From: Auanema rhodensis
Lineage: Eukaryota > Animalia > Nematoda
Reading direction: 5' to 3'
NCBI GenBank assembly: GCA_964057225.1
Contig: OZ059897.1
Coordinates: 10,106,001 to 10,170,000, forward strand
DNA: 64,000 nucleotides
Shown: positions 1 to 64,000 of the stretch, piece after piece
Numbering within the stretch: the first letter of the stretch is position 1
Layout of the letters: every line of letters begins with the position of its first letter
Made by a program: the position numbers and the translations under genes
Notes under the pieces: generated by a model
Told to the model about the DNA's origin: nothing
Database searches by the model: none
What the model saw: only the letters and a program-made list of their open reading frames with translations

Positions 1-1819
1 AATATTGAAGTCGAAAATACCTTTCTGCATCTTTTTTTATCCGCCGCTTATTTCTTGCCAGCCTGTTTCGTGTAATTGCGGTATCCAGTCTCGCTTTCTC
101 TTTGTTAGTTAGAGCCCGTATTAGTTTTTCATTAATATAGACATGACTATTCTATAACAAAAATATTTTATAGCAGATTATATTTTTCCAACTAACCCGA
201 ACTATACAACTGCTTAAAACTACTTCAGTTGAATCATCATATCCCCCACAGAAATTAGGTACTACGGGAGCATCCATTATAAATAAATCAGAAGACATAC
301 CACTTTAAAAAATGGAACATATTGTATGCACATAATGCTCAACCAAAAGCCTACCTTCGATATCGGCTGATATCTTCTTGATATAATCGGAAGATGTTCG
401 ATTCGTGTTCGGATAAAAGCCGTTTAGCAACTCCGTGAATAAACAATTGACCATCCTGAAAAATGAAGAAGTCAAATCTTGAATCCAACACGATATCTCC
501 GTCTTACTACTACTGCACATGCTGGGCCTACATAGCCATAACCAGGCTGCTTTTTTATATCAGCATGGGAACTACGGAATTTCAGAAAAAACAAGACTAT
601 CACTAAGATTTTCTTCATTGGCTAGAATGCATAAATATAAGCAAGAACAAACGTATAGAATTTGAAACTAAGAATTACACCAGAAGAGTCGTATAAATCG
701 AATAGGCTGAATTTTAACATTTCCATAAAAGGAAGAAGGTATGTGGGAGGTGACTTACAAAAGCAGCGGAAAATTAAGCTATTGCTTGCACAAGAACAAT
801 AGATTCGTATTGTTTACCATGTAGTAGTGTTGTCATCTCAGTTCTATCCTGTGAATACGATCCTTTTTACCTGTCGCCTTCTTAGTTCAACTACTATATC
901 GCTTCTATCTTCTTGTTCTTTTCTCGTCTTTGTGTATAAATGAACATCAGATTATCCCACGACCATCACTGCTTAGCGAACACGTGGCTTACAGCAACTC
1001 AATGACGACAAACTGAACTTCACAACGTTCAACGCTGCGGAAATAAAAACACATTTCAAACATTACAAATTCATAAACGCTGAGCTTTCGTAAGATAATC
1101 AATGAATTCCGAAACAGATTTCTCTCTATAAATCCTATTGAAAAATCTTCAAAATGTTGCCAAAATTAAAAATAATAAAAAAAAACAAGAACTTATTTTA
1201 CTTTGTTTTTTTCAGATGATCGAGTATGCTAAACTCCCTCAAATGCTTTTCAATGTATTGTCTTCTCATTCATTTTTAATTTAACTTTTTCCTTATCTAA
1301 TCTTATGAAAGATTATCAAATCTTGAACTAGGTATAAAACTGAACACGTCAACGCTCTCATAACTCATGGTAGAGTACCACCAACACTTCATGGTTCCAA
1401 ATTCTTGTAGAAAACGATTTCGCTAATCACACAAAACACACTGCAGGTTGAATATATACTCTTCGTACACATTTCCAATGCAACGACGGGGTTCTGTTTC
1501 TTGCTTAATTATTTAAAAGTAATAATCAGGAAGTTTGGTATTATTTACACATTAAGTATTTCAGTAATTAAAATTTATCTTAAACTACCTAGCAACTTGA
1601 TTCACATTATTTTTAAAATGTTTTACTTTTTATATATTCTTTACTAAATTGTTTTTACTAATATTTCATCATTGTATTTCCTATCTATTTATACTTTTTT
1701 GTTTCCAAAATATATCGCATACTCTGAAAGTTCATTTTATTTTTTTTTAATGACGTAAAGTGTTTAAAAAAATAATTGTCTATCATCCCTTGTTAACAAA
1801 ATTATATCTCTTATTAAAG

Positions 1820-2161
1820 ATGCCTCCCGTTGGTGCACATGTTGGTGCCCCCGGTGCCCCTGCTTCTTGTTTCCAGAAGGTAAACTTGAAAATTGGCTAC
1901 AAAATGTAACAATCATTTTTTTTAGATCAGAATGGGTTTCATGATGGGATGTATGATTGGTGGAGCCACAGGTGTTTTGATTGGAGGATTTTCTGCTCTG
2001 AGAATGGGCTACCGAGGAAAAGAATTAGTGAAAGCTGTAAGTAGTTTTCGAAAAAGATAAAGAGATTTAACTTAATTATGCTTTAGGTTGGAAAAACAGT
2101 AGCACAATCAGGAGGATCGTTTGGAGTATTTATGTCTGTAGCCCAGGGAATACGTTGTTAA
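1820..2161 (+). CDS. romo-1: ROMO1/Mgr2 mitochondrial inner-membrane protein, 3 exons
   Basis: Spliced translation MPPVGAHVGAPGAPASCFQK/IRMGFMMGCMIGGATGVLIGGFSALRMGYRGKELVKA/VGKTVAQSGGSFGVFMSVAQGIRC*, the ROMO1 family signature; GT-AG introns. Confidence 0.93.
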
Positions 2162-3408
2162 ATTTGATTAGATACCATGATGCTATTAAGGAGGCTTGTT
2201 TTGTTTACTTATTATTAATTTCCGTTCTTCAAATTTCAGATTTTTATATTAGGTTATTCGTATTGTTTTTTTAAAGAAAATGTTACGTCGTCTGTTGTGA
2301 GCTAATAATGAATCAATTCTTTAAAAATTGTTTTTTCAACAGTCTACATTCCATTTAAACATTGTTCAATGTCATAACTTTACTAGCAAGTTCATCTTAC
2401 AGTTACAACATAAGCATCCTGGATTATTACGAAATGCTTAAGAAAAAAAAACAATTATTAAACACGCTAATTGTTAATTTCCTCACGTGGTAAAAACAAC
2501 ATTTATTTGAAGTAACCAAAAGTCAAATGACCAAAATCTAATTTTACTATATAGGCTCTCTTCTCTGAGAAAAGAGCCGGTTCATGACATCATTATTGTC
2601 AGCGCTGTTCAATGTTTTCTTGGTGTTCACTAACAAAGTCAAAATATTAAGTTTACAAGATGCGGTGATGTATGAGGAACTGTTCATAAAGTAGTATCCA
2701 TATTTTCGAGTGTTATTGTGGTATTCTAGCTTTTTCTTCTTTTTTTCATGGAATGTCGCCAATATTTTTTCAATTCTAACGTCATGCATTCAGCGAATTG
2801 TTTTTTCGTCTTGATGACGTTTCCAAATGAGCACTAAAGTGGACAGAAGTTCCCGAAAGCACAAGAAAATTTGTCCAGTCTGATACAAAACAAACAAGTG
2901 TTTGTATAATTCAGAGATGTGTTCCAAACCATTGTCAGACAATCCGTTCCCATTCTTCGTTTTCTTCATAAATCGTTGCTTATCTATGATGTTTAGCTGT
3001 AAGTGAAAACGGCACGTGTTTATAACACATGATTTTGATGCAGCCTAACTTGAACTATTTGCAGAATATCTGCTTGAAATATACTTAAGGAAATTATAAA
3101 TAACTTAGCGTACTTTCCTTTCTTCTTTTGCTGTTTGATCTAATGATCACATGGGCGTTCTGACCCTTCTCATCCATCTCTCTATCGTTTGAATGGTTCC
3201 GCCTCTCGTTGGCGACGACTGCTCCCGCCCACTAGAGGATGCCATAGCCATTGACCTCTATAGAGAGAGCGGTCGACCCAATGTCATATTTTTGATAACT
3301 TTTTGCTCTTAATTAGCTTTTCATTTTTTATTTCAAAGAGTTCGTAACATTCAAAAATATTATTCTCTTCCCTTTTCAGGAAGTTTCTAAACGTTGAACG
3401 CTATAATC

Positions 3409-4281
3409 ATGATGGAAGTTTGTGTCAATAATAATAACAATAATAATGCTAATAAGAACTTTCAATGGCCAGGACCAACAAAGAATTCCGAGTCTAAAGC
3501 TCGTCCTAAGAGAGATTTTCGCTTCCAGGTCAGTTCCCTCAAAATTCATTATGTTGGATTAATAACAAATGTTTTTTTAAAACTGATATTCGTCATCACA
3601 TAATTTTTTTTTGTAAAAACTATCGATTAAAAAGGCATAAATTGATATTAAAATGTCACATTACTTCAAAAGTATAATTATTTGACAAAGATTGGACTCA
3701 CAAGACCGCACTAAACTCTGTTGTTATTCAGGTGATCGAGGTCTGTCAGGGGCCAAAATGGTTTATTTGGCCCAGTCGCAACAGATCAAGTACCGAGAGT
3801 ATAGATGAAAATCATAATAAGAATATCGATTCGGAATATGAAATGTCGATGACCTACAATCTTAGTAATCAGGTAAATTAGAATATATCCTTATTAGTAT
3901 TGATTGATGTATTTTCTAGTCATTCCCTTCGAAGCCCAGCAATAATGGCTATGGTGCAATGAGAAGAAGTGTTTTGAGATCTTCGAAAAGAGCAAGCGAT
4001 GAAGGTTGGTAGAAATATTACTCCTTTTATTGGCAACGGACTGGAATTACTTGTTTTCAGCTGTTCGAACCTCATCGGAGCCTGCCAGCAATCGAAGAGT
4101 ATCATTAAAAAAGGAAAAAGCTGTTACCGAGCCCATTAATGGAATTTCCAACACTTTCAAAATTCTGTCGATTGCAAAAAAATGGGAATCAATTGATGTT
4201 GCTGAAGAGGAGGATTCTAATTCTGGTGCTAAAGTGCCTAAGCATCATTTATGTTGCGAATGCAAGCCATTCAGTTTATGA
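3409..4281 (+). CDS. Hypothetical 4-exon protein, mostly disordered, Cys-rich C-terminus
   Basis: TTTTCAG acceptor at ~3373-3379 before the ATG; exons join in frame (MMEVCVNNN...DFRFQ/VIEVCQGPKWFIWPSR.../SFPSKP.../AVRTSSEP...HHLCCECKPFSL*). Confidence 0.6.
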
Positions 4282-5350
4282 ATACAATTCACAACCAATG
4301 TAAAAAATACAAGATCTTGATCTTTTGTACATATTACCTGTAGATCAATTCTAGAAATTTTTATCTCATCTCAATTTGTCTCAGGATACGGCTGTTTTAC
4401 AATCCGGGTATTAGTTTGTATTTGTCTTTTATCACTTTTATGCATATCTCATTCTCGTATGACGAAATATTTGCATGATATGTTCTAATTTTCTGTAATA
4501 GCTAAGAACGTGAAGATGAATTATTTTAAAATTATTGTACTGTGACTGTTTGCTTGCAATATGAAATCTTTACAAATATTTTTTTTTCATAAAATGACGA
4601 AAAAAAGTTTAAGAAGACCGTTTTATCTTTTTTAGCAATTGATTTCTACAATTTGCAAAACTGATATCTTTATTATTGATAATGAATTAAACGTCTTTTA
4701 TTTGGATTGCAGTAATATATATTGACAGAGTGACCTCAGCAGTTTTCGAACACGGGGTGTGTCTAATGAAGAATAACAGAGATCCATAATTGTAAAATAA
4801 TTTTGTGGAATATCACCGCGATCTACGATTTTGAGCTAATCTCGATCAGCCTAAAAATCACTTTTTTCAATTAGATTGCTCTTGAACTTTGTGAACACTC
4901 TTTTGTGAAAACGAAGTAAAGAAAAACTTGAGATGAGATCATTATGTATTCAACACACGTGCAGCTGAACTATTGCATTTATCACGAGATCATAACTTGG
5001 TACTCTTTTGCTAAACTTAAAATAGCAATTTCAAGGAAATATCATCGTATTTCTGGATTTTTTAAAGCAGCTTATTTGCTCTGCGTTGAAGTCATAAAAA
5101 AGAATTCGCAGGCACGCGTGCAACCTGGCGATTTTGTGAAAAAATGTAGTACAACTGTATTTTTGTTTAACATCTTCGTGCGTTTTTAGCAGGTAATCAG
5201 TCTTTAAGGAAATTATAGGAAGGACATTTTAACTATATATTATGAAACAATGACATCAATGGCCATTTTACTTAAAAACAAAACACGCTTAACAAGTTCA
5301 TTGCACAACAAAAGTAATAGCCAAATACATATTTCTGCTGTTTTGAAATA

Positions 5351-6703
5351 TTAAATAAGTATTGCACAAAGGGATTTGCTTCTAAGTTCTCGGAAGTAGA
5401 CGACCCTCTTCTTATGGTTTTTAAGCATCTCATTCACTGACTTCTTTGCTATTGAATAGCACGAATTTTTAAATCTACCACGTGGTTTAAATCTATCAAA
5501 TATCAACCGAAGCACACAAAGAATTGTACAAAAGGCTTCTGACCGTCTGGCGCTTCTCGAGAACAAACATAAGTTCGAAGGGTCTTTTGGCGCCAAGGTG
5601 GGTTAAGAATTCTGAGAGCAAGAGGATCTTGGTACATAAACCGTGGTCAAGTAGGCAAAAAATGAAGAGCAGTAAAGAATATTCATGTGAGCGGAAAGTT
5701 ATGATGCCATTTCTTCATCTTCTCTCTTATTGCAAAGCTTAAAGAACTTGAAACTTTGTTTGACGAGCTGTGAAAATACTGAAAAAAAATTATGTGACCA
5801 AATTAATACACCAATACTTTCTGTTGGGGGAGGGGTACGATATTTTTCCAATTACGAAAGAATATTTCGTTGAAATTCATACTTCATATCTTTCCACATG
5901 ATTTGGTAGTGCTGTTGCACCAAGGGTATATTGCAAGAAGTGTATTTCAATATCAAACGTGGAATATGAACTTTTATTAACAGGATTGTTTTACTCATAA
6001 ATAGCTGATCTCTACCGTTGATCAAATGTTTACTGAATGGCGCCGTGACGGACAGACATAGAGTGTAATCGTCTTTTTGCTTCTTGAAGAATAAACAGTA
6101 ACTCATTCGGCTTTAAGAACTCTCATATCACAAGAAAATTTAAAAACAATCGAGTAGTTATATAAAACTTTGATTCCAACATGAACATATGAAATATATT
6201 TCTGCGAGATATAGCATGAACTTGTTTATTCAGAACATATGTTTGCGCAAGAAACGTACTGTTTGAAATGAAATGTTTCAATCTGCAAAAGAACAACTGA
6301 GTAGAGATACTAAACTGTCCTTCACAGGTTAGTTTAAAAAAAGTAGAAATTAACAGCATGGGCCAGAAGCTTGAAAACGTGTATCGTACAAAATAATAAT
6401 GCTGACGTTGTAGAGAAATTTGATCCACAAAAGCGGTGAATATAATAAAAATATAGGGGATTTTCATTTGGGTACTAAAGAAGAACAATATTTCAAAACG
6501 TTATTTTAATTATAAAGTATTGTACTTGTTGCATATTTAAAAAATAAGCAGAAATATTTGGAAGGGTTTTCTGTTATCAGCAAAAAGTTAACCAGGCTTC
6601 AAGAAAAAAAAAGAAAAAAAACTAGATCCTAAATTAATTTTATTCTTTAATAATTTCAAGTAATCACTTTCAATTTAATTTTAATTGGTAATTCAATCTC
6701 CAT
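5351..6703 (-). CDS. Possible multi-exon hypothetical gene divergent from nle-1
   Basis: ATG at 6703 (MEIELPIKIKLK|GT) and several minus-strand exon-like ORF pieces; the exon chain is not fully resolved. Confidence 0.3.
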
Positions 6704-6812
6704 GTTCATTTAACTTTTTTCAAATGCGCCCCGTCTGCAAAGTCTGCTCCAATGATATATTTTTATAACGTTTTTGAACGTATATTTTTTTAGATACATA
6801 AATTATAATATT

Positions 6813-8818
6813 ATGGAGAATAATGAAGATTCCCAAGTATCAGTCAGATTTATTAGTGAAGATGGAAAAGAATTAGGTGGAGCTGGAGTGCTTTTACCTG
6901 TTTCTGTTACTTCCAAACAACTTCAAATTCTTTGTAATCAATTGCTCGACTCCAGGTAGTTTTATTATTCATTCGCTTAATATCGTTATTATACTTAAGT
7001 GAAGATCCAGTACCGATTGCATTTTTCAACGAAGATGGCGTAGAAATTGAAGAGTCTATAGAAAAATCGCTTCAAAAAATTGACTTGGAGAAGGTAATAT
7101 TCAGTAATATATTTTAAAAATCCGTTACTCTTAGACATTATGCTTGATTTACCAACCTCAAGCAGTATTTCGAGTTCGCCCAGTCACTCGTTGTTCAGCG
7201 AGTATGCCTGGTCATGGTGAGCCCGTAATTTCTACCCAGTTCAGTCCTGATGGAAGGTAATGATGTCATGAATAAACACTTAGTATAAGTAATTAATTAG
7301 GGGACTTGCATCTGGATCTGGTGATACCACTGTTAGAATATGGGATATTGATACTGAGTTACCACAATTCACATGTAAAGGGCATCGAAACTGGGTTCTT
7401 TGCATTGCTTGGTCACCGGATGCTACTAAATTGGCTTCAGCCTGCAAAAATGGCCAAGTATATAGATTATTAAAGCATTTGTAACAGTAGCTGCTTAAGA
7501 TAATATTATGGAGTGCTGAATCGGGAACTCAAATTGGTAAAACAATGAGTCGGCATAAGCAATGGGTAACTCACTTGGCTTGGCAACCAATGCATGATGA
7601 TCCCGAAAGCAGGTTGTTTTGCTCACGCACCTTGTTTGTTATACTTTAAAATTTTAGGTACCTAGCGAGTGCCGGAAAAGACGGAAATATCTTCATCTGG
7701 GATACGGTTTCATTTAATGTTGTAAAATCGCTAACAGGTAAATTATGCTTTGATTATATTTTTTAGGACTTATTTTTTAGGACACACCGCTAGCGTTACC
7801 AGTATACGTTGGGGAGGAGAAGGATTGATTTATTCTGGATCTCAGGTATTTTTTTGCTTTACTATAGTAACTTTTCGTTTTAATTATTTTGCTTTGTTTT
7901 AGGATCGTACAGTTAAAGTTTGGCGTGCTAGCGATGGCGTTTTATGCAGAACTTTAACCGGACACGCACATTGGATAAACAGCTTAGCTTTGAATACTGA
8001 TTATTGCTTACGAACAAGCTGCTTCGATGCGAAGAATGGCTGTAAAAAGCCTGCTAGTTCAGCCGAAGTAATAGTATAAAATCGTAATGGCTTTATTAAT
8101 CTTTCTTGCAGTGTCAAAAAATAGCTAGAAAGCGTTATGAAGATGCTATTAAGATAAGCGGTGGAGAACGATTGGTATCTTTTTTTTCTGTTATTTTGAC
8201 TATGATTATGTTTTAGGTAAGCGGATCAGATGATTTCACTATGTTCCTATGGAATCCTGCTGATTCTAAACAAGCTATTGCTCGCATGACTGGTCATCAA
8301 CAATTAGTTAACCATGTTAGACAATTTAATTAATATGTATATATTCGTTTTGACAATTTTGTTTAGGTACTGTTCTCTCCCGATACCCGTTATATAGCTT
8401 CTGCTTCTTTCGACAAATCTATTAAACTGTGGTGTGGTAGAACAGGAAAATTTTTGGCGTCTCTGAGGTTAGAATAGTCTATTTAAAATATAATTTTATC
8501 ATTTTAGAGGCCATGTTAATGCTGTGTATCAAATTTCGTGGTCAGCTGATAGTAGACTTTTAGTGTCAGGATCAGCAGATTCAACTTTAAAGGTATGGTC
8601 TGCTCAATTATCTGATTTTTCATCACCTGATAGGTATGGGACATGAGATCCAAGAACCTGGCATTCGATCTACCCGGACATGGAGATGATGTCTACACAG
8701 TTGATTGGAGTCCCGAAGGTAAGAGCCAACATTTTGACCCTAACTATTGTTTCAATTCATAGGAACCAAAGTCGTCAGTGGTGGAAAAGACAAAGTGTTG
8801 AAGTTATGGCGACAATAA
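6813..8818 (+). CDS. nle-1: Notchless homolog (NLE domain + WD40; 60S ribosome assembly, Rsa4 ortholog), multi-exon
   Basis: YQPQAVFRVRPVTRCSASMPGH, LASGSGDTTVRIWD, VSGSDDFTMFLW, RMTGHQQLVN, DLPGHGDDVYTVDWSP, SGGKDKVLKLWRQ*. Confidence 0.95.
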
Positions 8819-10034
8819 CTTGCTATGAAATTTCTTGTTTTTGAAAGTTGTTACTGTTCTTGTTGATCCTTTATAAAGTTTAAATCTAAAATTGAATTTA
8901 AACACTTTCTTGAAACATCCAGTTGCGTATGCTCGCTACTGTTCATATACTATTCATCTCCCGGAACTTTTTTTGTTCGTACTTATTAATTTGCTGATTT
9001 TATGTTTCTTATCTACGATAGTGTGAGCGGATACAGTTTCTGCTGGTTTCGAAGTTTTATCAGCAATCATTGCTAACTGATTTTATTATTTTATATAGGT
9101 GCCATAATGTCTCATTCCTTATATTCATGCAGGTAAGTTGCTTTCTTTTTATTTTTTAGTCTTTTGTTTAGTATCCAGTAATAATTATCTACTAGGTATT
9201 CAATTTTTTTTTGGTTTACGAACTTAGCTACTTTATTCTGCATATCTTAAAATATGTATATAGATAATATTTGAATTCATTATTCATGTGATCCTTATCT
9301 ATATTTATAAAAAAGAGAGATAAGATTCGTCATATATGACGGAACGTTACATTTATTGAATAGAAAAGATTTTTTCCAAATGCGTTTAAGCACAATTTTT
9401 TTTTAAACATGCGGTAACGGTAACAAACGGTTGGAAATGCACGTGGCTTTTTCCTATGTTATCTTTCTGTATAATCAATACGAGTATTTGCTATCTCAAT
9501 GTTCACGGAAAGCACCTGCTGCGTGTGAATTGATTTTTGCCAACTGATCTGTTTTATCCCCGGTTTTCATCTCCTAAATGTCCTTTCGATGAAAAGTCAC
9601 GTGTTGTCTAAACCAACGAGGAGTCAGGTTTTTTCATGAATGTCAGCTGTCATTGATGAATATTTCTCCTATCTTTTGCTTCTTTTGTGTTGTGTTGTGC
9701 TTTTTTTCTGGCTTTGTTTCAAGTGTGTATAAGTTGCATAGTACTCAATATATTATAATGCTAACTTTCTTTTACATATGCTTTGAAGGTCATAGACGAC
9801 GGGTTCGATCTTTTGAAAGTTCATTATATTGTATATTCTCGGACTCTTCAGTATTTGAATTCTGGGTCATTCTTCATATAGAACAGGTTCTCTTTTTTAT
9901 TCTCTGATAGAAAATCGTTTATTCATTTAATATGTCTCCGTTTCATTATATCTATTATATCTTTTTCTTATGTTATCGTGCTTTAAAATGTTTTACTCAT
10001 TTAGTGTATGATTAATATAGTATTATATTTCAGC

Positions 10035-11237
10035 ATGAAAAGCATCATATTTTGTATAGCAGTTTCATTTGCTCTACGGTTTGAATACTGCATTGCTGCA
10101 GCACTTCTTAAAAAATTACAACCTGATTGGAGTACAAATAAGGTTTGATTTCACTATGTTTTTCATGTCATTCACTCAAAGGTTTTTAGTATTTTTAAAT
10201 ATTTTATTTAAGGCCAGAATATTCGCGGTCCGTGTTGTATCCTTTACACATGCCTTTATTTCATCTTTAGGCTGTTTAACAAGGTTTGCACTTAGTTAAC
10301 TTCAGTAATTTCAAAAAAAAAAATTTAGTCTTGTAATTGATGCCAATTATGTAAAAGAACCATATGATTATACCACACCATCAGCTCAATATGTCTTTTT
10401 GTTCTCAATGGGTATGTGATTATTATATATATTTTTTATTTTGAAACTGAATTTTTCGTTCTTCAGGCTATTTTATTTATGACTTGTTGGATATGTATAT
10501 TCATGGGGAATTACCTAATTCAAAAGAATATGTGATTCATCATTCATTAGTTCGTCTAGCCTTGTTGTCTTTTTTGTTCAAATTTCTTGTTCAGGTTATA
10601 ACTGCTTTCTCAATTATTCTTGGCACCGGTCGTCTTTTTGGCTTCGCTATGATTGGCTTGTTAGTAGAGGTTTGTGATTATCTTGATTTGTGAATAATAT
10701 GCTTCTGAAATTTTTAGGTACAGACCATATTTTTACATCTTCGTACTATGGTAAGACTTCTGGGAACAACGAAGAAAAACTCACGATCATACGACTTGCT
10801 TATTAACGCTAATATGTTTTGCTTGTTTGTCTTCAGGTTAACAATGTGTTATTCAATTTGTTTTTAAAAATATTTCTTGTAGACATTTGCCAGTGTCATA
10901 CCTTCTCTACTTCTTGCTTGTCCAGGATTCCAAGGTACCCATTGTGCTCAAACTGTTTTTAACTTCGGGTCTCGCCTTTTTGACATACCACAACACCCAT
11001 CTCACGGTTAGAGTTTCTAGTTAACTTTTCGTGAGTTATTATATGTTTTTTAAGATCTCTATGTCAAAATCTGATGGTTTCTTCGGAAATGAAGCTCAGC
11101 AGCTCGACGAAGATCATGTTGATCCCTTAGGATCTGTTAAAAAGGTATGAAAAGAATGTTTATCTGATTTTGTTATACAAGTTTTATAGGAATCTCAGCA
11201 AAATAAGTTGGAGATGAAGGCTAAGAAACTTTCTTAA
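10035..11237 (+). CDS. TLC (TRAM/LAG1/CLN8) domain membrane protein, TLCD1/2 (fld-1)-like; possible extra 5' exon near 9107
   Basis: Spliced motifs VSFTHAFIS, FSMGYFIYDLLDM, YVIHH, LLVEVQTIFLHLR, FVFRH are typical of TLC domains. Confidence 0.8.
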
Positions 11238-11690
11238 GTTACTTACGAACTCCAGTACATGTACATCAGCTTTATCCATTATAATAGTTTATAAGGCATG
11301 TGTAGTTTTCTTCCACTCAATTGTGATAATTCCAAACTGGAAGGATTTTAAAATTTTTTTATTTTCTTCAGTATCAATGTGATCATCTTTTCTTCGGTGC
11401 TATTTTTTTCTTTTTTGATGAAAGAAATTTTTGAAAATCTAAGATGCCCAGATTATTTGATTCTGAATTAGAAAAGAATGAATTGTTATGCTCTTCATTT
11501 TCTTATCAGACTATAGAATAAAAATTATGTGATTTTAATTAATTAATGTTTTTAATCTTTGGTCTAAATTTCTATGGAATTTCATAGTATTTTACAAAGA
11601 CGATGTCGATGTTGCGTTTTAATTCACTGGGCATAATGCATTTTGTTAAAGCTTCATTTCATCCGCTCCGTGAAAGAGCTTTTTTTGATT

Positions 11691-12838
11691 TTAGAATTTT
11701 AAATCAGTATTATTTACATTTTTTTCGACTTGTAAGTTGGGCTTCAAGGTACTTGTGCTTGAATTAGGGTTAGATGTGGATGCCAAAAGTTTGGGCTGTT
11801 CCTCCTCATTAATACAAATAACGGATGTGGTGGGGGGTGAAACAGAGCCGTTAAGCTCGTTTCGTTTTTGCAAAGCTTCGTCATAGCTTGGTAAAGAAGA
11901 CGATGATTCAACGATTTTCACACAATTTTCGTAGGAAGGTGGACTCTGAAATTTACTAATAATAGAAATTATTCAATGATCAATTATTACCTTGCGATTT
12001 TCGCTGTTGTCCAAACTATCATTGTTATTCAAAAAAACGATCCTATACCATTCTCCCAGTAAAATTCTTCAAAAACAGAATAATTTGTTTAAAATTAACT
12101 TCTTGTATACCTGATTTGGGCTGTTAATAATAAAATAAATAAAAGAAGCCATATTGGTAATGTTGGACACGTTAATAGTAATTCTTGCCATTTTGAATAA
12201 GGCGAAGTTTTCATCTAATAACGTGATTTTAGAAAAAGTTTTAAATTTCTTTTCTAGTCGAATATTCTATTAAGAATTGAATTTAAAAATAGGTTTCAAA
12301 TTTGTCTAGTCAGAATATAATGTTTCAAATACTCTCCAGCTTACCATGATATCGTTCTTTATTACTTCAGGAGATTCAGTAGGGCCAGGAATATCAATGG
12401 TTGAACAACCCAGTAATATTAGGAATATATCTATGAAGCTCTGAAATTAGTATACTTTGTGCTTAAACAATAATAATAGATGTTTTTTCTTACTTTTACA
12501 ACAATATTTGGCATAAATAGAGGTGCTGAATGGAAATTTATGGCAGCTATAGTCATAGATATAAGAAATAAATCAAGTACCACGGCAGTAATAAGCGGGG
12601 CAATATCAATATGTTGTGACATATAAATTAAAATAGTTAAATCACAAACTATTGTTAAATGCACACATCGATATTTCTATAAAAAGTAGCTTGAATGTGA
12701 ATTTGTAGGTAAAAAACTGAAATAATCAGTAAACTTTAAGATGCGATTACCTTTTTTTTTAAAATTTTCCACGTAGTATTCAGCAACATTATCTAAACAT
12801 ACAATAAATAAGTCGAGGGGATGAGGAGGCGAGAGCAT
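11691..12838 (-). CDS. Multi-pass membrane protein with C-terminal PY motifs
   Basis: Exons MLSPPHPLDLFIVCLD..., hydrophobic segments (APLITAVVLDLFLISMTIAAI), tail with PPSYE and LPSYDEAL. Confidence 0.6.
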
Positions 12839-13346
12839 GATAGTCTATATATATATATGAATTTCCAGGTATTAAAAAAACTTAAAACAAAATAGATTAA
12901 AACAGAGATTGAGATATTACATAAGTAAAAAAGTATGAAATAAATGAAAAAATTGGTAAAAAAACGACTATAACCATTTAAGTAACATCAGCTGAACCTT
13001 ACTGATCGATGCGTTTTATGCACGATCCGATTTTGATATTACAAATGTACATTATTTCTATTAAAGTCACATGCTCATTATAATGAGAATACTATGCAAA
13101 GATTATTGTATTGGATTAGTGGCGTTCCTTCCAATAACATACTTTTTTGTATGTATTTCTAAGTACTTTAAATGCATACATGCTATGTATTCGAATGTTT
13201 TCCTATACATACATTAATAGATTGTAAACATTTTATTTTTAAAATAGGATGGTTAAAATAAAAATAAAAAGATAGACAAGTATAGCAATATATAATATAT
13301 ATAATATATATATATATATTTGAAATATAAACAGTTAATCAAACTT

Positions 13347-14203
13347 TTATAATCCCATTTGAATTGCTGTGTAATTCGATGGAATAGTGAATTGTACTAT
13401 CTTTTCCCCTTCAGAATATATAGCAACTTTGATTTTGTAATTACCCTTAAAAAGTATTTTGGACAGTTGACCTAGTGATTGTTTTCATTTATGTACCTTT
13501 AATAATGATAATAGTTGGATACCTAAAAAGGATGGCGATGGTGGCAGTTCCAATTTCGGGTTAAAATTGAGTTTTTCCTTAAAAGTACAAGTATACTTAT
13601 CTAGAGTTTAATATAATAACCTCTGCTTCTTGTAAGGTATGATTCCCTTCCTTTTGTAATAATCGACACATATCATGTGGAACGAATGTTGTTATTCTGA
13701 AATGACTAGAAAAATCAATTCAGATTAGTAAGTTCATGTATAATTTCACCAAAACTTGTTCGGTATGAAAATGTAGGTGCTTTTGCCCTCTTCACACAGA
13801 TCTTTACCCTCTAAGGAAACTGATGCCTTAACTATTCCGGAATGGAACAGATCGTAGTCTCGATCAGTTACTATTTCTCCTGAAATCGTCAAGTTCATCT
13901 ATATAAAGTCAATAGATGTTTACCTGAAATGACATGAAAATATCCTGGTAAAACAACATTAACATTGCCATCATGACATGAAGGCTTCATGTCAATATCA
14001 TATACCAAAATTACAATATCTCTAACTATTACAGGCACGTTTTCTATTAAATGATAGATTAGAAATTAAAGTTTTAAAAGCAGCATACCTCCATATGAAT
14101 CTATACGAATAACATTATCCACCCCATCAATACATTCATTATTAATAGTAAGGACATAAGAAATAATAATAATTAAAATATAATAAAATAGTGATTTATT
14201 CAT
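13347..14203 (-). CDS. Secreted protein, ML/GM2-activator-like lipid-binding fold (tentative)
   Basis: Signal peptide MNKSLFYYILIIISYVLT, spaced Cys residues, C-terminal LFKGNYKIKVAIYSEGEKIVQF...GL*. Confidence 0.5.
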
Positions 14204-16023
14204 TTATATTATATATTAATTATACAATTTGACCCAACACTTAACGTAGTAGAAAAATTAATAATTGAATATTATCTATTTCTCAATGTTTTCAAAATAT
14301 CATTGTAGCAAAAAGCAGGTGTAAAGGAAGATTCACCAATAGCACCAAAATAGCCTGTTTAAAATAGGAACAGGTTGGAATTTAGTCAACTCTGACATCC
14401 AAAAACAGTCAAAGATCTGAAAATTCTCAGAAGTCCGTTGATATTGTTATTAAATGTATTTTCGAAATTGAATATATTGCCATATGCTATGATAAAAAAA
14501 TTGATCTCAAATATCATATATGATATTTCTGATACCTTATTTGTTTTTGAAATAATTCTCTTGCAATATGAAATATTGAGCATAATTGTTGTTTCTCTCC
14601 ATACTTTTCTAAAAAAAATTATTCAGTTGTTGACAAAATTATTTTTCCAATTACCCTCCTTCTAATAGTTTCCACTTTGATATAACTCCTGAACTTGTCA
14701 ATGAGTACAAAACTCCATTCTGAGAAAAGATATCCACAGTATGTTCATTCCTTTTGAAACTGATGACGTGAGAAAGTTTCCTAAATGGAAACAAAATGGT
14801 CTCACAACTTGTTATCATCAAGGCTATACTTATTCCGAATGATATAACATTTTTGTTTGACTTTGTTTAAAAAGCCATAATGCTGAGAATCAATGAAGAC
14901 AGCATAGTTGATAGATTCGAAATATTTCTAAATGAAGTATATATGTATGTGAATTTATTTTGGACAATGATTTTATATACAATCTGTTCATCATAGACGG
15001 TGGTATATTCAGTTGTATCTTTTAAGCTTGTAAAGCATATTTCATTCTTATTTATAATTATTAAGTCTGTTGAATGACCAAAGAAATAAAAACAACGTTT
15101 GACTGGACAAAGAAGAGGCGATAAATAAGATATTCTATAAGGTTGATAGATACTTGAAAATATATAATTCGTACACAATTACCTTTGGAACTTATCATTT
15201 AAAATTTCTCCATCATTAGTGACATAATGATAAGTAGAACATGTCGGGAAAATGACATTAATAATATTGTTTTGTCTAAATACGTACAAATTCATTGAGC
15301 TCTAATCTCTTCACGTACTTTATTGTTTTAATAACTTTTGGCCCTGGCACCTTGGCTATTGTGATTTTGTTTTCCGCTAAAATCTGTAAAAGAACTTTCA
15401 TGTTGTTCACCAAAGTCAGAAAAACTAACAATCAAGTAATCTGATTCACTAATTAACTTATACTTCTTTCCTTCTTTGATCAATCCTAGCTCAAGAAATG
15501 ATCTTTTCTAAATTTATTCGAAGATAAAATATAATTGGGAAGCTTTAGGTAGTACAAGCAGGTTATTGGTATAAAAAACTTCCAAAATTAAATGTTGTTC
15601 ATCTATTCCAATAAGTAATGCAAAAAATTTCTAAAAATAGAATAAACATACTTAATATTAGTATAAAAGGATTATAATAGTATATTCATAAGTTCAAACT
15701 ATCAAATATACTTTTGTTTTTTTTTTTAGAATTAATGTTACGGAACTGAATATAGTTTACGTTATCTTTCAAGTTTATCTTGTCCTTATTATCGTTCTCT
15801 CACTATAATATAAGTTAAGAAAGAAAGTGGGTCTGTAATTCTCCTCATATCTTATTATAACCTATATCCGCGAAACTTACATACATATCTGAAATAAATA
15901 ACGTTCATTTCATATAATTTTCTCTGTAATGATACATCATCTTATCTTTGTATTTCTGAACTTTTTCAAATCAATTTATCATTATTTTCTATTTCAGTTA
16001 TGTAATTATACAATTTCGCTTTC

Positions 16024-17507
16024 ATGGTTAGTCGCTGGTTTACCATAATTCTCTCTATCTATGTGATAGCATTAATTTTAAATTTTCTTGTCGTACGAAA
16101 TGCTGCCATGTTTCCAAGATATGAATTTTCAAAAAAGGTTAGAAATATAATCCGATAATACGGAACGATTTTGTAAAATATGATTGATTAGGAACTCTCA
16201 GATGGTCCTTTGATCGCACGGAATGAATATATTCCTGGATTAGGAAAAGTATTTATAACTCATGATCTTAATTCTCTTTTCAATATCAAAAAAAAAGAAG
16301 AGAATAATTCTTCTGTTGTTAACGATCATGTATTAGAAGTTAGTTTTTACAATTTTAATAAAAAAACGACAACATGTTTAGGACATTGGAAATTTAGCAC
16401 AAGAAATATATCAGAAGTCCAATTCATTCATCTACTTTGTACTTATCAACGATGCTTTCAAAAGTTTAACTTTAAACTTTCTCTGCAATACAAAACATTT
16501 TTTAGTGAGTTGTAGATTTGATATATATATATTATCATTTTATAACGATAAATTATTTAGAATGTTCATACTCGATTATTAATTATTACCACAAGTGCCT
16601 ACACATGCCAGAGTATTAAAAGTCTTCATAACAAGGAAAGAATTGGATTTTCTGTTGTTTTATTATAAAGTTCAATAATTTAAGGTTTATTGTACGAGCT
16701 TGAATGTGGATCAATTAGATGAAGGAGCTCATTGGGGAAGTAAAAGTTATGGAGAAATTTTGAAATTGAGGATTCAAATAATGAGAAAGTTCATTGAGGT
16801 TAGACTTTCATATCATTACATCTCTTAAAACATTTTAAAATCTTTTTTTACATTTTATAGAAGTCTGTACGATTTGTTTTAATTGAACCAGATGCAATAT
16901 GGTTTGATGATCCATTTAATATTTTTAATAAAACTTTGATCGAAGATATAAAAGTGCCCATAAAAGGTAAAGTCGTTCAGGTAGGTACCGATTATGGTAA
17001 ACTTATATTTTCAAACTTTATATGTCAGTCAAATGATAGTCTGTCATTCAATCCGATGGTTGTGAATCCTACACGAAACACTAAATCAGCCTTTCTCAAG
17101 ATCGAGAAGATGCTAACCGAAAATCCATCTATATATGATCAAGTGACGCAAATCGTATAGTTTTTAGAGAATTCCCATTCGTTATAGGATATTCTGAATG
17201 AATTATGTTTCACAAAATCACTGCGATGTGGCATCTTTCCTTGGGAACTTATAGCTGACGGCATATGGTTGTTTTTTTAATCTTACATCTTAATCTTTAA
17301 TTTTTGAATAGGTTCAAAAAAAGCAATGAAGTTTCACAAAGTGTGCCAGTTATTGTGAATAATAATTTCTACATAGGTGTTAAAGAAAAAGAAAGTCGTC
17401 AAGCATTAAATGGATTTTGGTTTACAACATCCTCGGGAATATGCCATCAGCAGAAGGTTTTTCGAACACTTCAGAAGTATAGAAACCGTATACACAAACT
17501 CACTTGA
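16024..17507 (+). CDS. Type II membrane nucleotide-diphospho-sugar transferase-like protein, multi-exon
   Basis: N-terminal TM (MVSRWFTIILSIYVIALILNFLVV), EPDAIWFDDPF, DQDILN, C-terminal IVNNNFYIGVKEKESRQALNGFWF. Confidence 0.65.
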
Positions 17508-19793
17508 TATTTTCGAACACACAAATCACGAAACAATTTATGTAATTACGTACCCGTGATTCATTATGAATTACGTCATACAGTTTGCGAGCGCCAGCCT
17601 TTAGAGGCTTCAGTATTTGAGTTTGAGAATGATGTACTAAATTTGTATCGTTCAATATTTGAATCTGTAAATAAAGATTTAAAATAAATTAAAAACAACA
17701 ATACGACCTGCTTCTTGTATATAATAACAGATAACATCCAAAGTATTCTATCAAAAGCATTCTCGGGAAAATTCTCATTTTTTTGGTGATTACTTGTTCG
17801 ATCGGAAGCAATTATATCAGCATTCCCGCTGAAATCCTAAAAGCCAGGAAGTATAAACAATGTTATATTTCGAAACAGTTTCCACATACTTTCATGAGAA
17901 TTGAAAACATCTATTATATATTAGAAAGAAATACATACATAGATATGTTCATGTCTAATATGTATTTCAAAATGAAAAGGAAGAAACTTTCAGTTGGATA
18001 CGTACATACTTATGAATACTGACTGACTACGTTTTCAAAAAGCTTTCATTCTAAGGGAACAATAGTGTTTTTAGCTTTGCAGTAACTTCTTCACTATTTG
18101 TCGTTTTTTCTTAGTTTTCGTACTCTAATGTGGCTTTAGACTTCCTAAAAATTATTTTAAGTTTTCAATGTTTTACACTGCCAGACTATCAGTTACTAAA
18201 TGGTTGCTACTTTTTTATAATATTTGCCTTGCTTTTGCACTGACCTGGTACTCAACTGTTGCAGTAAGAGTTGATGAATCAGTTGTGCTATTCTCTTTTA
18301 TTTCTGTCTGGACTGCCTGGCTTTTTATTTCTTTTTTACTAAACATGCCAAATTCAATTAATAATTATTAATAGTATCTTACGGCATATCCAAGTTCATA
18401 TTACGAGCTTCCGGTAAATCCAACAATAGCTCAACTCGTCGTGCTTTGAATATTGTTTGAGTTGTTGTTTGCTTGAAATGATATGAGCATTCGACTTCAA
18501 TATCCGATAAATCTATTTTTAAATAACATTACATCACTTTATGAGAAAACATAACAAAACCTGAATTCATATTTGAGAAGAATTAATTATCAATCTCTAT
18601 GATTTCACTTTAATAAACATCGAATGAAGGTACCACAGCGTTTAGTATTGCCTATGTTCAGTAATAAGTAAGCGACAATTTGGTGAAATCCTTTTAATCG
18701 TTTAGGTTTGTAAGTTCATTGAATGAAGCAGACTAACATGTTTATGCCCGAATGATCAAGCTCTAAATTTATATTTTGATCTAAAAAGTTAAAATTGAAA
18801 ATAATATATTTAACCTTAGAAACATGAGCTCAATTGTTTTTAATTATTTTTCCTTCAAATAAAATGAAACAAATGGATATATCTCTTATTATTCCGTATG
18901 TATCATATTACTACTTGAACCTATTAATAAGTTTCATGAATATGTATATGTATATACTATGTGTATATGTCGGTACAACCATAGTATATGAAGATTTCTT
19001 CTTCTATATCTATATATATGTAATTCCTTATATATGTATATATGTATGTATACACAACTATTTATATGAGAAGTTTATGCATTTCTCAATTTTTTAATAA
19101 CATAATAGTTTAGGAAGCTGAGAGATAGAGAAGAGAAGGAGAGGGTAGTGGACGAACATTTTTTTTTCGACGCTTAATACTCGCTTGTTGTTATATTTAC
19201 GCTTGTTTAGATATAAAGAAAAGAAAAAAATCAAGCAAGAGTTCCTATTTTGTCTTCTAATATTTAGAGACAAATGTAGTCTAAGAACCAACAGAAATAC
19301 GTCGTCAACATTTAATATTGGATGCTAAGCATAGCCGTCATACATGCGTATCTTCCAATATTTTGTATATTTGATATTATTGTTAATAAATAAAAATAAA
19401 TAAAATATTCTATTAAAAGAACAATAATATATATTTATTGTTCAAATTATTTCCATTTAACGACATTTATTAGCTTTGGTTTTGTAAGTTGAGTTAAAAT
19501 TGGAAACATTCATTGTTTTCATTAAAAAGAAAAGTAGTGGTGGAGCAATACTATGTGTTTGTTTTGAAATTCTTTCTCTTTCTATCAAAAAGCATTAACC
19601 ATATAAGTTTTTTTTGGAAATAACATTCAAACGATATTTTGTTTTTTAAAGTACGCTATGTTCCACTATTATTTAAATGTTCAATCAAATTGGCTGTAAT
19701 TTAACTAATTTACGGAGGAACTTCGATGAGGAGAAAGCTTAACGAGCATTAACAAAAACTTTAGACATTAGGTTTATCAGGTATTTACTAGTA

Positions 19794-19796
<3 letters not shown>

Positions 19797-19831
<35 letters not shown>
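19797..19831. repeat. (TA)n microsatellite
   Basis: About 17 AT units. Confidence 0.9.
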
Positions 19832-19834
<3 letters not shown>

Positions 19835-20639
19835 TTTAAGAAACTTATTTGGAATCCAGTTTAAGCTTTATAATAGGTTAATTTTAGTTTGTTTGAATTG
19901 GAAAATGAGATAGTAAAATACAAGAGGGAGGAGCATTCTTGTTTCGTATGTTGCTATGTCCTCTCTAGAATCCTCATGTGTCTCTTAGGAATTGTTCTTC
20001 TTTTTTCTCTCTGCTTCTTATCTCTCTCCCTTTGCATTCATCCGCATATCTACTAGTCCTCTCTGTCTTTCCTTTTAGTTCGTTTTCAAACTACATCCTA
20101 TTATCAGAGGATTCCAATGTTTTGACCACATACATGCATACATATAACACATTCTTTCTCCTCATTCTCTGCTAGCCCATATTTGGAAGTAGTGATACTT
20201 AAATATAAATGAATTATTAAATTCAGTCTTTCAAAAAATTTATCAGATTAGGATGACGAACAGAACGAGCTGTGTGCTTCATAAAATTTAAACTGATAGC
20301 TTTTCGCAACTGGTCATATGAGCTCTAACTTCTAGAAGCCAAACAGCTTTATCACATATTTCTCATTATTTGCAGCTTCGAGTTGGAAAATATCGCTTTC
20401 TCTATTGCTTTCCTGATTTTCTTAATAATACGCTATAAACCTGCTAACATTTTTTTCCATAATATCGCATCTCATATTATATGCTCGTGTCCCTTATGTA
20501 AATGATTTTTGCTACTCTGTTGTTATTAAAAGTATTTTATTTGAATCACCTTTGTTTCATCTTGCTCGTTTTTGGATCAATTTATAACTTTTTAATTTCT
20601 TAAAGACTTGGATAAGCTGTTTTATATTCACACTCAATA

Positions 20640-23600
20640 ATGAGTTTGGACGAGTCTTCATCGCCTGAATCACTCGAGCAAATAGATGAAGAAAAACAGC
20701 GACGCGTTGTTCGTTGGGCATCTGTTCGTGAAAATGGTGCTAACAATAATGATAAAAATAATTTCGGTCTTCGTCGGACAGGCACTGTACCATCACTGGG
20801 AGGCAATAAATCAAGAAGTAAGTTTGTTTGTTCCGGTAAAAATGATCTTATGAACAGCAGATGTACATTGTTTTACTAGATACATGTGTTAATTATAAAA
20901 CTATATGAATATATTTCTATTATATCATATAGATGTACATACATACATCCATACATACATACATACATATATCATACAATTGCGAATAATTAATAAAGGT
21001 AATTAACACATTAAACATAGAAAATACATCACATAGATTTGAATAAATATGTATATATTATATATATTTCAAAATATAAGTATATATATATCGATTTGTT
21101 AAATTCTTGCTTCGAGTTTAAGCTTTTCCCTGTTTCCTCCTTTTCTCTCTTATTATTTTTCGCTATGCTTCCTGTTTCCCTCTTTGAACTCATTCTGCTT
21201 CTGTTTCTACTTATTTTTCATTCTCATTCTCTCTTCCTTTTATTACATTTCTTATGCTATCTCTCGTTCTCTCGTCATTTTACCCTCTCACTTTTTGAAT
21301 CTCTCTCTCTATCCCTCCTACAAGAGCAACTGTTGGGTATTTTTGAGACATAATCGGGCTCAACATTTATACTTACACGAATAAAATCAAACAGGAAAAG
21401 GAAAATGAAAATTAGCAAATCTTGTAATTAAATTAATTTTTTCTTCCGGAATAAAAAAATTATTAATTTGTATAGTTTTGACTCAACAAGAATATTTTAG
21501 CTGATCGATTGGATCCATTCGGAGGGCAAAGTTATCTTCGCGTCCCGGGAAATGTTTCAGGGAGAGCTTCTCCTTCTGTAGCTTCTATGACTTCTGAACC
21601 AGAATCATGCATAGATGACCAACGATTTTTGAACGAAGATGATGACATTGACATAGGTACGTCTATTTTCTATTTAAAACATTTGAATAAGTAACTTAAA
21701 AAGATCTGAAAGAAAGTAAAACCACCAGTATAGAATTTTAAATATTTTAAAAAGAATAACAAAAGAAATCAAAAATTCATCTTAAAAGCACTGATAGTTC
21801 AATTTTTTTTTTCTATTAAACTTGGACGGTTTGTTTCTTTTCATGAGAGTTTCTGAAAAAATTGGGAAAATGTATTCTATGCTACCTTCTAAATACATGG
21901 TTGCTTTCAATATTCACGATATTTATTAATTCATTATCTAATAAATGATAAACAAGACAATGGAACGATTCTAGAACTAAAACTACTCAGACTTACATGC
22001 TTGTATTACTTAAACATGTGTATTTACATGCTTCAGTCGGTAAAACTAAAACTTTTTTCGAAACTCATAATGGTAGATTCACGATTTGGGTCCAATAGGG
22101 AGTGGTGAGAGCATTTGTGATCGTAGCTTTGTTGAAGCTAAGTCTTCTTAGGACCAACTATTGTGAGTGTAGCTTGTCAGCTGTCAGATTCATTCATTCG
22201 AAACAGCAAAAGCTGGGCACCGAACTGGAAAAGAAGTCCAGGGTTTCTCGAACAGAACATGAGTTTGAAACATATCTGACATTCTTTGAAATTTCTTTGA
22301 AATAATAGATAAAATTTTTAATGAAATCAATTATTTCATTCATTCTCATCATGTTTTAACACTCTAAAATACATCATCTTTCTAATTTTTGCCCACATCA
22401 GATACTAACATACTATATTTGGCTATATTGTCTCACCAAATTTCATTGGCTCAAGAAACTCTCATTTAATTGATGGCTGAGTTTTATTGAATAATAAAGA
22501 ATGCTCAAAACTGAATATGTTGAAAATAGGAACCATTAATCATGCCATTAGCACGTCGGATAGGCAGTGAAGGCTGCTGAAATATTTCACGTGATGAGAG
22601 AGAGCCAGTTGTCTGAGCTCCCTTCATAGACCTCTTCAAGAACTCTTTCTTCGTATTCACATATTTTATCTTTACTTTTAAAAATAACTTTTATTTCTAT
22701 TTACAAATTTTTTTTCTTTTATTTCATATAATATATCCTGAAAAACATGTGCATTTATATTTTGATTTGTTGATATATCGATGTGTAATTATCTGATAGG
22801 ATGTACATATAATTGATGTTTCCGATTGAAAAATACACTAACTTTGTTGATTAATTGGTTTTTCATTATTACCAGTTATGCTTTTTTCAAATTTTATATT
22901 CTTATTTTTTGATAAATTGAAAGCTTTTCCATTTCGATTTCCTCGATGCCGGCTTTTTCATTCTTCTGAGCTCGTCGGTTCCAGCATTCATCTAACTTTA
23001 CCCACTAGAGACCTATATATTCTTGCCGCTGAACCAGATGGATTGGCTTCCTTTTAATGTTCAACTTAATTGTATAATATTGAGTTTTTGATATCCTTCG
23101 AGTTCCTCTTCTATCATGAAGTTTACAAGAATTTTAATGTTAATGTTTGTGATTGTCGAAACAAATTCCTACAACACTAAAAGCTTGTTAGACACTCAAT
23201 CTTTTAGTTTTTTTCTCACAATCTTGCCACTATTTATTAGTTAATAATGCTATTATACTCAATCAGAACGTATATTATTAAACCGTTTTGTGTTTTGATA
23301 CTTTATCTATGTATCTCGGTGTTCCTTATGTCATCGCCCCCAACGCATCTGCCAACCCAATTTTCAGGCATATCGACTCAATATTTATGAGAGCTGGAGG
23401 ATGTATACTTACTTCGATTCTTTCTCTTTTCTCATATGATTCACTCACGATGCTTACCAACAATGCTTCAGTTTTTTCTAACTAGATTATTATTCTTTTC
23501 ACTTATAATGTGATTATCATCTTGAATTTATAATTCAAATCTATATATTTTTTTAATCATTTAATGCTCATTCCTGTAAACTAGCTTAAACAAATCGTCA

Positions 23601-26600
23601 CTATTTTCTTTTATTGGATGTAGATGGTTAAACTTTTTCTTTCCAAGTCAATTAATTTCTTCAACTTGTCACTTAAACATTCCACGAAGGCGATTAATTT
23701 CTCTTCAATTTACTCGTCACTAAAAGGCTTAATGGGTGTTAGAAGAAGCTACGGTTCAGCTCATTGCTACCATCCTATAGCCAACAACTTCTGAAGTTTA
23801 CATTGAAATGCTCATAGCAGATATTCTTCCTAAATCTGTCTGTCTCTCTCTCTTCTTCCAAATGAAGATAATCGATGTGTATGCTCTTCCTTCATTGTTA
23901 TGATTCTCCTGAAAAGCTGTTCTCACCACTTACACTTCTATATGGGGAATCCTTGTTTTTTTCAGCATTCCATTCATATTTCTTGAATTATTATTTTGAA
24001 AAGTTGTTTCGTTTTTGAGCCTCCTTGAGGGGAAAATAGAAGTCAAATTGAATCAAAAGCAGTACATGAAGGCAGGGTTAAGCTCTGTGTCTATAACTCT
24101 GGAGTAAAAAAGACCAGAGAAAAAGAGATGAGGCTCTGAGGGATCGAAGACGAGATGAAATAGCAGAAGACTAGTAAGAGAGAACGAAATGTAGAGTGGT
24201 TTGAACAAGAGGAGCAAGAGTAGAAATAAAGAAGAGGAGATGGGGGTGGGACTGAGAAAAAAAGAGGTTTAGGAAGAAGAAAGGAGTAGTAGTAGAAGAA
24301 GAAAGAAAGAAAGAAAGGAAGAAAGAGAAAGTAAGAAAGCACGAAAGAAAGAAAGAAAGAAAGAGGGAGAGGCTAAAATAGAGAATGAGAGATAGATAGA
24401 TAGAGAGAATACGAGGGAGAGGAAAAGAGGGAGATAGAAAGAGAGAGAGGGAATGTTAGAACAACCGCCTCGAATATGTCTGCCATTGAAAATGAAAATT
24501 CGCACGGATTCTCACGTGCATTTGGATGAGCAGTTTAAGAAGTGAATGAAATGTGGAGAAAGAGAAGGATGAAGAAAACTAAAAACTTTGTCAATTATTA
24601 GAAATATTCAAGTTGCTGTCTCACCAATTGAAGTAATGTTGTTTTACTCTCTTGCTACGCTTTCTTTTCTCGAATTTTGTATATCCTGTCTTCCATGAAA
24701 TGATATTGTTTGACAAATTTTTCCGAAGAATTGCATCTCGAATAAAACTTCATTCGAGAGACTTTCATGAAAGTAAGCACAATCTTCTCCTTGTCTTTCT
24801 CCGAATCTAATGTATGTCTCCTTTAACTGTGCGTGCATGATGATAAATCATTGTGTTGAATTCGGAACTTTTCTCTCCGTTTTCTCAGTTTTATTACTCT
24901 TTGGCTTTTCCCGCTTCTTCACCTCTCCTGCTTGTCCGTTTGTCGTTTTGCTCAGAGTATTTTGATGTTTTACATGAAAAAAAACACAACGTTTTCTCTA
25001 TCTCTTATGATTTCTGAAATACTTACATACATATGTATGTATATTCTACTCATATGAATCCCTGCCATATTTTGCTTTAGCTTTATCAGTCAACTAATTA
25101 GTATGAAATACGATATTTATATATTTTTTCCCTAGTTAGAATTCCCTTCCTTCAAAACTCATTCACATCTCTAATTATCCATAAAAGCAAAATGAACAAG
25201 GCATCGCAACAGCAGCCCAATTGATCTCATTTTTTTTATAGCTTCGAGACATTGCGACTTTTAGAATTTCGGTCTCATACCAGTACTATTCTCTAACTTT
25301 TTAATCTTCCAGTCTAGATTAACTAACTTGAAGATGTCCCGGAATCTCAGGCTCCACCGTGAGGATTTGCAAGACTTCAGCGTTTCTAAGACGAAACTTT
25401 ATCCATTTTGCAAACAGCGTTGCTGAAGGGCGACGATGAAAGAATCTTTTCTTCCCACGTACATCTTTTATGCTAAATCGTTGGCAGTGTCCGAATCGCA
25501 CGAAAACTAAAAGCGCGATGTGTTCTTGGGAAAAAAGAGCACAAACGCTTTTGTCTATTGACTACTAGTTCTTGATATTCATATTCTGTATATATTTAAT
25601 TGTTCTTAGTTTAACTTACAATGCTTACTTTGATTATTCGTTTACGTTCTTGAGATTTTATCGATCGATCTTCTTGCTACTGGATTGTTATCATAATCAT
25701 CTCCTCCATTTTTCTTCAGAAATGTGCTAATGGCGTCACCAGATTCAGACAAGACTGATCCTTTCCATGCTTCTGATCCACCATCTGCTCCACTAACCTT
25801 TCGGGCTATTCCCGCTGTGTCTAGTAGTGCTAAATCTATTATTGACCGTAAACTACGTAAATTCGCATCTGAGGCTTCATTTGCTACTGAAACAGCATCG
25901 GAAAGCAGTCTCGAAAAAGAGGTGCCCAGTAGAACACGCGTATTCACTGTTAAGCCATCACAATACAAAGCAAATGGATCTGGACAACCTTCAACAAGTT
26001 CCGGAGGTCCTAGACGACGACGTCTTGATTCGGACGCCAGTGGTAGTGCTGGAAGTGACCTAACAGTAGCCAGCGGTATTCAAACACCTCGTCGATTGAA
26101 AAGACCAAAAAGTACTGGAGAGATGTGCACAAGCTGTACTTCAGCTACGATTCATTCGTTGGAAAGTGGCAATATCGCAGTACCAGAAGCAAGAAGACCA
26201 AGTCATGTGTATATGATGGACGATGACAGCATCCACGAATTCGAAGGAGATGAAGGTTGGTATTGATATGAACTTAGTGATTTTCGAAAATTAAAACTAA
26301 TTAGAACGATATGTTTATTCTACATATATACAGTTGATTTCGAGTTCCAGCATATTTTGAAAAAGCAACGAAAAAGTGAAAGTTTTAAACAAAAAAAATT
26401 GAAAAACAAATAACAAAACTAGCCAAAATGAAATTGTTTGTATGATTTATGTCTGCAGTGAGTAAGGCATCATGCTGCATACGTGAGGCATTGCATTGTG
26501 AGACCCTATTTAGATCTGAAAAGCTAGAACTTTACACAATTTACTAGACATTTTATATGCGTTTTCCTCTTAAGATCTTCTATCCCTGATCTTGTTGCTT

Positions 26601-29600
26601 CAAATTCTTCCCGTCCTCTTATTTTGTTGTGGCTGTTATCGAATTTGCCCGCGTTAAGAGTTGCCTGATTCAATTGGATAGCTTGATGGTTCTCTTTTCA
26701 TTGACGAATAACTCAGTCAACCCCTTCTTTCTCTATTCTCATCTTCTCCGACTTTGTAGCATAGCAGAGTTTTGTTGTCTCTTCGGAGTAGCTGCGGAAG
26801 AAATGATGTATAATGATAACTATTCAAGCACAGAGGAAGGAACAAAGAAGTATAGCCAGCAAGCAGAAATGAACACATATGGAGAATCAGGGAACAGAGG
26901 AAAGTATATAGTGAAAAAGATGCTCGTGAAATGTTAGAAGTAGATAAATGAAGAGAAGTGGGAGGGATTACAACGTTGCAAAAGGAGAACGGGAAAAAAA
27001 CGATGAGATGTGAGGTAAATGAGAAAGCCTTGTAAAGGAATGTAGAGAATTGAGAGAAGTATACGAGAATGGACTGAATTTTGACAAATAGTTTTACCTG
27101 AACAGAAGATTCGTTCACCTACTCACCCATTTGTTGAAAAATACATTTTAAGGCGATTGCTTGAAAAATCTTGTTCATGTAATGATAGAAAATAACTGAG
27201 TAAGTAGAAGCTTGGACCCACTCATTCTAATCCTAAATTGAATCTTGAAATCATTTCGATCGACATTTCTAAGCAGAAATGTTCATTCTTTAGGAATACA
27301 AGTTTGAAAAAAGTTTGTAAGAGCAATAATTGCAGTTGAAGTGATTCAAGTCAGGAAAGCAAAACCATTGTGGTCATATAATCGACTATTACTAGTCCTA
27401 AAATTATATTCTTTCATTCGATTTTAAAAAAAATGAAGTTTTGATAATTTCACCGTAGAGTCACATGGAGTAGTCGAAATTTTTTTTTTCGTATCGCTTA
27501 AATCCAGAGCATCTATAGATGAGGCTAAGTTTTTACGTATTTTCGTCAACTTGACTATATCCGTTAATGAGACGACGATCAACATGCTGTTTTCGAGTTA
27601 TTAACATCTCCCCACAATCAATAGGATGGTCATCTGTGCCTCAACAGTAGCTCTTCCCCAACATAATCATCCTAGTTTTTCTTCCCATTTTCTTCTCCAT
27701 ATTTTCTTCCCATTTTCTTCTCCATGCCGTCAATGTCGTTGTTGAGCTAGATTTGGAGAAGGATGTAGTGAACAGAGGAAAAGAGAAACCGAGACTCTAT
27801 TAGAGTGTACTACGAAGCTAGAGGCTTCAGGCAGAATGAAGGCGGAGCTTCACTCATAAAGCGCAGAGAATTGGCAATGTCGAGTCAATGCTGGCACAAG
27901 CGCATGTCAAGGTGACCCCAGTTAAGTTTTTCCATTGATCTGTCACCGACCAGCAAGACTGTACCTGATCCCGAGAAGTTGATTCCGGACACGTCCTAAT
28001 CAACAACAGTCCTAGGCCTCTTTGCACAGCGTCAATTTAACTAATTGGAAAATTCGGCGGTAAACTTTCAATTTATTCGCCGACTCATAATTGGGAAAAT
28101 TAGTTGGATTGGCATTGAACGCTTCATCGTCATTCATTTACTCTTCATACTTAATCTATAATAATTCATTGAACTTATTAATTCGCTAGATACTATTTAT
28201 TCTATTCCTTAAGATCTTTTAATGCTGTAAATTCACTACTCTCTGAAAACTGTGAGTTCAGCATCTTCAATCATATGGGCATGGGATTTGAACTATTTTT
28301 TACACCTTTCAGAACTGCTCTGCTTTGTAGTTATCAGCTGTAGTAATGAGCAACGTTGAATCAGTTCAAACAGGCACGCCAGTTAAATTGAGTTCAACAA
28401 GCCCAACATCTTCAGTAGTGGTAACGACATCATCATTTGAACCATCGTTTACTCCTGTTCTTAATACTACCATTGTGGTTCAAAGCCCTGGTCAACAGAA
28501 AGCTGAGACACGAACATTCCGATACAACGAGAATCAGCATTTCAATAAACAACTTCAGAGGATTGTTGCTAATTTGTCAACCACACAAACTGCTACAACC
28601 ACGACGCCTTCTTCGACTCTCTCAGCGTTGGACACTTCAGCTCATTCGGTTTCCACTACAACGGCCAGTACTAATGCTCAAGAAAGCGCTATTCCGATAC
28701 CGTCTTCAAGTTGTACTACGATTCAGGCGGATAATGGAACGGGTACCATGACAGCAAGCTCAGCTCCAATCAGTTCGTACGGTTTATATGTAAAGAAGCC
28801 GGATCCCCGACAACGCGCGATGTCTAGGCGAACATCTCATACATTACTATATGTACCTGAACAACGACGAATATCAAACGTTTCTGGAAACTCAATAGCA
28901 AGCTGTCCTTGTCCTACAGAGCTGTCAGAGGAATCAGATGTTTTATCACAAGAACCACCGAGATTCAGTTTGAATCTTAGTCCCGTCATATGTAGAAGAA
29001 AAAGTGTGCAAACTGGTGCACCTGCCATAGGTTTTCGACCTTTACGTACCTTTGAACGTAGAGCAAGTCAGCCTACACTTCAATTAGAGCTTTTGAAAAA
29101 TTCGAAAAAAGACGAACCTGCTCCATCATTTTGCGGAAGCAGTGGCTCTAATCCTGCACCATCTTCGGAGCAAATAGGTTTACCAATAGAGAAATCAAAA
29201 ATGCTAACAAAGCGTGTCTCTTGGTTATCCATGAAAAGTTTACAAGATTCTGGGAGAAGACCAAGCAATGGTTCAGCTAGGGGAAGCCCGTTGAGAACAG
29301 CTTCACAATATGGAAGTCAAATACATCTCGATTTAGAGAGGGAGTTCGATTCAGATACTCCACCATTGGATACCCTTAGTTGGAGCAACGCCGGAAGTAG
29401 GTCATTACTTTATCAAATTTGTCCAGAAGAATGCTCTTATCTTTTGTTTTTCACTTATATATATCTTTTTTATATATTTAATATATAATATATATCTATA
29501 TATCTATATATATTTATATATTATATTACGTAGCTTGTATTATATTCTTTTGAATGTGTTTGTGTTAAATTAGCAAAGAAAACTTGTATGCAGTCTATGA

Positions 29601-32600
29601 GCTACACTCAGTAATGGAGGAGTAAGACTTACATTCTGCTTGAGGAGGAAGAAGACGAAATAGATCTATATAAAGTGATTTAGTGAAGAAAAGAAAGAAA
29701 GAAGTGAATGAAGAGAGCTGAAGCTTTCTTTAGAATGATAATGTGCCCGAAAGGCAAATGGAGGGAACTGGATAGTCTTTCTATTTTCATTGGTGGGTAT
29801 GGGTTAGCGGCTTTCATTTTCCATTCCCTTGATAAGTAGTGAAAAATATAGTTAATGAATAGGAAGAGCCAAATTGAATGGATAAAATGCAGATGACAGC
29901 TTATGTATTGCTTTCTTGCATTCTACCACTACTAAATATACTCTAGAGTGTATTTCGTAGAAATGTTCCTATTCTTAATCGTTTACTTATTTCAACGAAA
30001 AAAAAAATTTATACAGCTCGGCATATTCATCAAGGATATGCATATAAGGCAAATGTCAAATTGAAATGTTACATCTGTATTGTTTACTTTGAGATACAAA
30101 TTAGCTAGACAATTACAAAGAAAATTGAACAGACAGTGCATAATTGAGTTTTTGAAAGTCTTTCAAATGTTCCTTTAAACTTGTGATAACTTACTTCTAT
30201 TTCTACCTCTTTTTCTTTTTCTTTTCCTACTTTTTTTTTGGGAGTTAAATCACTGTAGGCCAAATGCAAAAATCCGTTCATTTTGAGAATTGAATGAAAT
30301 TGGAAGCTAAGAAAGACGTATGCTTGATTTCTTTTGCATTCTTTATGTCATACTCAATAGGTTTAGTTATTTTCAGATCAAAAGGTCAATAACCAAATTT
30401 TATTAAATTTAAAATAATTTCAGATGAATATGATAACGTAACTTTGATGTACGCTAAACATGAAAAAATTCCGATGAAAGATTTCGGATCAGAAATCAGG
30501 GCAACTATGGACATAGATCATTTATTAAATAAAGCTGTGCTGTTACTCGATCTCCAAGAAACCAGTTTAGAAGAGATATTTGCCAAGTTTGTTTATTTTT
30601 CATATAAAACCTTAAGAAAACTTTTATGGAATATAACTAATTTGAAAGGACTAGGTTATATAGACTGAAACACACGCACATATACATATGTGCATATATG
30701 TATATATAGCATATTTATTATAATTCGATTTTTTGTTGTTTTGCAATGTTTGTTTTGGCAAAAAAATCATTTCCAAAATGTATATCTATTCATAAATAGA
30801 TATAGATAGATAGATAGATAAATAGATATATGTATATGGATGTATGGATATGGTTTAGCAAAAATGTAAAATGTCAATATTTTTTTAATTAAACTTCATT
30901 TTTTATTTTACTTATATAGAATTATTCATGAGATGGATATACAAGAGCCAGAATTCACAAGTGAACAAGTCAGAGCAGTTCTTTTCACTCAGGATGCCGG
31001 AAATCAATGTTAATTTATTTATAAATATTCGTTGCGTTTATACTTTTCTTTATAGTTCATATACTAAGTCGAACGGTTCAGTCTATTTGCACAACTGGAT
31101 CTATAGGAGGAACTTTTGATTATGATCAAACTTGGATTTGCGCCTTGTAAGTTGTTCATTTTTCATTCTGTGTGATTGACAAGTTTGAAACATGCTCATT
31201 ATGCTTTAGGTGCATGCTGAATACTGTACAACATCGACATGTCGCAATAGCACGTTTATCTCATCCAACAAATCTAGGAAGAACCATGCAGGATTTGCGG
31301 TTCATAATCATAGTTATTGCTCCAAGCAGAGCGGTAAAAGATGCTTTTCCAATGAATATTCTCATCTCATTTTCATTACAGAAAGGCACAAAAACTGCTT
31401 TAGAGACCACCAGAACTTTCGCCACATTATTTGCTGATATGGAGATTAGACAACGTTTGGTTATGGCTCAAACCGTAGAACAGTTCAGGTAAGCAGATTG
31501 AATAGTGCTTTTCAAGTTATAAACTTCATGTAACTTAGATCAACACTTCTATCAGCCGCTAAAGAGTTGGCAATGGATCAAAATCAGTGGCGAGAACGGA
31601 AAACATCAATTCATCTAAGTCAAGCAAAAGAGCAAATAGTTAGTTATTTGAAGAAATATCAAGAGAAAAAAACAAATAATTGATGAATTACTATAACAAA
31701 TCATTACAGTTTGGTCCAAATGCATGGTATCCTTTTCGTGGTCTGAAAGAAGAATTTGCACGGCGGTTGCCCTATTATCCATCAGATTTTATGGATGGTG
31801 TGAGAGGACACAAGACTTTGCAAAAACTTTTTTCTACTGTTGTTTTCTTATACTTCGCTTGCTTACTTCCAGCAATAGCATTTGGTGTTTTGAATGACGA
31901 TAATACTAATGGTGGTATTAGTAAGTTTCATATAATAAAGACTACATAAACGTGAAATTACTTTCAGATGTTCGAAAAGTAATCATTGCTCAAGCTGTTG
32001 GCGGCATTTTTTTTGCTCTGTTTGGTGGGCAGCCTATGATAATACTCTTAACAACAGTACCGCTAGCAATTTATATGAAAGGTAATTGACTGCGATTTCA
32101 AAGTATTTTTCTAAAATTCATATATTACAGTCATTTACAAAATATCTGAAGAACTTGGCTATGATTTTTTTGCTATGTATGCTTGTGTTGGACTGGTTTG
32201 TCAATTGTTTCTGGTGCTATATTCAGCGACAGAACTATGCTCGTTGATGAAATTAGCCACTAGGTATGAGCTAATATCAGATTTATTCTGTTTTCTTATG
32301 TAATTCTTTGTATTAGGTCAGCTGAAGAGATGTTTTCACTGTTTATAGCAATAGCATTCACTGTGGAAAGTATTCGAGCTCTCCATAACAGTAAGTTGCT
32401 CATTCTCATATTCTCATTCACATACGAAATCTTTGTGTTTTCAGTTTTTGTGAAAAACTATAATGGATGTGACGATTCTGTAGCAAATGTTGAAAACTTG
32501 AAATATGCTATTGATATTTATAGAAACGGGAGTACAGAGCTAGGTGTTACATTATTAAATAATATGAGCACAGTATTATCATCTAAAGCTGGAAATGTAA

Positions 32601-33949
32601 GTTTTTGAGTTAAACTTTCTTATTTTCAATAATTTAAAGATAACATCAACATCAGTGGTATGTAGAAGAGATACTACTATATTATACATGCTTCTAATGT
32701 TTGGCACATTATGGTTAGGACTTTTTCTCTTCAACTTTCGGAAGGTTGTTTGTAGATCTCTGACTGAGAATCAATTTTTATTTTTCAGACTCCATATTTG
32801 ACAAGATCTAGACGTGAATGGCTTGCTGATTATGCCCTACCAGCCTCCGTTCTGATAATGTCATTCATTGGGTCATACTTGTTTGCTGATGTTCAGAGTA
32901 AATTTCAACTTCATTTGCCACATTAAATGCTATATTCTACTTTTTTTTCAGAAGATAGGTTCAAAATGAGAAACGAAGTACCGTTGTTACAAATTGCTGA
33001 TATATTTTCTTTACCGCCATCGGGATATTTTGTCTGTTTATTGCTCGGATTTTCACTTTCTTTTCTATTCTTCATTGATCAAAATATTACTTCAGCGATA
33101 GTAAATAACTCACAAAATAAGTAAGTTATAACAAAAACAATTTAAATAATGCTACTCAATGTTAGATTGAAAAAGGGACAAACGCAGAACTTGGATTTAT
33201 TTGTTGTTGCAATGCTCAATATAGGACTTTCTCTTGTTGGTTTGCCATGGATGCATGGTGCATTACCCCATTCCCCTCTTCATCTGCGAGCCCTTGCTGA
33301 TGTTGAAGAGCGAGTGTCACAAGGACATGTTCATGAAGTGTGAGTTTCAGTGGGATTGAAGATAAAAATATTCGAAAAGTAGCTTTTCAAGTTCATTCAT
33401 TTTCAATTTTTCAGAATAATGAATGTTCGTGAAACCCGATTAGCAACACTAATTGCACATATCTTAATTTTAATTTCAACATTTTACTTGATACCTTATC
33501 CATTACAACAAATTCCAACGTCCGTTTTACATGGTCTATTCTTATACATGGCGTTGACTTCTTTATCAGGAAACGAAATGTTTGAACGTCTACTTTTACT
33601 GATCACAGAACAGGTATGGCTTCAATATGAACGTTAAGATAAGCTTAAACCCTCTTTTTCCAGCAAGCGTATCCACCTACTCATTATATCCGCAAAGTAC
33701 CACAACGTAAAGTGCATCTGTTTACATTTTGCCAACTTTTACAACTTGTCATTCTCTGTGCGTTCGGATTTTCACCGTATCCATTTATTGAAATGGTTTT
33801 CCCCATAGTGTGCTTCTTCTTCTTGCCAATCAGGTTAGTTCCTATCGGCATTATATATCGAGACATTGAGCATCATCTCTTTCAGACACACCTTAATTCC
33901 ACGTTTGATAGATTATAAATATTTGGACGCATTAGATGGCCGACACTAA
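20640..33949 (+). CDS. abts-3: SLC4-family anion/bicarbonate transporter (SLC4A11-like, probably abts-3) with alternative N-terminal exons; shared core 30424-33949
   Basis: [98 protein letters not shown], ends YLDALDGRH*; the paralog assignment is from memory. Confidence 0.85.
24225..24450 (+). repeat. Polypurine (GA/GAAA) low-complexity tract in an abts intron
   Basis: Nearly pure A/G on the + strand. Confidence 0.8.
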
Positions 33950-34066
33950 GACAATAATATTCAGTCCCAACTATATGTGAAGACTTTTGTATCAGTTAGC
34001 TATATCTGTACATTATTTTTATTTTCTATATACATACATCTTTCCCTACGTCATTCGGGTACACCC

Positions 34067-34147
34067 TCACACACACACACACACACACACACCCTCACAT
34101 CCTCACACCATCACCATCACACACACACATACACATACACACACATA

Positions 34148-34180
<33 letters not shown>

Positions 34181-34187
34181 ATATATA
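34067..34187. repeat. Compound (CA)n/(TA)n microsatellite 3' of abts
   Basis: Direct reading. Confidence 0.9.
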
Positions 34188-34939
34188 TGGTAGCTACAAA
34201 TCCTAATAGGAAAACATATGTTGTATCTGTTCCATTATCTACTATGTCGGCGCACAACCTACGAGATTGTCTGCTATTATCATTTTATTCAAAATATTCA
34301 ATTTCGTACTGGTTTTCTTAGTCACCGTCTAACATTCAAAAGAATATCACAACAGCGCTCATTTATTTTTTTTTACTCAAAAACAATATTTTTCTTGCCA
34401 TAAGTTCCTAAATTAATTTATTTTGTTTAATTATATAAATTTCATTATATATTAGTTAGATATTGATGAGATTGCCAACGATTTATATAATATACAGGCC
34501 ATATTTACATGCGCAAAATGAGAAGATAATGGAACAGATCTCTAATTTTTAAGTTATTGTTTTGATTTAATCTTATCTATCATTATTTAGTATTAATATA
34601 ACAGTTGTTTTCTCTTAATGTATCAACGATTAGAATGTGGAAGTGTAATAATAATGTTTTTTTAAGTTATAAATATCAACTTGATTATGAAAAATTTGAT
34701 TCAAAACTTCATATGTACAAGAAAACTCAAAGATAAATATCAAAGTAAAATGAAATGTATATTCAAAATGATATATCTTTCATCATAAATATTCTAAGAT
34801 AAAAAGAATGAATTTGTACTATATTTAACATCTAATATAATAATAATTATAGTTATAGAGTTATATAGATATATAAATAATCTCAAATATTTTGAATTTT
34901 GATATTAAGTGTTGTAAAGATCGCTCAACTCTTTTCGAG

Positions 34940-35470
34940 CAGAGAGAGACATCTGCAAATAATTTAAATATTATTTTTGGAATTTACAAAAACAAAAAAC
35001 CTTCTTATAGATATTATGATGCTGCTCTCTCAATTTCATTAATTCCGCATGAGCAATCTTAGCTTCTTCAGATAGTTGATCAAACTGAAAATGCACTTGT
35101 TTGAGAAATATTGCTCAGAAGGAAGATAAATAGCATGATAAATTGAAAAAAAAGAGAAACAGATAGATACTTTCATCTGCAATTTCCTTCTTTTATTTTG
35201 AACTTCTCGACGATAGTTAATGAATGATTGAAGCATCTTCTTATCCATCAACTGAATTGATTGGATAAAAATGTTTGAAAATCAAGTATTATAGTCATAC
35301 TTCATTTGCTAATTTCAAAAAATAATTAGATTTCTGTTCTTTTGGTATAGATTCATTGATCCATATACTTCTGAAGGAATCTTGAATTTTCAATGGAAGA
35401 CTGGTTATAAAAGAAGAAAAATGCGTCTTGTCGTCATCTTTAGCTTCTTTAGGTAAACTCAAATTTGTCT
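34940..35470 (-). CDS. Small helical hypothetical protein (partial exon chain)
   Basis: Exons TNLSLPKEAKDDDKTHFSSFITSLPLKIQDSFRSIWIN... and LMDKKMLQSFINYRREVQNKRRKLQMK flanked by splice signals. Confidence 0.4.
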
Positions 35471-36263
35471 GCAAATGAGAAAATAAAAATATTACTTGAT
35501 TATAAACGTAAATGTGTTAATTTTCTTTTTCTTAAACTTCACTAAACTTCACAAACATTTTCTATTTTATTACAACATCTCAATGTCTTGTTAAGTATTG
35601 TTTATATACATATGTTAATTAATAATAAAATAAAGTTGGAAAAGGGTTGAAATTGTGAATAACTAGATAAGGAATTTCTGAAAAAAAATGTTAATCAACT
35701 AAGACAACTCTCCAAATTTCAATCGAATTTTTTTTCGGTGAAGGAACCTATCAAATAACACCCACGCAATTCTGGAAGGAAATATAAAAACCTGCTCTTC
35801 ATTTTCAGGATAAATTGGAGTGAGAGCAAGAAGAAAGACAAGTAAATGATACCACATAGTAGCCTTAATTTATTAATATCAGCATACATGTTCTGGTATT
35901 ATACGGAATGAAAAAACTGTAAATGTTCTTGCAAGTTGGTCAAGTTTTACTTTATAACGCTGCTTCATCAAAATAACTTGTTTATCACATTATTGCTAGA
36001 TACATAACCTACAAAGTACAGAATACTACATCCAGTTTCAGATGGATACATTAGAAGCAGATGCAAAATCCTAAAAAGCTTGACAAAGCAATAATTGTTT
36101 GGAATGGTTTGAATTAGTTTTGAAAGTATTTGAATAATTGATTCGTTATTTTTTGAGTTTTTTATTCTTAATTAAAAATAATTAAATACATTGAATCTTA
36201 ATTCATAGCTTACTTATATTCGTTATTATACAATTAATTACATAAAGTTAATACTATTCAGTT

Positions 36264-36856
36264 ATGAATCTAGTTTTATATTTGAGTTTACTACTCATTT
36301 TCCCAATTTCTGCTTCATCTTCGACATTAAACACCTCCATCCTTTCCAATGATAGTCAAATAGTACTAGAAGAGTTACATATATTAGAAATAGAAATCTC
36401 GAATGTTCTTGAATTTGTGAAAGATGACGAACAAAAAGAAATGGTAAGAAATACTACAAATAATTTCTAAAACATTTAAGCCTATTCGAATTGACACAGA
36501 TTGAAGAAATATTGAATATGGAAGAACAAAATGAAGAAACTCTTATTTCCAATGATAACCAACTATCTGATAATATGACAGTTAGAATCTTAAATTACTA
36601 TTTTCTTTTTAAATAAATCAAATAACATTCTAGGAAAATTTGGATGAGAATTCAAAAAAAATATTGAAGAATGTAAAAGATTTGATGGTGCGAAAACAGA
36701 ATTTGATAAATTCCATTGACGATATTGAAGAAAAGAAAAATGTTTGTTATCATCTTATTGTGATACACGTGAACAAGAACTAAGATCATAATTTTATAGA
36801 TAATTGCATTGGAATTATTAGAAGAAATGTCTCGATTGAAACAACAGTCAAACTAA
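36264..36856 (+). CDS. Small secreted acidic/coiled-coil protein, multi-exon
   Basis: Signal peptide MNLVLYLSLLLIFPISAS, then E-rich helical exons with GT-AG introns. Confidence 0.55.
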
Positions 36857-37235
36857 TATTTAATTTTAAATTGTATATTAGGATTGTGATGCTGAAAATC
36901 CAGAAAATTGTTTCGTAGCTATTATATGCTTTTTTTTGCTGTTTTATATCAATTTGTATAATACTTATATACTTTATGATGACAATCTATTCACCTTTGT
37001 ACCTTAATCAATGATCATAAGTATCGATATTTGTGTCTGTCCATTAATAGAAATTTGATACTGTTAGATAAGAAAAACGTTTAGATACATAGGTTCTTGT
37101 CATTTATGAGTTTAAATATTTCTTTATACAAATTAATAAATTATTATTATTTTATTTATTGCATAATTAAATAAATAATATTTTTGTTGTATATGTGTTT
37201 AGTTGAAGAAGGACAAGATAAACTATATTCTAAAA

Positions 37236-39766
37236 ATGGATGGAGCTGCTATTGTTGCCAAATCCTTGATTGATCAGGTAACAGACATCTCTATCTGTTG
37301 TTCCAACTAGTTTTATCAGGGAGTTGAATATATGTTTGGTGTGGTCGGCTTTCCTATTATTGAGATTGGAATGGCTGCACAAGCCTATGGAATTAAATAT
37401 ATTGGATGCCGCAATGAACAAGCTGTAAGACTTTCTAAAGCTTATGAACATTGTTTTTTTCCTCGGTTAAGGCTTGCTATGCTGCTCAAGCAATGGGATA
37501 TTTGACTCGTAAACCTGTTGTTTGTCTTGTTGTCTCGGGACCTGGTTTATTGCACGTAATCGGTGGCTTGGCAAATGCTACTGTGAACTGCTGGTAGTTG
37601 AGTAGTTCCACTATATGATTCTTGTTATTATATCATAGGCCTGTAATATGTATTGGAGGTTCATCTGATCTTGATCAAGAATGTAGGGGAGCTTTCCAAG
37701 AGTGGCCTCAAGTAGACAGCGCACGCCTTTCTTGCAAATATGTTACACGTCCCACAACTTTGCAAAGTATTCCTCTTCATGTAGAGAAGGTTGGATTCTC
37801 TGTTAAGACTGTTGTTGGTATACTCTGTTCAGGCTGTTCGCTCTGCTATGTATGGTAGACCAGGTGCCGTCTATATTGACATCCCTGGCAACTTGGTTCT
37901 CTCTTCAACTGACGAGTCAAATATACCGTAAATAAAACAAAAAAATCATCAATGCAATTATTGTTTTCATAGAGTAGTACCATCTGTTCCCTTGCCAGGA
38001 CCAACTTCAATTGCTACTCCATCTTTAATCAAAGAGGCATTGAGAACGATTAAAGAAGCCAAGAAACCACTGGTCATTATTGGTAAAGGTATAGTTTTGA
38101 TACTAATTACTATGTGTAAGTAAATATGTGTAGGATGTGCTTGGTCCGAGAGAGGCCCAGCTATGGTTCAACAATTCTTAACAATGACAGGTTTACCTTG
38201 GTTGGCTACTCCAGGCGGAAAAGGCGTCTGTACTGACTTGCACCCAAGGTTTTTATTCTGCTGTATATGTGTATATAATACAATGAAAAAATGAATTAAT
38301 AGAAATGTGGCTGCTGCTCGTTCCAAAGCACTACTTGAAACAGATTGTTTGATATTGTTGGGTGCGCGTCTTAACTGGATGCTGCATTTCGGCTTACCTC
38401 CTCGTTTTGGCAAAGGTTTCAAGATTGTCCAAGTATGACTTTAAAAAAAGAAGCATGTTGATTATGTTATCGCCAGATTGATATCAATGCTGAAGAGTTC
38501 CATCAAAATGTGCCAACTACTGTTCCTCTGTTAGGAGATATCGGAGAAACCTTATCAGAAGTAAAACTTTGAAACATATTCTGATATTTCATTGATTATT
38601 CTTCAGATGATATCATTGTCGGACGAATGGAAATTTGACACCAAAAGCGATTGGAACAAATTCCTTGAGAATATCTCTGATAATAATCGGTTAGTATATG
38701 AAAGTATCAAAAATTTAAAATTTATAATATATAACAGGCAGGTGGTTGAGAAAATGGCTATTAATCATGAGCTACCACTTAACTACTATGCTGCATATCA
38801 TCCGGTAAATTTTTTTCTGTGATATTATATATTCACATATGATCAGATTCGTGAATTTTTATCCAAAAATGATGTCATTGTGATCAACGAAGGTGCAAAT
38901 ACAATGGATATTGGTAGAACTATGATGCCTTCGGTGCTTCCAAAAAGACGTTTGGATGCAGGAACATTCGGTGAGTTTTCGAAAAAAATATTTTTTTCTC
39001 TTTAGGGCAGACACGAGTTAATATTTTTTTTGGTTAAAATCATTGCTTGCATGTTTCCACTGATACCATGACAACTAAATCACATTGCATGAACAAATTT
39101 ACAATAAATTTGATTCTAGGAACTATGGGCGTTGGTCAGGGTTATGCTCTTGCTGCTGCTCTATTCTGTCGAGATCATTCTCCTAATACCAAAGTATTTT
39201 GATTATTATAAATTTGAATTTGAACAATACTGATTGTGCAGGTGTTGGTTGTACAAGGAGACAGTGCATTTGGTTTCTCAGGAATGGAAGTAGAAACTAT
39301 TGCTCGGTTTATAAATAATTATGAGAAATTTTTGTAAAGATATATGATTTTGCAGGTATAAGCTGCCTGTTGTAACTGTTATTTTGAATAATAGTGGAAT
39401 CTACAGAGGATTGCTTCCGGAGGATATGAAGTCTATTGAAGGGGATCCAACTCTTCAGTTAATCAAAATTTTATAATCTATATGAATTGATTTTGATTTA
39501 GATACCCGGTTCTATCGTTAAGTCCTGAATGTCGTTATGACGTCATGAGCCAAGCACTTGGTGGCCATGGAGTATTGGTGAAGTCCGTACCTGAAATCAA
39601 AAATGCATTGGAAGAGGCAATAATACTAATCCGCTTATTTTAAAAACCTCTTCATGTTTAGGCTTATACAAGAAAAGATGGACCTACATTAATCAATGTT
39701 ATCATTTCAACTGATTCTGAAAGAAAAGCTCAAGCTCATTCTTGGCTCACTCGATCCAAAATGTAA
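37236..39766 (+). CDS. hacl-1: 2-hydroxyacyl-CoA lyase (TPP enzyme), multi-exon
   Basis: [95 protein letters not shown]1-like end WLTRSKM*. Confidence 0.95.
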
Positions 39767-40249
39767 AAGTAATGAAGTATCGAAGTATAAAAGTTTAAAA
39801 AAAATTTAATTATAATAAACAATAAGTTGAAAATAAAAAATGTATATCAAAGAACATTCTTCTGTTTCTTTATTATATTCAAAATGAATGCATGGTCAAC
39901 CATTCCAATTTGAAATTGAAAAATGAAACGAAGTTATAATGAATATCGACTTAAATGATATAGGCAGAATTGTTGTCATGGTTACTATACTTGCAGGTAA
40001 GAGAAGAACAAATTTTACGGTGGCAAATTCCCATAGCTTCGCTTAGATGTCTATTTTTCTTGAAACAAAGAGTGAAAAATTTTCTATCTATATGAAATCT
40101 TTCTTATTTGAACTATTTTTCTTCAAAATTTGCATAATTATGTCATTGTTTTCAAACTATTCGTATAGTTAAGGCTAAAATGTTTTATTATTACAGCTCA
40201 ACTCTCTTCATCAACTGTATTCAATAAATTTAGTTCAATAACTTTAGAA

Positions 40250-41731
40250 ATGGAAATTGTAAAAACTATTATTCATCCAAAATCATTTCAAAATAGAAGC
40301 GTAGACGAAGAAGAAAAGTCAGTTCCAGATGTAGGAGTATGGTTGGGAGGTAAGTGTTACAAGACGAGTCTTCAGAACTCATTTTAACAATTATATAATA
40401 GCAATTTTATTTTTCAACCTTATTTTAGAGATTGACTCTTTGTATTTGACTTTTTTAACATTATCAAGCTTGTTCACCGTGGCAGTATTTCTGTTGGGAT
40501 GCGTCCATTTATATTATGTTTTACGATATATTAGCAATGATAGAATACAAACAGATTTGTATTATTTAGTATTTATGTTTCCAGTGAGTTAACAGTTTTA
40601 AAATAAATATATTACCTTCACCTCTAAGATAACTTCGTCCTGTGGTTTAGCTGGCATGTTCATTCCTCGAGCAGCCATCTTTCTTTATGCTGTAGCTTTA
40701 GTGTGAGTTACTGTATTGAATATATAATAATTTTCTGTAGATATTTCATGTTCTGCCTTTTTGTTATTGTATCTTTACTATTTAATATATTTGGAAGTCG
40801 AAAAGAAATGGCTGAATACTTGAAAAGCAAGTAAGACATCCTTTTCAGTAGGGTACTTTACATTGCTTATAGCAACATAATGATATCATTCAAAGTTCCT
40901 CCAGTTTGTTTTCTCAACTGCTTACCAATGATTGAAAGCTCTGAGTTATACTTCAAAATTTACTGTAAAAACTGAAATTATTATATTCTAGCGAAAACTT
41001 ACGTCGAATTGAATGGCTTGTATTTCAAACTCCAATTATTAGAACAACACTAGAATTAATCAGTGTAGTAGTATTTATGGAACTTGGGCATAGACATAAC
41101 ATGTATACATCTGTTTGATTGTTCAAAATCTCTTCTTTTAATATTTAGGTGGTTTATGTTTTCACAGTTGTTTGGACTTATTTCCATGTGTGTTGCATTC
41201 TACGGATGTTATATCATAGTACCATTAGGACGTGTAAATGACTCATTAAAAGATGAAAATACCACTTCACGTTTTAGAAGAAACATTTGCCGTACCGATT
41301 TGATTTCATATTTCGAGTTGTGGACATAGCTCAGTGTATATATACAATTCAAAAGTTTTGCTTTGATTTTGCTTCCGCCTTTGATTTGATAGCTCCGGAT
41401 AGAATTTTAACTTCCGCAGCTAAAGCTCAATGTAAGTCCATACTTAATTCTGTAACTTTAATATTTTAGTCTGGTCTTCGTTTATGATGACTTGGGAGAT
41501 GATGCTTCTGTCTGCTCTATCGACATATTGCTTGAGACCTTCGAAAACAATTTTATTCGATCGTTATAGCGTTATAGATGTAGTAGCTACATCTTCACAA
41601 GCAAATGGTAAGGAAGACTATTGTATTTCAAAGCATACCATCAAATTAAAAATTTAGAAAGTATAATCAGTATTAACAATCTACCATCTGGTGAAAATAA
41701 ACCTATAGAAACATTCGACGAGATCATTTAA
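40250..41731 (+). CDS. osta-1: Organic solute transporter alpha-like protein, multi-exon
   Basis: MEIVKTIIHPK..., YISNDRIQTDLYYLVFMFP, GMFIPRAAIFLYAVAL, LLFNIFGSRKEM, WLVFQTPIIR resemble C. elegans OSTA-1 as recalled. Confidence 0.85.
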
Positions 41732-42185
41732 TGTTGAGATCATCTTTGTTTGTTGAGATTATTGAGAATAAAAATTTATTTTATAACTGTTCAAAAACAA
41801 AAAGGCGATTTCTTGCCACCGAGAACATCTTACATTTTGACAGATAACGAATTAAATAGTAAACTAATACTAATCGAACACTTAAAAAGATTAACAATTA
41901 CTAAAAAAAGATATTAGGAAGAAAGATCTTTAAACAATAGTTCTAATCTCAGGTTCATATATCATATTCAATATGTGATAACCTGCTAGTTATTAATTGT
42001 ATGGTTCATAAAATTTATTTTAAAAATTAGTTCAGGCTTAGCCCGTATTAATCTTATAAATTCTATGGTTAATAGAAAAATAATGTTGAGTAGATCGGGT
42101 TGACTTAATGAACATGATAATACTAAATGTATGAACACCCTATTTTCTTAAGGTAATTTATCGATTGAATAAAAAAAATTGAAAA

Positions 42186-42368
42186 ACACGCCCCCAAACA
42201 GCTGTCAAAAACATACTTTTGAGGGCGTCAACTGTTAAAAATATACTTTTGGGGCGCGTCAGCTGTCAAAAACATATTTTTGAGCCTCAGCTGTTAAAAT
42301 CATATTTTGGGCTCAGAGTTCATGGATTTTTCTTTTTTAAATTCAAAAATCATGATTTAAAGCATGAT
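42186..42368 (+). mobile_element. Remnant of a Maverick TIR (terminal repeat block, extreme terminus missing)
   Basis: cacgcccccaaacagctgtcaaaaacatac...aaaatcatgatttaaagcatgatt matches 43722-43875 with substitutions. Confidence 0.85.
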
Positions 42369-42464
42369 TGAACTGAATTTTTAAAAAATAGTTTAAGTTT
42401 GAAAAAGAATTTTATGCTGATTTCATTGTTTTGCATAATTAAAAATAAGAATTCATAATTTAAG

Positions 42465-42907
42465 ATGGTTAGAGGCAAGATAACTACCCCTGAAGTTCAA
42501 AACATCGTTCTTAGCATGAAGAATAAAGGGTTCAGCGTACGGAAAAAGAGTCAGCTTCTGACCTTGCCGAAGAGTACGATTCAAAATATTTGGAAAGCTT
42601 CACAAGAATCATACCAAACGGAGACAAGAGGAAGAGGAAGAAAAACAACAGTAGGACAAGATAACTTATTAATTAAACTCGTAGAGCGGTATCCGGATAT
42701 CACGTCATTCGAGTTAAGCCAACATCTTCTAAGAATGTTCAGGATTAGGCTTAATCCTTCGGATATTCGACGAAGATTGTTGGCGAGAAATCTAAGAGCT
42801 CGAGTTCCTGCACGAAAGACTTTAATATCGGTTGGTAACAGGCAGAAGAGAATAGATTTTGCCCGAGAGCATTTAAACTGGACGTTCGAAGATTGGTCGT
42901 CTATAAT
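42465..42907 (+). pseudogene. Truncated Tc1-family transposase (DNA-binding part), interrupted by a Maverick terminus
   Basis: HTH-GRGRKTT...IRRRL...RIDFAREHLNWTFEDWSSII, cut just before the first catalytic Asp; the rest of ORF 42465..43103 is TIR read-through. Confidence 0.85.
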
Positions 42908-43056
42908 AGTAGAGAGCCATGCCGAATTTACTAACCACGCCCCCAAACAGTTGCTAAAAACATACTTTTCAGGGCGTCAGCTGCTAAAAACATACTTTTG
43001 GGGGCGTCAGCTGTCAAAATCATATTTTCGGCGTCAGCTGTCAAAAATATACTTTT
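42908..43056 (+). mobile_element. Second Maverick terminus remnant (related subfamily)
   Basis: Starts AGTAGAGAGCC followed by the gcgtcagctg repeat block; diverged from 43694. Confidence 0.85.
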
Positions 43057-43105
43057 CCTCCCGAGGCAGGCTCTCGAGCCTGCGCATGGATCAAAATGCA
43101 TGATT

Positions 43106-43408
43106 TTAAATCTTTTTTAAAATTATTTTAACTATAGGACCCAATTCAGTTCTTATCAGGTGTAGACCTGACATCAATCTTATTGGATGTTGGTTTCCCC
43201 ATATCTCCCACATGAAGTCAATGCCTACTAGAATGTCAGGTGTTACATTTCCACAAGTAATGTTTTCTAACGATAATTCTAGTGCTCTTATTGTATCTCT
43301 ATCCGATATGGACAATTTGGGTAATTCTAATACTCCTACAATTTTTTCTAATCCCAGACACGTGATTTTTTGCTGCCTTGGACCTAGTCGTATATGATTT
43401 TTTTCCAA
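43106..43408 (-). pseudogene. BEL/Pao LTR-retrotransposon aspartic peptidase-region fragment
   Basis: PDILVGIDFMWEI...LMSGLHLIRTELGPIV motif typical of BEL/Pao gag-pol; no flanking pol domains. Confidence 0.65.
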
Positions 43409-43693
43409 AACTCAGTTACGAAATTTACCCATTGCTTCTCAATTGTTTGTTGTTGAGAGCTTTGAATATTTTCCATTGCATGTATTTTCAATATACCGGT
43501 GTTATTGGTGAAAATATTGAAAACATTTCTGTATTAATTTGATAAAATTATTAGAATATGATAATATGGCTTACCCCTTTTTCCCTGATATACGATAATA
43601 AATTCCATATAATGTATCGTTTACCGTTTTCCTAAGATTTTCGTTTGATGCGATCCGTATGCAACATTTAGAACAGCAGAACATTGCCGCAGC

Positions 43694-44707
43694 AGTAGAG
43701 AGCCGTGCAAAATTTACTAACCACGCCCCCAAACAGCTGTCAAAAACATACTTTTGGGGGCGTCAGCTGCTAAAAACATACTTTTGGGGAGCGTCAGCTG
43801 TTAAAATCATATTTTGGCATCATGGTTCATGGATTTTCCTTTTTTAAATTTAAAAATCATGATTTAAAGCATGATTTTTTTTAAAATCAAATTTTAAATT
43901 TGTTTATTCAAATGTATGTATATAGTTTTAATTATTTTTAAATATATTAAGTAAAAATAAAAATTATAAATTTTAAATATTTAAATTATATTTAAATTTT
44001 ATATATATATAAATTATATTTAAACTTTAAATAATTAAATTATATTTAAATTTTATATATATAAATTATATTTAAACTTTAAATTTTATATATAAATTAT
44101 ATTTAAATATTTAAATATTTAAATATGTAAATTTGTTTTTAAATTTTATTTATTTCTTTATTTCTTTATTTCTTTATTAAATTTATTAATAATGTTTGTT
44201 TACTTATTTTGTTTATTTTTTATTGTATTGTGTTTGTATTGTTTTTATTTTAAAAAACAGTAAAATTTTTGCATGTATATCGTTTTGTTCACCGTACTTG
44301 TTATGGGTAATTCAATGGAACCCATATCGAAGGTTAATTCGATAAGAACGATATGAAATACCAAAATTTAATGGAACACATATCGAAAGTTAATTCGATA
44401 AGAACGATATGAAATAAAAAATTTAATGGAACACATATCGAAGGTTAATTCGATAAGAACGATATGAAATACCAAAATTTAATGGAACACATATCGAAGG
44501 TTAATTCGATAAGAACGACATTAAATTATTAATTTTTGAAATTACAAATTGTTATTAATTATATTTATTCTAACAAGTAAAGGTTTCAAATTATAATAAA
44601 AGATTAGTTTTAAACTTTATTTTACTAATATAACAATACAATAACTAAATAGAGCACACATTGAAGGTAAATACAATAAGATTAACAAACAGTTGCGCTG
44701 ACCTCAA
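43694..44707 (+). repeat. Maverick left terminal inverted repeat (~1014 bp)
   Basis: 44003-44707 is the reverse complement of 58427-59110; 43694-44005 matches 60996-61334. Confidence 0.95.
44314..44520 (+). repeat. 55-56 bp tandem repeat (~3.7 copies) inside the TIR; mirrored at ~58615-58820
   Basis: Unit atggaacacatatcgaaggttaattcgataagaacgatatgaaataccaaaattta starts at 44315, 44371, 44426 and 44482. Confidence 0.92.
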
Positions 44708-45176
44708 CGCACATCGATGGTTAATAAACACTAATAACTGCACTGTGGGGGTCTAAATATAGGATAATCATTTTAACATTTCAAAAGTTTTAGTTTCGTA
44801 ATATAATCATTATTAAATATTCAAGAATGAAATATTTTTTACATATAAAACGTTGGCAGTCATATGTTTTGTGGTACAATATGGGTTTAAAAGTATACTA
44901 TGATTAATATATGAGCTATTAAGCAAAGTTTAAAAAGCGTAAATGTTTTACAGAGATGGCTGTTGTTTATGGCACAAACGGTAAACAATAATGTTTAAAG
45001 AGATGTAAAAACTAATTAATATGCAGATTGTTTACAGGTTCAGAGTGCGCCAACTGCTGGCAACTGTCGATGAGATGAGTATATCTGCATAAATATGCTG
45101 TAAAATCTAATTAATAAAAGAATTTCATCAGCAAACTTGATTGTAACACAATGGGTTGTACTTTACAAAAATCTTT

Positions 45177-45186
45177 GTATAAAAGG
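45177..45186 (+). promoter_or_regulatory. Putative TATA box of the TIR-proximal gene
   Basis: GTATAAAAGG about 160 bp upstream of ATG 45337. Confidence 0.5.
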
Positions 45187-45336
45187 TTGGCAATTTTGCA
45201 ACATTTACATTTCAGCTCTGCCGACTATCCGAGGATCCGACGTTTCACCATCTCCTGCCACTCTTTGCCATTCGCCATAGACTGCTCCTCTCTGCAAGTT
45301 TGCCTTATATTTTAGAAAGTTGGATCTTTAGCGGAA

Positions 45337-45925
45337 ATGAAGCGTGCTGTACTTGCTGATGTGACAAATGTTGTGCGCAAATCGCCTGAACCTCAAGTAC
45401 CACGACCACCCACACCAGCTCCAAATTTTACAAGTTTTGGTATGAACCTTAACTTGTATTTTTTAAATCTTTAATTTAGATTCACCAATAAAGCAGATGG
45501 AGATTCTGAGAGAGAGCACTCCACCAAGGAGTGTATTAATGAGACCAATTTGTCTCTGCAAAACTTGTAGGGAATCATTGCAGGTTATAGACGAGTATCA
45601 CTGTTTCAGCCTCTGTATAAAGTGTAGAGGAAGGAATGATGCGTTGGGTCTTTTGAAGGAATTTCGTCACTATAAGCCCGAAAAGTTCTCTATTAATGTA
45701 AGCTTGCATATTTATTTATTTTCAATTTTATCATTTTTTTTTTAGATGCGCTCTTATAACACCATGACGTGCAAGCAATTGTTGAACAATATGGGCTATA
45801 TTGTTATATATGCAGATGAGGCTACTGTAAAGACTTTTGGTTATAAGCAGAATGTATTCTACTTTAAACTAAGTCCAGAAGCACTCAACCTGAACATGTT
45901 TATCCGCTTTGATCCTTCATTTTGA
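45337..45925 (+). CDS. Maverick spliced accessory gene (exons 45337-45439, 45480-45697, 45746-45925; 166 aa): D-box, CDK-type sites, CxxC/CxxC zinc finger
   Basis: GT-AG introns of 40 and 48 nt keep frame: MKRAVLADVTNVVRKSPEPQVPRPPTPAPNFTSFDSPIKQMEILRESTPPRS...CKTC...CIKC...FDPSF*. Confidence 0.7.
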
Positions 45926-46220
45926 CTACAACAAGCACAAATAGTACAATTGGCGTTTTATTCTTGTTTTGTTATGTGGCATTTTTATATTCTCAGCCGT
46001 AACATTTTTTTTTTCCAGCTCTTGCGAATATCCATCAATGGCTCATCAATTGAGGACGAATGATCAACCAACTGGTAAGAATTTGAAAATTTGAATAGTC
46101 TACATTTTTTTTTTCCAGGTTGAATTGTTGTTTGTATTTTGCTGGTTTTTTATTGTTACATTATGCGATATATCAAATAAATCATTTATTATAATTACAA
46201 TTGTTTATAACATTGAAAAA

Positions 46221-47288
46221 TTATACATTTAAATTTTCTGCATCTATCCATTCATTAAAGTTGTCGGGATATCCACTCCATTTTACAAATACTTGACGTT
46301 TACCGCTTCGAGTACGCTCTTTTAAAACTTTTTCTATATAGTACTTGTTACTTTTATTAGTAGCCAAGACAAGTTCAGGTTCGTAGAATATTCCCTTTAT
46401 ACGTTCACCATTATAATCTACAAGTTTATACACGGTTGGGTTTCCGGTTACAACCTCATCAATTGTGAATAGCTCCATTGTATATCCAGACTCGTAGCTT
46501 TTTTCAAAAGTACGCCTATTTTTGCTTATGCGAACAGTATCACCAATTTTAAAGCGGCTTTTAACAGCTGGTGCATATTCTTCAATGAATATATTTGCTT
46601 TAACATCAATGGGCCGCATTTTAATTGACCGATTATAAGATTTATTTATTCCTTCAACCAAGTCATCTAGGATATCAATCCATCGATGATTATTCTTGTA
46701 ATAGAGATATTTCATCATGCGTGTTTTTAAAGTTCTATTTGCTCGCTCCACCATTGCAGCCTTTTGTGGTGAACTTGTAGATCCGTGCAGTATGGCAAAC
46801 TTTTTGAATAGTTTTTCACAATGACTATTATAAAACTCTGTGCCATTATCAGTAATCAACTGAATTGGTATAAAATTCTTGAATAAATTTTCAAATGCAC
46901 TAGCAACCTCTATACCACCTTTAGTTTTCAAAGGCCTAACATATAACATGCGTGTATAAACATCAATCATGGTCAACATGTAAGCATAGCCGTCGTTTAA
47001 TTTTTTATATTTTTGCATATCAACCAAATCTGCTTGCACTGTTAGAAATCGACCACATCCTCTAGTCTTTCTAGTCTGCATACGCATTCTGGTTGGTTTA
47101 TGTCGTGTAAAAGTTTCAGAATCTTGCAAAAAATCATCAACTTGTACCTTTGAAATGCCATGTTTTCGTGCTTGCGATAATAAATTCTTGGCTGATGTAT
47201 ATGAAGCTGGGTGTTTTATATCGTAATAAATGCTCGCCAAAATATCATTTCCATAATCTAATGTAGAACCTTTTACGACCTTGGCCAT
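46221..47288 (-). CDS. Maverick retroviral-like (c-int) integrase with C-terminal chromodomain
   Basis: DDE: QADLVDM, ITDNGTEF, AMVERANRTLK; chromodomain YYIEKVLKER...VKWSGYPDNFNEWI; ATG 47288 preferred. Confidence 0.96.
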   Translation of the reverse strand: MAKVVKGSTLDYGNDILASIYYDIKHPASYTSAKNLLSQARKHGISKVQVDDFLQDSETFTRHKPTRMRMQTRKTRGCGRFLTVQADLVDMQKYKKLNDGYAYMLTMIDVYTRMLYVRPLKTKGGIEVASAFENLFKNFIPIQLITDNGTEFYNSHCEKLFKKFAILHGSTSSPQKAAMVERANRTLKTRMMKYLYYKNNHRWIDILDDLVEGINKSYNRSIKMRPIDVKANIFIEEYAPAVKSRFKIGDTVRISKNRRTFEKSYESGYTMELFTIDEVVTGNPTVYKLVDYNGERIKGIFYEPELVLATNKSNKYYIEKVLKERTRSGKRQVFVKWSGYPDNFNEWIDAENLNV

Positions 47289-47961
47289 TCTGTGAGTCTC
47301 CTTCTTGTGGTGTGTAATATGATTCGGCGGCAGTGTCAAAAGTCTTTGACCTTTTACTTTTGAGTGTACGAATCGGTGATGGTGAATATCGAATAACAGC
47401 TTTACGATGACGAGGCGTTCTAGGTAATATAGTAGAGTCCAAGTCTGTAACAGCCGGTTCAGCTCTAGTTACAACGTCAACTGAATCATTGTCAGTCGAC
47501 TCTCTTCTAGTTTGTTTCTTGTTAGAACTAGGTACGCCTTTACTGGCTAAAAACTTTGACAAGACTGAAAATCCATTGGGCTCCGTTTTTGTTTTATCCA
47601 ATACAAAATCTAAAATTTTTGTAATATTCGTGTTTGGTACAGCCTCATTATTAATCACAAGTTGATTACTCTTGTTTGTGCGCACCTCTGGAAATTTCTC
47701 CCACAAATTGTTATACTTTCTTGGCAACTTGTATTCTGGCAATAGAGGTGGATCAGCATTTTCCACTTGTACTGATATGGGCGCATCTATACTTTCTCTA
47801 TAGTTTTTGAGACGAGCAATCAAGTCTTCGTATAGTTCAGCCTTTTTATAGTCGGGTATAGCTCTATTTTCTCGTAAAAGCTTGAGCTCTGCATCAAACT
47901 TGTCTATATTAATTGTTTCCTCGTCGACAGGAATTAGTCGATATTTATGGTTGAGCTTCAT
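47245..47961 (-). CDS. Maverick ORF of unknown function, basic S/T-P-rich tail
   Basis: 238 aa intact ORF in the ATPase-INT run; PRTPRHRK...SPSPIR; ends QNGQGRKRFYIRLWK. Confidence 0.8.
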   Translation of the reverse strand: MKLNHKYRLIPVDEETINIDKFDAELKLLRENRAIPDYKKAELYEDLIARLKNYRESIDAPISVQVENADPPLLPEYKLPRKYNNLWEKFPEVRTNKSNQLVINNEAVPNTNITKILDFVLDKTKTEPNGFSVLSKFLASKGVPSSNKKQTRRESTDNDSVDVVTRAEPAVTDLDSTILPRTPRHRKAVIRYSPSPIRTLKSKRSKTFDTAAESYYTPQEGDSQNGQGRKRFYIRLWK

Positions 47962-48266
47962 GATTTAAAACCAAAATAGGCAATACCACATGTAACTATT
48001 GTTTTCAATTGTTTGTGTGAAAGCGTTGCCAATAATGATTTAGCCTTTTCCGGTGTGCGTATCAAAGCTATTTGACGTAATAATGAAGATATGGGCAAGA
48101 GGGTTTTATATTCCTTGTTAGTTAAAAGAAAATTATTATTTTTCACAATATTAAATACAATTTCAACAATAATTTCAATTTGTGCAAAAGAAAATGAGGA
48201 AACAGAACAAGGAGTTTTGGCGCAAGAAGACAAAAAGTTGAAATTTGACAAAATACGACCACTCAT
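47958..48266 (-). CDS. Maverick small ORF of unknown function (102 aa)
   Basis: Tightly packed; its stop overlaps the next start (ATGA). Confidence 0.7.
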   Translation of the reverse strand: MSGRILSNFNFLSSCAKTPCSVSSFSFAQIEIIVEIVFNIVKNNNFLLTNKEYKTLLPISSLLRQIALIRTPEKAKSLLATLSHKQLKTIVTCGIAYFGFKS

Positions 48267-48278
48267 TGAACAAGCACT

Positions 48279-48926
48279 TTAAACACTAAACACATTTCTG
48301 GCAACATAAACAATAGGGTTCTCCGCTGTTATAACAGATAGTATACGCTGCTTCTCACTTGTTAAAGGATGATTGTCAATCAGTAAATGACTATAGGGAG
48401 TAGACATTGCATCATCATACGCCTCTAGAGCATTTTTGAAACGTGGCCCAAATAATTGCTGCAGACAATTACGTATTTGTAATATATCTGAATGACTTTT
48501 CATCAGTATTATATATGTACTATTGATTCGACTGGTCCTGTCCAGTTGAAATGTCGCTTGCACAAGATTAAACACTGCCAAATTCCAGTGATGAGCCCAT
48601 ACTGTAAAAATGTTGTTGAGTAATTCCTTTGCTGCTTTATTCGATGAAAAAAAGTTCATCAAATCATCCAGCACTAGTATAGTATTTACTCCCTTTTGTT
48701 CTTTTATCAAATCAGGATCAGGAGGCCCTTGAATAATTATTAAACGCTCATCATTTATTGGTACACCTGACGATGACCCACATTGACTAAACCAGAATAT
48801 TCTATCAATGGGGACGTTGAAAAACTTTTCAGTATTTTCACATATGTGCTTTATGAGGGTTGTTTTACCGCATTGGGTAGCACCTATTACAGTTGTCTGA
48901 CTGGGTAGTTTGAAGCTGAAAACCAT
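48279..48926 (-). CDS. A32-like genome-packaging ATPase
   Basis: Walker A GATQCGKT, Walker B ILVLDD, AHHWNLAVFNLVQ, SRINSTYII. Confidence 0.95.
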   Translation of the reverse strand: MVFSFKLPSQTTVIGATQCGKTTLIKHICENTEKFFNVPIDRIFWFSQCGSSSGVPINDERLIIIQGPPDPDLIKEQKGVNTILVLDDLMNFFSSNKAAKELLNNIFTVWAHHWNLAVFNLVQATFQLDRTSRINSTYIILMKSHSDILQIRNCLQQLFGPRFKNALEAYDDAMSTPYSHLLIDNHPLTSEKQRILSVITAENPIVYVARNVFSV

Positions 48927-49005
48927 AATCAACCACTCGTAAATGTACCTAAAATGCAAATGATTTCATTTGCAATAGTGTACACGTATCAAGTGGTGGT
49001 TTGTC

Positions 49006-49863
49006 ATGGATGATTTTTACATTACTCTTCCATCATCAGTTGACTCTGAAAAAAGTAATACATCATCAGTGTTTCTTACCAGATTACCTGAAACACTAAG
49101 GCTACGCAATAATAGATATTGCATTGGGCTGACAGACATCATTTTTCCTTGTTCTATATTAAATGTTCAAAAAGATTTATCTTATACACTACGTTTTTCC
49201 AATAGAAAATTTATTCTACACTTGCCTAAAGGCAACTATGCAAATGGTGATGAAATAATACGCGGAATCAATGCTGGAAGAGAATCATTTATCGCCAACA
49301 ATACAAAGCCTCTTGGAGCTGAGGAAGAAGCACGTATAAAAAGTTTAATAGATAAAGATGAAGATGTAAAAAAATGGTATAATAATCGCCAGGCTGAGGC
49401 TAAGCTAGTGGAGGAAATGCTCGCAGACGCCACATTTCAGTTTAACAAAACATTGCAGCGCATAGAGTTTGTAACAAGCAAGCGACTATTAATGAATGCA
49501 ACGCTTGGTGATGATTTTGCATATTTTCTTGGTTTTGAAAATAAAAACATCAACGATACAATAATAGCCAGGCGTCCCATTGATTTTTCAAATAACATTA
49601 ATACAATGTATATATATTGTGATATTGTAGAATATTCCATTCTTGGTAATGTGAAAGCTAATTTACTTGCATGTTTGCCTGTACCACCTCCTACTGAATT
49701 TGGTAAAATGATTGCCAAAACATTTAATCCTATTCGTTATGTACCAATCACTAGACAAACACTCGATACCATACGTATTGAAATTTTAGATGAATTTGGT
49801 CGTCCTATGCAATTTAATTATGGTTCTACAGTTGTTACATTGCATGTTAAAAATATGAAATAA
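49006..49863 (+). CDS. Minor capsid protein (penton, single jelly roll)
   Basis: FYITLPS N-terminus, YIYCDIV...GNVKANLL, F.PIRYVP...I.IEILDEFGRP..F.YG..VVTLH typical of Polinton mCP. Confidence 0.88.
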   Translation: MDDFYITLPSSVDSEKSNTSSVFLTRLPETLRLRNNRYCIGLTDIIFPCSILNVQKDLSYTLRFSNRKFILHLPKGNYANGDEIIRGINAGRESFIANNTKPLGAEEEARIKSLIDKDEDVKKWYNNRQAEAKLVEEMLADATFQFNKTLQRIEFVTSKRLLMNATLGDDFAYFLGFENKNINDTIIARRPIDFSNNINTMYIYCDIVEYSILGNVKANLLACLPVPPPTEFGKMIAKTFNPIRYVPITRQTLDTIRIEILDEFGRPMQFNYGSTVVTLHVKNMK

Positions 49864-49868
49864 ACGTT

Positions 49869-50333
49869 TTATTCAACAGTTATACAATACCACATTTTTA
49901 TTTTCGAAGGTTTAAAAGATAGTTTAGGGCAGTTTTGTTTTTCGCTCGGCTCGTGTTGTGAATGTTCTCCGTCACTATTGCTGCGGCATCTTTTTGATTG
50001 GGTTGAATGTACAAACTCCTCAGCTTTTTCAAAGGGTTTGCTGGTATCATTTCCATCACCATCTTCACCATTCGTTCCATTATTATTATGAATACGCCGA
50101 ATATGACGCTCACAATTGAATCTTGTTCCAAAAGTTTCACTACAATGAGGGCACAAACGTCTACGAACACCATCCAAATGTCCATATTTTTGAATAAAGT
50201 CAGTATTGCTGATATAATTGTTACATATGGGTTGAATCCCTGCATGTCTTTTCAAAACGTGATCACTAAAATGCTTGGTTGAAGAAAATATTTCCTTGCA
50301 TGTACCACAATATTTGTTACATAAAAGTTCCAT
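49869..50333 (-). CDS. Maverick C2H2 zinc-finger accessory protein
   Basis: CGTCKEIFSSTKHFSDHVLKRH and CPHCSETFGTRFNCERHIRRIH; ATG 50333 preferred. Confidence 0.8.
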   Translation of the reverse strand: MELLCNKYCGTCKEIFSSTKHFSDHVLKRHAGIQPICNNYISNTDFIQKYGHLDGVRRRLCPHCSETFGTRFNCERHIRRIHNNNGTNGEDGDGNDTSKPFEKAEEFVHSTQSKRCRSNSDGEHSQHEPSEKQNCPKLSFKPSKIKMWYCITVE

Positions 50334-50374
50334 TAGAGGAAAATGAAAAACGACCACACGCAATCAACCCACTT

Positions 50375-50581
50375 TTATATAATGAGCAATAATATGACTA
50401 GTGTTGTACAAAAGCCCAATCCCAATGCTATACCTTTAATAAATGGCACTGAAATACATTTCAACATTCTCCTGTATAAAGGCGCTGGTTTAGATTGCTC
50501 CAACGTGTATTTGACACATAATTCACAGTGACAAGGAATATTCATAACTGACCACGTAATGTAGCAGGTTATTAATGACAA
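50375..50581 (-). CDS. Small putative tail-anchored membrane protein (start 50581 or 50545)
   Basis: CHCELC motif; C-terminal hydrophobic GIALGLGFCTTLVILLLII; fills the gap between PRO and ZnF. Confidence 0.55.
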   Translation of the reverse strand: MSLITCYITWSVMNIPCHCELCVKYTLEQSKPAPLYRRMLKCISVPFIKGIALGLGFCTTLVILLLII

Positions 50582-50586
50582 ATTTC

Positions 50587-51042
50587 TTATATAGTAGCCA
50601 ATTTATAGTCGAATACTTTATGCATAAACGCTTTAATAAAGACATCATCATTTTTCAATAGTTTAAAAAATGAACAAATGCTTTCAAATGAATTACCAGC
50701 CGACAACATTAGTATTACAAATACCACATAGCCACCACAAGTGTATTCAATTAAACGTTGTGGTTTGCAAGTATTAATTTTTACCTTTTTATATTTGGCC
50801 AGATAATTTTGAATGTACTTGTTCATTTTATATCCCAAGCTACAGAAAAAATAGGCTTGCTTGTTACGGACAAAGATGACCTGCCAATGTGTGCCTGGCT
50901 TATCATGTGTGTCAGTATTTACGACAAGTGCAAAGTTTTTACGACGCGTTTTGGGTAGAGTATCAGCGCTATATACACCGAGGAATAGTTTCCGAGTGCT
51001 GGGGACAGATTGCAATAGTGATACTATTTCAGACGAATACAT
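50587..51042 (-). CDS. Adenain-like (C5) maturation cysteine protease
   Basis: FLGVYSAD, VNTDTHDKPGTHW, PQ....YTCGGY; His and Cys present, but the usual acidic triad residue appears as FFCSLG. Confidence 0.92.
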   Translation of the reverse strand: MYSSEIVSLLQSVPSTRKLFLGVYSADTLPKTRRKNFALVVNTDTHDKPGTHWQVIFVRNKQAYFFCSLGYKMNKYIQNYLAKYKKVKINTCKPQRLIEYTCGGYVVFVILMLSAGNSFESICSFFKLLKNDDVFIKAFMHKVFDYKLATI

Positions 51043-51093
51043 TTTAGTAGAATGATCTAGTGTAACTTTTGTATTGCGCGCGTGCGGTTCGAT

Positions 51094-51546
51094 ATGCCGC
51101 ACCTCCTTTTGGATGTCAACTCTATTCAATGGACAACACTTTTAAATCAACAAATGGGTGGCGCCCCATTTAGCGGAATGATGTTTCAACGTGGAATGCA
51201 GAGGGGTCATGGTTTGGGTGGTATTTTGGCAACTTTGGCATCATTTCTACCACGCATCATTCAATCACCTATAGCCCAAAATCTCATCAATGCCGGAAGA
51301 AACGCCTTATCCAGGGCTGTAAGCAAAAGTCCAGTTGTAAATTCACCTCTTGGCGGACAGTTGCTGAAAACTGGTAATGAAATTGTCGATGGGGTGCTGA
51401 AAGGCGATAATATCAAGGAAACTCTTAAAACAGCCGGCCGGCAAGCTATACGAGATCTTACCGGCTTGGGCAAACGGCGACGACGCAAAACCACAAAACC
51501 TCATAAGCGGTTGTGGATCACTCGTGAGCGGTCGTTTCACATTTAA
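51094..51546 (+). CDS. Gly-rich basic putative virion core/membrane-active precursor
   Basis: QRGHGLGGILATLASFLPRII amphipathic helix; LTGLGKRRRRK basic tail; abuts the MCP ATG. Confidence 0.75.
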   Translation: MPHLLLDVNSIQWTTLLNQQMGGAPFSGMMFQRGMQRGHGLGGILATLASFLPRIIQSPIAQNLINAGRNALSRAVSKSPVVNSPLGGQLLKTGNEIVDGVLKGDNIKETLKTAGRQAIRDLTGLGKRRRRKTTKPHKRLWITRERSFHI

Positions 51547-52881
51547 ATGGCTAAATTGATAGATTCAAAATCAGCACAAGCCCTTTTACCTAATATCAAC
51601 TATGGTGATATACCAGCGTCGGCATTAGGTGTAGAGTCTACTCGTACTGTACAAGTCCCTTTGAAAAATACGTTTCTTCCTCAAGGACCATGGGAATTTG
51701 TTATAGCTCAAAATTCCAAATCATTCCTCAATCTGAGAAGATGTTGGTTGAATGTAAAATTTAAAATTGTAACCACAAACGGTGATCCAGTACCAGACAA
51801 CCTTGTTTTTGCACCATGTCAACAATTTGCTGCCAGTTTAATACATTCGTATCATTTGAAAATTGGTGATGTTAGCGTGTATGACTCTACCGTGAATCAT
51901 GCCTATAAAACATATATCGAGAATATTTTAATGTATAGCAACGATGTTAAAGAGAGCAAACTTGCCATATCAGGCTATTATGCTGATAGATATATAGATA
52001 ATGCATCCAGTGCTGGATTTAGAACGCGTCAAGCACTTGTAAAAAATGGCATATTGTGTGAGATGGCTGCTCCCGTCAGTATCGACCTATTTAATCAAGA
52101 GCGACTGTTTGTAAACTATTCAAAAATGGAGCTAACTGCATATCCAAACCGTGATAACTTTTTAATTGACACTCTAGGCTGGAATAATGAAAACAAGGAT
52201 ACTACATTAAAGGAGGAGTTTCCAAATTTGAAAGTAGATATCAGCGATGTACATTTGCTCATTCAAGAGTTTGATCTAAACGCTGGATTAGCTATGGCTA
52301 TAGAAGATAAACTCGCAAAGGATCGAATACACTACCCCATGACATCAGTGAAAATGCGCTCTTATTTCATAGAAGGAGGCCGCTTGGATTCACCTAATAA
52401 TATATTATTCACGTCTCACACACCAAAACGTGTTGTAGTAGGTCTTGTTGGCGCACACGCCTATAATGGTACTTTTAAACATTCGCCATTCAACTTTAAA
52501 CCGTTTGATTTGAAAAATATATACTTGACGCTCAACAATAGGGTAATACCTACCCGTCCTTATAATTTAGAATGGCGATCTTCCTATGCCACAGCATATA
52601 TTGACATGCTGGAAGGTTTGGGGCTTGGTCGTACAGATTCATCCAATGGTATTACACCAGCAATGTATAAAGTTGGTTTCACATTTTTTGTATTTGATAT
52701 TAGTCGTACTGTGCATTCGTCAGAGTTATTTGATGTTATACGACAAGGTAATGTAGCCTTGAAATTGGAATTTGGTCAACAAACGCCGCAAGAGGGCTTA
52801 TATGCAATTGTTTATGCAGAGTATGACTCTATTCTTTCCATTGACAACAATCGTGCTCCATATATTGATACCAGTTTGTAA
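51547..52881 (+). CDS. Major capsid protein (double jelly roll)
   Basis: 444 aa; HAYKTYIENILMY, DLFNQERL, PKRVVVGLV...YNG....PFNFKPFDL, YAEYDSILSID are Polinton MCP hallmarks. Confidence 0.94.
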   Translation: MAKLIDSKSAQALLPNINYGDIPASALGVESTRTVQVPLKNTFLPQGPWEFVIAQNSKSFLNLRRCWLNVKFKIVTTNGDPVPDNLVFAPCQQFAASLIHSYHLKIGDVSVYDSTVNHAYKTYIENILMYSNDVKESKLAISGYYADRYIDNASSAGFRTRQALVKNGILCEMAAPVSIDLFNQERLFVNYSKMELTAYPNRDNFLIDTLGWNNENKDTTLKEEFPNLKVDISDVHLLIQEFDLNAGLAMAIEDKLAKDRIHYPMTSVKMRSYFIEGGRLDSPNNILFTSHTPKRVVVGLVGAHAYNGTFKHSPFNFKPFDLKNIYLTLNNRVIPTRPYNLEWRSSYATAYIDMLEGLGLGRTDSSNGITPAMYKVGFTFFVFDISRTVHSSELFDVIRQGNVALKLEFGQQTPQEGLYAIVYAEYDSILSIDNNRAPYIDTSL

Positions 52882-53019
52882 TGTATGTAATAAAATTCTT
52901 TAAAAGATTTAAGAATAAAATTTATTAATACAACTATTTTTAAAAATAAATACATGTACAATGATAAAATTTTATAAATACAAATATATACAAGATAAAA
53001 ATTTATAAATTCAAATATA

Positions 53020-56000
53020 TTATTCACAATAACCGTAGGGTAAAGTACTATAATCTTGAAGATAACAAAGTTTATCCATTACGACTCTAGTACTTTTTGT
53101 CATATCCATTGTGGATATGGCACCGAGTTGCCTCTTTAACAAGGTTGTGTTGGTTTTTAAAACCAATTTCTCTCCATCCATAACGAGACCGCGAACCAGT
53201 CGCTCCATACTTTCAAAGTTTACCACTGACGCTGCCGTGTGGTCCAACGTCTGTAAATTATAAAATTATTTGAAAAGTCAAAGCTCGTACTTACCACTCC
53301 CTTTGCCTTTGTTACATATTTTACATCACCAGCTGCATTTACAAGTTTATAACTATAAACTTTTGCCGCTGGTGACACAAACTTGGTCATTGACCAACCA
53401 TCGGGTATTTCAGAGGTTAGTTTACCTAACCATTCACCCTTCATATCCTCAATTGGATCTGGCTCATCCAGGCACCTTTGATAAATTAGTGAATCCGTGT
53501 CTGAATAATGTAAGTTTAAATTGAATACAAAGTATAACATTACCTGTATACACCAAATTCTTTCCAATTTTCTCCATTGCCTTATACAATAGTAGCCTTG
53601 CATGAGCGGTTGTATAGGCCGCAATAGCTACATTTGTAAAAGGCGGTGGTGCCAAATGTGAATCCTCTGGTACTGTTGTGCAGTACGCAACATTATCCAC
53701 AATTTTGAACCCAGTGAGTTCCCTTGCAGGATCAGTAATGATCCTACCAATTTCTGGGTCCTCAACACCAATAATCTTGGTTTGGGCTTTATCAGGTCTT
53801 TGACCCATTTTACCCCAGACACTATAAGCAAATTTGTAATGTATTGTTTTAAAAAGTTTACAAACCTATTTAGCTGCAGTTTGGCAATGCTACGCATGGC
53901 AGCATTCTTCTCACTTTTATTGCTCTCCAGAGCAACACCAGTGTTCTCCTCGTGCTCTTGGAGATAAATCACCTGTAAAATTCTATTTAATGTGATACTT
54001 TTGTTAAAACATACCTTTTCTTCCTCTGTCATGTTTGGCTTTGGCCAGCCCGACGCCTCTTGTTTAATTTTTATGTACTTTTGTACAAACTCTTTAAACA
54101 GGCCGCCTTGTTGCCATTCTTCCCAGTGCCACACCTCATGCACATTAAGCACTTTATAGCCACGTTGTATGGCACACTCGAGCTCAACATGTGTCACGGT
54201 TAGATGCAGCTTTCTAGCATTTACATCATTCTGGTGCTCACATGTTACATTTTTACTTTTGACTGCACAAGTGCGGCAGTTTGTAAAAATAAGTTTACCG
54301 GCAATACGTGTGCCTAATACAGGGTACAGCAAATTTGTGGGTGCAAGCACGTCACATTTTACTAGCCCCTTGTATGGGCAACATGTCTCAAAGCTTTTGA
54401 AACCCTCAGTAATAACTTTGGGATTACCTACAGGGTAATAGGCATCAAAAGCGGTGACATATGGATATAGTGAACAAAAGTCCACATACTCGAGCGAGTA
54501 TCTATCCGAAGCTTGTGCCAAAAGCTTATATGTCTGGGTGCGGCCACCGGTAAAGGCATCTCTAGGTGCCAAGCGTGTAACAACATTTGTTTCACGCATA
54601 AATTTCGCCATTTCTTCATTGGCCGAAATTTGTGCATTAATTTCGTGCTCCCACACTGTGGTAACACTAATGCCTTGGCTTTGAATTGCTTCAAGCCTTT
54701 TCATGGTTTTATCATAAACCTAAATTTTAAAAATTAAAATGATTAAAAAAGTCACAATTACCTCTTCCATTGTTTCACCATTTCTGCCTGGTGCTATAGC
54801 GCTCTTGTTGGTGCACTGGGGGCAACCATGGTAAATACAACCATTAATCTACAAAAATTTGCACTTTTTACATTTATTACAAATTACTCACCTCATAGCC
54901 ATGATTGGCAACGGGGTCATAAGCATCGAGTAGATAGCGATGGCCATCTACTCTCACTGCAAATTCACCACCATTAAGCTTATGCATTAATGGGCGGCCC
55001 AATCCTTGTTCTAGCCATTTTATATACTTTATGGCTATTATGCTCTGCTTTTGACCGGCATAATAACCAGTCTCGGGCAGAATACCCACTTGGTTCTCTT
55101 TAATGTGGTTCATTTTCAACTGTAATATACTAGTTTTGAAAATGCTTGTATTTGAAAAAACTTGCCTGGAATAAAGAGAAACTGGCAAATGTCATACACT
55201 GTATGACAGGGTTCCAGCCAGTGGTGGCGGTTGCCAACTTCATGTAAACTTTCATACAGTTGGTTAAAATACGGACATCTGTCCTACAATATTCCAAAAG
55301 CTCTTCATCAAAATCAAACGCTCTTTGATTACGCTCTTCATACCAAATATTGAATGAAGCTAGGTCTTCTGCTTTCATTCTAGCAGTACAATAGTACTGT
55401 TTTGGTGGTAAAGATGGTAACACTTTGCCATAATTTATTGGATGGTTAAAGAGGTAAGGAAACTGTCCTTTACTCATATAAGGTACACCAAATGCCTTGG
55501 GTAACGCTGATAGGGGTAAAGGCACTAATAAATAACTATCTTTAAAATATAAATGATTAAATTTTTGACCTCTTAAAGGCTTGACAACCATGCTTATAAT
55601 CTTGGTCCCATTTAAAATTGGATCAGGATATATACCACGGTTTATCAGCCTAGACACCAAGAAATGTATGTCAAAGCGTGAACCATTATGCGCAATCAAA
55701 ATTGCATTATCATTCTCAACAGAGTTGAGTAACCAATCAAGGAAACGATCTGTTACAGACCATTCACTATCACCTTGTTGATACCCAAAATGGCCCTCCT
55801 TGGTTGTGCATTTTTCACATGAGTTGGCATCTATACAACTTTCACAAAATTTATTATACACAACCATATTGGGCCATTGTTCATCTGCATATTCATGAAC
55901 ATTTGTACCGCTTTTTAACACAACCGTTTCAAAGTCATAGAATATAATCTTAAACAAGTAAGCATTACACTTGTAAAGATGTAAAATACAAACCTTGTAT

Positions 56001-58219
56001 TTTTCTTGCCTCTTTTTTAACTGATCCTTCTTCTTGTCGTTAGGTGGTACCCAACAACAAGAATGATCTTCAGGCTTTGTTTGTCCACACTTTTTGCAAA
56101 ATTTCTCATTGCAATTGTGCGGTCTATCTGCACGCACCCTGTGATAATGATCACAGTTTTCACATGTCTGAATTTAGTCTTGTAAAATTTTATATATATT
56201 TTTTAAATTACCTTAAACATTCGACATGTTTTTCTAATATGCCTGTCAAAGCATTGACGAGTTTTAAACAAAACTCTACAACTATCACATCTTATGCTAC
56301 TTTCAACCACATTTTCCATCGAATTACATTTTAAGGTGTGGCATTTCTTACACTTGGCTTTACATCTATGCAACACTGTTTTGTAAGATAATTTACAGTG
56401 TTGGCATATAATACCATCAAAAATCTGTGATCTACTACAAGTTGTAATACAGTCATAATGATTATTTCGGTAGCCTAGTGTTACCACTTTGCTAGCCGTT
56501 TCATTAAAGATACGCTGAATAGCGTACATACGCTGTCCAGGTGGCCTAGCGTATACTACAAACTTATAGTCTGTATTACAACTTGCAATAATATTTAAAT
56601 GGTTCAAATTATAATTTGGTAAATGTACAGAAATACCACACCTATTCAATAAATTGATATGATGTGGTTGATTTGGCAACAAGATGTAGTTGCGACGAAG
56701 ATTTTGAATCCTCCGCTTCTCAACAACATCTTCTGCTGCCTCTTCATCGGCTCTCCACATTCCCACAACTGCTGCTCTAGCCAGGCAATGTGTATCAGTG
56801 TTCTCAATTGTGCCAGGTATTTTGAGTTCGGCATCAAAATAGAAACCAACTCTACCTTCACCAGGCATCAGGCTTGGTTGCACTGGTCTCTCATCAAACA
56901 CATACATTTCAATATTCATTGCCTGGCTAATTACAGCCTCTCGCTTTGATTGCTGCACCTTGCTGATGGCATTCATGATGGCAACGCCATCCAAATGCTC
57001 CCTTCTACGGAAATCCATAAATATGGATCCCTTTTCAAAGGATGGGTGCTCTATTGATAAACAAAATAGCGCTTTTTGTTTATCTGGCACACCACTTTCA
57101 GCAAGGCACCGATCAAGAAACTCATTAAATAGCCGCGGCATGACAACATGCATTGGCTCATTAATGGCTTCCAAATGTGGGAACGTGAGCGATCTAACGA
57201 CCACGTTGGTGAACCGACCAGTTCGTTTTATGCGTCGGTGTGACCACTATAATACATATTTTTTATAATGGTTATACGCTTTTAATTTAAATATAAATAA
57301 TTTTTGTTTATAACTTTTAATAAATTTACTTTTCTTTAAATTATTTTTATATTCTTTTATTAAAATTAAAAGGTATTTGATTTTTAAATATAAAGATTTT
57401 TTTTTTTATCAACTTTGAAAAAACTTTTATAAACATTTGTTAATGTTTAAAAATTAATGAGATGGTGTTTTATTATTTTACTAGTTCAAAATGTTTGAAA
57501 TATTTATAGTTTGTAAGAATTCAAAATTGGTTGAAAGAAAGATAGATAGTGAGATGAAATGTAAAGATTTTAAAATGAATGCTGTTCAAAAGAATGAATA
57601 TGTAAATTTCAAAATACTTGCAATTTGTTTGATAAAAGATATAGATTGAGATGAAATGTAAAGATGAGAAAGAGAGAATTTTATGAATGCAATTGAAAAA
57701 GAGAAATAAATTTCAAAATGTTTTCAAAATATGCAACTGGAGCAAGAGAAAATTTCATGTTTCAAAAGATATATTATGAAATGATATGTAAATAAAAGAT
57801 CGCACCTCTATTTTACAGACATCGTTGAATGCCGCTCCATATCCGACTTGCCCTCCACTGGTTGATGGGGTAGCGGGATCCCATTCTCTTAAAAAGAAAA
57901 AACTAATTGTTATAATTTTTAATATCGCTTACTCATCACTGTCATCCAAGGTTATTACTTCAATAACCCTTGATGATGAGGGCCCACTGTTAAAAGTGGG
58001 TGATGTGGGCTCACAGAGCTCGATCCCACCAGCCTCGGTAAACTTTATACGTTTACTAAAAAAACAAAATATATATAAAGATTCAAAATATTGTTAAATT
58101 ACCTGAGCTGATTAATCTCTTCATAATCAAATCCTAGCTCTTCACATAAACGTTTATAACTGAAAAAAGAAAAAGTTTACAAACAAATAAACAAAAAGAC
58201 ACAACCTATTAGCAGCCAT
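53020..58219 (-). CDS. Protein-primed DNA polymerase B, 14 exons, 1369 aa (TP region, OTU-like, zinc fingers, 3'-5' exonuclease, Vsr-like insert, polymerase)
   Basis: Exons 58219-58206, 58159-58103, 58055-57933, 57887-57806, 57246-56212, 56167-55994, 55948-55166, 55119-54892, 54848-54762, 54719-54015, 53972-53866, 53821-53544, 53500-53295, 53250-53020 sum to 4110 nt; motifs YDFET, AHNGSRFD, YCRTDV, DFCSLYP, KLQLNSVWGK, YTDTDS, KVY, TLPYGY; the first four exons are less certain. Confidence 0.92.
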
Positions 58220-58426
58220 TGTACCTTGATATAATGAATATATCAGTCTACACATTGCTGTTGGCATTGTAATTTGTTATGTAACATGGATTTGGGTACA
58301 GCTGTCAAAACTAGCAGTTGCGATAAACTTTAAAATAAATAAGCTTATTGAATACATCTGTTTTTATTGTCCCCATCGGATTAATTTTTGTTATTAGTTC
58401 TTATTAAATTAACTTTATGCGTTTCA

Positions 58427-59110
58427 TTGAGGTCAGCGCAACTGTTTGTTAATCTTATTGTATTTACCTTCAATGTGTGCTCTATTTAGTTATTGTATTG
58501 TTATATTAGTAAAATAAAGTTTAAAACTAATCTTTTATTATAATTTGAAACCTTTACTTGTTAGAATAAATATAATTAATAACAATTTGTAATTTCAAAA
58601 ATTAATAATTTAATGTCGTTCTTATCGAATTAACTTTCGATATGTGTTCCATTAAATTTTGGTATTTTATATCGTTCTTATCGAATTAACCTTCGATATG
58701 TGTTCCATTAAATTTTGTATTTCATATCGTTCTTATCGAATTAACCTTCGATATGTGTTCCATTGAATTTTGTATTTCATATCGTTCTTATCGAATTAAC
58801 CTTCGATATGTGTTCCATTGAATTACCCATAACAAGTACGGTGAACAAAACGATATACATGCAAAAATTTTACTGTTCTTTAAAATAAAAACAATACAAA
58901 CACAATACAATAAAAAATAAACAAAATAAGTAAACAAACATTATTAATAAATTTAATAAATAAATAAAATTTAAAAAACAAATTTACATATTTAAATATT
59001 TAAATATTTAAATATAATTTATATATAAAATTTAAAGTTTAAATAAAATTTATATATATAAAATTTAAATATAATTTAAATATTTAAAGTTTAAATATAA
59101 TTTATATATA
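58427..59110 (-). repeat. Maverick right TIR, inner part (cut by Tc1 at a TA)
   Basis: Reverse complement of 44003-44707 with few differences. Confidence 0.95.
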
Positions 59111-60469
59111 CAGTCATGTGTAAAAGAAAAAGGGCAAAACTTTCGAATGGTCTCCTGAAGTAGTGAGACTACAAAAAATTAAAACTATGAAAAATAGAAA
59201 TGGTGAGCAGACCACAAATCGAAAAATGCAAAAAAAACCAAAAAATTAAGACTTTATTAATATTTTGTCGGATACCCGAAATTATCAATCACAGCTTTGA
59301 GCCTTCTATTCATCGAATTGACGAGCTTCTTCAAAATACCCGGAGAAGTTTCTCGCCAGAGGATTCTTAGGCATCTGAACTTCTCGTCCTTGTTCGATGA
59401 CGGAAATTGAGCCGCCCTTCTTCCCAAATCTCTCCATAGATGTTCGATCGGATTCAGATCGGGCGATTGACTAGGCCAGGGTAAGAGAGTGACCCTATTC
59501 TGCTGAAACCACTGTTTAGTTGAATGAGCAGTGTGCTTTGGGTCGTTGTCCTGCTGGAAGATGAATCTATTCCGCGTGCGGAATCGATCCAAAGCATACG
59601 GCAGGAAGACTTCAGAGAGAATATTCTGATAGTCGGAAGCACACATGCGTCCTTCAATCCTAAACAGTGGTCCAACTTCCTCGCTGGTGAAACAACCCCA
59701 CACCATTACGTTTCCACCTCCATGTTTGAAGGAAGGCTTTAAATAACGGTGGTTGTAACGCTCACCAACGGGCCTTCTGACAAAGCCAGGTCCATCATTG
59801 CCAAAAAGGCAGAATTTGCTCTCATCTGTGAAGATGACTCTGCTCCAATCTTCTGGTGTCCAATGAAGATGAGCCCGAGCAAATTCTAGCCTCGCTTGCC
59901 GGTTCTTGGCACTAACAAGCGGTTTGATGGCAGGTCTTCTTGCTCTCAAACCACGCTTCAGGAGACGCCTTCTAATATTGCTAGGGTCAAGATTGACCCT
60001 ATACATCATAGTAAGGTGTTCTGTCAGCTGTTTTGACGTCAATTCTGGATGACGTTGAGCCAAGCGGACCATGGTGTTGTCCTGTGATGGTGTGGTCTTC
60101 GGTGGGCGCCCTGGTTTTGTCTTCTTTATCATTGCTACACCTTGGCTGTGATCCTTGATGATGGCTTGAACGCAGCTCTTCGAGATAGCCGTAAAAGCAG
60201 CAATTTTTCGGGTTGCAAACCCTTCGTCTTTGAGCCTGAGGACTGTCTCCCTCATCTCGTTGCTGTATCTTCTGCCTTGAACCATCTAAATTTGCATATT
60301 AAAAATGAAGCTGAATCATTTTAATTTCCAAAATAATACATTTCAAAGTTAGTTTTAAAAAATGAATTCAGCTCCATTTTTTAGCAACATTTCAGATTCC
60401 TAAATTGTAGTCTGAGCTCCAGATTCTAATATTTTCTAAATCTTGCCCTTTTTCTTTTACACATGACTG
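59111..60469 (-). mobile_element. Tc1-family DNA transposon, intact copy (1359 bp)
   Basis: 27-bp TIRs CAGTCATGTGTAAAAGAAAAAGGGCAA with TA on both sides. Confidence 0.97.
59257..60285 (-). CDS. Tc1 DD34E transposase (342 aa)
   Basis: GRPPKT, FTDESKF, QQDNDPKH, SPDLNPIEHLW; 34 residues between the second D and E. Confidence 0.97.
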   Translation of the reverse strand: MVQGRRYSNEMRETVLRLKDEGFATRKIAAFTAISKSCVQAIIKDHSQGVAMIKKTKPGRPPKTTPSQDNTMVRLAQRHPELTSKQLTEHLTMMYRVNLDPSNIRRRLLKRGLRARRPAIKPLVSAKNRQARLEFARAHLHWTPEDWSRVIFTDESKFCLFGNDGPGFVRRPVGERYNHRYLKPSFKHGGGNVMVWGCFTSEEVGPLFRIEGRMCASDYQNILSEVFLPYALDRFRTRNRFIFQQDNDPKHTAHSTKQWFQQNRVTLLPWPSQSPDLNPIEHLWRDLGRRAAQFPSSNKDEKFRCLRILWRETSPGILKKLVNSMNRRLKAVIDNFGYPTKY

Positions 60470-60995
60470 TATGTGCTGCTGCTATGAAAGAATCTCTTTC
60501 AATTCAGGGAGTTAATATTTTTTTTAATTACTTAGATCTTTTCAGATCTCTAGTATTAAGCTTCTCCATAAGTTTTATCCTTGCTGGAATGAGGGGTTGC
60601 CTTACATATTAGTATCTAGGTTGGTAAATCATGAAACGGGTGATGACAATGAGCACATTAATAAGTTAAAGGATGTAATAGGAAAAGGGAATCGAGGGAT
60701 AATTGAGGTATCTTTATTTTTTCTAACTTTATTATTTTTGGTTTGATTATATTCACAGGGGCCTAAAAGAGAAACCTATGGCGTATATAACGTTATAGGA
60801 AAAAAAGAGACATAGGGAGATTTTATATTACAGATGTGTTACATAGAGCCTTGTTTGCACAGTAAGTTTTTTTTTTCGCACAAGCAATACTTTCGATATA
60901 GCTCGCAAGATGGCAATCACAACATCCACTTGAAGACATTGGAAGGTACGGAAATCATGATGAGAGCATCCTGGAATATTGCGAACATAGCTGCG

Positions 60996-61334
60996 AGTAG
61001 AGAGCCGTGCAAAATTTACTAACCACGCCCCCAAACAGCTGTCAAAAACATACTTTTGGGGGCGTCAGCTGCTAAAAACATACTTTTGGGGCGCGTCAGC
61101 TGTCAAAAACATATTTTTGAGCGTCAGCTGTTAAAATCATATTTTGGGATCATGGTTCATGGATTCTCCTTTTTTAAATTTAAAAATCATGATTTAAAGC
61201 ATGATTTTTTTTTAAAATCAAATTTAAATATGCTTTTTCAAATGTATGTATATATTTTTAATTATTTTTAAATATATTAAGTAAAAATAAAAATCTTAAT
61301 TTTAAATATTTAAATTATATTTAAATTTTATATA
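60996..61334 (+). mobile_element. Displaced and inverted outer end of the Maverick right TIR
   Basis: AGTAGAGAG terminus preceded by GCTGCG, the reverse complement of the left TSD CGCAGC. Confidence 0.92.
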
Positions 61335-62677
61335 CAGTCATGTGTAAAAGAAAAAGGGCAAAACTTTCGAATGGTCTACTGAAGTAGTGAGACTACAAAA
61401 AATTAAAAACTATGAAAAATAGAAATGGTGAGCAGACCACAAATCGAAAAATGCAAAAAAAACCAAAAAATTAAGACTTTATTAATATTTTGTCGGATAC
61501 CCGAAATTATCAATCACAGCTTTGAGCCTTCTATTCATCGAATTGACGAGCTTCTTCAAAATACCCGGAGAAGTTTCTCGCCAGAGGATTCTTAGGCATC
61601 TGAACTTCTCGTCCTTGTTCGATGACGGAAATTTTCTTCTTCCCAAATCTCTCCATAGATGTTCGATCGGATTCAGATCGGGCGATTGACTAGGCCAGGG
61701 TAAGAGAGTGACCCTATTCTGCTGAAACCACTGTTTAGTTGTGCTTTGGGTCGTTGTCCTGCTGGAAGATGAATCTATTCCGCGTGCGGAATCGATCCAA
61801 AGCATACGGCAGGAAGACTTCAGAGAGAATATTCTGATAGTCGGAAGCACACATGCGTCCTTCAATCCTAAACAGTGGTCCAACTTCCTCGCTGGTGAAA
61901 CAACCCCACACCATTACGTTTCCACCTCCATGTTTGAAGGAAGGCTTTAAATAACGGTGGTTGTAACGCTCACCAACGGGCCTTCTGACAAAGCCAGGTC
62001 CATCATTGCCAAAAAGGCAGAATTTGCTCTCATCTGTGAAGATGACTCTGCTCCAATCTTCTGGTGTCCAATGAAGATGAGCCCGAGCAAATTCTAGCCT
62101 CGCTTGCCGGTTCTTGGCACTAACAAGCGGTTTGATGGCAGGTCTTCTTGCTCTCAAACCACGCTTCAGGAGACGCCTTCTAATATTGCTAGGGTCAAGA
62201 TTGACCCTATACATCATAGTAAGGTGTTCTGTCAGCTGTTTTGACGTCAATTCTGGATGACGTTGAGCCAAGCGGACCATGGTGTTGTCCTGTGATGGTG
62301 TGGTCTTCGGTGGGCGCCCTGGTTTTGTCTTCTTTATCATTGCTACTCCTTGGCTGTGATCCTTGATGATGGCTTGAACGCAGCTCTTCGAGATAGCCGT
62401 AAAAGCAGCAATTTTTCGGGTTGCAAACCCTTCGTCTTTGAGCCTGAGGACTGTCTCCCTCATCTCGTTGCTGTATCTTCTGCCTTGAACCATCTAAATT
62501 TGCATATTAAAAATGAAGCTGAATCATTTTAATTTCCAAAATAATACATTTCAAAGTTAGTTTTAAAAAATGAATTCAGCTCCATTTTTTAGCAACATTT
62601 CAGATTCCTAAATTGTAGTCTGAGCTCCAGATTCTAATATTTTCTAAATCTTGCCCTTTTTCTTTTACACATGACTG
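61335..62677 (-). mobile_element. Tc1 copy 2, defective (frameshifted transposase 61482-62493)
   Basis: Same TIRs as copy 1; 11-bp deletion after QQDNDPKH and a net 6-bp deletion after DLGRR. Confidence 0.95.
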
Positions 62678-63203
62678 TATGTGCTGCTGCTATGAAAGAA
62701 TCTCTTTCAATTCAGGGAGTTAATATTTTTTTTAATTACTTAGATCTTTTCAGATCTCTAGTATTAAGCTTCTCCATAAGTTTTATCCTTGCTGGAATGA
62801 GGGGTTGCCTTACATATTAGTATCTAGGTTGGTAAATCATGAAACGGGTGATGACAATGAGCACATTAATAAGTTAAAGGATGTAATAGGAAAAGGGAAT
62901 CGAGGGATAATTGAGGTATCTTTATTTTTTCTAACTTTATTATTTTTGGTTTGATTATATTCACAGGGGCCTAAAAGAGAAACCTATGGCGTATATAACG
63001 TTATAGGAAAAAAAGAGACATAGGGAGATTTTATATTACAGATGTGTTACATAGAGCCTTGTTTGCACAGTAAGTTTTTTTTTTCGCACAAGCAATACTT
63101 TCGATATAGCTCGCAAGATGGCAATCACAACATCCACTTGAAGACATTGGAAGGTACGGAAATCATGATGAGAGCATCCTGGAATATTGCGAACATAGCT
63201 GCG

Positions 63204-63542
63204 AGTAGAGAGCCGTGCAAAATTTACTAACCACGCCCCCAAACAGCTGTCAAAAACATACTTTTGGGGGCGTCAGCTGCTAAAAACATACTTTTGGGGC
63301 GCGTCAGCTGTCAAAAACATATTTTTGAGCGTCAGCTGTTAAAATCATATTTTGGGATCATGGTTCATGGATTCTCCTTTTTTAAATTTAAAAATCATGA
63401 TTTAAAGCATGATTTTTTTTTAAAATCAAATTTAAATATGCTTTTTCAAATGTATGTATATATTTTTAATTATTTTTAAATATATTAAGTAAAAATAAAA
63501 ATCTTAATTTTAAATATTTAAATTATATTTAAATTTTATATA
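63204..63542 (+). mobile_element. Duplicate of the displaced Maverick TIR end
   Basis: Appears identical to 60996-61334, offset 2208 bp. Confidence 0.92.
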
Positions 63543-64000
63543 CAGTCATGTGTAAAAGAAAAAGGGCAAAACTTTCGAATGGTCTACTGAAGTAGTGAGA
63601 CTACAAAAAATTAAAAACTATGAAAAATAGAAATGGTGAGCAGACCACAAATCGAAAAATGCAAAAAAAACCAAAAAATTAAGACTTTATTAATATTTTG
63701 TCGGATACCCGAAATTATCAATCACAGCTTTGAGCCTTCTATTCATCGAATTGACGAGCTTCTTCAAAATACCCGGAGAAGTTTCTCGCCAGAGGATTCT
63801 TAGGCATCTGAACTTCTCGTCCTTGTTCGATGACGGAAATTTTCTTCTTCCCAAATCTCTCCATAGATGTTCGATCGGATTCAGATCGGGCGATTGACTA
63901 GGCCAGGGTAAGAGAGTGACCCTATTCTGCTGAAACCACTGTTTAGTTGTGCTTTGGGTCGTTGTCCTGCTGGAAGATGAATCTATTCCGCGTGCGGAAT
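63543..64000 (-). mobile_element. Tc1 copy 3 (runs off the window), same deletions as copy 2
   Basis: Matches the sequence from 61335 onward. Confidence 0.93.

What the first reader, a model, noticed from the sequence alone, without database searches (positions are those of the whole stretch)
43694..61334. Apparently complete, coding-intact nematode Maverick/Polinton provirus (~15.75 kb reconstructed)
Seen: AGT terminus, ~1-kb TIRs, matching 6-bp TSD, and uninterrupted INT, ATPase, mCP, PRO and MCP, plus a pPolB that is intact after splicing. Known: this is the full Polinton replication and morphogenesis set. Inference: a recent insertion whose family may still form virions or move horizontally. 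Six additional ORFs are unassigned or accessory.
Basis: partly seen in the sequence, partly recalled or inferred. Interest (0 to 1): 0.8.

Follow-up and report, generated by a model that had tools for sequence, protein, structure and literature searches.

The report
Intron-rich, fusogen-less nematode Maverick provirus
A virus-like jumping element in what is likely a roundworm genome keeps all its core genes open, but its DNA-copying gene is cut by at least nine predicted host-type introns, it has no membrane-fusion gene of the kind known from its roundworm relatives, and this copy's right end has been split and flipped beside a second transposon, so this copy is likely immobile.

Summary
The Maverick/Polinton is real: AGT terminus, ~1-kb TIRs, 6-bp target duplication, and open INT, ATPase, mCP, PRO and MCP (double jelly-roll model). 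It is not complete as it lies. The right TIR is split at a duplicated TA by a Tc1; its outer third is flipped and tandemly repeated. The TIRs differ by 1.7%, and copy-specific differences look near-neutral, so this copy is probably a resting, immobile provirus of a multi-copy family still under purifying selection.

The unusual part is pPolB: nine 42-46-nt introns (one GC-AG, two inside catalytic motifs), perhaps four more at the 5' end. One RNA-like contig end fits one splice. The two closest relatives stop at one of these intron positions. There is no room for a fusogen. The papers read call Maverick core genes intronless and nematode Mavericks fusogen-bearing. This scan has noted intron-split pPolBs (3-4 introns) in other genomes. 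The protease's catalytic-acid column is not acidic. Virions and horizontal transfer are untested.

Verdict: new variant of a known kind, moderate interest.

The parts
43688..43693 (+). Left target-site duplication, CGCAGC
43694..44707 (+). Left TIR, 1,014 bp; AGT terminus, 28-31-bp and 55-56-bp subrepeats
45337..46123 (+). Spliced accessory transcript in the left 'cargo' position; short Cys-rich product predicted, no Pfam hit for the two exon frames scanned
   Evidence: Four short skips in RNA-like run X12, none in the three DNA runs; sequence; Pfam
46221..47288 (-). Integrase (rve DDE plus chromodomain), 355 aa, intronless
47245..47961 (-). ORF, 238 aa, unassigned
   Evidence: no Pfam or PHROG hit
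47958..48266 (-). ORF, 102 aa, unassigned
   Evidence: no Pfam or PHROG hit
48279..48926 (-). Packaging ATPase, 215 aa; Walker A, Walker B, Gln and Arg motifs present
   Evidence: (weak ATPase hits)
49006..49863 (+). Probable minor capsid protein, 285 aa
   Evidence: Homologue in the same gene block in L002 and L003; single-sequence fold uninformative, pLDDT 41
49869..50333 (-). C2H2 zinc-finger ORF, 154 aa
   Evidence: below curated cut-offs
50587..51042 (-). Adenain-like protease, 151 aa; His and Cys columns kept, catalytic-acid column not acidic
   Evidence: same letters in run X1 record 3
51094..51546 (+). Conserved 150-aa ORF with QRGxG motif and basic tail; likely a protease-processed core protein (PW-like by position)
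   Evidence: Homologues between mCP and MCP in L002 and L003
51547..52881 (+). Major capsid protein, 444 aa, double jelly-roll, intronless
   Evidence: AlphaFold pLDDT 79; Foldseek Sputnik MCP E=2e-15, TM 0.66
53020..57246 (-). pPolB, ten coding pieces. Predicted introns: 56211-56168, 55993-55949, 55165-55120 (GC donor), 54891-54849, 54761-54720, 54014-53973, 53865-53822 (motif B), 53543-53501 (motif C), 53294-53251
   Evidence: RNA-like loose end at 54850
57806..58219 (-). Four small exons, phase-compatible with the 5' end of pPolB through introns of 46, 47, 45 and 559 nt (predicted only; could be a separate gene)
58427..59110 (-). Inner part of the right TIR (pairs with 44004-44707; 9 substitutions in 683 columns), ending in the duplicated TA
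59111..60469 (-). Tc1-like transposon copy 1; 27-bp TIRs, TA on both sides, open 342-aa transposase (59257-60285)
60470..60995 (-). Former right flank, now inverted; its last 6 bp are the right target-site duplication
60996..61334 (+). Outer 339 bp of the right TIR with the terminus, now in direct orientation (8 substitutions in 310 columns, one 28-bp indel)
61335..64000 (-). Tc1 copy 2 (61335-62677, small deletions), an identical second copy of flank plus outer TIR (62678-63542), and the start of Tc1 copy 3

Best explanation
This is an integrated Maverick/Polinton, likely of a nematode, whose core genes are open, whose polymerase gene is split by nine predicted spliceosomal introns, which has no fusogen, and whose right end has been split and flipped beside Tc1 copies, so this copy is likely immobile while its family is likely still functional.

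Family mechanism (inferred from known Polinton biology): host RNA polymerase II and the spliceosome make pPolB mRNA. pPolB copies the excised linear DNA by protein priming from the AGT termini. INT integrates it with a 6-bp duplication. MCP, mCP, ATPase and PRO would package it in a non-enveloped particle.

History of this copy (inferred): insertion; accumulation of 1-2% divergence; a Tc1 insertion at a TA in the right TIR with a second Tc1 about 525 bp outside the element; inversion of the Tc1-bounded segment; tandem duplication between the direct Tc1 repeats. Its genes could still act in trans.
For: All 9 gaps are 42-46-nt, AT-rich (14-26% GC) GT/GC..AG segments. Exon phases close with no stop. 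Intronless control ORFs hold 2 such segments in 4,365 nt. At the gaps the pieces align to intronless C. brenneri and C. angaria pPolBs with little or no gap. A loose end in RNA-like run X12 matches the next exon at 12 of 14 letters and the intron at 3 of 14. The two closest relatives (56-57%) end with Val 3-5 residues after the 54014 intron position; 6 of 150 relatives end with Arg at the motif-B position. A second study's contigs span 53587-56575 with no gaps. The TIR halves overlap by exactly TA. The largest unassigned stretch is 631 bp, against 730 aa or more for a fusogen (cut-off in PMC10748475). Nematode clade support is 0.97.
Against: X12 is only guessed to be RNA. What appears to be the same contig keeps the neighbouring intron, and no pPolB joint is listed in its joint table, so full splicing was not seen. 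Intron sharing in relatives is read from protein ends, not DNA; 52-127 of 150 relatives read straight across each position. The right-end structure was not checked against reads, and the repeated units are identical (0 of 865, 0 of 458), as an assembly duplication would be. Only 40 of 743 listed differences were visible, chosen by support. The non-acidic PRO column is unexplained.
Confidence: 0.75

Rival explanations
1. The right-end rearrangement is an assembly artefact and the element is complete in the real chromosome.
For: The region is built from near-identical Tc1 repeats. The duplicated units are identical. No read evidence covers the end.
Against: The break carries the TA duplication expected from a true Tc1 insertion. 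Tc1 copies 1 and 2 differ by 4 substitutions and 3 indels, so at least two real copies exist. An artefact would explain the tandem repeat more easily than the split TIR.
Confidence: 0.12
2. The family is a live, particle-forming virus that moves between species.
For: Full morphogenesis set, with purifying selection on MCP (10 synonymous of 11 listed differences). Near-identical DNA in 11 runs holding half or more of the sampled words, under 5 coded organism labels. At least two sequence classes in one run (0 against 36 differences over 420 bp).
Against: No particle data. The labels are coded and may be hosts, associates or environmental samples of one nematode; flanks were not compared. No fusogen. 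The PRO acid column deviates. RNA cover is patchy (14 of 30 bins).
Confidence: 0.3
3. pPolB is a decayed pseudogene and the 'introns' are chance splice-like signals around frameshifts.
For: One junction needs a GC donor. Published surveys treat such fragmentation as decay (PMC10748475, PMC8097293).
Against: 9 of 9 gaps are intron-like and the motifs stay in register. 5 of 6 listed pPolB differences are synonymous. Diverged copies keep the acceptor and the exon while the intron letters change (loose ends).
Confidence: 0.03
4. The host is another small-intron invertebrate, not a nematode.
For: No call names the host. The best named MCP hits are equally distant: a nematode at 28% and a moth at 27%. 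Acceptors are less strict than TTTCAG.
Against: pPolB sits in a clade whose four named members are all nematode proteins. The 40-49-nt introns fit nematodes (recalled).
Confidence: 0.1

Closest known systems
Nematode Polintons/Mavericks (Jeong et al. 2023, PMC10748475; Widen et al., bioRxiv 10.1101/2022.07.12.499685)
   Same: Core set pPolB, INT, ATPase, PRO, mCP, MCP; TIRs; 6-bp duplication; a spliced accessory gene between the left TIR and INT; pPolB in the same clade as Caenorhabditis and Steinernema proteins.
   Different: No fusogen and no ORF of 300 aa or more for puORF. pPolB has 9-13 introns where Widen et al. call the core genes intronless. No wasp- or krma-sized cargo. Closest named pPolB is 44-45% identical over the exon searched; closest named MCP is 28%.
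Intact vertebrate Mavericks (Barreat and Katzourakis 2021, PMC8097293)
   Same: Size range, TIR length, 6-bp duplication, a small ORF in the capsid block, purifying selection on core genes.
   Different: Their 'intact' class requires intronless ORFs and flanking TIRs; this copy fails both.
Introner-bearing polinton-like viruses of dinoflagellates (PMC12166617)
   Same: Introns inside polinton-like elements.
   Different: Those are mobile introner copies. The 12 short introns here show no significant similarity to one another (9% of shuffles reach the top score).
Tc1/mariner composite rearrangements; compare Polinton-linked inversions at C. elegans eri-6/7 (bioRxiv 10.1101/2024.01.15.575659)
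   Same: Transposon-bounded inversion that leaves Polinton TIR sequence as direct repeats.
   Different: Here Tc1 copies bound the inversion and the Polinton is the element disrupted.

Membership tests
Polinton/Maverick | Protein-primed PolB with exonuclease and polymerase motifs | tested here: met
   DNA_pol_B_2 hits; Exo I-III and Pol A found; Pol B and C each interrupted by an intron and in register with relatives
Polinton/Maverick | Retroviral-like integrase | tested here: met
   rve plus chromodomain above cut-off; DDE motifs
Polinton/Maverick | TIRs of 100-1,500 bp and a 5-8-bp target duplication | tested here: met
   About 1-kb TIR sequence at both ends and CGCAGC; the right TIR is secondarily split
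Polinton/Maverick | Length 13-25 kb | tested here: met
   15,754 bp by arithmetic
Polinton/Maverick | Double jelly-roll major capsid protein | tested here: met
Polinton/Maverick | Single jelly-roll minor capsid protein | tested here: inconclusive
   Syntenic homologues; fold model pLDDT 41
Polinton/Maverick | Packaging ATPase | tested here: met
   Motifs; weak Pfam hits
Polinton/Maverick | Adenain-like protease with full catalytic triad | tested here: inconclusive
   Peptidase_C5 E=0.001; His and Cys kept, acid column not acidic
Polinton/Maverick | Particle formation or transposition | not testable with these tools
   No assay available
'Intact' Maverick in the sense of PMC8097293 | Conserved ORFs intronless | tested here: not met
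   Nine introns in pPolB
'Intact' Maverick in the sense of PMC8097293 | TIRs flank the element in inverted orientation | tested here: not met
   Outer right TIR is displaced and in direct orientation
Fusogen-bearing nematode Mavericks | Fusogen (MFUS-1/PC1), 730 aa or more | tested here: not met
   No ORF or gap large enough; largest unassigned stretch 631 bp
Fusogen-bearing nematode Mavericks | pPolB in the nematode clade | tested here: met
   Tree of 60 of 153 rows on one exon, support 0.97; names
Fusogen-bearing nematode Mavericks | Intron-bearing cargo region between left TIR and INT | tested here: inconclusive
   A spliced gene is present, but the region is 1.5 kb, not GC-rich, and of unknown origin
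pPolB2 class (HNH or VSR insertion) | Placement in the pPolB2 clade | not tested
   A VSR-like GCxxHG motif is present, but also in four named nematode relatives and 54 of 75 long hits, so it does not assign a class; no reference pPolB2 sequences were in hand

The most novel reading that the evidence does not exclude
A widespread but overlooked, non-enveloped branch of nematode Polintons has put its replicase under host splicing control (up to 13 introns, one GC-AG, two in catalytic motifs) while leaving capsid, ATPase and integrase genes intronless. The introns would shield the early gene from germline silencing of intronless transcripts, or gate replication by intron retention. ORF-based surveys have counted such live elements as pseudogenes.
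Probability: 0.25. Interest if true: 0.75.

Novelty: new variant of a known kind. Interest (0 to 1): 0.5.

Why it matters
Published censuses define live Mavericks by long uninterrupted ORFs and treat fragmented pPolB as decay (PMC10748475, PMC8097293). A conserved family with an intron-rich pPolB means such counts miss functional lineages. The missing fusogen shows that envelopment is not shared by all nematode-clade Mavericks, which bears on how they spread. As a candidate for a currently active provirus this particular copy is weak, because its right end is rearranged.

Tried and rejected
No host assembly is held, so copy number, the empty site and the far flank were not examined. The TIRs and right end were not tested against sequencing runs, so whether the rearrangement is in the chromosome stays open. 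No run on record as RNA was listed as a holder; X12 is a guess.

IMG/VR viral contigs gave no relative with MCP, the MCP alignment or PRO. None of 8 window proteins is in the protein collection by exact match. The ESM Atlas gave no answer. The mCP single-sequence fold was too poor to search. Pfam gave no hit for the 238-, 102-, 285-, 150- and 444-aa ORFs; PHROGs gave none for the first four of these. The scan's own notes hold nothing for this genome or for the MCP sequence.

Rejected: a GT donor for the third intron (leaves a stop). Rejected: an introner origin for the introns. Rejected: assigning pPolB2 from the VSR-like motif. Rejected: reading five organism labels as horizontal transfer (labels coded, flanks untested). 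Rejected: replicative or hybrid-end transposition of one Tc1 as the cause of the inversion, since that predicts opposite orientations and the Tc1 copies are in the same orientation (reasoning). Exon coordinates for the pPolB 5' end and the left gene were off by a few bases and were redone or read.

Not held: Kapitonov and Jurka 2006 and the 2024 MMBR review. Supplements of PMC10748475 were not read; its Table S1 may already list this family.
Full report
Ends. The element starts with AGTAG at 43694 after CGCAGC. Self-comparison pairs 44004-44707 with 59110-58427 as an inverted repeat, but pairs 43694-44005 with 60996-61334 as a direct repeat. The two halves overlap by exactly TA. Read on the minus strand, the outer piece ends in ACT followed by CGCAGC, matching the left duplication (chance about 5e-5). 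Between the halves lie a 1,359-bp Tc1-like element with an open transposase and about 525 bp of former flank. A second Tc1 in the same orientation follows, then an identical repeat of flank plus outer TIR and a third Tc1 start. The simplest history (inferred) is a Tc1 insertion into the TIR, a second Tc1 just outside, inversion of the bounded segment, then tandem duplication. The 15.75-kb figure is right as arithmetic (15,754), but the copy has no correctly placed right terminus. No reads were laid on the ends, so an assembly artefact is not excluded, above all for the tandem repeat.

Genes. INT, ATPase, the mCP candidate, PRO and MCP are single open frames. INT has rve and chromo domains. ATPase motifs are present. 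The MCP model (pLDDT 79) matches Sputnik, iridovirus, PBCV-1 and mavirus capsids (best E=2e-15). mCP rests on syntenic homologues only. PRO keeps His and Cys, but the acid column is not acidic; a contig in another run has the same letters. The 150-aa ORF is conserved in L002 and L003. After assignment the largest free stretch is 631 bp, which leaves no room for a fusogen.

pPolB. Ten stop-free pieces are separated by nine segments of 42-46 nt with 14-26% GC; eight have GT..AG ends and one GC..AG. Phases close throughout. With X at each break the 1,284-position query aligns over about 1,220 residues to uninterrupted relatives (31%, E 1e-160 or better). At the breaks it is in register with C. 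brenneri and C. angaria pPolBs. Two introns fall inside motifs B and C. Intronless control ORFs hold 2 such segments in 4,365 nt, against 10 candidates in the 4,227-nt pPolB region. Homology runs upstream of the first in-frame ATG, and four further small exons join in phase through introns of 46, 47, 45 and 559 nt; this 5' model is a prediction. The 12 short introns are not copies of each other.

Evidence from runs. Twelve of 14 listed runs, in 4 studies, hold the stretch or part of it; none is on record as RNA. Four of the 14 were laid on the interior. The three DNA runs cover 30 of 30 bins and contain several sequence classes. RNA-like run X12 covers 14 of 30 bins and alone shows four 40-48-nt skips in the left gene, three of them listed as GT..AG. 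In pPolB it has a 14-letter loose end that matches the next exon at 12 letters, the best plus-strand place in the laid stretch, and the intron at 3. What appears to be the same contig keeps the adjacent intron. This is a weak hint of partial splicing, not proof. Of 743 differences 40 were shown; 32 fall in the ORFs and exons scored and none makes or removes a stop. Core genes give 18 synonymous of 22 (neutral share 0.21; p=2e-9). Where the window's letter is missing from all three DNA runs the split is 7 synonymous to 10 non-synonymous, against 14 to 1 elsewhere (p=0.003). Three of the ten lie in core genes (two in ATPase, one in MCP). That pattern suggests drift in this copy, with the caveats that rows were chosen by support and contigs drop rare variants. 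The TIRs differ at 17 of 993 columns and the Tc1 copies at 4 of 1,342, so the Tc1 events are likely younger than the insertion.

Relatives. One pPolB exon found 3,911 relatives; the best 150 were examined. Named top hits include C. brenneri (two), C. angaria, Steinernema, a beetle and a ribbon worm. In a tree of 60 of 153 rows (the best-scoring plus selected named and short rows) the window groups with unnamed close relatives and the four nematode proteins at 0.97. The two nearest relatives end with Val just after the 54014 position. Six of 150 end with Arg at the motif-B position, as the window's own read-through does. Between 52 and 127 of 150 read straight across each position. MCP relatives at 49-73% are all unnamed; named ones are 29% or less. 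This is a distinct lineage.

Literature. PMC10748475 (parts 1-4 of 7 and passages) reports 266 nematode Polintons, lists the fusogen among their proteins and reads fragmented ORFs as pseudogenization. Widen et al. (passages) call the core genes intronless. PMC8097293 (passages) saw no introns in intact vertebrate elements. PMC8502044, PMC12166617, bioRxiv 2024.01.15.575659 and PMC12055998 were seen as passages; the last relays that intronless genes are silenced in the C. elegans germline. Nine searches (listings, plus the papers named) showed no description of an intron-rich animal pPolB. Two key papers were not held and no supplements were read. This scan's notes record intron-split pPolBs in other genomes, so the trait is not unique to this element; the count here is higher than the 1-4 coding introns in those notes.

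Verdict. A member of the Polinton/Maverick family, but neither an 'intact' element by the published test nor a member of the fusogen-bearing nematode group. It works, by inference, like other Polintons, with the added dependence on host splicing. New variant of a known kind; interest 0.5.

Noticed in passing
window 45337-45925 (+): The left gene's predicted product begins with a D-box-like RxxLxDxxN stretch and several SP/TP sites (motif meanings recalled), followed by a Cys cluster. Removing the 43-nt segment 45567-45609, as run X12 does, leads to an early stop, while keeping it leaves a frame of about 166 aa. This suggests two isoforms (read by hand).
   Followed up: partly
window 50587-51042 (-): The protease column matching adenain's catalytic Glu, and Asp in L002 and L003, is not acidic. 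An independent run shows the same letters, so it is not private to this copy.
   Followed up: partly
window 42175-42369 and 42908-43120: Two older fragments of the same Maverick terminus (88-92% identical), one truncating a second, different Tc1-like ORF (42465-43103). The site has been hit repeatedly by both elements.
   Followed up: partly
window 43672-43693 and 60970-60995: The two flanks share GAACAT/ATGTTC, so the pre-insertion site sat inside a small imperfect palindrome; may be chance.
   Followed up: no
window 28331-32608 (+): Host gene with an exon matching SLC4A11 (E=1.7e-13); a usable marker for naming the host.
   Followed up: partly
window 56883-57240 and 57263-58194: DNA runs X1 and X6 show joints skipping 356 bp, and X1 one skipping 930 bp, of the pPolB 5' region, so internally deleted copies of the family likely exist.
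   Followed up: no
L002:7-2482 and L003:32-3146: Distant metagenomic relatives keep the mCP, small ORF and MCP block, but place or orient the protease differently.
   Followed up: partly
proteins P0038, P0027, P0065, P0054, P0070, P0057, P0047, P0055, P0155: Distant unnamed pPolBs stop at or near motifs B and C in a way that suggests introns there, so these positions may be recurrent insertion sites.
   Followed up: partly

Follow-up and report, generated by a model that had tools for sequence, protein, structure and literature searches.

The question raised by a short stretch of plus-strand DNA near the left end of a Maverick element in the nematode Auanema rhodensis is whether it holds a real gene and, if so, whether that gene ties the element to the host cell cycle. 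The window, that is, the whole stretch of DNA analyzed here, spans 64,000 nt, and the first-pass annotation, made from its sequence alone, had proposed a gene with an APC/C destruction box (D-box), CDK sites, and a zinc finger. Our analysis revealed that this D-box gene is real: it is a spliced Maverick accessory gene under selection. Its motifs and reading frames suggest, at a probability that we place at roughly 45%, an early regulator that would be timed by the APC/C and would carry a splice switch.

The host element is a young, largely complete Maverick sitting in a Tc1/mariner tandem array. It is 15.1 kb long and is bounded at both ends by terminal inverted repeats (TIRs), the left arm lying at 44000-44707, with an outer end that a TA run leaves ill-defined, and the right arm, which pairs with it, at 58427-59110. 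The arms measure approximately 700 bp, which falls inside the range of 100-1,500 bp for Maverick/Polinton TIRs (PMC10748475, cited, like all sources below, from the accessible part of the text), and are identical at 674 of 683 aligned bases. Both element ends lie in TA runs, where a 2-bp reading of the target-site duplication, which is 5-8 bp in Maverick/Polinton elements, is indistinguishable from a 6-bp one. An integrase with a chromodomain (46221-47288, minus strand; PF00665, E 1.1e-08; PF00385, E 3.1e-08) is convergent to the D-box gene and bounds the cargo slot, and a protein-primed PolB was matched above the Pfam cut-off (PF03175, E 8.9e-24 and 1.7e-16). The protease match (PF00770, E 0.0015) was below the curated cut-off, as were those of the ATPase and the C2H2 protein, and the capsid genes were named from size and position, without a Pfam match. 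For the putative major capsid protein, 10 relatives were found at identities of 26-73%; those with names belong to Aphelenchoides/Aphelenchus and a moth. No fusogen-sized ORF was seen in the element. Around the TA-run insertion site, Tc1/mariner transposase units recur with a 2,208-bp period (42159-43999 and 59110-64000), and the TIRs themselves contain 55-56 bp tandem repeats (44309-44530 and 58599-58827), each with a near-palindromic core.

The structure of the D-box gene was read from assembled contigs, presumably derived from RNA, of four runs (X1 to X4) of a single study over 44700-46300; contig depth behind all splice joints was low (2.8-7.2), and parts of the element without contig cover were not counted as silent. 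The gene lies on the plus strand and begins with coding exon 1 (45337-45439), containing the D-box and two S/T-P sites, approximately 630 nt inside the left arm, which ends at 44707, rather than just inside the TIR as had been stated. Intron 1 (45440-45479; 40 nt, GT..AG, 20% GC) appeared as a 40-nt skip in X1 and X4, placed by the alignment 7 nt upstream of where the GT..AG sites would cut, and an X2 contig stopped exactly at 45439, its 15 loose letters reproducing the first letters of exon 2, while X3 had no cover there; the proposed joining of exon 1 to exon 2 was thus borne out. Exon 2a (45480-45566), encoding C59, C61, and the full CDK sites SPIK and TPPR, is followed by an alternatively removed intron of 43 nt (45567-45609; GT..AG), exon 2b (45610-45697), a 48-nt intron (45698-45745; GT..AG, phase 0) that was spliced out in X1, X2, and X3, and coding exon 3 (45746-45925), which starts with an ATG and encodes a predicted alpha/beta module of 59 aa. 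Joining 45337-45439, 45480-45697, and 45746-45925 yields 166 aa. The three exons and two introns proposed at first are therefore confirmed, although the 43-nt intron and a further one at 46075-46118 had been missed. Introns of the gene are 40-48 nt long with T-rich acceptors, which point to a nematode host; enrichment of TTTTCAG, a further sign of such a host, was weak (32 seen vs 22.6 expected; 7 of 100 shuffles).

The 43-nt intron was spliced out in X1 and X2, that is, in two of the four runs and two of the three informative ones (X3 being uninformative). Its removal shifts the frame and yields a 66-aa product that keeps the D-box, all four S/T-P sites, C59, and C61 but loses the rest of the Cys/His cluster along with exon 3. 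Exon 2b becomes 3' UTR in this short form and would encode C80/C83 and predicted helices in the long form, in which the retained 43 nt would add C64, H75, and C76. This truncating splice is previously unreported. The X4 contig enters the 43-nt segment by 29 nt, the bridging threshold being 31 nt, and none of the contigs from X1 to X4 spans the retained segment. No joint was seen in run X5 of a second study (share 0.09), whose cover was confined to 45879-46028.

Further variation was apparent in the same contigs. A 45394 C>G change in X1, X2, and X4, reflecting another allele or copy, converts residue 20 from Gln to Glu outside the motifs. Past the main stop, a fourth splice event removed a 44-nt intron (46075-46118) in X1 only, within a downstream region at 46060-46232 (plus strand) that carries AATAAA at 46176. 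Its removal creates a 42-aa hydrophobic ORF from the ATG at 46060, a possible second product unless the intron simply belongs to the 3' UTR; no Pfam match was found for the 37-aa second exon of this ORF.

Because the retained 43-nt segment is not covered end to end by any contig, we infer the 166-aa form from its open frame and from the selection signal. Beyond the 43-nt donor, the retained frame stays open for 103 codons, as in only 4 of 20,000 dinucleotide shuffles, and the 44 codons not explicable by the ATG of exon 3 itself were open in 470 of 20,000. The 43-nt segment has an exon-like GC content of 42%, compared with 17-23% in the other three introns. Codon usage, trained on the core ORFs of the element, favored the retained frame outright in four of the five coding segments, with another open frame scoring 0.21 vs 0.04 in exon 2a. 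A diverged expressed copy in X4 differs from exon 3 at 24 positions in 166 nt, of which 17 entered the codon-level count and seven unlisted ones fell outside it. These 17 differences lie on codon positions 7/1/9 and produce eight silent and six changed codons and no stop; with random placement, 3.3 codons would be expected to be silent (P 0.006) and 11.1 to change (P 0.0016). Exon 3 is thus under purifying selection, with mostly silent, codon-structured change, a pattern that might alternatively stem from translation started at the ATG of exon 3 itself. Since the truncating splice was seen in two of the three informative runs and the retained segment was bridged in none, the 166-aa protein may be a minor form.

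The D-box, RAVLADVTN at residues 3-11 (45343-45369, plus strand), lies at the N-terminus as first described and fits the extended consensus RxxLx[DE]ΦxN (PMC5717348) as well as the RxxL core, satisfying it at P1, P4, P6, P7, and P9. The same source gives preferences for a small unbranched residue at P3 and [N/S] at P10; Val occupies both positions here, off-consensus, so that the sequence departs from the 10-residue form RxxLx[DE]ΦxN[NS]. Six of its nine residues are the same as in the Hsl1 D-box peptide shown in PMC12401543. The surrounding segment is N-terminal and rich in Pro, which makes up 10 of 56 aa; it has lysines K2, K15, and K39, and residues 36-53 had pLDDT values below 50 in the exon-2 model. 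All four predicted S/T-P motifs (SPEP, TPAP, SPIK, and TPPR) are present, but only SPIK and TPPR have the full S/T-P-x-K/R consensus. In shuffles, which evaluated one motif chosen after the fact from many possible, P was 0.0016 for an extended D-box in the 166-aa product, 0.0003 both within the first 56 residues and for a match in the first 30, approximately 0.02 for at least two full CDK sites, and only 0.043 for at least four S/T-P motifs in the first 56 Pro-rich residues. Elsewhere in the element, the 11 further ORF segments contained no extended D-box and not even RxxLxxxxN. The D-box is therefore a good fit to the APC/C degron consensus and, as judged by its sequence, a candidate degron.

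The match could nonetheless be a coincidence, the gene encoding a real orphan accessory protein, likely with a zinc cluster, that has no link to the APC/C, and the 43-nt splice being a cryptic event of host splicing at a strong TTTCAG acceptor that dampens expression. The extended pattern does occur twice when the window is translated in six frames (127,996 residues), the other occurrence being at 34937 on the minus strand; D-box-like motifs are often predicted, and unproven, in viral proteins (PMC7307157); and one similar donor/TTTCAG pair turned up in the sense strand of intronless ORFs (6,024 bases). What renders coincidence unlikely, if by no means far-fetched, is the placement of the motif in a spliced gene, starting at residue 3, with five constrained positions fitting and two full CDK sites following, together with the low shuffle probability of an N-terminal match.

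Downstream of the CDK sites, the cysteines are spaced CxCxxC-x15-CxxC, with H75/C76 in between, and CKTC at 61 and CIKC at 80 form a paired CxxC in the long form only. The x13 spacing originally reported was a miscount, and CxxC-x13-CxxC was absent from the motif scan. From this arrangement we infer zinc binding by the Cys/His cluster. A likeness to E1A CR3 was considered and ruled out by the x15 spacing. The single-sequence model of exon 2 alone had a pLDDT of 58 and no fold match, the best E in BFVD being 4.1 and the best Z in VIA 3.1, and the models of exon 3 alone reached a pLDDT of 81.6 at best, with the other four at 55-66, and likewise found no fold match.

This architecture bears on whether the protein would be an APC/C substrate or, as the first-pass annotation also allowed, a pseudosubstrate. 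In the latter case, the D-box would dock on Cdh1/Cdc20-Apc10 and the zinc cluster would block ubiquitin transfer in the manner of Emi1, cells would be held in an S-like state suited to replication of the element, and the 66-aa form would simply compete. Emi1, a pseudosubstrate of APC/C-Cdh1, does share the order of D-box, linker, and Cys/His-rich zinc-binding region (ZBR) (PMC5717348), and targeting of the APC/C is known from several DNA viruses (PMC3390409). However, the protein differs from Emi1 in having its D-box at the very N-terminus, and the motif scan found no KEN, strict ABBA, or LRRL tail, the one relaxed ABBA-like match being inside a predicted beta-strand. Nor did sequence, Pfam, or fold comparison point to a ZBR: no exon had a Pfam match at E 0.1, and the low-confidence exon-2 model had a best Z of 3.1. 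Lysines flank the D-box, as a substrate requires. With a single D-box and none of these accessory motifs, the pseudosubstrate option is the weaker part of the original proposal, and we consider an Emi1-like inhibitor distinctly improbable. The substrate role is the one carried forward in our preferred reading.

The origin of the gene is a separate matter, since the element might have captured a nematode gene whose own cell-cycle degron was retained and whose product acts on the host, possibly selfishly, instead of timing the element. In nematode Mavericks, cargo genes such as wasp proteases and krma kinases bear introns and occupy a slot flanked by the left TIR on one side and the integrase on the other, in a GC-rich region of 2-5 kb (10.1101/2022.07.12.499685). 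The D-box gene has introns and the same position, and no homologue was found in the viral sets searched. However, the slot here is short (approximately 1.5 kb), its GC content is below that of the core (0.334 vs 0.368), and the codon usage of the gene fits the core genes of the element. Short GT..AG segments that are AT-rich are found in the polymerase region too, so that introns are no mark of cargo in this element. Moreover, the D-box gene encodes neither a protease nor a kinase, and has instead a D-box and an alternative truncating intron. Host-derived cargo is therefore a quite unlikely account of it.

Homology searches returned nothing usable for any part of the protein, and none led to a homologue of exon 1. 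Exon 2 gave one candidate among longer proteins, with none at E 0.1, and a best E of 1.2 against PDB sequences; its sole match among 1.84 billion representatives was a tandem-repeat protein, judged spurious. No homologues of exon 3 were found at near lengths, no match to exon 2 or 3 was found in viral contigs, and neither Pfam (E 0.1, any exon) nor PHROGs provided a credible match. Relatives of the capsid gene were found at 0 loci in viral contigs and at five loci in metagenomes (1.5-3.2 kb, 29-31% identity); these five loci, too short to reach the slot, gave no tblastn match to the exons of the D-box gene. The absence of homologues is weak evidence of novelty, because nematode mobile elements are sparsely represented in the collections and each exon was searched separately. 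Among the literature matches listed, from a search that lay outside most subscription journals, neither a Polinton-APC/C link nor an APC/C degron in Mavericks was found, and the accessible part of PMC10748475 contained no passage on such a gene. The D-box gene could be present among the annotations in the supplements of two nematode papers.

The upstream TATA-like box previously noted is indeed present, in the canonical form TATAAAAG, at 45178-45185 (plus strand), a predicted promoter 159 nt before the ATG, and this 8-mer is at chance level across the window (8 seen, 8.64 expected). The longest matching contig, from X4, begins at 45222, and an X3 contig with four differences crosses the TATA box. 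No TATA-like box was found within 200 nt of the ATGs of the capsid, ATPase, protease, and integrase genes. An E2F-like TTGGCGC at 45047-45053 was dismissed as being at chance level (11 seen vs 8.74 expected). Elsewhere in the element, a C2H2 zinc-finger gene (49872-50333, minus strand), covered by X1, X2, and X4 contigs, has TATAAAAG at 50372-50379, 46 nt ahead of the ATG; it is another candidate for an early regulator.

In the mechanism that we propose for an APC/C-timed regulator, host Pol II would transcribe the D-box gene early, using the TATA box. If the 43 nt are retained, a working effector with a zinc cluster and an alpha/beta module would be made; if they are spliced out, the effector would be switched off or a bare degron peptide left. 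Cdc20 or Cdh1 would recognize the D-box, with K15 and K39 accepting ubiquitin, and the D-box and nearby lysines would thereby confine the protein to S/G2/M, with CDK phosphorylation tuning its degradation. The effector may, as a guess, serve the element as a switch of transcription or replication, confined to cycling cells. A bolder version, in which an animal Maverick family has its own Emi1-like D-box and zinc-cluster APC/C regulator of independent origin, and in which the 43-nt switch between a full inhibitor and a bare degron peptide creates a cell-cycle-gated replication trigger, strikes us as a long shot.

Parallels to this arrangement exist in other systems. The left-end, TATA-driven E1A gene of adenovirus, a lineage related to Polintons, is spliced into 13S and 12S forms, and the alternative splicing removes a zinc finger (CxxC-x13-CxxC) in frame. 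The likeness to the D-box gene, also a left-end TATA gene in which a splice drops the putative zinc cluster, is one of analogy only, given the x15 spacing, the frameshift, and the lack of Rb motifs here. BPV E1 is reportedly an APC substrate. Viral regulators of the APC/C are known (PMC3390409, PMC7307157) and include HPV E2, parapoxvirus PACR, CAV apoptin, and HCMV UL21a (PMC3390409); they act through other described mechanisms, none comes from a Maverick, and the link in the present case is by motif. Closer at hand are the Oncoids of adintoviruses, small CxxC proteins with Rb-binding motifs (PMC8502044; PMC11071296), and such cell-cycle genes have already been proposed for Maverick/Polinton elements (PMC8502044). 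The D-box protein is likewise a small Maverick/Polinton product with cell-cycle short linear motifs beside a paired CxxC, but it has no match to LxCxE or CR1 in the motif scan, its motif points to the APC/C rather than Rb, and its gene is spliced and lies beside the integrase instead of upstream of PolB. The label of a new system, for which the locus was initially called the best candidate, is thus an overstatement, both the intron-bearing cargo slot (10.1101/2022.07.12.499685) and cell-cycle-motif Oncoids with CxxC pairs (PMC8502044) having been described.

In the accessible text of Widen et al., no transcription of Maverick genes was detectable in their element (10.1101/2022.07.12.499685). 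Here, an accessory gene is spliced in transcript-type contigs, is selected, and carries what appears to be a specific hook to the cell-cycle destruction machinery, and a splice choice drops the predicted folded half of its product. If the degron works, Maverick accessory genes would reach the APC/C as well as Rb, and the activity of the element may be gated by both cell-cycle phase and splicing, which bears on what wakes an integrated Maverick.

Additional features were observed elsewhere in the element. The polymerase region (53000-57250, minus strand) is broken into at least six ORF pieces; several of the breaks have short AT-rich GT..AG segments, and the gene appears to contain introns, whereas the core genes of the C. 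plicata Maverick are described as intronless (10.1101/2022.07.12.499685). Near the right TIR, at 57800-58220 on the minus strand, small exons lie between AT-rich GT..AG segments (58202-58160 and 58102-58056); they could be the 5' portion of the polymerase gene, or else a gene of their own. One frame of this region has a hydrophobic-then-acidic stretch that we take to resemble a SUMO-interacting motif. Finally, contigs of the same study at 85-90% identity (45776-45941, 48597-48761, and 50338-50464) revealed that at least one diverged sister Maverick is expressed.

Follow-up and report, generated by a model that had tools for sequence, protein, structure and literature searches.

A Maverick/Polinton polymerase gene of Auanema rhodensis is divided by 13 host-type introns and predicted to depend on host splicing

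Maverick papers state or assume that the core genes of these elements are intron-free, and those of nematode Mavericks were called intronless by Widen et al. (bioRxiv 10.1101/2022.07.12.499685). In the window analysed here (the whole stretch of 64,000 nucleotides from the clade V nematode Auanema rhodensis), the longest open frame of the gene for pPolB, a protein-primed DNA polymerase of family B, is 363 aa. The question raised by this locus is whether the pieces are the debris of a dead copy or the exons of a gene spliced by its host and, if the latter, what the introns do and how they came to be there.

The gene sits in a Maverick/Polinton of about 15.7 kb, the parts of which lie along the window as follows:

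43688-43693: target duplication, 6 bp, left, directly before the left repeat
43694..44738, plus strand: left terminal inverted repeat, about 1.05 kb, starting AGTAG
44900..46180, plus strand: one or more small genes of several exons, between the left terminal repeat and the integrase, no assigned family
46221..47288, minus strand: rve integrase and chromodomain in one ORF of 355 aa
47245..48266, minus strand: two single ORFs of 238 and 102 aa, no Pfam matches
48279..48926, minus strand: packaging-type ATPase, single ORF, 215 aa, weak P-loop matches
49006..49863, plus strand: probable minor capsid protein, 285-aa ORF, candidate by position and size
49869..50333, minus strand: C2H2 zinc-finger ORF, 154 aa
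50587..51042, minus strand: adenain-like protease, single ORF, 151 aa (PF00770, E 0.0015)
51547..52881, plus strand: double-jelly-roll major capsid protein in one ORF of 444 aa
53020..58219, minus strand: pPolB gene, 14 exons, 1369 aa, PF03175 on two ORF pieces
58390..59110, minus strand: right terminal inverted repeat, inner part, 698/712 aligned letters identical to the left
59112..60470, minus strand: insertion of a Tc1-like transposon into the right terminal repeat
60990..61335, plus strand: right terminal repeat, outer part, flipped, 302/310 aligned letters match those of the left end
60990-60995: target duplication, 6 bp, right, within the flipped outer right repeat

The terminal repeats (about 1.05 kb, 97-98% identical) both start with AGTAG at the termini of the element. 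The inner right repeat is cut at a TA run, the outer part recurs at 63198-63543 in a 2208-nt tandem unit, and the 6-bp duplications match once the inverted orientation of the right end is allowed for. Long terminal inverted repeats, 5'-AG ends, and a 6-bp target duplication mark the element as a Maverick/Polinton, as do the rve integrase (PF00665, E 1.4e-8), the packaging ATPase and protease (both matches lying below curated cut-offs), and the major capsid protein, whose structural model (pLDDT 69.6) best matched Sputnik MCP 3j26 (E 2.8e-14, TM 0.61) and has the double-jelly-roll fold. The capsid protein search returned 8 relatives only, and an alignment-based scan of metagenome and viral contigs recovered no related capsid loci. 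The 285-aa minor capsid candidate gave no Pfam match. Introns were located in pPolB and in the left-end gene, where those at 45567-45609 and 45698-45745 are joined in RNA; the capsid, protease, and ATPase ORFs are without introns, and no intron candidate was found in six other ORFs of the element.

Read on the minus strand from an ATG at 58219 to a stop at 53020, the pPolB gene resolves into 14 exons of 4110 nt in all, encoding 1369 aa plus a stop with no internal stops, and 13 introns, twelve of 42-47 nt and one of 559 nt:

Intron 1: 58160..58205, minus strand, 46 nt, phase 2; splice signals only
Intron 2: 58056..58102, minus strand, 47 nt, phase 2; splice signals, holds a 1-nt indel of DNA run X3
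Intron 3: 57888..57932, minus strand, 45 nt, phase 2, in-frame stop; splice signals only
Intron 4: 57247..57805, minus strand, 559 nt, phase 0; splice model and multiple alignment with 13 long homologues
Intron 5: 56168..56211, minus strand, 44 nt, phase 0; splice signals, 30/56 spanning HSPs within 3 residues
Intron 6: 55949..55993, minus strand, 45 nt, in frame, stop-free; splice score 8.2
Intron 7: 55120..55165, minus strand, 46 nt, GC-AG; splice model, 89/101 HSPs collinear
Intron 8: 54849..54891, minus strand, 43 nt, interrupting the VSR-like motif; 102/118 HSPs collinear
Intron 9: 54720..54761, minus strand, 42 nt, in-frame stop; 117/124 HSPs collinear
Intron 10: 53973..54014, minus strand, 42 nt, in frame, stop-free; RNA joint in run X12, 126/132 HSPs collinear
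Intron 11: 53822..53865, minus strand, 44 nt, phase 2, within motif B; RNA joint in run X12, 98/102 HSPs collinear
Intron 12: 53501..53543, minus strand, 43 nt, phase 1, within motif C; 79/85 HSPs collinear, outside the RNA cover
Intron 13: 53251..53294, minus strand, 44 nt; RNA joint in run X12, 77/77 HSPs collinear

All 13 are of the U2 spliceosomal type with GT(GC)-AG ends, an exonic AG stands before 11 of them, and AT content is 73-87% in the introns and 59% in the exons. Using a splice score trained on the 13 introns of the host gene NLE1, the 12 short introns were rated at 4.6-15.4, whereas none of 225 GT..AG candidates from the six other element ORFs exceeded 3.8; among 274 candidates internal to pPolB exons, one scored high (8.5), and its excision would take out a conserved stretch. 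An unsupervised splice model recovered 12 of the 13 introns and missed intron 6, which directly precedes exonuclease motif I and at which 45 of 58 HSPs fall within 3 residues of the spliced model. No BLAST HSP spans intron 4. A high-scoring in-frame candidate at 55569-55525 was dropped, as its removal would delete a conserved exonuclease stretch, and for intron 7 the GC donor was preferred to a GT at 55161, which gives the wrong phase. Exon 4 encodes the start of the TP-like domain; exons 1-3, at the N-terminus, are homology-unsupported splice predictions, and the true start may differ.

The sequence-only reading, which had proposed these 13 introns and the 1369-aa frame, also named RNA junction reads and alignment to homologues as checks, and both agree with the model as far as they cover it. 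Homologues are collinear with the spliced model at introns 6-13. Contigs of run X12 (one of three runs, X12, X13, and X14, presumed to be RNA) carry exact GT-AG joints at introns 10, 11, and 13 (3/13); this spliced RNA comes to two contigs of low depth (2.4-3.6), both from a single run in a single study, and the other 10 of the 13 junctions lie outside its cover, which speaks neither for nor against them. The element family is multi-copy, and because the X12 contigs differ from the window at 5/208 and 2/172 letters, the spliced RNA would stem from another copy or strain. Expression is demonstrated for the family and putative for this single locus. Two X13 contigs extend unspliced into terminal portions of introns 7, 8, and 9, representing retention, pre-mRNA, or DNA; they are diverged and may be DNA. 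Run X14 yielded pieces of 19-23 nt only, and in the DNA run X3 the joints listed (15 of 25) include none at an intron.

Matched to a profile built from 8 homologues, the spliced product scores 893 bits, with all catalytic motifs present; it is a protein-primed family B polymerase with the exonuclease and polymerase motifs of a Maverick/Polinton. Its regions are a TP-like N-terminus, Cys/His motifs of vOTU-like type, a Zn-finger region, exonuclease motifs I-III, a VSR-like insert, and polymerase motifs A-C. TP and vOTU domains are known upstream of the exonuclease in Maverick/Polinton pPolBs (PMC11161782), and the putative TP/vOTU region here aligns to homologues and has Cys/His motifs, with no Pfam match. 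The closest named full-length proteins are the annotated pPolBs of C. brenneri and C. angaria (33-35% identity). In a quick-method tree of 18 rows, from which 8 of 25 homologues were excluded as being under 700 aa, the protein joined no supported small group and stood away from the Heterodera proteins. Most homologous pPolBs are uninterrupted. Seven of 140 distant pPolBs break off at the motif-B intron site and carry a read-through Arg there, a hint, at the protein level and for the first time here, of a hidden intron-bearing class. A DNA pattern of motif B plus splice donor returned 13 viral loci, 0/13 with polymerase homology, and so gave this signature no DNA confirmation; scans of metagenome contigs with exon 10, and of viral contigs with two of the motif-B-ending proteins, found no related loci.

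What, then, do the introns do? Intron 11 lies in motif B and intron 12 in motif C, where it splits the first Asp codon, so that two introns do cut catalytic motifs as first read from the sequence. Retention would shift the frame for nine introns (9/13), bring an in-frame stop for two (2/13), and leave it open for two (introns 6 and 10), bearing out the expectation that splicing is needed for the full-length polymerase (11/13). Given 13 host-type introns, three of which are spliced out in RNA, the full-length enzyme is predicted to be splicing-dependent, and we consider it highly probable that this is a Maverick/Polinton pPolB split by host-type introns whose complete product depends on ordinary, likely constitutive, host splicing. 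The gene would be transcribed in the nucleus by host RNA polymerase II and the remaining ten introns would likewise be spliced out; a TP-vOTU-exonuclease-polymerase polyprotein would then replicate the element and the rve integrase insert it, both as proposed for Polintons.

The reading of the locus as a dead copy, its pieces being decay products and its "introns" chance insertions or the outcome of a fitted model, can claim the rearranged right terminus, and this copy may indeed be immobile, its right end having been flipped by the Tc1 rearrangement. It is opposed by the RNA joints, which refute it at the family level, by the 4110 nt free of stops, by collinearity with homologues, by the wholeness of the other core ORFs, and by a synonymous excess in exon variants: among those listed (40 of 493 rows), 16/27 were synonymous, 11/27 residue-changing, and 0/27 stops, against an expected synonymous share of 0.21-0.28 (p 1e-5 to 6e-4), and the exon variants look purifying. 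Among the 12 of 15 X3 indels listed, those within the gene span lie in introns 2 and 11 only. Decay is thus extremely improbable. That the host or the element toggles pPolB splicing to control replication is improbable too, albeit less so. Retention of 11 of the 13 introns would kill the protein, one donor is of the rarer GC type, and unspliced contigs occur in X13; those contigs, however, are diverged and may be DNA, introns within catalytic motifs are expected of any intron-rich conserved gene, and the splice signals score like those of constitutive host introns. Nothing found bears on regulation, so the earlier idea of host splicing as a regulated gate on replication is not upheld: splicing is a dependency, not a demonstrated switch.

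As regards origin, an intron-making transposon might have sown the introns, for which there is precedent in dinoflagellate Polinton-like elements (PMC12166617), and with which the narrow size range would fit. The 12 short introns are, however, no more alike than shuffles (best pairwise score 25 versus a shuffled mean of 22.2, p 0.16), the near-identical intron copies that define introners are lacking in pPolB, and the sizes match ordinary host introns, as had been claimed (medians of 44 nt in NLE1, the one gene from which host size was taken, and 44 nt in pPolB; Mann-Whitney p 0.31). Such an origin is very unlikely; introner copies of great age might no longer resemble one another. Across diverged copies the intron ends stay in place, and two relatives (56-57% identity) terminate 3-5 residues past the intron-10 site, which lends indirect support to long residence. 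The introns were probably gained one by one, mostly behind an exonic AG, over a long stay in nematode germ lines, and not handed down by a forebear already rich in them; they would persist because the element copies itself DNA-to-DNA, without an RNA step to erase them. Compatible with the preferred reading of ordinary splicing dependency is the suggestion that introns are kept because the long polymerase message then mimics a host gene and escapes nematode small-RNA silencing of intron-poor, virus-like genes. ERI-6/7-dependent siRNAs hit duplicated, intron-poor genes, a Polinton-like polymerase being perhaps an old target, according to PMC11414722; introns are tied to latency-expressed genes in an algal endogenous giant virus, according to the preprint bioRxiv 10.64898/2026.10.09.758095; and here they occur in pPolB and the left-end gene, with none in the capsid, protease, and ATPase ORFs. 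Against this, the germ line requires the integrase as well, yet that gene consists of a single ORF, and the silencing pathway was described in another host, C. elegans, such that the suggestion is possible but rather doubtful.

Among known systems, the nematode Mavericks of Widen et al. and Jeong et al. (bioRxiv 10.1101/2023.08.22.554363 / PMC10748475) are alike in host, size (about 15-16 kb), long terminal repeats, their pPolB, rve integrase, ATPase, protease, and capsid genes, and in having introns in the region that separates the left repeat from the integrase. They differ in that the core genes of Widen et al. are intronless, as opposed to 13 introns in the Auanema rhodensis pPolB, and in that the pPolB1 of Jeong et al. 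(PMC10748475) is without VSR, whereas a VSR-like insert is present here. The C. briggsae-type Polinton carries a fusogen and either pPolB1 without VSR or pPolB2 with HNH; compared by description only, the present element has a VSR-like motif and no recognised fusogen, no ORF of fitting size or family being found among its ORFs. Vertebrate Mavericks (Barreat and Katzourakis, PMC8097293) share the terminal repeats, the 6-bp target duplication, and the core gene set; the intronless core, a descriptive rather than definitional trait (PMC8097293; Widen et al.), is departed from by the 13 pPolB introns. Introner-bearing eupolintoviral elements of dinoflagellates also hold spliceosomal-type introns; those (PMC12166617) consist of transposon copies in repeat, roughly one in four of them within coding sequence, unlike the mutually unrelated introns here, mostly in pPolB and with splicing demonstrated for three of them. 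Ginger1 and other cut-and-paste DNA transposons, likewise mobile elements that replicate as DNA, have an enzyme gene with 1-4 host-type introns, one GC-AG (PMC2836005), but are not virus-like, have fewer introns, and encode a transposase instead of a protein-primed polymerase. Punuivirus, a Chlamydomonas endogenous giant virus, has host-like introns in 61/506 genes (mean 2.5 per gene) (bioRxiv 10.64898/2026.10.09.758095), being a nucleocytovirus in an alga and not a Polinton.

No spliced Maverick pPolB was found in the literature searched, although Repbase entries or bioRxiv supplements may mention some. Adenoviruses, nuclear viruses derived from Polintons, make their polymerase and terminal protein from spliced messages, but by joining a short leader to a long ORF, and are not known to carry many short introns inside the catalytic core. 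Maverick surveys screen for long ORFs or run prokaryotic gene callers, and intact families like this one would for that reason be dropped or scored as fossils; at 363 aa the longest frame falls below the filters of one published survey, a 900-aa ORF and a 650-aa match, so ORF-based surveys would miss this copy, as anticipated. It is a tentative and, in our view, unlikely extension that intron-bearing polymerases form a widespread, living Polinton class invisible to surveys, with a motif-B intron recurring at the same codon in elements of only 35-42% likeness, and that the nematode introns are an adaptive disguise from silencing.

Since most of its homologues are uninterrupted, the pPolB gene would document in small space how introns were gained again and again within one mobile gene, and comparison of copies could test both the mechanism of gain (AG proto-splice sites, repeated gain at a single codon) and its benefit (escape from silencing). 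The element likely relies on the worm's own splicing machinery for self-copying; its introns leave its life cycle dependent on the nucleus and on hosts that splice introns of 42-47 nt, a dependence that would limit its horizontal transfer.

The gene for the protein-primed DNA polymerase (pPolB) occupies 58219-53020 on the minus strand, where the ORF list yields seven pieces of 104-363 aa between 53220 and 57246, two of them matching PF03175 (organellar/viral polymerase B family). Removal of 13 introns, numbered from the start codon, leaves 14 exons totalling 4110 nt, or 1369 codons plus a stop, with zero internal stops. Twelve introns measure 42-47 nt and one 559 nt; the ends are GT-AG in twelve and GC-AG in intron 7, the AT content is 73-87% as against 59% in the exons, and 11 of the 13 sit directly after an exonic AG. 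If retained, nine would shift the frame, two would introduce an in-frame stop, and two (introns 6 and 10) would be read through. Polymerase motif B is interrupted by intron 11, motif C by intron 12, and a VSR-like motif by intron 8. The sequence-only reading, which had reported 13 introns, a 1369-aa frame, and two introns within catalytic motifs, was accurate, and the observation of an intron-split pPolB gene in a Maverick/Polinton is confirmed. The long intron (57247-57805; 559 nt, 81% AT) carries a 44-nt direct repeat at 57525 and 57622 and plus-strand purine-rich runs, with no notable ORF.

Every structural test that was run identifies the element as a Maverick/Polinton, and its parts follow in this order:

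43694-44738, left terminal repeat
44900-46180, small multi-exon region lying between the left repeat and the integrase; RNA joins across two of its introns
integrase with chromodomain
two ORFs without assigned family
ATPase
probable minor capsid ORF
zinc-finger ORF
50587-51042, adenain-like protease
150-aa ORF
444-aa protein
58219-53020, minus strand, pPolB
right terminal repeat

The predicted structure of the 444-aa protein folds as a double jelly roll, with the Sputnik capsid as best match (E 2.8e-14). The protease has Cys at the position after the catalytic His, where related proteases presumably carry an acidic residue. In the multi-exon region, a frame from about 45338, overlapped by a second one, opens with an RxxLxxxxN sequence and contains several SP/TP sites, which we take to recall cell-cycle destruction boxes and CDK sites; a Pfam search of one exon of the region gave zero matches.

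A Tc1-like element (59112-60470) interrupts the right terminal repeat at 59110. The outer 340 nt that the repeat lacks there lie in inverted orientation at 60996-61335, and the six bases ahead of them are the reverse complement of those ahead of the left end. The usual 6-bp target duplication is thereby restored, which shows a single insertion, about 15.7 kb long, with later rearrangement of its right end; the repeat arms are 97-98% identical and the insertion is therefore young. Across 59112-64000, a 2208-nt tandem unit contains the outer 340 nt and some 520 nt of flank, both inverted, together with a deleted Tc1; the arrangement resembles either the product of inversion and duplication driven by Tc1 or an artefact of assembly within the tandem unit. 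Tandem subrepeats of 55-56 nt lie in the terminal repeats, accompanied near the ends by 28-31-nt subrepeats of unequal copy number between the arms (44309-44535, 58599-58827). Further pieces resembling a Maverick terminus (42174-42369, 42908-43055) alternate with a truncated transposase ORF of another Tc1 type (42459-43103), which makes 42174-43103 a probable hotspot of nested insertions.

Direct evidence for splicing came from X12, one of two runs of a single study taken as RNA: two of its contigs have joints, each with GT-AG ends, at which introns 13, 11, and 10 are precisely left out. Junctions in spliced RNA were the check that the sequence-only reading had proposed. Both contigs are of low depth and come from this one run of the study; 5/208 and 2/172 of their letters depart from the window, and thus they derive from another copy or strain. 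In X13, the companion run, five short contigs cover stretches of the coding part and show no joints. Two of them continue into intron ends (introns 7, 8, and 9); being unjoined and more diverged, these two represent either unspliced RNA or DNA from other copies. For the DNA run X3, 15 of 25 joints were listed, and not one of these coincides with an intron. Splicing of the message is shown at three sites, and without splicing there is no intact catalytic core.

A generic splice model with hand-set weights, given the start and stop as its sole input, recovered 12 of the 13 introns, leaving intron 6 unspliced. A second score, trained on 13 introns of one host gene, gave 4.6-15.4 for the 12 short pPolB introns and did not exceed 3.8 for any of 225 GT..AG candidates from six further ORFs of the element. 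One of 274 exon-internal candidate introns scored 8.5 and was rejected, since its removal would cost a conserved stretch. Alignment to homologues, also proposed from sequence alone, spanned junctions 5-13.

BLAST alignments to 149 homologues agreeing with the spliced model to within three residues (minus strand)
Intron 5, 56211-56168: 30/56
Intron 6, 55993-55949: 45/58
Intron 7, 55165-55120: 89/101
Intron 8, 54891-54849: 102/118
Intron 9: 117/124
Intron 10, 54014-53973: 126/132
Intron 11, 53865-53822: 98/102
Intron 12, 53543-53501: 79/85
Intron 13, 53294-53251: 77/77

Introns 1-4 were spanned by no BLAST alignment among the 149; in the multiple alignment, the end of exon 4 coincides with the N-terminal domain's first conserved strand.

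The gene was present in eleven DNA runs (four organism labels, three studies; one may be the window's own source), with at least half its words in ten. In X3, 3791 contigs on the element occupy all identity bands from 99+ down to under 90, which points to a multi-copy family. Among 27 exon variants listed from X3 (its best 40 of 493 rows) and the RNA runs, 16 were synonymous, 11 residue-changing, and 0 stops, a synonymous excess with p of 1e-5 to 6e-4 against expected shares of 0.21-0.28.

The closest proteins are fragments at 51-57% identity, and the closest named full-length ones, from Caenorhabditis brenneri and C. angaria, reach 33-35% overall. Two of these fragments end 3-5 residues past the intron-10 site with a tail starting with Val, as could be expected from a GT donor; contig ends could account for it as well. 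Motif B was anchored in 140 of 174 homologues, the next residue being Ser in 110 and Arg in seven; all seven Arg homologues end within 1-33 residues without the remainder of the motif, and three have a second cluster member of equal length. Arg followed by a stop is what translation running on into a phase-2 intron at the intron-11 site would yield, and the window's own read-through into intron 11 likewise gives it. For motif C, one of 109 anchored homologues showed the corresponding sign for intron 12; further homologues end a few codons beyond in both motifs. The DNA behind the motif-B-ending proteins, sought in viral contigs by protein matching and a motif-B plus splice-donor pattern, was not found. 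The motif-B signature, indirect evidence from proteins, fits an intron that is old and shared as well as one gained repeatedly at a strong AG proto-splice site. Fourteen ORF-called fragments end in or just after motifs B or C with tails resembling splice-donor read-through (P0167, P0178, P0194, P0197, P0205, P0210, P0236, P0187, P0193, P0215, P0260, P0229, P0195, P0294), which suggests that these motifs may be intron hotspots in many Polintons.

The host Notchless gene lies at 6813-8818. Among the best 120 of 643 matches to one of its exons, Ancylostoma and Nippostrongylus proteins reach 92% identity, those of further clade V nematodes 87-90%, and named non-nematodes no more than 84%. The 13 predicted introns of the gene span 40-57 nt with a median of 44, equal to that of the short pPolB introns (p 0.31; one host gene compared), which bears out the earlier claim that intron size equals the host's; pPolB has 3.2 introns per kb, Notchless 9.1. 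Many introns of about 45 nt also occur in host genes at 1820-2160, 32000-33950, and 37236-39766, presumably ROMO1-like, anion-exchanger-like, and thiamine-dependent lyase-like, respectively, judged by eye from their motifs. Amid this intron-rich host region, 28331-29488 is an intron-free 385-aa ORF with zero Pfam matches.

The pPolB introns show no likeness to one another in pairwise comparison, and therefore no recent introner was their maker. The Polinton life cycle is not known to include a reverse-transcribed step that could erase introns. Piecemeal acquisition in a lineage long resident in nematodes is the favoured origin. Introns might provide an escape from the silencing of intron-poor genes (PMC11414722), the most testable idea for why pPolB and the left-end gene have introns and the other ORFs do not, although the intron-free integrase counts against it. 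The sequence-only interpretation is supported in part: an intact core needs splicing; host splicing as a gate, in the sense of regulation, has no support.

Widen et al. (preprint) termed core genes 'intronless' and cargo genes intron-bearing, Barreat and Katzourakis described intact elements without introns, and Bellas et al. (PMC10120064) stated that endogenous viruses 'do not contain introns'. The eukaryote-wide search of Jeong et al. filtered on a 650-aa match and a 900-aa ORF, and the accessible part of their supplement gave zero matches to 'intron'. Spliceosomal introns in pPolB are not reported in the available text of Starrett et al. (PMC8502044), PMC12220804, or PMC12721341; an introner paper (PMC12166617), Ginger transposons, and punuivirus served for comparison. 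The search for intron-bearing Polinton pPolBs found no spliced one described in the full-text literature within reach, that is, outside subscription papers, Repbase, and bioRxiv supplements.

In the predicted mode of action, pPolB would be transcribed by host polymerase II and all 13 introns removed by the host spliceosome, as for the host's own genes, the product working as the TP-vOTU-exonuclease-polymerase polyprotein proposed for Polintons (PMC11161782). The element differs from described Maverick/Polinton members in that its polymerase gene is rich in introns and is directly supported by RNA.
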